NCBI GenBank assembly: GCA_951406725.2
Contig: OX597840.1
Location: 15,562,001 to 15,626,000, forward strand
Source of the DNA: Octopus vulgaris
Taxonomy: Eukaryota
Reading direction: 5' to 3'
Length of the DNA: 64,000 nt
Shown: piece by piece, positions 1 through 64,000 of the stretch
Layout of the letters: the number at the start of each line of letters is the position of its first letter
Numbering within the stretch: position 1 is the first letter of the stretch
Notes under the pieces: generated by a model
The model's database searches: none
Told to the model about the DNA's origin: nothing
Seen by the model: the letters and a program-made list of their open reading frames with translations, nothing else
Translations under genes and position numbers: made by a program

Positions 1-2109
1 TGGGCTTCTTTCAGTTTCCGTCTACCAAATCCACTCACAAGGCTTTGGTCAGCCCGAGGCTATAGTAGAAGACATTTGCCCAAGGTGCCACGCAGAGGGA
101 CTGAACCCGGAACCATGTGGTTGGTAAGCAAGCTAGTTACCACACAGCCACTCCTACGCCTTTAAAAATTGATTTGCTATTATTACTATACAGGTCACTG
201 CCTGGAATTGAACTCGGAATCTTGGGGTTAGTAGCTTGCGCTTTTAACCACTACGCCATATGCCTGTGGGAGTTCAAATTCTGCCAAGGTCGACTTTGTC
301 TTTCATCCTTCCAAGGTCTATAAAACAAGTACCAATTGAATGCTGGGCCTGATGTAATCGAATTACCCACTCTCCCACCCTCGTGTCAAAATTTGAAATC
401 ATTATTATAAATGAGTATAAAGCAGCAAGGTGGCAGAACTGTTAGAATGCTGGACAAATTGCTTTGCGACATTTCATTTGTCTTTACGTTCTGAGTTCAA
501 ATTCTGCCGAGGTCAACTTTGCTTTTCATCCTTGCAGGGTCAATAAAGGTTGACTTTGCCTTTCATCCTTCCGGGGTCTATAAAACAAGGATGAAAGGCA
601 AAGTCTACCTCAGTATTAAACATGGACCCCAGTATGACCCCAGAATGGACTCCAAGATGAAAGGGTCAATAAAGGTTGATTTTGCCTTTCATCCTGGGGT
701 CATACTGGGTCCATATTGAATACTAAAGTTGACTTTGCCTTTCATCTTTCCGGTGTCTATAAAACAAGTACCAGTTGATTACTGGAATCAGTGTAATCAA
801 TTCATCCCCTACCCCAAAATTGCTGTCTTTGTGGCAAAAAATTGAAACCATTATTATAAATTATTTCTGCAAAGTGGCAGAATCGTTAGCATGCCGGACA
901 AATTACTTAGCAGCATTTCATCTGTTTTTCCATTCCAAGTTCAAATTCCATCCAAGGTCAACTTTTGGGTCGATAAAATAAGTACCAGTTGTGTTACTGG
1001 GGACAATGTAATTGACTTACCCCGCCACCCTTGAAATTTTGCTGGCTTTTTGCCAAAATTTGAAGCTTGTGTTATTATAAATGTGAATGTATGTGCAAAT
1101 GGACTTAGGAATATGGGTCACGGGATGACTGGAAGAATCTGCTGACGTCTGGATCTTAAGATATTTGTGAAAACTAGGACAAGACAAGAGAAATAATGGA
1201 AAAACTATAAAAAAAAAAGAATAAATACAACAGGAAAAGACACCAGCATAAATGATGATGACGACGATGACAATGATGGTGGCGGAGCAGAGGTGGTGGT
1301 GGAAGAAGAAGAAGAAAAAGAAGACGATGAAAAATAAGACGAATTATATAAATGTAATATTTCCAAGAAAAATGTAAAGCAAATTCAAATAAAAAAAATA
1401 AATAAATAAACACAAGAGACAAATAAGTATAAAAGAAAAAAATTAAACAAATAAAAAAATAATAATAAAAGATCTGCAGAAACAGAAAAATCCACAATTT
1501 TCTATTTATAGACTTGAAAATCTCCAGATTAGCCAGTTGGTCGGTTGGTCGGTTGGTGGACAGATAGAAAAAATGCACTGGTTGGCTGACTGGCTGGTTG
1601 GTTTAGTTTGGTTATTGGTTGGTCAGTTGGTCAGTTATGTACCAATACTACGTACAAACAGTGCTGAGAGAGATAGACTTTTACGACCGATTTGTTGTTG
1701 TTGTCGTTATTTAAAACTAATGGCTAAATAAAGAACATCAGTTTCTGAACACTTTGCCTCCTCCATCACCACCACCATCATCATCATCATCACTGCCATC
1801 ACTACTATCATCACTGCCACCATCACCACTACAATCACCACCACCATCACCACCGCCACCATCACTGGCAGCTCCACCACCATCATGGAATGGATGTGGA
1901 ATGCTGAGACAAACATGGGATAGAAGTTGGTGATGATGAGGAGAAGGAGGAGGAAGAAGGAGGGGTGAGATGTGAGTCGAGGAAGTAAGTGGTGGGGGTG
2001 GGTGGGTTTCATGTCTCCGAAGAGGTGGGCGTGTCACTTCGGTTTAGTTTTAACTGTCTGCCTGTCCATCCATGCCATCCCATTCAATTCCCTCCATCTC
2101 TTCCCATCT

Positions 2110-2627
2110 CATGCATACAGACATAAACACATGTACAAGCATACACACACACACACACATAAATATACATATGCACACACACAAACACACAGATGCAGAC
2201 ACAGACACACACACGCACACACACAAACATACACAGATAGATGCACATAAAATGCACACACACACACTTATGCAAACACACAAACATACATACACAGACA
2301 CACATATAAATATACACACATACATATACACACACACATACAAACATACACAGATAGCGGCACAGGAAATGCACACCCACACTTATGTAAACACACACAA
2401 ACATACACAGATGCAAACACAGACACACACGCACACACACAAACATACACAGATAGATGCACATAAAATGCACACACACACTTATGCAAACACACACACA
2501 CAAATGAATATACACACGCACATACATGCACACACACACAAACATACACAGATAGATGCAAATGAAATGCACACACACACATGCACACACTCAAACACGT
2601 ACACACACACACACATGCACACACTCA

Positions 2628-2658
<31 letters not shown>
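2110..2658. repeat. Compound CA-rich tandem repeat
   Basis: Recurring ACAAACATACACAGATAGATGCAC blocks within (CA)n. Confidence 0.85.
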
Positions 2659-5600
2659 TGTTATCTATTGGCTGTGCCTGTTTTATTGATGGTTCCAAAA
2701 ATGGCACGATTGGATATTTACGCTGTCTGACAACAACTACAGCAACAACAACAACAACGGCTGTTACAATAAGATTGATATCAAACAGTGGCAATATCCA
2801 TCTGATAGAAATGGTCAAAAATAACACAGTATTGATAAGGTGATGGGGGGAGGGAGAGGAAGAGGAGGGGGAAGATGCTGATGGTGATGATGATGAGAGT
2901 GGTGGTGGTGGTGGTGGTGGTGGTGATGGTGATAGCAGCGAGTTGATAGTAATGACAGTGATGATGATGATGATGATTTTCTCATTTATTTCTTTATTAT
3001 TTTAGTTTATTTTTATTTCTTGTGATAATGGTTTTTTTTTTGCCATGACGGTGATGATGATGATGATGGTGATGAGGGATGAATATGAAAGCCTATCCAC
3101 GGACAGATAGCTTCATAGAAAACGAAACAAACGAACGAGCAACACGGTTTGAATGTAAAGTACGTACAACAACAACAGCAACAACAAAAACCAGAGCAGC
3201 AGCAGCAACAACATCAGTAACAAATGTAACAACAGAAATAACCCTAATAACATCAACAACAACAACAATTACACCCATCTGATGAAAATATTTCACAATG
3301 CCGATAGTGATAAGCCAAATGGTTTCTATCATTGGTATTGTAGCACCACTCATTCATTGGGTTGAGGTGGGGGTAGACGGGGAACATTCAATTAGAGCAA
3401 CTCTTGTACCAGGCTCTTGTACCCATCTACTTTGTGGCCTCCAGAATTATGATAAAAAATGGCAGAGTTGACCTCTATGAGAAGAAGATTTGGAATTCAG
3501 AATCATCACCACCATCATCATCGTTTAACGTTCGCCTTCTGTGCTGGTATGGGTTGGATGATGTGACAGGAGTTGGTCAGGCAGGAAGGAGCCTGCACCA
3601 GACTTCTGTGTCTGTCTTGGCAGAATTTTTCTGGCTGGATGTCCTTCCTAAAACTAGCCACCCTGTAGAATGGACTGAGTGGTTTTACATAATGCTAGCA
3701 TAGACAAGGTCAGTTTTGGCATGGTTTTTACAGCTGGATGCCCTTCCAAATGCCAACCATTTTACAGTGTGGACACGATGCTTTTTACATGGCACCAGCA
3801 TGTGGTTGGTAAAAATATGTACCTGTGATAAACTGGGGTCCATCCACATAGACTGGTCTTTAACTACCTCTCTGGGCCAGAATCATTAATGATCTCCCCA
3901 CCACCACCACCACCATCACCATCCATCAAAATTTCACCAAAATTATCCCAGCCCCACTGACTGGCCTCTCTACAAAACACAAACACTTGATTTTTTTTCC
4001 CCCCTTCTCATCACCAGTATTGTGTCCACCCCCTGTCTGCCTCCACCCATTCCCAGGGGTCTTGAGCTAACCACTTTTTTCCTGTCCTTCTTCACCCTTA
4101 TATCAATCCTCTGAATTTCCCTCCTCCAAGTTTTCTCTGTAGCTGTCAGCAAGCCATTGTTTAAGAACAAACATCAATCACATCAATGTCACCGGTCTTA
4201 GAAGTCCGATGAAGATTGTGGCCACAGCCTGAAATTTGGGTGGGAGAGAGGAAAGTTCACTACATCAATCCCAGTGCTCAACAGGTACTTTAACTGGCCA
4301 CATGAAAGGATGAAAGGCCAAGTCCATCTCAGCAATATTTGAACTCAGAACATGATAACAGATGAAATAAGACCAAACCTGATTCAAACCAAAATAGTAA
4401 AAATAATAATAATTTCAAATTTTGGCACAAGGCCAGCAGTTTTGGGGGTGCAGGAGTTAGTCATTACTATCAATCTTAGTGCTTGACTGGTCCTTTATTT
4501 TATTGAGCCCAGAGATGATGAAAGTAAAGTTGACTCTGGTTGAATTTGAACTTAGAATATGAAGAATAGGAAGACACAACATTAAGCATTATGACTGTCT
4601 TTGATTTAGGCACAAAACCAGCAATTTTTGAGGGGAGGGGGAGTAATCGAGACCATTGATTCCAGTACTTGCCTGGCATTTCATTTTATCAACCCTGGGG
4701 GGATAAAATGTAGAGTTAACTTTGGCAGGATTTGAAATCAGAACAAAAATCTGGAATGAATGCCTTGAGGTGTTTTTTTCCTGATGTTTTAATGACTCTG
4801 CTAATGCTGGAAATCAATCGAATATAGAAAATATTTGATACAAATAAAAGGAAAGAGGCGGATATAGGAACAGAAAATTCTAAAGGAAAATATTGTGAAC
4901 CAGGCAGTGTAAAGGTGGAAATAATTAAAGAATTAAAAACAATGGATTTGCTGATAAATCAATGAAAGTATTTCCCTTGGGTAAAACAAAATGTTAAGAT
5001 AGCAACAACAATGATTGTCAATGCAAACTTGACCATCAACGATTTAATAAAGACAGACACAAACATCAATATCACCAGGTTGCCTGAAATAATATATATA
5101 CTACAGACACTGTTGTTAATAAAGTAAATAGATATTCCCTTAGATGTGGCTGAATAGAAATATCAATATCAAAGCAAACAGGATGGAAAGGAAATATAGA
5201 GGAAGAGATTGAAAATAAGAGAAAAGATGTCTCAGTCGTTAATGATATCAATAAGAGAAATGACAAAGCTGAGAAAATAAAGGGGAGACAAATACTATAG
5301 AAAGATAACAACAAAAGAAGTATTCAAATTTGGAGAATGTTAAACAAGTCATCTTTACTAAATTGTAAAGAATTTGTCTGTTATAGAAACCAACAAGAAT
5401 TCTTTAAATGCAAAAGAAAGAAACAGTTTAACTCAATGCAAAACTGTTTTCTCAAGAATTTGGTAAGAATAAAATAGGAATCAATGCAGTACAGACTGCA
5501 AGAGAAGTATAATAATTCTAGAAATGAGTATGGAGAGGGAAGGAATTCCTACAGATGGAATTTTTGATACCAATAGAACACAACATCAGAGAAGCCATAA

Positions 5601-6149
5601 CAAGACAAAATACATAAGACCTCATTATATAATGGAATCTCAAACATCTGGTTAAAATATTTAACCCATTAGCATTCAAACCAGCCATATCCTGCCTAAA
5701 TATTCAACCAGTTTTGTGTGAACCCAACAGAAGCATATTGTGCATGTTATTCAATGGTCCACCCATGTCACACTTTCTATCATGCTGTATCTGGGGAGCA
5801 CTCAGCCACTTGCAAACAAATTCAATAAATACATGGTTCAACTGATCAAACAAATTAATGGACATCAAAACGAACAGACACCCAGGGACTTTAGACAGTT
5901 TTAGACTATTTCATAGCATAATCTTTAGGTCTAACTCTGTTCACAAGAACAACCATGTCCCTCTCTCCTTCCCTCTCTCTCTTTCTCCATCTCCCTCTGT
6001 TACTTCCTGTCAAGGTCTGGTGGAGCCAGGTGATTCCTCAAACTGTCAACAATGAAATATGTGTATGATACACTCTGTATTAATCTTGAAGTTGATCAAA
6101 TTATGTGTCAGTGGACATGCACATGTATATGTGTGTGTGTGTGTATGTA

Positions 6150-7565
6150 TGTGGGGATTTTTCTAAGTATGGCTCTCAGCTGGGTATAAAAGATTGTTTT
6201 ATCTTCATCACAGCTAGTCAAAGTAGGTGCATAGGTACTTATTAGAGTAGCAAACCGCTTACCTTTCAAGTGCAACCGTAGCGTCATTATATGTTCATTT
6301 ATAGGAATAGGGAGCTCTTCCAACTTCTTAAGGATATCAGATCGGACTGCAAAACCAACACCAGCCTTCTGCCTTCCTTTCCAAAAAAAGGTGTATCCAC
6401 CTCCTACTTCTTCAAGCTGACCATCACCTTCTATACGAGTCTCTGAGAGTGCAGCTATATCAATTTTATAATGGTTCAGCTCACGAGCAAGAAGTGCAGT
6501 GCATCTTTCAGGCCTGCAATCACTCTTGTTGTCCAACAGAGTACGCACATTCCAACATGAAATGTTTAAGTTCCGTCCAGATTTTATAGATAAAAGACTC
6601 TTTGTTTTTTGAGCGCAGGGTGGACATCCTTCAGTCGCGCTAAACTGACCAGATATGGAAAGACAGGCAATTTTTGTTCACCTTTTCTAGAACCTCCCCG
6701 GCCTCCGGGTGAGCAGTTCCTTCTCCAAATGGAACTGCTCAGACATCTATGCAGCAACCGAATCCTACCGCTGTCTTGAGCGACAAGGAGACGACTTTAT
6801 ATCCAGCATGGGCCGCCTACGTGCAGGTCGCTGACTACATGCTTCCAACCCATCAGGTCTGCATGCTTCACCACCTTCCCATCGCCACACGACTTCCAAA
6901 TAAAAAAAATTTAAATATATACTAAAAATGAAGAAAATATATACTAAAAATAAGATAAATATTTACTTAAAAAAAAAATGCACATATCGAGCAGAGGTCG
7001 GCAATGCCTGTGCAGAGTTTTAGGTCCAATAAGGCTTGCACAACACCTCATAGACCCTCTCCACTTTATTGACATTATCCAGAGACAAGCCGGAGCAAGA
7101 TGTCTGGTGCCAATATGAGTCGCAGGCTCAGGGATGTAGGAGCGCTTTGATCTCTAGCACAAACCAAAGATCCCCAAAATGTCCAATGCCATTCCCTGCA
7201 TATCTGGTTTTATATCAGAGTGACCTTCTCCTAGAGACATGCTTTAACAAAAGCTGAGGGGTGCCTCACTCCCAGTGGTCTTTCAGCAGGCCGGACACCA
7301 TCCCAGAATTTCTGCATACCTGTGCTAACATTTATTGGATGGCCATTGACTCTCAAGAGTCCTCCTCCCTCTGACGGGTTTTGTTTTTCATCCTGCAGGG
7401 TGTCCAATAAACACCCTCCTTACCAAGCAAGCTTGGTGGGGTTGCCGGTTTAGTCGCCGACGACCTGATCATGCAACAGGTTGTACTGGGTTACATGTTA
7501 CCAGTAGCACTCGAAAGTGACCTGACCACTCGAAAGTGACCTGACCACTCAAAAGTGACCTGACC
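6150..7565 (-). mobile_element. RTE-clade LINE 5' portion (5'UTR plus truncated APE endonuclease)
   Basis: ORF 6548-6108 follows ...WNVRTL and contains IDIAALSETR, GYTFFWKG, GVGFAV and LISTYAPT (APE domain). It breaks off into a CA microsatellite. The 5' extent is approximate. Confidence 0.8.
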
Positions 7566-9168
7566 ACATACATACATACATACATATATATATATGTACA
7601 TGTGCACAGATACACACACGTTTGTGTGTTTGTATGGAAACCCCAAAACAGTTATACTCTGTGCAGAAACATTGGCAAATATATAGAAACAAGAGGAGAA
7701 GGATTGTCATCTACATCATCATCACCAAACAATAATGGCATGATGAATAATAGAGACCTAGAAGAGGAGAAACAAGGAAACTGAATCCAGGGTCAGCCAA
7801 CCAACTGACCAAATGACTGACTGACCAACCAGTCACCCACTTGCTAATGGTCACTTGGCTCAAGTTAGCATTCCCACTTGAAATTTCTTATTAATTTTAT
7901 GTTAATTACACACCTGAAACTAATCAAAACCACAGAATTTGATTTGCCCAAATATTTGTCAAAACTTTTTAATGAGCATGGCTGTGTGGTCAAGGAGTTC
8001 ATTTTGTAACACTGTGGTTTCAGTTTCAATCCCATAGTGAGGCATGTAAATTTGTACAGAAGCTCATCATCATCGGCAGCAGCAGCAGCACCATCATTCA
8101 GTCTCCATCTTCCATGCTAGCATGGGTTGGATGGTTTGACAGGAGCTGGTCAGCCAGAGGATTGTGCCAAGCTCCACTGTCTGTTTTGACATAGATTTTG
8201 TGGGTGGATGCCCTTCCTAATGCCAACCACATTACAGAATGGACTGGGTGCTTTTTATGTGGCACCAGCCCCAGTGAGGTCACCAAGTAACTTACAAACC
8301 AAAGATCCCTCAATAGGAGGAGGGTATTGAGGGAGGTGACTTTGGACCAGGTGATGAGGGTTTAGAGTATGACAGAGGGACAGAAACAGGTATACAGGCA
8401 CAGGAGTGAATGTGTGGTAAGTAGCTTGCTTACCAACCACATGGTTCCAGGTTCAGTCCCACTGTGTGACACCTTAGGCAAGTGTCTTCTACTATAGCCT
8501 TGGGCCAACCAAAGCCTTGTGAGTGGATTTGGTAGACGGAAACTGAAAGAAGCCTGTTCTGTATATATATATGTGTGTGTGTGTGTGTATGTTTGTGTGT
8601 CTTGTTTATCCCTCTACCATTTCTTGACAGCTGATGCTGGTGTGTTTACGTCCCCGTAAAGGACCGATAGAATAAGTACTAGGCTCACAAAGAATAAGTC
8701 CAGGGGTCGATTCATTCAACTAAAGTCGGTGCTCCAGCATGGTTGCAGTCAAATGACTGAAACACATAAAATATATAAAGAGAGAGACCAAGAGTAAGAG
8801 AATGGGAGAGAGATGGTAATGCTGTACCAGGCAATACAGTCAAGGTCCAAAGATGTGAAGATAAATAGAATGAGAGAGGATTGCTCAGGTTGCATATGTA
8901 GGGAGTTCATGAAAAGGCAAAAGGGGGGCAGAGGAGAGGCAAAAGGGGAATGCAGTGAGTGGTGAAACAAGGGTATGTGGAAGGGTTCAACCCAAGACCA
9001 CACGGTCGCAAAACAGGTTTCTTACCCACACGACTACACCTGTGTCTCTATCTAAATTGATTGCAATTTTCTAATTTATATTATGCTACATATATTTATC
9101 TGAGATATATACTTCTGTATATATCATAGTTGTACATTTCTCTTATATATGTGTGTGTGTGTGTGTGT

Positions 9169-9468
9169 GTGGAGTTGCAATGGCCCAGTGGTTAGGGCAG
9201 CGAACTCACTGTTGTAGGATTGCAGTTTCGATTCCCAGACTGGGCGTTGTGAGTGTTTATTGAGTGAAAACACCTAAGGCTCCATGAGGCTCCAGCAGGG
9301 GGCATTGGTGATCCCTGCTGTACTCTTTCACTGCAACTTTCTCTCACTCTTTCTTCTGTTGGCCTGCTCACTTAGCCAGCAGGGTGGCATCATTTGAAGG
9401 CTAAAACAATGTGAAGCGCATTGTGACCAGCGATGTGTAGCAACATCTGATAGCCTGGTCGGTCATGT
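9169..9468 (+). repeat. tRNA-derived SINE family D (also 20235-20530, 41745-42128(-))
   Basis: TGGCCCAGTGGTTAGGGCAGC...GTTTCGATTCCCAGAC head plus a shared body. Confidence 0.75.
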
Positions 9469-9834
9469 GAGATATATATATATATTTCTTCTTTATATTA
9501 TTAATATACATATGGTTATATATATAAAGATATTTTTTATTATATCAAATATATATATTTATGCATTGATCTTTCCATTTTTTATGCTTTCGCTCTTCTC
9601 TTTCTCACTCTCTCTCTCTTTCTTTCTCTCTCTTTCTCAGTCTCTAATACACACACTCACATACATACTCTATCCTTTACTTTCCTCATCTCCTTGCCTG
9701 TCCTTCTCTCACCTTTTCCTCTCTCTCTCTCTTTCTTCCTCAACATAGTCAGCAGTCACACACTCACACACACACCCTTTCTTTCTCTGCGTCTCTTCAC
9801 ACTCTCCTTATATTTCCCATTTCTCTTTTTACAG

Positions 9835-10204
9835 AATGAAGGCCTTCCCCCGACTCGGCCACCAGCACAAAATCAAACAGAAGAAGATGGGAGCATGTGG
9901 AAAGGAGTCCGAAGTTTGGCAACGAAGCTGATCGATGCCACCAATGATGAGGAACCACTGCCTGAAGTGGAAGGCCTCGATTACAAACTCGGCAAAATAC
10001 AGTATGCCATTGGCTACGATTTCCGGACACTAACTTTGACCGTAACTATTTTCCGTGCTTGTCAATTACCTGCCAAGGACTTCACCGGAACTAGCGACCC
10101 TTATGTTAAAGTGTTGCTCTTACCAGACAAAAAACACAAGTTGCTCACAAAAGTACGAAAGCGTAATTTGAACCCACACTGGAATGAGCGTTTTGTCTTT
10201 GAAG
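9835..10204 (+). CDS. Syt7: Synaptotagmin-7-like, internal coding exon (linker plus N-terminal part of C2A)
   Basis: Polypyrimidine tract and ACAG acceptor end at 9834; GAAG|GTCAGT donor at 10205. Translation NEGL...LGKIQYAIGYDFRTLTLTVTIFRACQLPAKDFTGTSDPYVKVLLLPDKKHKLLTKVRKRNLNPHWNERFVFE closely resembles Syt7 C2A (PAKDFSGTSDPFVK..LLPDKKHKL.TKV.R.NLNPHWNE.F.FE). Confidence 0.93.
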
Positions 10205-10402
10205 GTCAGTGGATTTGGTTTCTTTCTCCCTTTTTTCCTTTCTTTGTCTTTTATTTTTGCTTTGCAATACTTGTAACATGTATAAGTAGACCTTCACATA
10301 TACACACACACACACACACACACATACACACATACATATACACACACAGAAACATTAATTATAATTATATATCTATTTCTGTACATTCCAGTATATATGT
10401 AA

Positions 10403-10469
<67 letters not shown>

Positions 10470-10477
10470 CACATACA

Positions 10478-10810
10478 TAGGCGTAGAAGTAGCTGTGTGG
10501 TAAGTAGTTTGCTTACAAACCACATGGTTCAGGGTTCAGTCCCACTCCATGGCACCTTGGGCAAATGTCTTCTACTATAGCCTTGTGTCAACCAAAGCCT
10601 TGTGAGTGGATTTAGTAGACGGAAACTAAAAGAAGCCTGTCGTATATATGTGTGTATTTGCACCCCAACATCGCTTGACAACCGATACAGGTGTGTTTAC
10701 GTCATCCGTTACTTAGCGGTTCAGCAAAAAGAGACCAATAGAATAAGTCCAAGACTTGCATAGAATAAGTCCAGCATGGCCACAGTCAAAACGACTGAAA
10801 CAAATACATG
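10478..10810 (+). repeat. SINE family A, representative copy (others e.g. 1-160(-), 8395-8770, 19470-19870, 21060-21425, 27335-27745(-), 33300-33710, 42582-42980, 47275-48080, 60685-61550, 62765-63130(-))
   Basis: Conserved GGAGTGGCTGTGTGGTAAG...GGTTCAGTCCCACTG (A/B-box-like) head, central TA/TG tract and ...GACTGAAACAAGTAAAAGA tail. Confidence 0.85.
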
Positions 10811-11254
10811 AATAGAAGAACATATATCTACATCTATATATATATAAATTTAAAGGAAACAGAAAGTGGAGATAACATTGATGAACAACAATTAATTTGC
10901 ATCAATTATTATTTATTAATTATCAAAAAATAAGAAATGAAAATAATAAATTGTTGTTCATGAATGTTATCTCCATTTTCTGTTTACTTTAAATTTTGAT
11001 TCCTGATAAACTCCTGTTTATCTTTGTTTTTACCTATAATCTATGGCAGTAATATTTTTGCCCATGTTTAAATATAAGTAATATACCAGTAGTATTTTGG
11101 AAAATGTTATCCCTTAGATGGTTATTTTAACCTCTAACTCAACTAACCTTAAGTATATATCTGTGTATGTGTGTGTGTATATATATATATACACAAACAC
11201 ACACACACACCTACATATATATACATATATTTTTTTTTTGAGAGGAGAGGGGAC

Positions 11255-11289
<35 letters not shown>

Positions 11290-11401
11290 AACATACATAT
11301 ATACATATATATATATACATATATACATATATATGTATATACATATATACATATATATATATACATACATATATACATACATATATATATATATGTAAGT
11401 A

Positions 11402-11433
<32 letters not shown>

Positions 11434-11851
11434 GTATATATAAAACATATATACATACATGTATCTATATATTGTCTCGTAATTCTTCCAATGAGTAACT
11501 CTGGGATTGTTTCTCTGGATTATGAATGTTATCAGTAGTGTACATTTGAAACAGTTATAAAAAATATGAAGACTTGCACATCAAATTTTTTTCTTTTTAT
11601 ATTGATGATGTACCTGTCTCTATATTTTTTATAATTGTTTGAAATAGACATGTGGTGTGTGTGTGTATGTAGTGTTTGAAGTGATGTACAGACATTGTAT
11701 ATGATGAAAATGGAGGTAATCAGAATTTTGGCTAATTGTCTATTAGTGCTTTCATCCAATCAATAGGACTCTTGAGTTATCTGAAGAGTCTTACTGAATG
11801 AATGAAAACACTAGTAAACAATTATCCAAAATTCTGACTGCCTCCTATTCC

Positions 11852-11890
<39 letters not shown>

Positions 11891-12010
11891 GAAACAGTTT
11901 GTAGACATTATATATATGAACATGTGTGTGTGTCATACATTTATACTTATATACATATTTGTATACACAAATAAAACGCATACATACATATGCATACACA
12001 TATATTTATT

Positions 12011-12063
<53 letters not shown>

Positions 12064-12326
12064 TGAATAGCTTTTCTTATTGGCTATGATATATATATAT
12101 ATAGTTGTAATTTAACCTTTTGATTAAGATAAAATTCCCAAATTAATTTTTAATCAACGTTTCCAAACTATCTCTGACCCATTTTCAGGATAAGGAGTGG
12201 TATTGACATTGGTAATACTCCCCAGCACCTTTCTATAGAGTTGGTGTTAGACCTGACAGCCAGTATTTGACATTTGTATGTGTGTGTATACATATATAAT
12301 ACATACATATATATACATATACATAC

Positions 12327-12547
12327 ACAAGGAGGTGTTGAAAAATTCCTGGTTTTAAAGGTATCATGAAAAGCCTGGATGGAGGGCCAACCTTCTGAAA
12401 TCTATTAGAGGGCTTAGATAAACTGAAGAGAACTGCTGCAATAAGTGTGTGAATCTGAGAGGGGAATATGTTGAATAAAATCATAATCAACTGATCTTCC
12501 TTTATTTTCGTTTACCCAAAGCCAGGAACTTTTACGTGCACCCTCGT
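12327..12547. mobile_element. Tc1/mariner-derived MITE
   Basis: Degenerate TIRs ACAAGGAGGTGTTGAAAAATTCCTGG / CCAGGAACTTTTACGTGCACCCTCGT, ~220 bp, no coding capacity. Confidence 0.6.
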
Positions 12548-15183
12548 GTACTTAAAAATATATGCATACATATATATATAGATATATATATATATATATA
12601 TATGTATAACATCATCATCATCATCTTCGTTTAACGTCCGCTTTCCATGCTGGCATGGGTTGGACGATTTGACTGAGGATTGGCGAACCAGATGGCTGCA
12701 CCAGGCTCCGATCTGATCTGGCAGAGTTTCTACAGATGGATGCCCTTCCTAATACCAACCACTCCGAGAGTGTAGTGGGTGCTTTTACATGCCACCGGCA
12801 CCAGGACCAGTCAGGCGGTACTGGCAACAACCATGCTCAAATGGTGTTTTTTACATGCCACCTGCACAGGAGCCAGTCCAGCAGCACTGGCAATGACCTT
12901 GCTTAAATAATTTTTCACGTGCCACCAGCACAAGTGCCAGTAAGACAATGCTGGTAACAATCATGCTCAAATGGTGCTTTTTATGTGCCACCAGCACGGA
13001 AGCCAGTCAGTTACTCTGGCAATGATCATTCTCAGATGGTGCTCTTAGTGCTCCACTAGCACAGATGCCAGTCATCGAATTTGATTTCGGTACACGATGG
13101 GCTTCTTTTCAGTTTCCATCTACCAAATCCACTCACAAGGCTTTGGTTGGCCCAAGGCTATAGTAGAAGAGACTTGCCCAAGCTTCCACGCAATGGGACT
13201 GAACCCAGAACCATGTGGTTTGAAAGCAAGCTTCTTATTTCTTTATTGCCCACATGGGGCTAAACATAGAGGGAACAAACAAGGACAAACAAAGGGGTTA
13301 AGTCAATTACATTGACACCAGTGTGTAAATGGTACTTAATTTATCGACCACGAAAGGATGAAAGGCAAAGTCGACCTTGGCGGAATTTGGACTCAGGACA
13401 TAACTGCAAACGAAATACTGCTAAGCATTTCGCCTGGCATGCTAACATTTCTGCCAGCTTGCTACCTTACCACACAGTCACTCCTGTGCCTAAAAATAAA
13501 TAAATAAATTTAAAAATTGATTTTTGGACATGGGACAGCTATATGTACGATAACTATGGCAGCCTCTGGCAATATAGGCCCTTCCCCTCAGATCCAGGCA
13601 TCCACTTCTTGCCTCTGTCTCTCAGTCACTTTCAAGCATCAGTTGCATTCGAATGAAAACAGTGTTGGAAAATATAAATCCAACATATGACCAGATCGAT
13701 CAATTGGACTGGAACTTGGTCATAAGTTGAGAAGCTGTCTATATACTAACATTCTTCTTTCTTACCAATAAAAACAGTGGAATTCTTTCAAGATAGTACT
13801 TTATACATTATACAGATATATAATACACACACACACACACATATATACATATGATTGCTAGCCACTACACATTCTTTATTTTCTCTCCTTGTTTCTTTGT
13901 GTTCCTTTCTGTGGAAGAGCATAGGCTCAAAACGTTAAAGACTTTTTCACTTTCTGAGCGTTAAACTAATACATCTGTTGGTTGTCTACACCACCTGTCT
14001 TCGTCTTTTGTTTTTTTATGAATTCTCCCTCTATATACATATATATATACTAGCAGAGATACCCGGCATTGCCCGTGTTACATTCAATTGAAGAATTAGA
14101 CTTTTCTGTTATATTTTCTGTAATGAACTGGAATATCTATGTTTCGAATTTCATCAGAATTGCAGATGAGGGTTATTTCCCTCTTTACACACCCTAAAAA
14201 AATTGTAATCATGATACATGTATCCCATACTACTGTGTTTTATGCACATATTCCAAAATTCCAGTCTTATTGAACCTGTTAAAAGGATTTTGCACCTGAA
14301 AAGTTAAAAAGATCATGGAGCTCTAAAATGTGAGAGTTAAGACCCCTGTTGGGGGTAGGTGTCTTAATGTCAAGAAGAGAAGTTAAATTATTGAGAATCT
14401 TTTAAACTTATATCTATTGTTTGAATTTCTTTGAAATAGGAAATATATGTTCACTGGGTTTGTAAAAGAGAGCAAAGCTATAGGAAACCAATGATCACAA
14501 TAAGCAGTCAGCTACCCTACCCTAGTCGTTACCACTCCCATTGTAGGATTCCTCACCATCCAGGTGATTGACAAAGCCATAAGAATCTATAGCAATTGGA
14601 AGGGCGTGACCCAACTGAAATAAACATTATCAACTGTGTGATGTGCGGGCTAAGGAGAAATGAAAGTGTCACCTCTGGAGTTTGCAAATGACCACTATAC
14701 TGATACGTAACTGGACAGAATAAATTTACAGTCTATAAATGTCTTTGAATAACCAGTTACTCATCTGGGAAGGCCTTGAAATCAATGTTACCATCTGGGG
14801 ACTATGTGTGACCCAGTGATAATAAAAAGACTGAAATGAGGTCTGTAATCAAATAACTTTACTCAACACTTTGCAACTGAATCAGTGGAAGCAAAGATGC
14901 CTCTCATTTACTTGACAATTTATGCAGTACATTGCAGAAATCACAATGTAAGTGTATGTCAAAGCAAAGTGTTACATTGTTGTACCATTGAATTACAAAT
15001 AATGCTCATCTTTTATGCTCGGGTAACTCTCCAGCTTCCAAGAGTACAACTGTATTCGTCTTTGCTTAGATAAAATGACTAAATTGTGGGTGTTAAGTCC
15101 CCATGGAGGGGTCTTTCTAACTTGTAAGAAGATGAAATTCTATAAATATTACTTCATTTGTATCTAATATGTATGGTTAAAAT

Positions 15184-15217
<34 letters not shown>

Positions 15218-16142
15218 TAGATAGATAGATAGATAGATATAGATCTATACACACACATACAAAGATAAATTGGTAGATACAATTGAGTGGGCAAACAAAA
15301 ATATGAGCCTAGTACTTTTTTTTATGTTGATAAACCTGGTCCTTATTCTATTAGTTTGTTCTTGTGAAACCAGAAATTTATGGGGATGTAAATAAATGAA
15401 CAGCAGTTGTGAAGCAGTGATGAGAGTGAAACATAGAGACAAAGACACATACATACACTTACATATATACATACATATATATATATATATACGATTGATT
15501 TGTTTCAATTCCTGTCTACAAAATCCATATATATATATATGCATGTATGTATACACACACAGACACACACACACAAAGATAAATTGATAGATACAACTGA
15601 GTGGGCAAACAAAAATATGAGACACTGCCTAGTGTTTTTTTTTATTTTTATAAGCCTGGTACTTATTCTATCAGTTTCTTCTTGTGAAACCAGTAAGTTA
15701 TGGGGATGTAAATAAACAAACACGAATTGTGAAGCAGTGATGAGGGAGAAACACAAAGACACACACTTAGACTTACATATATACATACATACAATTGATT
15801 TCTTTCAGTTTCTGTCTACAAAATCCACTGACAAGGCTTTGGTTGGTCTGAGGCTATAGCAGAAGATACATGCCAAGTTACCACACAGTGGGACTGAACT
15901 CGGGACCATGTGTTTTGGAACCAAGTTTGTTACCACACAGCCACACCTGCACCTATGTATGTGTGGGTGTGTGTATAGGTGTATAAATGTATTCATGTAT
16001 ATATGTGTATATATATATGTGTACATATTACATGTACATCTATATATATATATATACATCTACACATACATATATACATATACATCTATATCTATAGAAA
16101 TACATATACATCTATATATATATACATGTATACATAAACATC

Positions 16143-16206
<64 letters not shown>

Positions 16207-16264
16207 CACATCCATATATATACATATTGTCTACTTGAATGTTTTGTGTTCTTGTCCCATTTTG

Positions 16265-16306
<42 letters not shown>

Positions 16307-16318
16307 CTATATGTATAC

Positions 16319-16351
<33 letters not shown>

Positions 16352-17666
16352 GCATGTAAATTTAAATTTAAAATAATAAGGGTGAAAAATTGAATATAAA
16401 TTTGATTAGTATGAAATTAAAAGCAGTGGTGTAGCATTATAAGACCATAGCGGATCTTCTTCTAGCAAAATGGATGTCCAGTTACAGATTGTAGGGATAT
16501 ACGACCGTATGTAAGGAGTTGGTGACAAATGTCTCCTTTAGAACACCGCACAGTCGCTCCTAACATAATAAGAAGCCAAATACATGATATAATTTACAGT
16601 GCCGATAGGAATAAATGAGGACAACAAACCATTCTACTGTTTGAGAGAGAAGAAGACTTTATTCACAATGTGTACAAAGTGAAAGTGTTGTGAGTGCTAG
16701 TGAAGTGTTGTATATATGTGCATGCGACAAGTTTTTGTGTCTGTGTGCAACAGAAGGTACAGACAATAGTGTATGAACATAAAACAGAAATACAGAGCAT
16801 AAGATGAATGTCTCAGCATATTGAGTAAAGATAGAAATTGTTTACCAGTTCATGAGGTACACAATAGTAAGTTCTATAACAAGATGTTGGCGGTCAGTTG
16901 GTAGAGGCCAGTTACTACACGTGTAGAAGTTGTGGCCTCAATGCCGTGCCGAGTCTCTTGATACAGATATTCTTCAGGTTAACTGACTGTTTCTTCTCGG
17001 TGAAAGATTCACACAAACAGCGTAGAGTTAAACCTGGTCGAGTGTTGATGTGTACGTGTTGAAGTTGACGGTGATGGAGATGACATAAAGTTGAAGTACA
17101 ACAAGGGTGAAGATGGCGGCAGAGATGGAGATCGTCCTGTCTGTCACTGGTGTAGAATAGCATCTTCATGACTGGAGCAGTAGCATTGTTGGCTGGCTGG
17201 TTGTCTGTCGCTGGAACTGGAACATAGCTGAATAGCTCTGTGGTCAGTTACTAGACCTTAAAAGACATAGAATAGTGAAAGCTGACCTATTTAAAGGGTT
17301 AAAATGGCTCAAAAAAGGGCATCGGAAACACAGTGTCACGAGACCTTATCCAAAGGCCATGATTCGTTGGCTTACACACTGGCACGAAATAAGTAGAGAG
17401 ACAGACCGCTCCAAATGCCAACCAATCAGAGCAGTGGACACAACAGGGTCAAACTAGCCAAAGATGGTTGTTATCTGAAATGAGATCATTCCTAATGTGT
17501 CTCTCAAACAGTGAGGATATCAGTATCGCTACAAGTTCATCCCTGTTATATAATAGTTTCACTTTGATTAAGAGTTTCAGTATTAAAGTGAAAGTATCTG
17601 ACATTACAATAGGGAAATATTTTTCTTTCACTTTTGACACGTAATACTGAAATAGTGGAGAAGATA

Positions 17667-18950
17667 CGAGGGGCGTTCAATAAGTAATGCCCCTGACCCA
17701 CTTCCCATAGCAGTAGAGCAACGAAACTTGGCACAGTTATTAGTCTTTTTCTACATAGGAACCACCCAGAGTTACGCATTTCTCCCATTGTTTGATGCAG
17801 CTCTGGAGACCGTTTTTGTAGAAGACCCCAGCTTGGTCCTCCAACCTGAACGTGACTTCAGAAATCAAGGCTGCATCATCTGGGAAACGCTTTCCTTTCA
17901 AAAACAACTTCATGACTGGGAAGAGGTGAAAATCAGAGGGTGCAAGGTCAGGAAAGTAGGGGGATGGGAGGGGAGTTCATAGCCATACGCCTGTGCTTCT
18001 GATCTGGCGACAAGCGAGTTGTGGACCGGAGCGTTGTCCTGCAGGAGGAGGATGCCTTTGCTGATCTTGCCCCGCCTCTTGATTTTGATAACTTCTCTTA
18101 ATTTCCTCAAAAGTGAAGCATAATAAGCTCCTGCAATTGTGGTACCCTTTGCCAGGAAATCTGTCATCACTACTCCGTCCTGGTCCCAGAAGACTGTGAG
18201 CATGACCTTGCCAGCGGAGGGCTGCACCCTTGCCTTCTTTGGAGGGGGTGAGTCACGGTGCTTCCACTGCATTGACTGGGCTTTGGTCTCTGGATCATCG
18301 TGATGGACCCAGGTTTCATCCTGTGTAATCAGTCTTTTGAAAAATTTTGACTCATCTTCTTGGCACATCTCCAAATTCACCCTCGAGCACTCGACGCGTT
18401 CTTGCTTCTGGAAAGGCGTGAGCAACATGGGAATCCATCTGGCAGACACCTTTTGCATATGCAAATGGTCATAAATGATAGTTTCCACAGACCCGGTACT
18501 AATCTTGACCTCATGGGCTATTTAGCGAATAGTTATGCGTCGATCTTCCAGAATGGCAGCCTCAACTTGACGGACAGATGCCTCATCAATGGCAGAAGGG
18601 GCGACCAGATCTGGGAGCTGTTTCCAGAGAGTTCCGACCATGTTTGAATTCACGATGCCAGCGTTTTACAAGGTCATATGATGGGGCATCATCACCATAA
18701 GTCACTTTCATTTCATCAAAAGTCTCCCGTGGTGTGCGTCCTTTCAAATACAAAAACCGGATCACTGCTCGACACTCAACAGGCTCCATTTCACACTTGA
18801 CTCGGTTCAAACACCTGTAAATCAGAAACCACAACAGAGCTGTAATTTGCCACTTACTCTATATAGATATAAATGATTGCACATGCAAAATTTCAGCTAG
18901 ATCAAACAACTGCAAGTGGGTCAGAGGCATTACTTATTGAACGTCCCTCG
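17667..18950 (-). mobile_element. Full-length (1284 bp) mariner DNA transposon with disrupted transposase
   Basis: 37-bp TIRs CGAGGGGCGTTCAATAAGTAATGCCCCTGACCCACTT (2 mismatches between ends) with TA on both flanks. Transposase pieces: HTH ...APRSGRP (18834-18586) and KVSARWIP, ITQDETWV, LLLQDNAPVH, HPP (18488-17910). Confidence 0.95.
17690..18792 (-). pseudogene. mariner transposase pseudogene (frameshifted)
   Basis: The coding sequence is split over several frames, and the YSPDL region is disrupted after HPP. Confidence 0.85.
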
Positions 18951-19619
18951 TATGATATTGCTGTGGGCTCGCCCATGACACTACATGGACCCTAATTAAG
19001 GCATGTGTAAAATTTGAATGAAATTGGGTGTGTAGTTCTCAAGTTTTAGGGATTCACACAGACAGACAGACAGACAGACACACACACATTCTCAGTTTTA
19101 TATGAAAAATGAAAAATTTATATTGAAATCTGATTTGTAATTACCATATCATTGCATGACTTGCATTCATGCACAATATGCCACCAGCATATATATATAC
19201 ATATATATATATACGTATACACACACACACACACACATACATACATATATACTACATGTACACACACCTGTGTACATGTGTCATGTCAGTATTTTGACGC
19301 TAAACATGTTTTATTGTACCTAAATGTATTAAATATAATAATAATAAAGTACATTTAAAAATTCACACAAATAATTTTATTTTGAACCAGAGATATTTAC
19401 ATATTGCATAATATATATTATATTATATCATATTATACATCATATCATATTATATGTTATATTATGGGAGTGTCTATGTGGTAAGTAGCTTGCTTATCAA
19501 CCACATGGTTCCGGGTTCAGTCCCACTGTGTGGCACTTTGGGCAAGTGTCTTCTACTATAAGCCTTGGGCCAACCAAAGACTTGTGAGTGGATTTGGTAG
19601 ACAGAAACTGAAAGAAGCC

Positions 19620-19666
<47 letters not shown>

Positions 19667-22600
19667 TATATGTGTGTGTGTGTGTTTGTCCCCCCAACAT
19701 CACTTGACAACCGATGCTAGTGTGTTTACATCCCTGTAACTGAGATGTTCAGCAAAAGAGACCAATAGTATAAGTACCAACATTACAAAGAATATGTCCT
19801 GGGGTCGATTTGTTCGACTAAAGGTAGTACTCCAGCATAGCCACAGTCAAATGACAAGTGAAAGAAGTAAAAGAAAAAATATAAGGTGTCAAGCTTACGA
19901 TCATGAGCTCGAATCCCAGACTGGGCTGCATGTTGTGTTCTTGAGCAAGACACTTTATTTCACGTTGCTCCAGTTCACTCAGCTGTAGAAATGAGTTGCG
20001 ATGTCACAGGTGCCAAGCTGTATCGGCCTTTGCATTTCCCTTGGATAACATCAGTGTCGTGGAAAGGGAAAGGCGGTATACATGGGCAACTGCTGGCTTT
20101 CCATAAACAACCTTGCTCGGACTTGTGCCTCGGAGGGTAACTTTCTAGGTGCAATCCCATGGTCAGTCATGACTGAAGAGAGTTTCAGCATATATATATT
20201 ATATTATATCATATTATATTAGATTATGGCAGCAGGGCAATGGCCCAGTGGTTAGGGCAGCGAACTCACAGTTGTAGGATCATGGTTTCAATTCCCAGAC
20301 CGACCGTTCTGAGTGTATATTGAGTGAAAACCCCTAAAGCTCCACGAGGCTCCAGCAGGGAGCGGTGGCAAACCCTGCTGTACTCTTTCACTACACCTTT
20401 CTCTCACTCTTACTTCCTGTTTCTGTTGTACCTGTATTTCGAAGGGCCAACCTTGTCACACTGAATCTCCTCAAGAACTACGTTAAGGGTACACATGTCT
20501 GTAGAGTGCTCAGCTACTTGCACATTTCATTTCCATCGATGTTGCAGTGCTAGGATCCTATTGGCAAAAAATATTTCATCCTGTTGCTCTAAATATCATC
20601 ATCATCATGGCAATACTGGTTCCCAGCCAATTGTTTATTCACATTGTGGACAGATGATTGTCAGGTGGGGTCAAATCAGGAGAATGGGAAAGTTGACCAA
20701 CTAGTTCAAAGCCACAGTCATGCACAGTAGCCATTGAAGCCAAGGAATTGTACGCTGCGGCATTGTCCTCATGAAATATCATTAGAGCAAATATTCAGCT
20801 TAATACCATAGATTTGCTTGTCAATTACTTGGCCTTAACCACTTGAGCATGGCCCTTAGCGGCTGACAATCATAGCCATGTGTTGAGAGGAATTCTTTGG
20901 GGTTTGATTAAATGTGAGAAAAGCAAAGTTTGAAGGCAGTATTAGCCGTTTTTCATACTTTGTAAGGGGAAGCAAATAGGAAATAACAGTTGCTACCCAA
21001 GGACAAAAATCGTGTTCTACACTGTTATTTATTGACATTGTTTTAAATGAATCCTACATAGGCATAGGAGTGGCTGTGTGGTAAGTAGCTTGCTTACCAG
21101 CCACATGGTTCCGGGTTCAGTCTCACTGCGTGGCACCTTGGGTGTCTTCTACTATAGCTTTGGGCTGACCAAAGCTTTGTGAGTGGATTTGGTAGATGGA
21201 AACTGAAAGAAGTCTGTCGTATATATGTATATATATGTGTGTGTGTGTGTGTTTTGTCCCCTCAACATCGCTTGACAACTGATGCTGGTGTGTTTACATC
21301 CCTGTAACTTAGTGGTTCAGCAAAAGAGACTGATAGAACAAGTACTAGGCTTACAAAGAATAAGTCCTGGGGTCAATTTGCTCAACCAGCATGGCCACAG
21401 TCAAATGACTGAAACAAATAAAAGAAAGTACATTATCTTGTGAAGGCACATGGCTCAGTGGTTAGAGCATCGAGCTTACAATTATGAGGTTGTGAGTTCA
21501 ATTCCGTGGCCAGGTTGTGTGTTGTGTTCTTGAGCAAGACACTTTATTTCGCATTGCTCTTGTTCACTCAGTTGTAGGAATGAGTTGCATTGTCCCTGAT
21601 GCCAAGCTATATTGGCCCCTTTTTGCCTTTCCCTTGGATAACATCAGTGGTGAGGGGAGGCTGGTATGCATGGACAACTGCTGGTCTTCTATAAACAACC
21701 TTGCCCGGACATGTGCCTTGGAGGGTAACTTTCTAGGTGCAATTCCATAGTCATTCATGACCGAAGGGGGTCACCCCTTTCACAATATCTTATAGCTTCA
21801 ATTTTTCAATAGTGTGAGAGGTCTAATCAGGCCAGTTTGAACATGAAACAAGTTGAATATTTGAGCTGGATATGACCGGTTTAAATGCTACAGGGTGAAA
21901 GCAACTAATCATATCTGCTACTCTCCTGCTCAGATGGGAGGACGCTTCTGTCTTGTGACTTATAAGGCAACTTCATTAGTCTTGATGTCACTAAAATAGC
22001 ATCCCAGTACACTGTGTAAAATGGTTGGCATTAGGAGAGGGGCACCCAACTATAGAACCCATGTCAGAACCAAAACACAGGAGCAAAACGTGGTTCTCCA
22101 ACTCACTCGAACTTATCAAAATAATATCCATCTCATACAAGGATGGAAAATAGTGTTAAATGCTGGTGTTGATGATGATGATGATGATGATGATGATTGT
22201 GGTGGTGGTATTATTATATACGATCCATTCACTATTTAAAAGGAATATTCTTCTTCTTATTATTATTATTGTGAAAGTTGGAGAATAGAGACAAAATTAA
22301 TCCATATTGTAAATTTTTAAAGAATTGTTTTTTTATTTCATTTTATTTATTATGTGGAAAGCTTCAATATGCATTTCAAATTTACCATCTTCAGATTCCT
22401 AACTCCAACAATATCACAATAAAAAATATAAAAGAACCAAAAAAGAAGTTAGTTTCTTGGAATGCTCATCACTCCCCCACCTTCTCTCAATTTTTGCAAA
22501 AATGTAAATGAAGATTATTTGATAAATCATCCTGATGAAACCAGATTATCAACCACAATCTGAATCAGATTATAATATCACATATGAAATATTTACCAAC

Positions 22601-23534
22601 ATATTAGTTAAGGGTTCATAATTTTAACCCTTTTCATTAAAGAACTGGCTTCAAATCATTCTATAGATTCCTGATGTGAAGCTGACCATTTTAAGGTGTT
22701 TAAGCTTAAACTTTCTGTTGTTGTTTCATGGGAGAACTACACTTTGATATTAACCAAAAGTCTGGGATAAAAAGGTCTTGTGATATTAGTTCCAGCCCTT
22801 TATGTTCTGTGTTTAAATCACACCAAGGTCATCTTTGCTGCACTGGGGTTTCTCTTTAATCTTTTACTTGTTTTAATCATTAGACTGTGGCCATGCTGGG
22901 ACACCACTTCAAAGAATTTATAGTCAAATGAATCAACCCCAGTACATTTTTTTTTGTAAGCCTGGTAGTTACTGTATTGATCTCTTTTGCCAAACTACTA
23001 AGTTACAAGGATGTAAACACACCCACACTAGCTGTCGAGCAGTAGTGGTGGGGGGAAAAAACATAGACAGAGAGACACACATACATAGATATATACATAT
23101 ATACAATGGGCTTCTTTTCAGTTTCCATCTGTCAAATCAACTCACAAGGCCTGAGACTATTATTAGAAGACACTTGATCTAGGGCCACGCAGTGGTACAG
23201 ACCCCAGGTCTATGTGCTGGTGGTGGCAGCAGTAGAAGTGGTAGTGTTGGAAATGGCCGAGGTGGTGGTGGTGGTGTTCTGTAACAGTCTATCATTCAGT
23301 TGATCAAAAAACTGGAGACTCAATCATTTCATAGAAATTACCAGAATAGTCAGTTTGTCATGGCCACCATAAATTGTTCAATGAACGCTACATGTTACCT
23401 CTTCCCTTTGTGATGTGAAGAAGACACCACTGTTGTTTATATCGCATCAAGTAGGGCAAGCAACTACTTGAGAGGTTTTCCTCACTTATTCTTGATTATC
23501 TTCTGCATACTGTTGTCATCGTTCATTTATCATC

Positions 23535-23663
23535 ATTGTTGTTGATCTCATCATCATCATCATCATCTTCTTCTTCTTCTTTTTCTTCTTCTTCTTCTTC
23601 TTCTTTCTCCTTCTTCTTCTTCTACTTCTTCTCTTTCTCCTTCTTCTACTTCTTCTTCTCCTT

Positions 23664-23694
<31 letters not shown>

Positions 23695-23752
23695 TTATTA
23701 TTATTATTATTATTATCATCGTTATTATTATTATTATCATTATTATTATTAT
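23535..23752. repeat. Compound (TCA)n(TTC)n(TTA)n microsatellite
   Basis: Visible directly in the sequence. Confidence 0.95.
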
Positions 23753-24137
23753 TGAGTGAGAAAGCAGTGCATGCCATCAAAGTGACACTGGGGTAAAATA
23801 TACGAAGCCCAGTATACCCATCATGACTACCCATCTGATAAGGGTACACTAGGCACATACATCACAACCATATGTGCACAACGTGGTGATCACATCAAGC
23901 TAAACAGCACATGACCTTTCAGGTGGGGCCTAGTTAGAATTTTCTTCTGGTCGAGTAGCCCATCCCGCTCAAAAGGTCCCTGAATAAGGATTGTTTAAGG
24001 ATGTTAAATGAACCACCCATGTTTCCAGAGGTGAATTATTCAAACCCCAAAGAATCCCTCCCAATATATGGCCATGATGCTCCCCCACTACTTCTGCTCA
24101 TGATCAGAGATGCACATATCATCAGCCACTAAGGGAC

Positions 24138-24174
<37 letters not shown>

Positions 24175-24997
24175 TTAATCTTTTCCTTAATCTTTGCACT
24201 CAATAAAGAAACCATCTTCATCGCCATCATCATCATTATCATTATTTTTTTATTGTTGTTTGTATTAAGCTCATTACTTTTGTTAATATCATCATCAGTA
24301 TTAATGCTATTTTTTGTTGTCATCTATTATTGATGGTCTTCTCATTCTCCTTATAATTACAACTACAACAACAATAATGATGATGATGATGATGAAAATG
24401 GTAGTGTATTATTTTCTTTGTTTATATTATTAATATTGTTGCTGTTCCTGTGCTCGGCTCCCTTTTCAAAATCAAACATTAGCGTATTGCAATGCAAAAA
24501 AAATTAATAATAATAATAATAAAATCAATGAATTATTAATAACAGAAACATCCCCTCACCTTCTCGCCCCCGTAACTCTCCACTTCCCTCCATTCCATCT
24601 CCACCACCACCGGCTCTTCTGCAACAATGAAATTCCCTCCCCTCTCTCCCGTTCTGGGATTCCTGATAAATGTCTGTTTAATGTTGTGATTTAAACAACC
24701 AGATGCCTAACACCATCTGGTGGTAATGAGGTTACTCTCCTCTCTCTCTCTTGAACACAGACAACCACCTTAACTCCCTCCCATCGCCCCACTTCAGCAC
24801 AATTTCATTGAATACTAAACCACGGAGGGCCTTCTGTCTTTGGTAGAAGTGGACGGGTGGTGGTGGTGATGGTTCTCATTTAGCCTCTTGTCTACCCTGA
24901 TCATGCAGACTTCTAATGAAGGACATTCCAACCTTAACCACCTCATTTTGTTGAAGTATATGTGGAACAACATCATTACCTAATTTTACTCACAAAG

Positions 24998-25049
<52 letters not shown>

Positions 25050-25105
25050 CACACACATACTCACACATATATACACACACACACATGTATGCATGCATGT
25101 ATATG

Positions 25106-25139
<34 letters not shown>

Positions 25140-25388
25140 CCCACAGCTTCAGGGCTAAAACATATAAAAGTTTATATATATATAACAAAGTGGAGTTGTA
25201 AGGTACCGCACGAGTGGAATTATATATGAAAGAAGGGTCAAAAATGCAATTTTAAAAGATGTTTATTTACTTGACCGGTCAAGTAAATAAACATCTTTTA
25301 AAATTGCATTTTTGACCCTTCTTTCATATATATATATATATACACGCACACACTTACACACACATATACATGCATACATATATATATT

Positions 25389-25431
<43 letters not shown>

Positions 25432-25567
25432 GGTCCCGGGTTGATTCGGGGTTAACCACAGTAAGTAAGGTACTCAATACATAGCAGAGTAAAATTAATT
25501 TATTATATAGAAGGAGCTTCTACAGGACTAGTACTGTTTCATTCAAGAGAAATCTTCAGGAAGATTC

Positions 25568-25624
25568 AGGAGCTTCCTGAAGATTTCTCTTGAATGAAAC
25601 AGTACTAGTCCTGTAGAAGCTCCT
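25568..25624 (+). ncRNA. Type I hammerhead ribozyme motif
   Basis: Stem I AGGAGCTTC/GAAGCTCCT; core CTGAAGA; stem II T-TTC-tctt-GAA-T; GAA; stem III ACAG-tactagtc-CTGT; predicted GUA cleavage after 25615. Confidence 0.75.
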
Positions 25625-26134
25625 TCTATATAATAAATATATATATATATATATATATTTCGTTTTTGGATTTGGTTTGCAAGATTCTTTATATGAGTTC
25701 GTGTGTTGAAGCATATTCTGTTGTGTCTGGGGAGAGTCATTCTCTTTTAGTGCCTTATCATTTAACACACTCACCAGTAAAATTTCCACTTATTTCTTAT
25801 TTTTATTTTCTAAAATTTTCGTTGCATCTTGCAACCTTTTCAATAGTCTTGACTCTGTCCATTATTTACACTGCACTCCCTTTTGTTTGTTTGTGTGCAT
25901 GTGTGTGGGTCAGTGGGTCAGTATGTGTGTGTGCCTATACATCCATGTACGTATTTATGTGTGTGTGTGTTTGCATGTGTATGTATGTATATATGTGTGT
26001 GTATGCATATGTATGTATGTATGTGTGTACAGCTGTATGTACGTATCCTGCATATTTATAGCTTGCCTGTCCGTATTTGTGTATTTTCTGTGTGTGTGTG
26101 TGTGTGTGTGAGCATGTGTTTGTATATGTATGCT

Positions 26135-26362
26135 GGCGGCGAGCTGGCAGAAACGTTAGCACGCTGGGCGAAATGCGTGGCCGTATTTCGTCTGCCGTTA
26201 CGTTCTGAGTTCAAATTCTGCCGAGGTCGACTTTGCTTTTCATCCTTTTGGGGTCGATAAATTAAGTACCAGTTGCGCACTGGGGTCGATGTAATCGAAT
26301 TAATTCCTTTGTCTGTCCTTGTTTGTCCTCTCTGTGTTTAGCCTTTGTGGGTAGTAAAGAAA
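26135..26362 (+). repeat. SINE family B, representative copy (clusters at 420-1070, 35490-36440, 37140-37575, 52735-53190, 55190-56490)
   Basis: GGCGAGCTGGCAGAA...GAGTTCAAATTC..CGAGGTCGACTTTGCCTTTCATCC is repeated many times on both strands. Confidence 0.85.
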
Positions 26363-26749
26363 TGTATATGTATGTGCCTCTGTTTCCTTGTGTGTGCATG
26401 TCTGTATGTGTGTGTGTTATGTAACTATGTACCATGTTTGTATGTATGGATGTGTATCTTTATATGTGTGGATCCGTGTCTCCATGTGTCTGTTCATATA
26501 GTCTATATACCTATCTGTCTGTATATTGATCTGTTTATTTACATATCTAAATGCTCATATACAGAAATAAAAAAATGAAATAAATAAATAAAAAAAGGCA
26601 TACACACACATTCACACCCACATACATACATACATACATTTATCTACCTAACAGTCCACTAACTATTCTACTCTACCTGTGTAAACTGTGGGTATGGAGG
26701 TATGGTATTTATTGTGTATATTTCCTATTTAATATTGGGGAGGTTTCAT

Positions 26750-28310
26750 TTATAAGGAAGTACTCCCATATTTGTCTGAGTGTTGGGTCTTTTGGGTGCT
26801 TGGATAAGATGCGGATGTCAAGTTGACCCAAGTACCTCCATGGTGGTCTTTGGCATGTTGGTAGAGTATGGAGGATTGTTTTCTGTCATCATATTGTCTT
26901 AGATGTTCATTTATCCGTTCCGCAATGCTCCTAGATGTCTCTCCTATGTACGTCATGTTCATGTCTTTACAAGCACCTTCTATGCATCTTATGCTGTAAA
27001 CTACATTTTGAGTTCTACAGTTAATACCAGGGCTAATTCTACATACCATGCAGTTATCATTGGTGCATGTGGTATTCTTAAACGGGTACATCCCACATAG
27101 TTGTGATCTGACGGAGTTCCCTGGCTTTTCAACAATTTTAATATTGAGTTTGGCCTCCTTCAGAACTTTTCTAAATCTACGGGCTAGATCTCCATGTTCT
27201 GTGACCTCTACAAACATTACTCCTTGATATTTGTTGGGTTTATACCATGTGTTCGCTCTATTTGCTTTGTCGCAAGTTCTTTGCATTCTATTCCATTCTT
27301 TGTTTCTATATCTAGGGCAGGTACCACTGGTATCCTTACTCTCTTTACTCTCTTTTACTTGTTTCAGTCATTTGACTGCGGCCATGCTGGGGCACCGCCT
27401 TTAATCGAGCAACTCGACCCCGGGACTTTGTTAGCCCAGTACTTATTCTATCGGTCTCTTTTGCTGAACCGCTAAGTGACAGGGACATAAACACACCAGC
27501 ATCGGTTGTCAAGCAATGCTAGGGGGACAAACACAGACACACAAACATACATGCACACACACACATATATATATACATATATGCGACGGGCTTCATTCAG
27601 TTTCCATCTACCAAATCCACTCACAAGGCTTTGGTCGGCCCGAGGCTATAGTAGAAGACACTTGCCCAAGATGCCACGCAGTGGGACTGAACCCGGAACC
27701 ATGTGGTTGGTAAACAAGCTACTTACCACACAGTCACTCCAGTGCCTAATGTTATCTAATTACATATAATGTTATCTAATTTCTTTCTAGCCCCACTGTA
27801 TATACGAACCCTATCTTTCTGATCATATCCAGAGAACTGTATATGTTTCTTCATTTCATAGGGTTCACATAGTGGGGACACATTGTTCATTATTCTAACT
27901 AGGTCTGCTATTAGTATATGTTAATTTTCATGTTGTGTGACAAAGCTGAGTTCTTGTGAACAACATATTTTGAAGTTACAGGTTTCATGTAATTAGAGTG
28001 GAGGAGCTGCACTCTATTGTTCACATTCTCTAACCAAAGTTCAGTATCAAGTACTGGGAGTCTATTGTTAGGGTTCTTAGTGGGGTAATCTGTAGTTACC
28101 TTGATACTTTGGTGGATGGAGTTAGCTATTTGCTGGATGCTCTCCATTACGTTCTTCTCAGTCTCTACATCACTAGAGTTGGTTCTAACTATGATATTAA
28201 TGTCATCTACATATCTACTGTAGATTAGAAGAGTTGTGGACTGTTCTGCTAACATTTGTTTAAATTTTCTGTCCCACCATGTCATGAAGAGGCCAGCCAT
28301 TCAAGGTGCA
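26750..28310 (-). mobile_element. Penelope-like retroelement fragment (RT C-terminus plus GIY-YIG endonuclease), interrupted by a SINE
   Basis: 28300-27911 encodes IYSRYVDDINII...LPVLDTEL...YMKP (PLE-type RT). 27286-26750 encodes C..C..C..C then VVYSIRC...YIGETSRSIAERINEH (GIY-YIG). Confidence 0.88.
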
Positions 28311-28752
28311 GCCATTGGTGTAGGTATAGCTGGAGATGTGGCACAAGGAGACAGAGGTGCATACATATACAAACACATGCTCACACACGCACACATAGAA
28401 AATACACAAATACGGACAGGCAAGCACATAAATATGCAGGATACGTACATACAGATGCACAAACATACATACATATGCATACACACACATATGTACATAC
28501 ACATGCAAATACACACACACATACGTACATGCATGCATGTATAGGCACACACACACACTGACCCATACACATGCGCACAAACAAATAAAAGGGAGCGCAG
28601 TGTAAATAATGGACAGAGTCAAGACTATTGAAAAGGTTGCAAGATGCAACGAAAATTTTAGAAAATAAAAATAAGAAATAAGTGGAAATTTTACCGGTGA
28701 GTGTGTTAAATAATAAGGCACTAAAAGAGAATGACTCTCCCCAGACACAACA

Positions 28753-28789
<37 letters not shown>

Positions 28790-28807
28790 CATACATACAT
28801 ACATACA

Positions 28808-28840
<33 letters not shown>

Positions 28841-28865
28841 GCATACATGAATGTATATATGTGTG

Positions 28866-28915
<50 letters not shown>

Positions 28916-30506
28916 AAAATTAAGGGTAAAAATTGATGTTAGTCAATTAAAACCAGTGGTCTAGCACATTAAAAAGAATCCGAAGATTAAAATATTTATA
29001 TATACCAATTAAGGACTGAACACGAAAAGGTGGACAGTCAACATGCTAGATATAGACGTCAAATCGCCATTCTCCACAAAGATTTTGTTCTCAAATAAAA
29101 ATAAAATTCAGCACGACCTAAAGCAATAGATAAGACAAAAGAAATGGATGAGAACAAAATCTTTGTGGAGAATGGCGATTTGACGTCTATATCTAGCATG
29201 TTGACTGTCCACCTTTTCGTGTTCAGTCCTTAATTGGTATATATATATATATATACACATATGTATACACATATAGGTGCAGGCATCGCTGTGTGGTAAG
29301 AAGTTTTCTTGCAATCCACATGGTTCTGAGTTTAGTCCCACTGCATGACACCTTGGAAAAGTGTCTTGTCTTCTGCTGTAGTCTCAGGCCAACCAACGCC
29401 TTGTTAATCGATTTGGTCGACAGAAACTAAAATTAGCCCGTCATATATATGTATGTGTGTATATATCTGTGTGTATATATGTCTTTGCTTCTGTTTTTGT
29501 GCCCCATCACTGTTTGACAATTGATGTTGGTGTGTTTACATCTGTGTAACTTACCGGTTCAACCAAACAAATCAAAATAAAAAGTGCAAAGCTTAAAAGA
29601 GAAAAAAAGTACCGGGGTTGATTTATTCAACTAACAAATTCTTCAAGGCGGTGCCCCAGCATGACCACAGGCTACTAACTGAAACAAGTAATTGATAAAA
29701 GGTATATAAATAGCTGCATCAAAAAGTTCTGATCTCTAATTGAAGAGTGAATGCAGAAAGGAGTAAACCCAGGAAGATGAGAGATGTACTGATGGGAAAG
29801 GACCTTCAGGCATTAGGACACACAGAGGAAATGACAAGGGCAGTCCGCTGTGCTTGAGAATCTTGGTTGTCTTTTCACATACAAGCATGTCCCCTAGATC
29901 CCTTTTCAGCTGAGTGATCCTAACCTTACTGGCTCATGGGTGCTGGTGCCATGTAAAAGGCACCCATGGCTGTGTCACATAAAAGTATCCATGCCAGTGC
30001 CACACAGAGGGGCATGTGTGTAAAAACATCCAGGAAATTCATCCATAGAAACCATCCCAAAACAGACACAAAGTCTGGCAGCTCTTCAGTATATATATAC
30101 TCTTTTTAATCTCTACTCTTTTACTTGTTTCAGTCATTTGACTGTGGCCATACTGGAGCACCGCCTTGAGTCGAGCAAATCGACCCCAGGACTTATTCTC
30201 TGTAAACCTAGTACTTATTCTATCAGCCCCTTTTGCCGAACCACTAAGTTATGGGGATGTAAACACACCAGCATCAATTGTCAAGTGATGTTGGAGGGAT
30301 GAACACATACACACACACACACACACACATATTGTTAGCCACTACACACATTTTTTTCTCTCCTTGTTTTTTCTGTGTCCCTTTCTGTAGAAGAGTGTAA
30401 GCTTGAAACGTAAAAGACTTTTTCTATTCCTGAGTGTTATACTAATACATCTGCTTGTTTTGTACACCACCTGTCTTCATTGTTTGGTTTTTTCATAAAC
30501 TCTCCC

Positions 30507-30538
<32 letters not shown>

Positions 30539-30756
30539 TACGATGGGCTTCTTTCAGTTTCCGTCTACCAAATCCACTCACAAGGCCCGAGGCTATAGTA
30601 GAAGACACTTGCCCAAGGTGGCACGCAGTGGGACTGACACCGGAACCATGTGGTTCATAAGCAAGCTACTTACCACACAGCCACTCCTACGACTATATAT
30701 ATGAATATTTCAATTTATAGGAAAGATCCAGGGGAATAATTACAAGGTAGCCAGAT

Positions 30757-31095
30757 GTGAAGGCACATGGCTCAGTGGTTAGAGCATTGAGCTTACGATC
30801 GTGAGGTTGTGAGTTCAAATCCCGGACTGGGCTGCATGTTGTGCTCTTAAGCAAAACACTTTATTTCACGTTGCTCCAGTTCACTCAACGGTAGGATTGA
30901 GTTGTGATGTCACAGGTACCAAGCTCTATCGGCCCCTTTGCCTTTCCCTTGGATACCATCAATGGTGTGGAGAGGGGAGACCAATATACATGGGTGACTG
31001 CTGGTCTTCCATAAACAACCTTGCCCGGACTTGTACCTGGAAAGGTAACTTTCTAAGTGCAATCCCATGGTCAGTCATGACTGAAGGGGGTCTCA
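30757..31095 (+). repeat. tRNA-derived SINE family C (also 21440-21775, 19885-20180, 55800-55950(-))
   Basis: TGGCTCAGTGGTTAGAGC (A box) ... GAGTTCAAATCCC (B box), followed by a conserved non-tRNA body. Confidence 0.8.
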
Positions 31096-31374
31096 GCAGC
31101 CAGATGTCACATATATTATGTCCTAGCAATCCGTGATCACATTAGTGCAGGAGTTAATTCTGGGGAGAAGCAAGATGTATTTTGGAGAACATGGGGAAAA
31201 AATTGAAAATGGAGATAAACACTGAAGATGTTGTTAAAACATTGATGTTTTCATATCGTCAACATATGTTTTGATGGATATCCATCAAAACATATGTCAA
31301 AGATATGAAGACATAAATGTTTTAACAACATCTTCAGCATTTTTCTCCATTTTCAGTTTTTCATCTATATATGC

Positions 31375-31405
<31 letters not shown>

Positions 31406-31488
31406 ACGGCAGTGCATCAGCTTGGCCGCAGCTCTGAGCTGAAACTAGAGAGAGAAAAATATATATATATATAAAAAGAGTAAAATGA

Positions 31489-31547
<59 letters not shown>

Positions 31548-31951
31548 GAAATGAGGTACTCAGATACGTATGTATATGTGTGAATATGTACATATATGTA
31601 TATATGTATAATATATATATGAATATATATATATATATATATATATATTCATATATAGATATATAATATAATATGATGTAATATAATATAATACAATATA
31701 ATATAATACAATAATATAATAGAATTAGAAAGTCATTGTTACAGTATTATATATTTGAAAAAATGAAGAAAAATGGCTTTTCCGCTAATTAGATGTTTAT
31801 AAATTATTAGGTGTTTCTAATGATTTATAACCATCTAATTATTAAAGTGGAAAAATTATCAGAAAAGACATTTCTATTCATTTTTCATTTTTGCTAGTGA
31901 GTGTGTATAAGTATATATGTGTTTGTATATAAGTGTATGTGTGTCTGTGCA

Positions 31952-32026
<75 letters not shown>

Positions 32027-32726
32027 CTTTTAAATTTGTTTATGGGAAACGTTTTGAATATGCAAATGAAACTCCTATTCCTGTATTCTGGCCACAGTCT
32101 AATGATGCTGACTGGTGAACCAGTTTTTTGGGAGGGCATTGAGCTGTACTGATATAATGTAGGATAAATATAATAATAATAAATATAATCCTAGGGTGGA
32201 ATTTATAAACATTTAATGCATCCCTACGCATGTTTCCACAAATCACATGTCTCTTTAGATCACAGTCCATATTCCTGGAATATGAAATGTGATCATTATT
32301 ATTATTGAATGTTATCATTACATATATATAAATGAGTAAATATTCAAATGAATATTCATATAGGTATTATTATTATTATTATCATTATTATTATTATTAT
32401 TATTATTAGTAGTAGTAGTAGTAGAAGTAGTAGTATAATTATTATCATTAGCAGTAAACATATAAAGAATTAATAATAATAAAAGTAATATTAGTGGGCA
32501 GCAAGCAATAATGCCGTTATATGGCAAATCAATAAAATTTTATAATTGATAAATGATTATAATAGAGGGTACACTAAGTACCAGCTTGCTTAAATAAGTT
32601 AAAATACTCAAACAAGCCACCAAACTCACTGAAAATTATAACAGACCAATAGAAATTGAGCAAAGCAGCAGCAGAAAATTTAACATTTTAACTCAGGTGA
32701 AAGCTGTAGAATGAGGTAGTGGATAT

Positions 32727-32779
32727 ACCTGGATCGTGATTTCAAATTCTGGATTACTTCTCAATTTTCTTCAGCAGGT
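32727..32779 (-). ncRNA. Minimal type I hammerhead motif
   Basis: Reverse complement reads ACCTG CTGAAGA AAATT-14nt-AATTT GAA AT-cacg-AT C CAGGT. Confidence 0.62.
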
Positions 32780-33713
32780 CTTACTAAATGCCCAGTGTTA
32801 AACTCCTACATATATACGTGTATATATATATAGTCAAAATTTAGATTAGCTGAAATGTGTTTGTCACATATTTCAACTGCTAAAGGCAAATACACTTTTG
32901 AATTACAGGTACAAATCACTTTTGCCAGCTGAGTGGACTGGAGCAATGTGAAATAAAGTGTCTTGCTTAAGGACACAAGGCACTACCAAGAATTGAACTC
33001 ATTGCATTAGGATTACCTAACCACTAAGCTAGGCACCTTCACATTTGGTGTGGGTGTGTATAGTTGTATATACATATGTGAGAGTATATGTATATACTCT
33101 TTTTACTCTTTTACTTGTTTCAGTCATGTGACCATGGCCATGCTGGAGCACTGCCTTTAGTCGAGCAAATCAACCCCAGGACTTATTCTTTGTAAGCCTA
33201 GTACTTATTCTATCAGTTTCTTTTGCGTAAACACACCAGCATTGGTTGTCAAGCGATGTTGGTGGGGACAAACATAGATACACAAACATATACACACGCA
33301 TAGGCGCAGGAGTGGCTGTGTGGTAAGTAGCGTGCTTACCAACCACATGGTTCCAGGTTCAGTCCCACTGCGTGGCATCTTGGGCAAGTGTCTTCTGCTA
33401 TAGTATCGGGCCGACCAATGCCTTGTGAGTGGATTTGGTAGACGTAAACTGAAAGAAGCCCGTCGCGTATATATGTATATATATATGTATGTGTGTGTAT
33501 GTTTGTGTGTCTGTGTTTGACCCCTAGCATTGCTTGACAACCGATGCTGGGGTGTTTATGCCCCCGTCACTTAGCGGTTCGGCAAAAAGAGACAGATACA
33601 ATAAGTACTGGGCTTACAAAGAATAAGTCCCGGGGTCGAGTTGCTCGATTAAAGGCGGTGCTCCAGCATGGCCGCAGTCAAATGACTGAAACAAGTAAAA
33701 GAGTAAAAGAGAA

Positions 33714-33746
<33 letters not shown>

Positions 33747-34824
33747 TACATACATATATAGGACGGGATTCTTTCAATTTCTGTCTACCAAATCCACTCA
33801 CAAGGCTTTGGTTGGCCCGAGGCTATAGTAGGAAACACTTGCCCAAGGTGCCACGTAGTGGAACTGAACCTGGAACCATGTGGTTGGTAAGCAAGCTACT
33901 TACCACACAGCTACTCCTGTGCTAATAATGATGATGAAAAAGACGAGGTGGAGGTAGAAGATAGGTGGTGGTGGTGGAAGTAGCAATCGTGATGGTGATG
34001 GTGAAAGTAGCAGTAGTGATGACAGTGGTGATGGCGATGGTGGTGGTGTAGGTGGTGTCTTCTGTAAATTGTTATCTCAATGTGAAGAAATGAAATAAAG
34101 GCAATGGAAAAAAAAGCTTCACAAAACATTGTAAAATATGAAACTGAAGAAAATTTTCTTTTACAAAGAAATCCCTTTGTTTAATGAGGCCGAAAGGCAA
34201 CTTGGCAAAAAGTAATTTTCCCTCAAATCTAATTTATTCGTTTGTTTATTTTTATAATTACTTTTCTAAGAGATAACGAGAAAATGAATAACTTTTAAAT
34301 CCCTAAACAGCTTCTTATACATCTTGAAAGTCCTGCGCCATTTATCACTCTCACTGGCCCTGTACCATCACCGCATCCACCTATGAAAGCCCCATTTCAT
34401 TACTGCCATCCCCATCACCACACATGAAAGCCATCCAGCACTACCATCACAACCTGTGTTATCACCCGTGAACAATTTCTCAGAATGATAAGAGCTTCCT
34501 ATCATTTTCCCCCTGCGTCTGAATATAGCATCATGTCATAGCACTATTAAGCTTTCGTTTCCTTCCCAAATCTTCCCTGATGAGGAATTCCCACAACTTG
34601 CTCTCACGGTAGTCCTGGATATGTAATGGTTATTTGATTGACCCTTAGTCATAACCCTATTCTCTGAGGACTACAACATATTTCTATGTTGACATTACCA
34701 TTTTCTCTCTTTTTTCCCATTCTTTCCATTTCTCTGTAATCACCTACCCCTACACTTTTTTCTAGTGCATCACTGTAATCTCCTCTCTGCTGTTGCCCTT
34801 CATGTAATAATAAATGTTATTATT

Positions 34825-35450
34825 AATGCCTTTGTACAGCTTCTAATGCTGGAGATGTACTACAGTGTCAGCTGTTCACTAACAGTGAACTAAGGTAACA
34901 CCTCTCATTTTTTGAGCACCTTCCAGAGTTTTTCGAGCGTTTCCAAGCAATGTTGTTTTCTGCAAGTGCTCCACCCTTATTACAGTCCCTATGTACTTCT
35001 CAAGATTTTTACTCACTGTTACCAGGCTCCTACAATTATTGGTACTACTACCACCTTTTTCATCAACCACAGCTGCTTAACCTCCCAAGCTAACCTGTGA
35101 TGTCTATCGACTTTTATTTCCTTATCACACACCTTGTTATCAGCAGGGCATGCTATATCTATGATCCAGGTGATTATTATTATCGCTATGATGATCCCCA
35201 ACTACTTCTGCTCGTGATCAGAGATGCATATATCATCAGCCACTAAGAGACATGCTCAACTTGTTACGGTCAAACAACTGACAAGCAAATCTGTGGTATT
35301 GAGCAGAATATTTGCTGTGGCCCATCTTTTTATAACAAGACAAAACAATGTACAGGATGACACTTCCAATCAGTTAAGATCAGAAGCCACGAGAGTGACT
35401 GCCTGGTACTGCATCAGCGCATAGCCACTGCCTGGTACTGCATTACTGCA
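34825..35450 (-). mobile_element. Internally deleted RLE-type non-LTR element (R4/Dong-like)
   Basis: Frameshifted translation IIDIACPAD...KE..K...LAWEVKQLW..KKVVVVPIIVGA / VSKNLEKY...LQKT.LLG.AR matches the C-terminal restriction-like endonuclease region. Both flanks are (TAA)n-like. Confidence 0.7.
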
Positions 35451-35693
35451 TTTATTATTATTATTATTATTATTATTATCATCATCATCAAGGTGGTGAG
35501 CTAGCAGAATTGTTAGCATGCTGGTTAAAATGCTTAGTGGCAGTTCATCCATTCTGAGTTCAAAATTCCAAGGTTAACTTTGCCATTCATCCATTCAGGG
35601 TTGTTAAAATAAGTACCTTTTGAATACTGGGGTTGATGTGATTGACAAGCCCCCTAACTGAAAATTTCAGGCTTTGTGCCTATAGTAGAAAAG

Positions 35694-35750
<57 letters not shown>

Positions 35751-37595
35751 GAGGTGGCAAGCTGGTAGAACAGTTTGCACGCTGGGTAAAATGCTTAGTG
35801 GCATTTCATCCATCTTTACGTTCTGAGTTCAAATTCCACCGAGGTCGACTTTGCCTTTCATCCTTTTGGGGTCAATAAAATAAGTACCTGTTGAACACTG
35901 GTGGGCAATGTAATCAACTTACCCCCTCCCCTGTTACTGCTGGCCTTGTGCCAAACTTTGAGACCATTGTCATTATTATTATTACTGCTATTATTGAAGG
36001 CAGCAAGCTGGCAGAATAATTAGCACACCAGATGAAATGCTTAGTGGTATTTCACCTGTCACTGTGTTCTGAGTTCAAATTCTGCTGAGGTCGACTTTGC
36101 CTTTCATCCTTTCAGGGTTGATAAATTAAGTACCAGTTGTGTACTAGGCTCGATCTAATTGACTGGCCCTTCTCCCCCACAAAATTTCAGGCCTTGTGCC
36201 TACAGTAGAAAGGGTTATTATTATTGAAGGCAGTGAGCTGGCAGAATTGTTAGCACACCAGACGAAATGCTTAGCGGTTTTTCGCCTGTTGCTACGTTCC
36301 GTGTTCAAATTCCACTGAAGTCGATTTTGCCTTTCATCCTTTTGGGGTCAATTAAATAAGAACCAATTGAAGACTGCAGCCGATGTAATCGACTCGTCCT
36401 CATCTCCCCCGAGCTGCCCTTGTGGCAAAAATTTGAAATAATTATTATTATTATCATTATTGAGTGAGAGAGCAGCGCATGCCATCAAAGTGACCCTGGC
36501 TTACAAATATTCGAAGCCCAATATACCCATCATGGCTACCTGTTTGATAAGGGTACACCAGGCATATGCATCACAATCATATGTGCACAACATTGTGATT
36601 TCATATCAAGATAACCAGCACATGACCTTCCAAGTGGGACCCAGTTAGAATTTTCTTCAGGTCAAGTAACTCATTCTGCTCAAAAGGTCCCTGAATAAGG
36701 TTTGTTTTAAGGATGATGAACGAAAACATCCATGTTTCCAGAGGTGAATTATTCAAATCCCAAAGAATTCCTCTATACACATGGCTATGATACTCCCCCA
36801 CTACTTCTGCCCATGATCAGAGATGCACATATCATCAGCCACCAAGGGACATACTCAACTGATTCAAGGTCAATTACATAAGTACCAGTTATGCACTAAT
36901 GTAATCGACTCATTCGCTCCCCCAAAATTTCAGGCCTTGTGCCTATAGTATAAAGGAAGCTGGTAGCATCATTGAAGCATTAGGAATATGGCTTATCATG
37001 TTTATTCCAGCAATCCATGTTCTGAGTTCAGATATGACTCAGCTCAACCAATTCCATATTTGACAATGTTCTGGGAATTTTTTTTTTAATTACCGTCATT
37101 TCTTATCTTCACACTGAAATAACAATTTACTGAACACCAAGGCAGTGAGTTGGCAGAAATGTTAGCATGCCAGGCAAAATTCTTAGAGGTATTTCGCCTG
37201 CCTTTATGTTCTGAGTTCAAATTCCGCCGAGGTCAACTTTGCCTTTCATCCTTTCAGGGGTCGATTAAATAAGTACCAGTTACATACTGGGTGTCGATAT
37301 AATTGACTTAATCCGTTTGTCTGTCCCTGTTTGTCCCCTCTGTGTGTAGCCCCTTGTGGGCAGTAAAGAAATAAGAAATGTTAGCATGCCAGGCAAAATT
37401 CTTAGCGATATTTCGTCTGTCTTTACATTCTGAGTTCAAATTTCACCGAGGTCAACTTTGCCTTTCATCTTTTCAGGGTCGATAAATTAAGTACCAGCTG
37501 CGTACTGGGGTCTATCTAATCGACTGGCCCTCTGCCTGCAAATTTTGGGCTTTGTGCCTAGAGGAGAAAAGAATTTACAGAACACCGTCACCACA

Positions 37596-37626
<31 letters not shown>

Positions 37627-38370
37627 CAGCAGCAACAACCACCACTACCACCACATCCACCTCCTCAACTACTGCTACCACTACTACCACCACCACTACT
37701 ACTACTACTGTCATCACTACCACTGCCTCCACCATCACTGTCTCCACTTCTACCACCACCACCACTGCTGACACCCCCCTGCCATTTATCTTCTTAGGGA
37801 TCCCACATCTGTTCATTCTTCATGCAACAAATGCTGACATCAAATTTATGGAAAGAATTGTCTTACAGGTGATGTTTCATCATGCTAGAAATAACAGCTA
37901 AGTGTCTTCAATTTGCACTGTGTTTCATATAGAAATGAAGGACACTTAAAATATAATCTCTCTCAGTGATCTCATTATATGTTAATGTATCACTCCACCA
38001 CACTTTGTTTTCTCTCTTATCTACCCCCACCCCTACCCTGGGAAGAAATATGGAGACTTATCCCAGTGTAAGATATTGCTGTTATGAAGATGCTACATTG
38101 GCATTAATAAGTTAGAATGACTCATGAAATACCTTGTGGTATTTAGATAGGTCCCTTTATGTACCAAGTTGAAATATGGCCAGTATCAACTTTTGTCTTT
38201 CTTCCTTACTGGGTTGATAAAAATCAGTAAAAACGCATATGGACATTTCCATTAACATATGCGTGTGTGTGTATGTGTGTGCACACACACATGTGTGTGT
38301 AACAAATGTGTATGTATATATATATATATATATAAAAATTTATATATAGATAACAAATATATACATGTAT

Positions 38371-38419
<49 letters not shown>

Positions 38420-38514
38420 GATAATTATATATATACTTATATATAAATAACATATTTATACATATATACATATATATACACACACACATACATATATTTA
38501 TTTATGGATAACAA

Positions 38515-38602
<88 letters not shown>

Positions 38603-39316
38603 AGAGAGAGATAACAAATATATATAGATAACAAATACACACACATTCACACACACACACTGTTATAGTATTTTTACATAGATGTATTTACGTAATACGC
38701 ACACATATGTATGCATTTAATACATATGTACACAATTCTATACATACATTTACGTGTGTGTGTGTTTGAGTACATTTACATAAATATATACATACATACA
38801 CACTCTCAAATACACATGTAATGTATGTAGATGTGAGAGTAGCTATATATATATATATATACATGCGCAGATAACTTTGTGTGTGTGTGTTATGAATTAA
38901 TGGACATTAATTTAATATAAGCTATATTAAATTTGCAACTCTAAGAAGAGAGCTGCTTCCCTTCATTGATGTGTATCAGAGCATAAATCTCTGACATTGC
39001 CAAGTAAACAACTTAGCAGCTACATTGATGAATGTCTGCGAGGAGGGATGGACTTTCTATCTACACACCTTGTATTAGTGGGGCTAGAAGTGTAACATTT
39101 ACGATAATGATGATGATGATAATATACATACATACATACATATATATATATACGCATACATATTTACATGCATATACATACTTGTAGTTATATATATATA
39201 TATATACATACACACATGCATATATACATCTGTATGTATGTATTTATGTACATATGTGTATGCATATATATATATACATACACACACACACACATGCATA
39301 TATACATCTGTATTTA

Positions 39317-39352
<36 letters not shown>

Positions 39353-39936
39353 ATATATAGTGTGTGAGAGGTATTTGAAGATTATATTTGGTACTTTAAT
39401 AAAATAACTCTAATCTACCAAAAGCCAAATGTATTTTAATAAAAACTTCTGCACATGTTCTCGATAAGCTTTCTTATCAGAATATTCTATGAATCTACCT
39501 TCAGCTTCAATGACTGCTTCAACACGTGTAACTGGAGTTGTTGACATGCCTGCACTAAATGGTCTTTATTAATTTTAGATATCACAAGAACAGTGGTAAC
39601 CTTCACTGAAGCTGTGGTATTGTGAGGATGCTGATTAGCTTCTTTTTCAACAAATCTCCAAATGTTGGAGGCCAAAAGTTTGGTACCATATGGTCTGACA
39701 TCTTAGAATAGAAATATTATTATTTCTAAGTCTCTCTAAAGGAGACTACGGCAGCGGTACTGGATATTAATAGTTATCGCCAAGCTAATATGGCAGTCCA
39801 GAAATACAGGACAAATGCTGCCGTTGATTAGCTCCAAGAGGCCATCGTCTCTAGCTTGCTATGTGACACATGAACCTGTGTCCATTATAACCTTCAAACA
39901 AAGGAGGTCAGCTGCTTCCCCTTGCTGGTCAGGCAT

Positions 39937-39977
39937 CTGCAGACTAGTTTCAGAGTATTTGCCCCTTATCAATGCAG
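39937..39977 (-). ncRNA. Minimal type I hammerhead motif, U3-A8 core variant
   Basis: Reverse complement reads CTGCA TTGATAA GGGGC-aaat-ACTCT GAA AC-ta-GT C TGCAG. Confidence 0.68.
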
Positions 39978-42900
39978 AGCAGCCGAACCCAGCAGGCGTC
40001 ACTACTAACTGTCTGTTCAAAGGATTATTTACCTAAATTCAGTGGAATACATCCACTGGTTTTCAAAAATAGAAATATTATTATTTGTAAGTCTCTCTAA
40101 AGGAGACTACGGCAGCAGTACAGGATATTAATAGTTATTGCCAATCCATTCTTGGGTTACTGGTCTTTCTGAAATGGTGAGTCTTGTTGAAACACGTATG
40201 GTCTTCCACTGCACTCTTCATCCACCTATGGCTCAACAGCTGTCTCTAGCAACATTAATTCTACAACTCTGTGGAAAAACTTGAGGTGGCAAGACATGAC
40301 CTTTGTTGTTATTTCTAAACCCATCAGAGTTGCTGGAAACTTAGTGTGCAACACACTGGAGACATCAGAAAGAGCTATACACAACCATCTGTCCTGTCAC
40401 TTCTCCTGTTAGACAAGTGGTTCCTAAAATAGGGCATATGTCACACCGGAGGAACCTGAAAAAATTGCAGTGAGGCATAGGATTCAAATTTTTTTTTTTT
40501 TTTTTTTTTTTGTGGGACATGGAATTGTGAAATTTATTTGTTTCTTTATCATAAACGCACTTTTACTGTTCTCATTTCTTAATTAAAAAAAAAGTCACTG
40601 ATAGATTCTTTCATATTAGACAATTCATCATCATTTAGAATCTACTTTCCATGAGTTGGATGGTTTTGGCCTGAGCTGGCAAGGAGGACAGCTGCCCCAG
40701 GTTCCAGTCTGTTTTGGCTTGGTTTCTATGGTTGGATGCCCTTCCTAATGCCAACCACTCCACACACTGTGATGAAATATTAAAAATAAAGTTGTTTTTT
40801 TTTTGCCAACCACCAGTGGGATATATGTTTTTCGGAAAGTTAGTGTGGCCTGGGGGTGGAAAACAGATCAGGAAACACTTCTCTTGGACTTTCGATCTTG
40901 TTTGAAGTCTTCTCATCAGAGAAGAACTAAGGCATGTTATGTCTGTGAGGGTCTTTAAACTTTGTTAAGTAACCACTTGGCATGGATGAAATAGTTCTTC
41001 TAAGTCTTTGCAGACATGAATTGGCCTCTCCTCAATACATACGATTTGTACCAAATGTCATCATACACCACAGTTTAAATAATCCAAAGAGAAATCTGAA
41101 GTTTTTTGGTGATGACCTTCACTGGCTTTTCAAGATTCTACAGTTCTATATTTAAGAGATGAGGAATTATGTACATTATTTACATTCACCAGATATTTGT
41201 CTGCATCTTGTTTGTTGTTAACACAAACAAGATGAGGACAAATATCCGTTGAATGTAAATAATGTACTTTTCAAGATTATCATCAATAATGTTTTAAACC
41301 TATTGGGTCATCTGTGATATGTTCTGATTTCAAATTCCGCCAAGGTCGATTGTGCCTTTCATCCTTTCAGGGTCAATAAATTAAGTACCAGTTGCATACT
41401 GAAGTCAATCTAATCGACTGGCCCCCTCCCCCCAAAATTTCAGGCCTTGTGCCAAGAGTAGAAAAGAATATCTTTTTAGGATCCAAATGCTTTATTTTTC
41501 TACTTGTTTCAGTCATCAGACAGTGGCTGTGCTGGAGCACTGCCTAAAAGGGTTTTAGTCAAAGAAATCAAACCCCAGACTTATTCTTTGTAAGCCTAAT
41601 ACTTACTCTATCAGTCTCATTTGCCAAACCACTATGTTACAGAGACACAAATACACCAGCACTGGCTGTCAAGCAATGGTGGTGGCACAAGCATTGACAC
41701 AAAGACACACACACATCAATATATACATACATACATACATATATATGTGGCACTCCGTCGGTTACGACAACACAAGTTCCAGTTGATCCGATCAATGGAA
41801 CAGCCTGCTCGTGAAATTAATGTGCAAGTGGCTGAGAACTCCACAGACACGTGTAACCTTAACATAGTTCTCAGGGAGATTCAGCATGACACAGAGTGTG
41901 ACAAGGCTGGCGCTTTGAAATACAGGTACAACAGAAACAGGAAGAAAGAGTGAGAGAAAGCTGTGGTGAAAGAATACAGCAGAGTTCACCACTACCCCCT
42001 GCTGGAGCCTCGTAGAGCTTTAGGTGTTTTCACTCAATAAACACTCACAACGCCCGGTCTGGGAATCAAAACCGTGATTCTAAGACCGCGAGTCCCCTGC
42101 CCTAACCACTGGGCCATTGCGCCTCCACACATACATACATAAATACACATATACATATATAATTACTGTGGCCTTGTGATATTTTTATTAATGTCTCATT
42201 TATATCTATATTTTGACCAACCATAATGGGCTAATATTGGTAAAATGAGACATAATTATCGACATGGCCGAAACAGCTGTAAGATCCAATTTATACTTAT
42301 ATTTATATTTACTTGTATTTATATTCTTTTTTATATATATTCTAATTATTATACAACATTACCCTTTTATGTACACTTTTATGTGCACTGATTTGTTCTG
42401 CTTTTTATATTTAACCCTACAGTCTCTTATGTGGTGGTTTAATAAAGTATGTGATTGAGTATTATCTGGTAATTGATATTTGATTTAGATGTATTTCTCC
42501 ATTTTCTTATATATATATATATATATATATAAATATATATACATACATACATATATATATATATATACATACATACATATATAGGCGTAGGAGTGGCTGT
42601 GTGGTAAGTAGCTTGCTTAGGAACCACGTGGTTCCAGGTTCAGTCCCACTGGGTGACACCTTGGGCTTGTGTCTTCTACTAAAGCTTTGGGCCGACCAAA
42701 GCCTTATGAGTGGATTTAGTAGATGGAAACTGAAAGAAGCCCATCGTGTGTATATATGTGTGTGTGTGTGTGTGTGTATGTTTGTGTGTCTGTGTTTATC
42801 CCCCAATATCGCTTGACAACCGATGCTGGTATGTTTACGTCCCCGTAACTTAGTGGTTCAGCAAAAGATACCGATAGAATAAGTACTAGGGTTACAAAGA

Positions 42901-45220
42901 ATAAGTCCTGGGATTGATTTGCTCGACTAAAGGCAATGCTCCAGCATGGCTACAGTCAAGTGACTGAAACAAGTAAAAGAGATATATATTTATATATATA
43001 TATGATGGGCTTCTTTCAGTTTCCGTCTACCAAATCCACTCACAAGGCTTTGGTCGGCCCGAGGCTATAGCAGAAGACACTTGCCCAAGGTGTCAAGGAA
43101 TGGGACTAAACCACACAGCCAAACATTCGTGCTAGAGGTTTCCAGTTCCATCTGAGCATTGTATATAGAATATCTTGCTGTTTTTAGGGAGTTGGCAGTT
43201 TCTTAATTGCTGGGTTCCACTCATATGGCAACGATGATTGCATGTTTTATTTTTTTTGTTCCTTGTGTTAACATTTTATATTGTCATAGGGGGATCTGCT
43301 AGAGATGAAAAAACCCTTTTAATTGGTTTGAAGAGAGTAATATGCTGATAATTAAGTATCCACAAATATGCCTCGCACCCTGTATGTATATCATCATCAT
43401 CATCGTTATCATCATCATCACCTACCACCACCATCATCATTTTCGTCATTGGCATCAGCATTACCATCATAACCACCATCATCATCATCATCATTATCAT
43501 GATTTTCAGCATCATCACCATCATCATCACCTCTACCATCATCATCATCATCATCATCATCATTATCATATGCACAATTGTGCATATGTATGTGTGTGAG
43601 TGTATCTCCTTATGACTGAGTTGTGTGGTAAAGAGAGATTGATAAAATGAGAACCAGGCATAAAAAGTCAGCATTTTGATGTGAAAAACCGTCAAGGTGG
43701 CTCTCTTTCTCTGTTTTCTTCAAATATAACACATGCACACTCACACACACACACACACACACACTGGCACATACGCACTCTAATAAACGCACACATACAT
43801 ATGCACACACACTCAAGCAAACACTCCCATACACTCATACATGCACACACACATACACTGAAGAAACACAAACACTGGCACACACACACACACACTCAAA
43901 CAAACACTCCTACACACTCATTCACTCACACACACACACTCCCACACACTCATGCACATGCATACACACCGACACACACACACTCATTCATTCGCTCACA
44001 TGCATACACACACACATACACTCATATACGCACACACTGAAACAAACACAAACACTGACTCACACACACACAACACTCCCGCCCACTCATTCACTCACAC
44101 ACACACATACTTGTCTTGTATTTTATATTTGATATCATTTGATGAATCGTGTTTTCAGTCAATTTTTAAAAAACAGATTTCATGTCTGTCTCTAATAAAA
44201 AAGAACTTATCTATGGAAGCCTCTGGTTGTGTGTGTAAGTATACATGTTTTTATGTGTGTAGGTGTGTATATGTAAATGTGTGTGTATGTACATATATAT
44301 ATATATATATATATTTATATACACTCACATATATGTGTGTGTGTATATATATGTATAAACACACACATACACACACACATGTATATGTATGTATATACAC
44401 ATGTATACATATTTGTATATAAGGAGGGTTATACACTGACAATAACCAACATACGCATGTATGTACATATGTATGTATATGTATATAATATATATGTGTG
44501 TATATATATATATATAAGTATGTGTGTAATTGTGCACATGTGTGTGTGTGTGTGTGTGTGTATAAATTAAATATCCCAACCATAATTCCCGACAGCACCA
44601 CACCATTATCAACATCATCATCACCATAATGATAATAATAACAACAACAATAATAATGGTAATAAAATTTGTATCGTATCAAAAGAGAATTTCTTTAGCA
44701 AATACTATTATTATCTTTATCGCAATTTGCCATTGTTGTTTTGGAGATAGAAATGTGAGTGAATGTGGATGTAAGTGTGTATGTTTTGAAGTTCTATCTT
44801 TAAACAACATTTATATGAGTATATATATATGTATGTATGACTATATGTATGCATATATGTATATATGTACTATGTTTGTATGAGTGTATGTATGAGTGTA
44901 TGTATGTGTGCATGTATGTATGAATGTATGTGTGTGTGTATGTATGGATGTGTATATGTATACACATATACAAACACGTTTTATATATCTATATGTGTGG
45001 GTATCTGTGAAAGAGTTTGAGTACATGTATCTCCATATACATCTATAACCCTGCATACTTACACACATAGATGTCTGTGCATGTACATTCATACATATAT
45101 ACATATATACACACACATGCATAGGCAAATATATATGTATACATACACACACCTATATATGTATGCATATATACATGCATATGTATTTATGCACACACAC
45201 ACATATATATATATTTATAC

Positions 45221-45320
45221 ATTTTGAAATATTTTAACTGATGAAGATATTACGTAATGGATGCATTTCTTACTATATGCTACACACACCCGAAACATAT
45301 GTATTAAATAATTTCAAAAT
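45221..45320 (+). ncRNA. Hammerhead-like motif with decayed stem II
   Basis: ATTTTGAAATATTTTAA CTGATGA ...(weak stem II)... GAA AC-atat-GT A TTAAATAATTTCAAAAT. Confidence 0.55.
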
Positions 45321-45929
45321 ACCACTATTTGGTTTGATTTCTACCACTGCTCCAGGCTGACCAGTGTCTTCTCAGTAATTCTTTAGCAGACAGTAACTGT
45401 GCAAAACCTCATAATATATACATATACTCTGTGTGTATCTATGTGTATGTTGGACTACTGTCCGTGCAACATCTATATTCCTTCCGGTGCTTGTTAAATC
45501 TTATGTCCCTGCCATAAGGCTTTGCTTCCACACACGCCAGCTTAATTTAATTTGTCCTTAGTCGAAAGACACCTGTTGTTATGTCCTGTTATTTGTATCT
45601 GTGTAACATTTCTCTGGGGTTTTTTTTCGTCCTTTTATACATTGTACATACTCTGCTTTCTTCCAAGGAATGTAATGCTCTTAGCTTATTCTTTCCTTGG
45701 GGCTGGCCAGATTGGAGCAATCTTGAGTATAACCAGCCAAAATTGCAAAGATATTCTGGAACTTGACTGAGAATAGAAAACTCAGAATGATCCGTCCTTG
45801 CTTTCCTTGTATCGTTTGTCAGGATATTTTGTTGTCCCTTTTTGTTTCATTTAACTGTCTGGATGTTTTGTGTTTTCTTGTCCCATTTTTGTATTTTTTA
45901 TATATAAAATATAGCGTACATACACCTTC

Positions 45930-45972
<43 letters not shown>

Positions 45973-46232
45973 GAATACATCCGGTCATGAAGGACTTAGC
46001 CCAATGTATGACTCATCAGATTCTAATGGTTAAGAACATGTAGTTCTTCAAACAAAAGTAGAAATCCGTTATGGTTAGTTATTTAGTATGTAAACAGAGA
46101 ATAAGGAATCCAAGAGGATGGATTATCACCCTTAAACCAGTCCATGTGGGCCAAAAAGGGGAACGGGAGACTGCCCTTAGATTGCTTTTAGCTAGTAAGG
46201 ACATTTTTGGATATATGTATATATATATATAT

Positions 46233-46925
46233 ATATTGTTGCTATTATGTCAAAGTGTCGTATGTCCAAATTTGGCCAAATGCGTCCTTTTGAATGTTTA
46301 GTTTTGCATGCAATAACCGCTTCTTTTGGTTAAACTATTGTATATCCAGCTTCTTTAGATGCCAAGATATCAAGTATTGTCAATGTGTAGTACAACAGTT
46401 TTGCTATGGAATGGTGAAACTATTTTATCATTTTCTGGAAAAGTAATATTTTGGACCTATGACACTTTTGAATAACAGCAATGATATATACATACTTATT
46501 TATATATATGTATATATTCATATAAATATCATTGCTATTATGTTAAACTGGCACACGTCCAAATTTGGCTAAATGCATTTTTTTCAATATTCAATTTTGT
46601 TTGCGATAGCCAGTTCTTTTGGTCAAACTATCGTATCTCCAGCTGCTTCAGATGCCAAGTTATGAAAAATTGTCAAAGTGTAGTACAATGACTTAGCATT
46701 TTTCAAAAGTATAGTAAGTCCCACATACAACAGCTTTGCAAGAATATTTCTGCCTGAAAATATCATACAGGCATGGAGTTACAATTTTATGCCCCCAACA
46801 AAGTATTACTGTTAAGCTGTATCTGTTGCTAATGTAAAAAGAAATGGAAGGGTGAAATTATTTTTATGTTTTCTGAAAAAGCAGCGTTTTGGACTTAAGA
46901 CATGTTTGCATAATAGCAACAATAT
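46233..46925. mobile_element. Two adjacent related MITE-like copies (~46233-46487 and ~46526-46925)
   Basis: Ends ATTGTTGCTATTATG... / ...CATAATAGCAACAAT in a TA-repeat context. Both copies share an internal TCCAAATTTGGC...AGATGCCAAG sequence. Confidence 0.55.
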
Positions 46926-49900
46926 ATATGTATATATATATATATATATATATACAAGAAGAAAATGGATGTAAATAACAAGGAGAAACTTGTCGTTTTA
47001 GCTGGTATACTTTTAATTTAATCAATTAACAAAGAAGAAGATGGCATTATGTATGTGTGTGTGTGTGTCTTCTACTATAACCTCGGGCCAACCAAAACCT
47101 TGTGAGTGGATTTGATAGAAACTGAAAGAAGCCCATCGTATATATGTATATATGTGTATGTTAACCACCATTATCAATTGGTAGAAGCGTATATTGGTAC
47201 CTGCTTCGATTATGTATCCCCATCAGCCCAAAAATTTTGGAAACTAGACTAATATATATGTATATATACAGACACAGCTGTGTAGTAAGAAGCTTGCTCC
47301 CCAACCACATGGTTTCAGGTTCAGTCCCACTGTGTGGCACCTTGGCAAGTGTTTTTTTATTATAGCCTCAGACTGACCAAAGCCTTGTGAGTGGATTTGG
47401 TTGATGGAAACTGAAAGAAGCCTGTCATATATATGTGTGTGTTTGTGTTTGTTCCCCACCATTGTTTGACAACCAGTTTTGGTCTCTTTGTGTCCCTGTA
47501 ACTTAGCAGTTTGGCAAAAGAGTTGATTAAAATATGGACAAGTCTTTATAAACTGATAAGTACGGGGGGTGGGCGAATTCATTTGAACTAAAATTCCTCA
47601 AGGTGGTGCCGCAGCATGGCCACAATCAAATAACTAAAACAAATAAGAGATAAAAATAAAATAAAAAGATATATATAGGTGCAGGCTTGGCTGGGTAGTA
47701 AGAAGCTTCCTTCCCACCACATGGTTCCAGGTTCAGTCCCACTGCATGGCATCTTGGCAAGTGTCTTCTACTATAGTTCAACCAAAGCCTTGTCAGAGGA
47801 TTTGGTAAACGGAAACTGAAAGAAGCCTATCATATATATACACATATATATATTATATGTATGTGTTTGTGTGTGTCTATGTTTGTCCCCCACCAACATC
47901 GCTTGACAACTGATGTCAGTGTATTTACATCCCCATAACTTAGAAGTTCAGCAAAAGAGACTGATAGAATAAGTACTAGGCTTACAAAGAATAAGTACTG
48001 GGGTTAATTTTTTTTTTTTTTTGCAACTAAAGGCAGTGCTCCAGCATGGCCACATTCAAATGACTGAAACAAGTAAAAGAATACCCACCCACACACACAT
48101 ATATATATACATACACATATATACATATACACACATGTTCATGAAGTAAAACAAAAAACAAGCAAAAATTTTTTAAATAATTACAAAATTACAAAATTGT
48201 AAAATAGAAATAAAGTAAAAATACTTTCAAAAAAAAGATGTTGAGGCAATAGAAAAAATAAAAGAACAAAAATGAAACCAGATGAAGTGACCGATGATAA
48301 GAAAGAAATGTGGAGAGATGGAGGAGGGAAGCTGCACAGTCGGGGCCCCAATGAAACTAATAAAAATCTCAATATAACTATAGCAAAAGGAAAATGTTCA
48401 GCAAGTGAAGAGGAGGTTGATGTGTGAGAGAGGCTGTTAATGAGTGGAAGTAGGAAGAGGAGGTGTAGAGGAGAGCAACATTAAAGTTAGATATCGTGCT
48501 GGAGGACCATCATCTCGCAGATATTGTTTGGGTGGGTGTTGATGTCTTTTTATAGATTTGTGATGGGCAGAAGCGGGTGGATTTGGTTTGTTTTGGGAGT
48601 GGGTTTACTTTTTTTTGACCGGTTCTGCCAAGTTTTTTTTACAAGTGCAGCAGTGGTGGTGCTGGTGCTGGTGGCTGTGGTGACTAGCGATGTGATAGTG
48701 AGGTGGTAATAGTGGCCCTGGTGATGGGTGTAGCATCAGCAGTGGTGGTGGTGGTGGTGGTGGTAGTAGTGGTGGTGATGGCGGCAGCGGTGGTGGTGAA
48801 GAAGTTATGGCAATGTTGATGTACTGGTATTATATATGGTGGTGGTAGTTGTGGAGTTGGTGTCTGCAGTGGTGGTTGTGATGATACCAGTAGTGGTAGT
48901 GGTGGTAGTGGTAGTAGTGATGGTGGGGGTGATGATGATGATGGTGATGTGGGTTGTTTTTTAAGTTTATTATTCTTTTTGCATTATTTTCTCAGGACAT
49001 AAAATACCAAAATAATTGTTTCTAATTTAGGAACAATGCTTTCAGGGGTTTTTAAGGGGAGGGGTTTATTAGTACCATCAATGCCCCTCTTCCCCACTCC
49101 CACCATACAAGAAGGATGAAAGACAAAGTTGGCCTCAGCAGAGTTCGAACTCAGAACCCAATGAACCAGTAGAAATATCACAGGACATTTTTCCCTGATG
49201 CTCTGATGATTCAACCACATTTGGAGACAGAAATTCTCAAATTTGAGGGGGAAGGTAGAGTTGATGCTACTGATCCCTGAGTCTAATTTCCAGGCCAGGT
49301 GTGTGGGGCATATTTTGGAAATTGGGTGTATGTATGCACTTGTGTGCACATGTGTACATATGTACGTGTGCACATGTGTACATGTGTGTGTGTGTGTGTG
49401 TTCCACATAAAATATGTTTTACATATTTTATAAGTTATATGGCTTGGTGGTTGAAGTGCTGAACACGTGGTCATTAACATATGGTTTCAATTCCCAGAAC
49501 AAGCAAACAACATATTAAGCCCTTAAGCAAAGTACTACTCTTCATGCAGCAGCTGGGGAGTTTAGCTCAGTGAAAGACCGGTGACCTATCCCAGAGAGAG
49601 CCCTGTGCTCGCAGTTATTTAAGTCCACCCAACACCAACACCCTTCACTTCTAATTTGTTGCAACACCCAGACCCCTACACACATGGACCAATTTTCCTA
49701 ATCCTTCTGCCTTCACGCAGCTTCAATCCCCAGTAATTCCATCTCCCACCCATGTACCCACAACTTACTGACCCACAAACATCATTCTCACCGGTCTTGG
49801 AGCATTTACAAGAAATCAAGGCTACTGCTCTTCATTAAAAATTCTCCAAGAAACAATTCCATGTGTGAGAAACCGAGGGAACCTACATATGGTCATTTGA

Positions 49901-50244
49901 TCAGTCAACCCCCATCAAAGAACCCAATCCCCCCTATTTGCCATCATGAAAACAAAAATAGCTATTGGATGTTATTGACATTTTCCTTAATATTCAATCA
50001 TTGCCAACAAAGGCTGGATGAAAGCCTCTGCATCTCATTTCTCTACATTGGTTGTAGGCCCCACTGTACATATTAGTTAATGACAGCTTAGATACTGTGG
50101 CCTCTATGGTCAACCTGGAAGATCAAGCTCACAATATGTGAAAGATTATATGGGATGGCCATAAGTGGAATCTGGAACACTTTTCATTACAGGTCTACTG
50201 AACCATGGCTGCTCTGGAGATTAAACAACAGCCACTACATATTA

Positions 50245-50962
50245 GAGTGGACACTTTGGTCCACATCTACTCACTGGAGTGGACAGGTTGGTTTACATCT
50301 ATTCAGTGGATTGGTTAGTGTGATCCAAATCTACACATTGGAGTGGACAGTTTGATCTACACACTGGAGTGGACAGTTTGATCCACATCTACACATTGGA
50401 GTGGACTGTTTGATCCACATCTATACGCTACAGTGGACAGGTTGATCCAAATCTACACATTGGAGTGGACAGTTTGATCCACATTTACACATTGGAGTGG
50501 ACTGTTTGATCCACATCTACACATTGGAGTGGACAGTTTGATCCACATCTACACATTGGAGTGGACAGTTTGATCCACATCTACACATTGGAGTGGACAG
50601 TTTGATCCACATCTACACATTGGAGTGGACTGTTTGATCCACATCTACACATTGGAGTGGACAGTTTGATCCACATCTATACATTGGAGTGGACAGTTTG
50701 ATCCACATCTACACACTACAGTGGACAGGTTGATCCACATCTACACATTGGAGTGGACAGTTTGATCCACATCTACACATTGGAGTGGACAGTTTGATCC
50801 ACATCTATACATTGGAGTGGACAGTTTGATCCACATCTACACATTGGAGTGGACAGTTTGATCCACATCTACACACTAGAGTGGACTGTTTGGTCCAAAT
50901 CTACACACTGGAGTAAGCCCTTTGGTTCACATCTACACACTGGGGTGGGCAGTTCAGTCCAC
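50245..50962. repeat. 32-bp minisatellite, ~22 units
   Basis: Unit GGAGTGGACAGTTTGATCCACATCTACACATT; homogeneous centre, decayed edges. Confidence 0.95.
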
Positions 50963-51416
50963 TATATTATAAAACAATAAAGACCAAAGAGCCAAAAAGA
51001 AGCTTGTTTTGATTATAAAGAAAAATAGTAAAAAAACATGATTGGTTTGGTTCAAAATCAGACAGACAGACAGAGTGTGAGATCATAGAATTTACTGAAG
51101 AGAATGGACAACAAGTTGTAAAAGAGTCCGATTCTCAAGACATGGTAATTGTGAAATGTCAAAATGAAGAAGTAGACTCATTGGTGCTGACGAGAGTTGG
51201 GTTAAGAACGTTTAATTAACTTTCAAAATACCTCTTATCATGAACCACCATTTTATACTATTGCCTCTCCCTCCACCCACGTCTCTCTCTCTTCCTCTCT
51301 CTCCCTCTCTCTCCCTCTCTCTTTTTCTCTCTCTGACCTTTGACATTTCAATAACTCTTAATGAGCTTTAAGAATTGTTTCTGTCTGTCTCTTTCATTCT
51401 TTCTCTCTCCTCTGTT

Positions 51417-51467
<51 letters not shown>

Positions 51468-51914
51468 CACTTCCTAAATTGATCTAGCTATCTCCCTCTC
51501 ACAAACCCTTCCTTGCCTCATCTACTCTCATTCACCCACACACACATACACACACCCTCTCTACATCATTTTTCTCTCCACCCCTCTCTACCCCGAACCA
51601 CTCACATCACTTATTCCCATTATTGTTAAGTACAGATATTGAACACCATCCATCTTGTCTCTCAGTTACACAAGAGTCAGTAGATTCCCTGTTGGACATG
51701 TGTAGTCCCTACTTTAAATAATATTAGGAAGTTTATCAAACCATGGCTGTATGGTAAGAAGCTTGTTTCCCAACCACATGTTTCTGGGTTCAATCCCACT
51801 GTGTGGCACCATGAGCAAGTGTCTTGGGGAAATTTCAAACCTGGGTTCTCATTCCTTAAGGTATTTTTCGATGTTGTTTTTATTATTATTATTATTATTA
51901 TGATTATTATTAAT

Positions 51915-51945
<31 letters not shown>

Positions 51946-51947
<2 letters not shown>

Positions 51948-52492
51948 GAGTGAGAGAGCAGTGCATGCCATCAAAGTGACACTGGGGTAAAATATACAAA
52001 TCCCAGTATACCCATCATGACTAACCATCTGAGAAGGGTACACCAAGCACATGCATCACAACCATATGTGCGCGACATGGTGATATATCAAGATAAACAG
52101 AGCATGACCTTGCAGGTGGGGCTCAGAATTTTTTTCAGCTCGAGTAACCCATCCCGCTCAAAAGGTCCCTGTATAAGGATTGTTTAAAGATGTTGAATGA
52201 ACCACCCATGTTTCCAAAGGTGAATTATCCAAACCCCAAAGAATTCCTCTCAACATACGGCTATGATGCTCCCCCCACTACTTCTACTTGCGGTCAGAGA
52301 TGCATATATCATCAGCCACTAAGGGACATGCTCAACTGGTTAAGGTCAAACAGCTGACAAGCAAATCTGTGGTATTGAGCAGAATATTTGCTGTAGCCCA
52401 TCTTTTATACCAAGACAAAACAATGTACATGATAACACTTCCAATCAGTTAAGATCAGAAGCCATGAGAGCCACTGTGTACTGCATCAGGGC

Positions 52493-52495
<3 letters not shown>
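51946..52495 (-). mobile_element. Non-autonomous (TAA)n-associated element; relatives at ~23752-24138, ~36460-36870 and ~63784-64000
   Basis: Shared TGAGTGAGAGAGCAGTGCATGCCATCAAAGTGACACTGGGG... body abutting (TTA)n tracts. Its other end is shared with the RLE element at 35198-35450. Confidence 0.7.
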
Positions 52496-52527
<32 letters not shown>

Positions 52528-52671
52528 TCACTGCCTGAAATTGAACTCGGATTCTTGGACTTAGTAGCCTGCACTCTTAACCATTACGCTATATGCCCGA
52601 ATAATAATAATAATAATGATAACATCGAAAAATACCTTAGGAATGAGAACCCAGGTTCAAAATTTCCCCAA

Positions 52672-52717
52672 GACACCTGAAGAAGGCTGGAGAGTATATC
52701 AGGCGAAACGTTGTGTT
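52672..52717 (+). ncRNA. Hammerhead-like motif with ultra-short stem III
   Basis: GACAC CTGAAGA AGGCTGG-agagtata-TCAGGC GAAACGTT GTGTT. Confidence 0.5.
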
Positions 52718-53194
52718 AACAACAAACAAGATGACAAGCTGGCAGAATCATTAGCACGCCAGTCAAAATGCTTAGCAGTATTTCTTCTGTCTTTACGTTC
52801 TGGGTTCAAATTCTGCCAAAGTTGACTTTCATCCCTTTCATCCTTTTGGGGTTGATAAATTAAGTACCTGTCATGTGCTGGAGTCGATGTGATTGATTGT
52901 CCCCATCCTCACAAAAATCCAAGCCTTGTGTTTATTGTAGAAGGGATCATTATTATTATTATTATTCATATTCTTAAAGGTGGCAAACTGGCAGAATCGT
53001 TAGCACGTCAGGCAAAATTCTTAGTGGTGTCTCGTTTGTCTCTATGTTCTGAGTTAAAATACTGCTAAGGCCGACTTTATCTTTCATCCTTTCACAGTCA
53101 ATGAAATGAGTACCAGTTGTGTACTGGGTCGATCTAATCAATTTACTCTCTCTACCTCTCCAAACTTGCTGGCCTTGTGCCAAAGTTTAAGACC

Positions 53195-53780
<586 letters not shown>

Positions 53781-54341
53781 AACACTGATTCAACATTCTT
53801 TCATTAGTGTTGTTTATTTACTGATTTGCTGTTGCTTCAGTTTGGTTTTTAAGTTGGTTGCCAGGTGATGGGGATGGGATCTTACAAAAGGACAAAACTA
53901 GAAATGAGAAAGAAAAATGACAAGGGAGAGAGATAGATAGATTGATAAAGAAGGAAAGAGAGAGAGAGAGGAAAAGAGAGGGAGATGTAGAAAGAAAATG
54001 AGGAAGGAAAGAAGGAAGAAAGAAAATGTAAGACATGCTCACACAGACACACACACTGTAACAACTACAAATATACACATGTACAAACACACACGTACAA
54101 AGACACACACACCATAACAACTACAACAGCAACCGACACTGCTACAATAGATTCATATTATTTCCTTCACACACACACACATACTCATGCACAAACACAC
54201 ATACAAACACAAACACATGCACACACTTACACAGACACACACACAAACAACATAACAACAATATAAACCCACAATAATTCCACAATATTATTTAGTGAAG
54301 AATTTACAATTCCCTTTCTTCTTTCTCTTATTTTCCCTTTG

Positions 54342-54705
54342 TTATTACCTCCGCCTTAGCAAAGACAGAGGTATTGTTTTTAGTTGTATTTGTTTGTTTG
54401 TCCATGGACAAGATATCTCAAGAACCGCTGCATGGATTCTGATGAAACTATCAGAGATGTTTGGCCTCATGACTGGCACAAACTGATTAGATTTTGGGAT
54501 TGATCTGATACTGGAAAAGGATTTTGGATTATTTTTCTTGTTTTTTACTTAATTTTTGAGAGCAGTCGGGTACATTTTTAGTATTCTTGTTAGTGAGTGC
54601 AGCCAGGTTTATTTCAGATTTTCTCATTTTAAGAATCATCTCTGGCTAATCTTTGAGAGGACGTTGGTGTTGCCTTGGCAGAGGTTTGTGCTCTCTGAGT
54701 TCTTT
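54342..54705 (+). mobile_element. HINE / non-autonomous Helentron-like element
   Basis: TTATTACCTCCGCC start, (GTTT)n tract, subterminal inverted repeat TTGGCAGAGGT and a short 3' stem-like tail, inserted in T-rich DNA. Confidence 0.6.
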
Positions 54706-55412
54706 CTATTTCTCCTTTCTTCAGTTTCCTCACTTTCTGACAAATTTTCTAACAATAATTACAATTATTAATTTTCTTTTCCTTTTTCTCCTCCTTTTTG
54801 TAAATAGCATTTATTTTCCAGAATGCCATGTCATATACAGAATTATAATTTACAATATTTTACTAAATATAAATTCATTTATTTATTTATTTAGTCTCTT
54901 GTAAATGCAATGACATTTGCCAAACAAACATATTTATTATATTTTACCATTTTTCCTAAATAATGTTAGATTTTACAATTTTTATGTTTTAATGCTATGT
55001 GATGTGTAACAACTGTTTATAACCATTGTTCCAATGATATCTATATATATATATATATGTCTATGTTTGTGTGTCTGTGTTTGTCCCCCAACAAGTGTCT
55101 TCTACTATAGCCTTGGGCCGACCAAAGCCTTGTGAGTGGATTTGGTAGATGGAAACTGAAAGAAGCCCGTCGTATATATATATATTTCTTTACTACCCAC
55201 AAGGGGCTAAACACAGAAGGGACAACCAAGGACAAACAAAGGGATTAAGTTGATTACATCGGCCCCAGTGCGTAACTGATACTTAATTTATCGACCCCAA
55301 ATAGATGAAAGGCAAAGTCGACCTCGGCGGAATTTGAACTCAGAATGTAAGAACAAACAAAATACAGCTACGCATTTCGCCCGGTGTGCTAACGTTTCTG
55401 CCAGCTCACCTG

Positions 55413-55509
<97 letters not shown>

Positions 55510-57424
55510 GTATGTATATGTGTGTGTGTGTGTGTGTATGTTCGTGTGTCTGTGTTTGTTCCCCCAACATCGCTTGACAACTGATGCTGGTATGTTTACG
55601 TCTCTGTAACTTAGCGGTTCGGCAAAAAGAGACCAATGGAATAAGTACTAGGCTTACAAAGAATAAGTCCTGGGGTAAATTTTCTCGACTAAAGACGGTG
55701 CTCCAGATGGCAACAGTCAAAGGACTGAAACAAGAAAAAGAGTAAAAGAGTAAAGAGTATATGTTCCCCACCTGGACAGGACGCAGGATAAGTAATCGCA
55801 GGGTGTACTCATGTACAGCTGAGTGGACTGAAGCAATGTGAAGAGAAGTGTTTTGCTCAAGAACACATGTCACCCGGTCCAGGGGTTGAAACTGCAATCT
55901 TAAGATCATAAATCTTAACACCCTAACCACTAAGCCATGTGCCTCCACTATTGTAGAAATGGTGTATAGTGTAGTGTTGCAGTAATATTCTGCTCTAGAC
56001 ACAAGGCCTGAAATTATGGGGGAAGGGGCCAGTCGATTAGATCGACCCTGGTATGCAGCCGGTACTTAATTTATTGACCCCCAAAAGGATGAAAGGCAAA
56101 GTTGACCTCAGTGGAATTTGAACTCAGAACGTAAAGACAGCCAAAATACTGCTAAGCATTCTGCCTGGCGTGCTAACGATTCTTATTTCTTTACTGCCCA
56201 CAAGGAGCTACACACAGAGGGGACAAACAAGGACAGATAAACGGATTAAGTCGATTATATCGAACCCAGTGCATAGCTGGTACTTATTTAATCAACCCCA
56301 AAAGGATGAAAGGCAAAGTCAGCCTCGGTGGAATTTGAACTCAGAATGTTGCAGTAGACAATTCTACCAACTCGCCACCTTAGCATCATAATAATATTCT
56401 TTTCTACACTAGACACAAGGCCCAAAATTTTTGGGGAGGGGCTGGTCAATTAGATCAAACCAGTACACAACTGGTACTTAATTTATCGACAAGCTTTCTT
56501 CTGTTTCCATCTACGAAATCCACTCGCAAGGCTTTGATCAGCCTGAAACAATAGTAGCAGACACTTGCCCAAGGTGCATGCAGTGGGACTGAACCCAGAA
56601 CCATGTGGTTGGGAAGCAAGTTTCTTACCACACAGCCATGCCTGCTCCTATAACATAAAAAGGAAAGAAGTCAAATTAAGTGTATTTAGAATTTGAAACC
56701 CCAACAACAAACTTTAAATACTGCAAATCACTCCTAACACCACAACTCCATCAGCTTCCAATCTCTGGGAAATCAGGGATTTTTTAGTTTTTTTCTCTCT
56801 TTAAACCAAATCGTTATGAATTCAAGTACTAAACTTTATTTTCCACATTTCAATTTTCCATGCGGAAATTTAATCCATTTTATCTCCTGTGTGGATGTAA
56901 TTTATTTGTGTGTCACTTCCAGCTGTTTTATTATTAAAACTAAAACTGTTTCTGTCATTTTATCCTCATCTTCTCCATTATCATCATCATCATAATTATA
57001 ATTATTTTAATGACAATTACGAAAATGATTGTTTATTAGCCTCGTCAGCATTTTTGTTATTAAGGGTGATGGATTACCATTGTTGAGGTTGGTGGCACGG
57101 TGTAAGGGGGGATATCAGTTTAAGAAGTTCACTAGGTATAGGAGTGGCTGTGTGGTAAGTAAGTTGCTTACCAACCACATGGTTCCAGGTTCAGTCCCAC
57201 TGCGTAGCACCTTGCGCAAGTGTCTTCTACTATAGCTTCCGGCTGACCAAAGCCTTGTGAGTGGATTTGGTAGATGGAAACTGAAAGAAGCCTGTCATAT
57301 ATATGTGTATATATAATTTTAATATTTCTATTATTGAAAACAAGTGGATGTATTCCACTGAAACTAGGTAAATAGATTCTTCGAACGGGGACAGTCAGTA
57401 GCGACACCTGCTGGGTCTGACTAC

Positions 57425-57467
57425 GCTGCATTGATAAAGGGTAAATACCCTGAAACATGTCTGCAGC
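57425..57467 (+). ncRNA. Minimal type I hammerhead motif, U3-A8 core variant
   Basis: GCTGCA TTGATAA AGGGT-aaat-ACCCT GAA AC-at-GT C TGCAGC. Confidence 0.72.
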
Positions 57468-57636
57468 TTTCTGACTGGCAGGATGAAGCGGCTGACCTCC
57501 CCTGTTTGAAGGTTTATAATGGACGCAGGTTGTGTGTCATATAGCTAGCTTGAGGCGGTGGCCTCTTGGAGCTAATCAGCGACAGCTTTAGTCTTATATT
57601 TATAAGACTGCCATATAAGTATGGCGATAACTATTA

Positions 57637-57680
<44 letters not shown>

Positions 57681-57705
57681 GTATGTATGTATGTATGTAT
57701 GTACG

Positions 57706-57758
<53 letters not shown>

Positions 57759-58607
57759 TTGTGTGTGTGTTTGTGTGTCTGTGTTTGTTCCTCCCCCCCC
57801 CCCAACATCGCTTGACAACCGATGCTGGTGTGTTTACATCACCGTAACTTAGTGGTTCGGCAAAAGAGACTGATAGAATAAGTACTAGGCTTACAAAGAA
57901 TAAGTCCTGGGATCGATTTGTTCGACTAAAGGCGGTGCTCCAGCATAGCCACAGTCAAATGACTGAAACAAGTAAAAGAGAGAGTAAAAAGTATTCCAGT
58001 CATGTAGTTTGGGGTTCAAACTCACTGTACAGCTTCTGGGGAAAGTTGTCTGTTGTCCTAACCTCAAATAAAACAAAGTCTTCTCAGTGAAGTTTGATAA
58101 ATGGGAATTGTGTAGAAGGTCCTCAGATGGTCGTTCAAAGGGGTCTTTTGAATGAACAGCACATGGAATTTATGTCTCCACACTATCCACTTGTAATAAC
58201 AAAATATGAACTTCTATCGGAACCTACATACCATGGACAAGAAGCATTTCTACCCATTCTACACAGCACTTTCCTTGGATAATGGAACTGCAACTGCAAC
58301 ATCCTACATATATTTTTATTCTCTTATTTCCCTTTATACTTCATATATCCATCCTTTTCCAAAGTAACTCCTTATACTGAACTCAGCTATTTCCCTCTAA
58401 TTAACTCTCTCGTATCGTTTCTGATGAAGGGATATCCCTAATATCCCAGAAACAGCTTTACAAATGTCCTAGAAATTTCACACTGCCTTTGCTTTGTTGT
58501 CTCACTTTATTTAATATATAAATGCGAAGAACCAAGAGTCTAAGTACAGTCCTCCCATAGCACTTACATAGCCTTACCTGCCATTTTGGGTCTTTTGGAT
58601 ACCAATA

Positions 58608-58640
<33 letters not shown>

Positions 58641-58764
58641 CCTCACTCAGAGATTTATCATTGCTTGTTTACACTTTTATGATATCAGTGACTTTTCGTG
58701 ACTGGAAAAAGGATATATATTTGCAAAGGGAACCTACTTTCCATTGACAACCGGTGATTGTCAC

Positions 58765-59834
58765 GTGCGTCGTTGAAGTGTTGTTTTTTGTGGAGTTGGA
58801 GTTTATGATATTGTGAGTTGCAGAAATTGTTATTAGAAATTTTATTGTTGAAAGTACTATTGTAGTTGAATTTTGAAAATTATTTTGTAGCTACCCTTTG
58901 TGGGTATGCAAACAAGTTACGCCCAGGCAGCAGGCAAAAGCCTGTCGGCCGACATGTTGCAGCTGAAAGAATTGAGAAGGAAGGTTTGAAGAAATATTTT
59001 GAAAATTTCAAGAAGGAGGGTGATTGCTTACAGATCACACTGCCGGAGGAAGACGCAGAAAAAGCGAGGAAAAAGATTATTGTATATAGAACGTGGAGTG
59101 TGGCCAACAAGAAAATAGAAGTGGAAAAAGTTGAAGAAAAAAACGGCAGAAAGAAAGAGAACAAGGGTGGAGTCACCACCAAAAAGCCCAAAGAAAAGTA
59201 AAGTAGAAAATGAAGGAAGAAAGACAACAGCAAGGGGAAAAAGTACAGAGATTCAAACCCAGAAACTGAAGACAATGACAGGAAGTAAAGAAGGTAAAAC
59301 CAGAAAAGAGAAATGCGAAGAATGGATGAGGAAGGTGATGGAGAGAGTAAATCATGTAAAACAAACAGGACGACCTATGGGAGAGAATGTAAGAAGGTTA
59401 ATTTTGTATGAAAAATATGGAGATTAAAAAAAGATTAACAAAAACAAAAGGACTGATACGAGTGAAATTAGAAAACGACATGTTCGAACCAAGCGCTAGA
59501 GCGGTGTTAATAGAAAAAGAAAAAATAGACAAATTGGCAGAGACATTTAAAGGAAAGATTAAAGTAAGTAAAACAGACGTTCGCTATGATAGCCTGCCCA
59601 ACGTGATTGGGATGGAGGATGTTATCAAACATATATCTGATGGATAAGTGGAACAGTTGCAAAATGTATAAATGAAACTGGGAGCTTGGGGGACTCGTAA
59701 GCCATTCCATTTCCCATTACACATAACTCATTTCATATTCATTATTTGTTTTATGTACCCCAAATTTTGTATTGTTTTGTATGTAAATTGTAATGTCCTT
59801 TTTATATTCAGGCTACATGCCTATAATAAAGAGA
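58765..59834 (+). mobile_element. 1070-bp insertion with 16-bp target-site duplication and broken K/E-rich ORF
   Basis: AACCGGTGATTGTCAC occurs at both 58749-58764 and 59835-59850. AATAAA at 59825. Overlapping ORF pieces span 58866-59647. Confidence 0.75.
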
Positions 59835-59847
59835 AACCGGTGATTGT

Positions 59848-59893
59848 CACACACTGATGATGGGTCAATACTCAGAAACTCGAGTCCGTGTGT
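59848..59893 (+). ncRNA. Minimal type I hammerhead motif
   Basis: CACACA CTGATGA TGGGT-caat-ACTCA GAA AC-tcga-GT C CGTGTG; A.C mismatch next to the cleavage site. Confidence 0.7.
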
Positions 59894-60848
59894 ATCATAG
59901 GTTGAAGATGGGAAGGATGGCTTCCCTTTGCAATTATTGATAGGGCACAGAAGGTGTGTCAATAGCCAGCTGGTGGAGGTGTCCTCCTGGGGCTACAAGC
60001 TACAGTAGCATCCACACTTAGGGGTTAGCTACATTTAAGTGGCAAATATACTTCATGGTATATATATATATATATATATTCCCATCGTCATCATCATTAT
60101 TATTTAATGTCCACTCTGCCATGTTTATATGGGTCAAACATAATTTGTTGAGATGGATTTTCTATGGCAGGGTGCCCATCCTATTGCCAACCCTCATCTT
60201 TTTCAAGCAAGGTAATATTTTCCCAATGCTAGCCATAATTTCACAGAAGATTAGAAATGGAGACTACTACTGGTACGGCATTGAATCTCACTTAGGACTA
60301 TCTTGTGATGTCAAGGCAAGGAGAGAGTAACACACTTGCACACACAAGCATGCTCAATATAATAGGTTTCTTTCAGTTTCCATCTACCAAATCTATTCAC
60401 AAAGTTTTCATTGGTCTATAGCTATAATGAAAAAAAGAAAACACTTACCCTGGGTACTTAACTGAAAGATTTTATTGTGTCTTCAATTTCATTCTATGGT
60501 GAAAATTATTAAAATTATAACACTCATTATGTCTTTCACATTGTTCCATACATTCAACCTTTTGATACCAAATTTCTGTTGAGATACACAGCCTTTTCAT
60601 TTCCAATAAATTTTTTTTTTAATATAAAAATTTATTAAAATAACTTTTTCATTATTAAGTTGGAAACAAATTAACATGAAATATAGGTGCAGGAGTGGCT
60701 GTGTGGTAAGTAGCTTGGTTACCAACTACATGGTTCCAGGTTCAGTCCCTCTGCATGGCACCTTAGGCAAGTATCTTCTGCTATAGCCTCGGGCTGACCA
60801 AAACCTTGTGAGTCGATTTGGTAGACGGAAACTGAAAGAAGCCCATCG

Positions 60849-60879
<31 letters not shown>

Positions 60880-61285
60880 GTGTATGTATGTATGCATGCA
60901 TGCATGCATGCATGCATGTATTTACTTGTTTCAGTCCTTTGACTGCAGCCATGCTGGAGCACCACCTTTAGTCGAGCAAATCAACCCCAGTACTTATTCT
61001 ATCGGTCTCTTTTGCCAAACTGCTAAGTTATGGTGAAGTAAACACACCACCATCGGTTGTCAAGCGATGTTGGAGGGACAAACACAGACACACAAACATA
61101 TACACACACCTACATACATATATACAATGGGCTTCTTTCAGTTTCCGTCTACCAAATCCACTCACAAGGCTTTGGTCAGCTCAAGGCTATAGTAGAAGTC
61201 ACTTGCCCAAGATGCCACGCAGTGAGACTGAACCTTGAACCATGTGGTTACTTACCACAAGCTACTTACCACACCCACTCCTGCA

Positions 61286-61328
<43 letters not shown>

Positions 61329-62022
61329 GTATGTATATATGTATGTGTTTGTGTGTGTGTGTTTATCACCCCATCGCATGACAACCGATGCTGGTATGTT
61401 TATGACCCTGTAACTTAGCGGTTCAGCAAAAGAGACTGATAGAATAAGTACTAGGCTAACAAAGAATAAACCCTGGGGTCGATTTGTTTGACTAAAGGCG
61501 GTGCTCCAGTATGGCCGCAATCAAATGACTGAAACAAGTAAAAAGAATGAAATTTTGAATGGAGTGTTTTAATTTAGAATACTTTAAGGCAGGACATTTC
61601 TATCCTAGAACCAGGGGTGAGGGCAGTCTCAGGAAAGGCTGGGAACAAAAGGGTTAACCCTTTTGTTACCCTATTTCTGTTGAAATACATGTTATTAATC
61701 TGGTGTTTGGAAAATAAATTAACAAGAAATTTTAATGGAATGTGTTAAATTTACATCACTTCAATACAGAAAGTCTGTCTGAAAGGAGTAGAGACAGTCC
61801 CGGATTATATTCAGTTTGAAATACTCTGACTTTGTCTTAATATATTTCAAAAATAGTAAAAGAACTGAAGATAATCTCGTCGTTAATTAAGCTGTGTTAT
61901 AAGGAACAAATTAACATGAAATTTTTATGGGAGGTTTTTATTTAGATCACATTAATAGAGGGCATGGATTGGATGGTTTGACATGTTCCAATGAGCTGCA
62001 GAGCATCATCAAGCTTTAATAC

Positions 62023-62375
62023 CTGCTTCGACATGGTTTCTACAGCTGGATGCCCTCCCTAATGCCAACCACTTTACAGAAAGGCCTGGGTGCTTTTCAT
62101 GTGGCAACAGCACTGGCCAGGTCTGCTTCGACATGGTTTCTACAGCTGGATGCCCTCCCTAATGCCAACCACTTTACAGAAAGGCCTGGGTGCTTTTCAT
62201 GTGGCAACAGCACTGGCCAGGTCTGCTTCGACATGGTTTCTACAGCTGGATGCCCTCCCTAATGCCAACCACTTTACAGAAAGGCCTGGGTGCTTTTCAT
62301 GTGGCAACAGCACTGGCCAGGTCTGCTTTGGCATGGTTTCTACAGCTGGATGCCCTTCCTAATGCCAACCTCTTT
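62023..62375. repeat. 100-bp tandem repeat, ~3.5 copies
   Basis: Units start at 62023, 62123, 62223 and 62323; the first three appear identical. Confidence 0.95.
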
Positions 62376-63387
62376 GCAGTGAGTATCAGGTGTGTTTTTT
62401 TTGTGATACCAACACTAGTGAGGTCACCAAGAAACACACAGGACAAGATTCCTCCACTGAATGGGATGTAATACAGGGAGAGGGCAGAAGAGGGTGATGG
62501 AAGGGAGATTCAGCAGTTATTTCTAGTTGATCAAAAAGCCAAATTGAAGCTCTATCACCGACTTATAAGTTGTTGTAGAAACAATGTCATAATATACCAA
62601 GGAGTACATTATCCAAAGTAACCTGTTTTTAAGGGAATAGACTATATCATTTGTGGCTGATTTGGTTGCTCTTTCTAGCATCCCAAGAGACTGCATGCAC
62701 TCTAATTTGTTGGCTCCTATATGTGGGTGGGTGTATGTATGTGTGCATGGATGTGTATTCTTTTATTCTTTTGCTTGTTTCAGTCATTTGACTGTGGCCA
62801 TGCTGGAGCATCACCTTAAAGGGTTTTAGTCAAATAAATCAACCCTTTTAAGCTTTCTACCTATTCTGTTGGGCTCTTTTGCCAAACTGCTAAGTTACAA
62901 GAGCATAAACATACCAGCACCAGTTGTCAAACAGTGTTGGCGGAGACAAACACTGACACACACACACACATGATGGGCTTCTTTCAGTTTCCATCAACCA
63001 AATCCACTCGTAAGTCTTTGGTTAACCTAAGGCTATAGTGGAAGACACTTGCCCAAGGTGCCATGCAGTGGGACTGAACCCAGAACCATGTGATTGGGAG
63101 GCAAGCTTCTTACCACACAGCCAAACCTGTACCTTATATATGTATGTGTATATGTGTTTGTATATATATATATATATTGCTCTTGCACGTGCAGCTGTGC
63201 ATGTACATGTGTGTGTGTATGTGCATATAACTCTGTGCACTTGCATGTGTGTGTGTGTGCATCTGTGCCTTCATATGGTAAAAGTTTACAAAATAATTTT
63301 GTTTTTATGTATTTCTCTAATAATCCCTGTATATTTCTGTTTTTCTTTTCTTTCTATATCCTACCCTTAACCCTCAACACTTCACAG

Positions 63388-63557
63388 ACTGGCCACACCA
63401 CAAATTACTAGAGAAGACCCTTTATTTTCAAGTGATTGACTATGACAGATTCAGCCGAGATGACCCGATCGGAGAAATTACCATTCCTTTGAACGAGGTG
63501 GATCTTACACAAAAAAAAAGCACATGGCGGTTTCTGGAACCATGCAAAGAGAGTAGG
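63388..63557 (+). CDS. Syt7: Synaptotagmin-7-like, next coding exon (C-terminal part of C2A)
   Basis: Pyrimidine tract and CACAG acceptor end at 63387; AGG|GTAAGT donor at 63558. The phase-1 join G+AC gives D, then WPHHKLLEKTLYFQVIDYDRFSRDDPIGEITIPLNEVDLTQKKSTWRFLEPCKESR, which continues C2A seamlessly and includes the DYDRFSRxD Ca2+-binding loop. Confidence 0.93.
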
Positions 63558-64000
63558 GTAAGTGTACAAGAAATGTTTGTTACTTTCTTCTGCTATAAGG
63601 CTGTGGCCATGCTGGAGTACTTAACCACTTCTGCTGGGTTTACACTTCCACAAAACAAGGAAGAGGGAAGGCGTTCTTTTATTGATGCTTGGAAAATTTT
63701 GTTTTTGTTTTTTATTATGGGGGGGGGGGTATAATGTGAAATTTATGGGGATTATGTATGAGCTCTATTGTTAATTATTATTACTGAGTGAGAAGGCAAC
63801 GCATGCCATCAAGGTGACCCTGAGGTACAAATATACAAACCCCAATATACCCATCGTGACTACCCATGCGAAAAAGGTACATCAGGCACATGCACCACAA
63901 CCATGTGTGCGTGACATGGTGGTTTCATATCAAGATAAACAGCACATAACCTTACATATGGGGGCCAGTTGGAATTTTCTTCAGATCAAGAAGCCCATAT

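Follow-up and report, generated by a model that had tools for sequence, protein, structure and literature searches.

Two repeat copies in the genome of Octopus vulgaris most likely represent subfamilies A and B of a dispersed, non-coding family of non-LTR retrozymes, as judged from their sequences, and all four C/U x G/A versions of the 3-8 pair of the hammerhead core, mismatches included, are found in related subfamilies that have spread. The latter is the main addition made here; the retrozyme element type, a natural U3-A8 core and mobilisation by Penelope elements, as a proposal, were already known. The analysis concerned a window of 64,000 nucleotides (contig OX597840.1, positions 15,562,001 to 15,626,000 of the forward strand), and positions below are those of the window. 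The features needed for what follows are:

57314..57638, plus strand: copy 1, subfamily A; 5'-truncated, 0.89 unit, ending at site S1 and followed by a (TA)n tract
57419..57471, plus strand: type I hammerhead of copy 1, with distal helix I, loop 1 UAC/U, 6-bp helix I, U3-A8, 4-bp helix II and palindromic helix III
57425-57430, plus strand: 5' strand of helix I, copy 1, GCTGCA
57431..57437, plus strand: core of copy 1, TTGATAA, corresponding to U3 U4 G5 A6 U7 A8 A9
57438-57451, plus strand: helix II of copy 1, AGGG/CCCT, then GAA
57455-57460, plus strand: helix III palindrome of copy 1, ACATGT
57461, plus strand: C17 of copy 1; cleavage predicted 3' of 57461 (GUC) from hammerhead numbering
57462-57467, plus strand: 3' strand of helix I, copy 1, TGCAGC
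39707..40144, minus strand: copy 2, subfamily B; 1.2 units, ending at the second fixed 3' end, S2
39936..39978, minus strand: hammerhead of copy 2, with N3 at 39972, A8 at 39967, C17 at 39942 and helix III ACTAGT
10205..63387, plus strand: GT-AG intron of 53 kb splitting a C2 domain (Pfam C2 positions 2-57 and 59-102; in-frame junctions)
~10036-10204 and 63388-63558, plus strand: the two exons of this C2 domain, flanking the 53-kb intron

The window copies and their repeat unit

Both copies lie inside the 53-kb intron, copy 1 in sense and copy 2 in antisense orientation. The gene with the split C2 domain is presumably synaptotagmin-like (the C2 assignment is from Pfam), and contigs of two runs enter its second C2 exon at the acceptor (63386). 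Alignment of the two copies revealed 82.8% identity over 320 bp (E 1e-87). Copy 1 carried two private changes relative to subfamily A, C to U at the first base of loop 2 (57442) and G to U at a base of distal helix I. Copy 2 had a terminal redundancy of 77 bp, with 40144-40068 repeated as 39783-39707 at 94.8% identity, and a single C-to-U change in helix II that leaves a G·U pair. A relaxed type I scan of both window strands gave three matches, namely the two copies and a loose one at 32774 (minus strand); this last is hammerhead-like, with a canonical core and a long helix II, and may be due to chance.

Several other repeats were observed in the window. Copy 1 is flanked by very abundant SINE-like repeats (~57140-57296 and 57790-57985), and its insertion site is the TA tail of the upstream one. 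On the minus strand, a mariner-type transposase remnant (Pfam Transposase_1) was identified at 17910-18521 and a LINE-type endonuclease remnant (Pfam Exo_endo_phos, under the curated cut-off) at 6108-6677. Rfam alignments also revealed near-perfect inverted repeats (hairpins) at 25524-25612 and 29036-29207, which are probably small non-autonomous DNA elements.

The original prediction described a ~300-bp repeat with a U3-A8 core, a 5-bp stem I and a palindromic stem III of differing sequence. The core (TTGATAA) and the different helix III palindromes (ACATGT versus ACTAGT) were read directly in both copies. Stem I indeed pairs, at a length of 6 bp rather than 5 bp, and shows a compensatory G-C to U-A change between copies 1 and 2; a 3x1 loop separates it from a long distal helix, and helix II comprises 4 bp with a CAAAUA loop. 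The repeat was likewise found, with a unit of 361-365 bp in place of ~300 bp. The expectation that canonical-core searches would miss the family was borne out for Rfam, where 57330-57630 gave no match to any hammerhead model at E <= 10, and no hammerhead was present among the best 150 of 347 Rfam matches for the whole window.

The extent of the unit was determined by comparison of flanks. The 48 bp located 3' of the 317-bp match also stand 5' of it, which makes the unit a circularly permuted monomer, 365 bp long in subfamily A and 361 bp in subfamily B (350-365 nt in the family). It contains no ORF, neighbouring units abut head to tail without an intervening ORF, and the hammerhead spacing of 350-365 nt in 17 tandem monomers or pairs gives one type I hammerhead per unit. 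DNA searches of the 2.8 Gb genome yielded ~2,700 first-look candidates spread over many chromosomes. A census of 187 loci with 223 unique anchors was resolved into 13 subfamilies. The group M2, which has two copies, and the majority of single anchors were not included, and 21 old singles were combined manually into subfamily C. These 13 subfamilies were 43-93% identical, with homology along the entire unit. The element is covered by contigs from runs that are presumably RNA, which are uninformative on ends, strand, circles or level.

Predicted monomer circles were self-paired over 58-67% of bases, with z-scores of -1.6 to -7.7 for the circular folds (20 shuffles each); the minimum-energy fold of copy 2 was not the hammerhead (z -0.7). 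Within a monomer, the 6-nt helix III would form at most one pair and a tetraloop, and the ribozyme is therefore predicted to act as a dimer, as for axolotl HHR_Amex1. The octopus family resembles the metazoan non-LTR retrozymes described in the available text of Cervera and de la Pena (2020, PMC7229834), both being non-coding, 170-400 nt long and below 50% GC, with a self-paired predicted circle and a type I hammerhead with a 6-bp helix I and a 4-bp helix II. The weak palindromic helix III is like that of HHR_Amex1, some octopus subfamilies share with HHR_Amex2 a U·U at the helix II base, and mussel retrozyme units measure 350-390 bp (same source). Unlike the retrozymes described there, the octopus copies are mostly dispersed, with 1-2 units and inverted arms instead of long arrays, and non-canonical cores dominate in a family known here from genomic copies. 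Cephalopods are unmentioned in the main text of that paper, the supplement of which may list cephalopod or variant-core retrozymes. Among the papers listed for octopus and hammerhead ribozymes, none concerned retrozymes by title or abstract start.

Insertion footprint and mobility

Analysis of 133 loci from six subfamily groups revealed that in five of the groups the 3' ends form two clusters, ~175-183 and 218-238 nt past the cut site; the 3' ends of subfamily M (7 loci) were scattered. The copies thus stop at either of two fixed positions within the unit, which are separated by 40-60 nt and lie roughly half a unit away from the cut site. Eighty of the 133 loci exceeded one unit, 68 ran into TA-rich DNA and 66 had an inverted 5' neighbour. 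Two-armed insertions used one end site per arm. With S1 and S2 windows that were defined after inspection of the 3'-end clusters, 54 of the 70 rows with two arms combined S1 with S2, corresponding to 52 of 68 distinct insertions, as three rows are one insertion; S1+S1 or S2+S2 occurred in none, and one arm ended elsewhere in 16 rows. Among arms chosen by their 3' half, 29 of 30 extended at least 10 nt beyond the cut site. Since the arms run past this site, the template would have been circular or uncut. A linear template that had been cut should make 5' ends accumulate at the cleavage site, and this was rejected (1 of 30 within 6 nt). Target duplications of ~7-11 bp were read by eye in non-microsatellite flanks (for example L054, L114 and L185). 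The footprint is Penelope-like, with two internal 3' ends, an inverted 5' copy and AT-rich targets.

Penelope-like elements (PLEs) were proposed as the retrozyme carrier in 2020 (PMC7229834), and a 2026 preprint by Li, Clavereau and Pollet (10.64898/2026.07.22.740005) presents animal retrozymes as non-autonomous PLE derivatives on the basis of co-occurrence and pLTR phylogeny, mainly in vertebrates; passages on octopus, cephalopods or core variants were not found in its available text. The Anolis Poseidon PLE protein has two internal RT start sites (the 'tail') and cuts two strands, and its insertion in vitro is hammerhead-independent (Frangieh 2024, PMC11167929). As far as the available text of that study and of Craig (2021, PMC8557442) describes PLE insertion, the octopus family shares with it partially tandem copies, 5' copies in inverted orientation, targets that are AT-rich or (TA)n and, by prediction, the cutting and extension of both strands. 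Unlike these PLEs, the octopus unit has no ORF, its tail is 40-60 nt, and a single start site per arm is visible in genomic copies.

We consider it quite probable that the family is a non-LTR retrozyme whose dimeric RNA is predicted to self-cleave and which is likely re-inserted by a Penelope-like reverse transcriptase. In this model, pairing of two palindromic helices III would allow multimeric transcripts of the head-to-tail, ORF-free units to be cut at GUC, and the resulting monomers would be closed to circles. A GIY-YIG/RT enzyme would then cut both strands of AT-rich DNA and, with a circular or uncleaved RNA as template, start synthesis at both of the ends.

The window also contains a broken Penelope-like element (26750-28300, minus strand), with an RT fragment bearing YVDD and a GIY-YIG domain after a cysteine linker. 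Its GIY-YIG PLE family has ~10,000 first-look relatives in the genome, the best of them 75-89% identical, with broken ORFs of which the longest is 665 aa. As to an autonomous partner, no hammerhead was detected up to 700 nt downstream of the endonuclease in 12 of 32 loci of this PLE family, and no end shared between it and the retrozyme was seen among the BLAST matches listed.

Conservation of the hammerhead fold

The family ribozyme has the three helices of a type I hammerhead, with G5, A6, A9, G12, A13, A14, A15.1-U16.1 and H17 conserved. In the majority sequences of the 13 subfamilies, proximal helix I was paired in 78 of 78 cells, and helix I pairing was absent from every search pattern. 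All helices together were paired in 163 of 169 cells, compared with a permutation mean of 122.9 and a maximum of 135. When real copies were compared, both sides had changed in 13 of 15 pairs and 0 of 500 shuffles scored as high; such shuffle tests are inflated by the relatedness of subfamilies, and the real-copy score is lowered by the subfamily C row, which MAFFT set two columns off and which was kept in. Helix III was fully self-complementary in 11 of 13 subfamilies, with one unpaired centre base in 2, and all four possible AC-NN-GT palindromes occurred, as did 8-nt ones. Conservation of helix I and of the helix III palindromes, as opposed to random decay, had been anticipated, and both are indeed kept through compensatory changes. 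Of the two loops that would make the tertiary contact, loop 1 was URC/U in 12 of 13 subfamilies and was not part of the selection, and the CAAAUA loop 2 was in the search patterns; other loops exist in the core-independent sample described below.

Invariance of the core across the 13 subfamilies is partly built into the search patterns and to that extent circular. A core-independent sample was obtained with a motif outside the ribozyme, which gave 4986 matches, from which 30 anchors were drawn. Twelve of the 30 still had a core, and G5, A6, A9, GAAA, GUC and a palindromic helix III were present in 12 of 12. Position 4 was C in 4 of these 12 (two insertions), showing that U4C cores amplified as well. 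Nested among U·G relatives is a retrozyme subfamily, represented by L266/L268 and L278/L279, in which loop 2 has 7 nt and the core reads CCGAYGA (U4C, C3-G8). In the amplified subfamilies E, E2, F and M (for example L117, L172 and L158), the 10.1-11.1 pair, which is usually conserved, was U·U or C·A. Taken together, these comparisons of genomic copies make selection on the hammerhead fold well supported, and we infer from them catalysis by the family ribozyme.

The 3-8 core pair

The 3-8 state was U-A in six of the 13 subfamilies, C-G in three, U·G in three (E, J and K) and C·A in one (H), with no statistical coupling of the two positions (Fisher p = 0.27); the pair is Watson-Crick in both window copies and in 9 of 13 subfamilies. 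A single pattern gave 1301 matches (control 24), comprising 88 U·G, 175 C3 and, by subtraction, 1038 U-A, a U-A share of 80% that is valid only for U4 cores with a CAAAUA loop. By hand count, about half of the 88 U·G matches belonged to one subfamily, and 27 of the first 100 C3 rows were C·A. The figure of 1301 was rejected as a family size, the core-independent motif of one clade alone giving 4986. The 12 cores of the core-independent sample were divided into 5 U-A, 3 U·G and 4 C-G. U3-A8 is the majority core of the family, as had been predicted, with 324 exact matches versus 5 C3-G8 with the same helix II. These 5 were rejected as revertants of subfamily A, being members of the older subfamily C (11.7% diverged). 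Transversion pairs (G-C and A-U; R3/Y8) were also rejected (11 matches versus control 5, none with family stems), and the 3-8 changes were transitions only.

When positions 3 and 8 were masked, subfamily H (C·A) formed one clade (11 of 11 insertions, support 100), which includes a tandem trimer. Subfamilies J (U·G; 7 of 7, support 92) and F (C-G; 10 of 10, support 97) each formed one clade as well; E, K and G were not single clades. Seven changes of 3-8 state were needed for 63 copies. Copies diverged from their subfamily majority by a mean of 0.7% in H (C·A), 0.9% in E (U·G), 1.8% in A, 5.3% in B and 11.7% in C (C-G), so that mismatched 3-8 cores are found in the two least diverged subfamilies sampled; these ages are rough, as exact-pattern sampling favours young copies. 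C-G and U-A interchange in nature here, via mismatched states that spread too. In the proposed model, the 3-8 pair would be only weakly selected and would shift one transition at a time, with U·G and C·A as intermediates that remain mobile, and U3-A8 would simply be the state fixed in the A/B/D lineage. A CpG at 7-8 (where N7 is C) may bias G8 towards A8.

The covariation put forward in the original prediction was thus found among relatives, where C-G and U-A interchange, and not between the two window copies, both of which are U3-A8; its strict form is weakened by the amplification of U·G and C·A subfamilies. A natural U3-A8 core is not new, such hammerheads having been published by Perreault (2011, PMC3088659) and, in ~1,300 Schistosoma PLE motifs, by Cervera (2014, PMC4209133; Cercyon min-HHRs). 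According to the available text of these papers, the core is the same and dimeric action is predicted for both. Unlike the published examples, the octopus hammerhead is of the canonical, presumed loop-loop type and lies in a non-autonomous unit, with U·G, C·A and U4C relatives alongside. The PLE min-HHR has a helix II of 7-8 bp, a helix I of 4-5 bp and a poorly defined loop 1 (PMC4209133, available text); the octopus ribozyme differs from it in its 6-bp helix I, 4-bp helix II and defined loop 1. Amplified U·G or C·A subfamilies were not found in the literature searched, and Lunse (2017) and the supplement of PMC7229834, outside that search, may cover them.

A different and rather unlikely account of these data is that cleavage is dispensable for spread, the fold being kept as an RNA structure or protein-binding element, with the PLE enzyme copying uncleaved multimers and any Y3/R8 core amplifying. 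The low divergence of the C·A (0.7%) and U·G (0.9%) subfamilies, the uncoupled positions 3 and 8 (p = 0.27) with their 7 state changes in 63 copies, and the failure of copies to stop at the cut site are all consistent with it, and the available text of PMC11167929 reports that hammerhead mutants had no effect on PAc insertion in vitro and that uncut RNA was the main template. However, G5, A6, A9, G12-A15.1 and GUC were retained in 12 of 12 cores of the core-independent sample and R3/Y8 cores were near chance (11 versus control 5). Helix III has also remained palindromic across at least eight sequences, an observation difficult to account for unless catalysis is dimeric.

We regard as improbable the stricter proposal that U3-A8 is a selected compensatory pair and that mismatched cores are dead copies or post-insertion decay. 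It would fit the 1038 U-A among 1301 matches of one pattern and the Watson-Crick pair of 9 in 13 subfamilies; G8 lies within a CpG if N7 is C, so decay can yield A8, and several C·A copies of subfamily B share one flank and look like duplicates of one insertion. The single clade of the C·A subfamily H (11 of 11, support 100) with its tandem trimer, that of the U·G subfamily J (7 of 7, support 92) and the origin of about half of the 88 U·G matches in one subfamily argue against it, and for subfamilies H and J it is largely refuted. It is very improbable that extensive 5' truncation of an autonomous Penelope-like element left the repeat as its solo pseudo-LTR, for although the insertion footprint is the same as that of PLEs and U3-A8 is known from PLE pLTRs, the units stand head to tail with no RT and GIY-YIG ORF between pLTRs and the architecture is canonical, not of the minimal PLE type.

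We tentatively suggest that the family could be a natural evolution experiment on the 3-8 tertiary pair, with repeated C-G/U-A crossing via U·G and C·A states that amplify and of which some are among the youngest. A dimeric hammerhead stabilised by its loops would then either tolerate a broken pair in vivo, or slower cleavage would be favoured, sparing circular template for twin-primed Penelope copying.

Canonical-core searches undercount animal retrozymes in this case, with no Rfam match to the element and U-A cores making up 1038 of the 1301 matches of one pattern. The family offers near-identical natural scaffolds with C-G, U-A, U·G, C·A and U4C cores, and thus a test bed for compensatory change via intermediates. 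It could likewise serve to test whether the mobility of retrozymes or Penelope elements depends on cleavage by the hammerhead.
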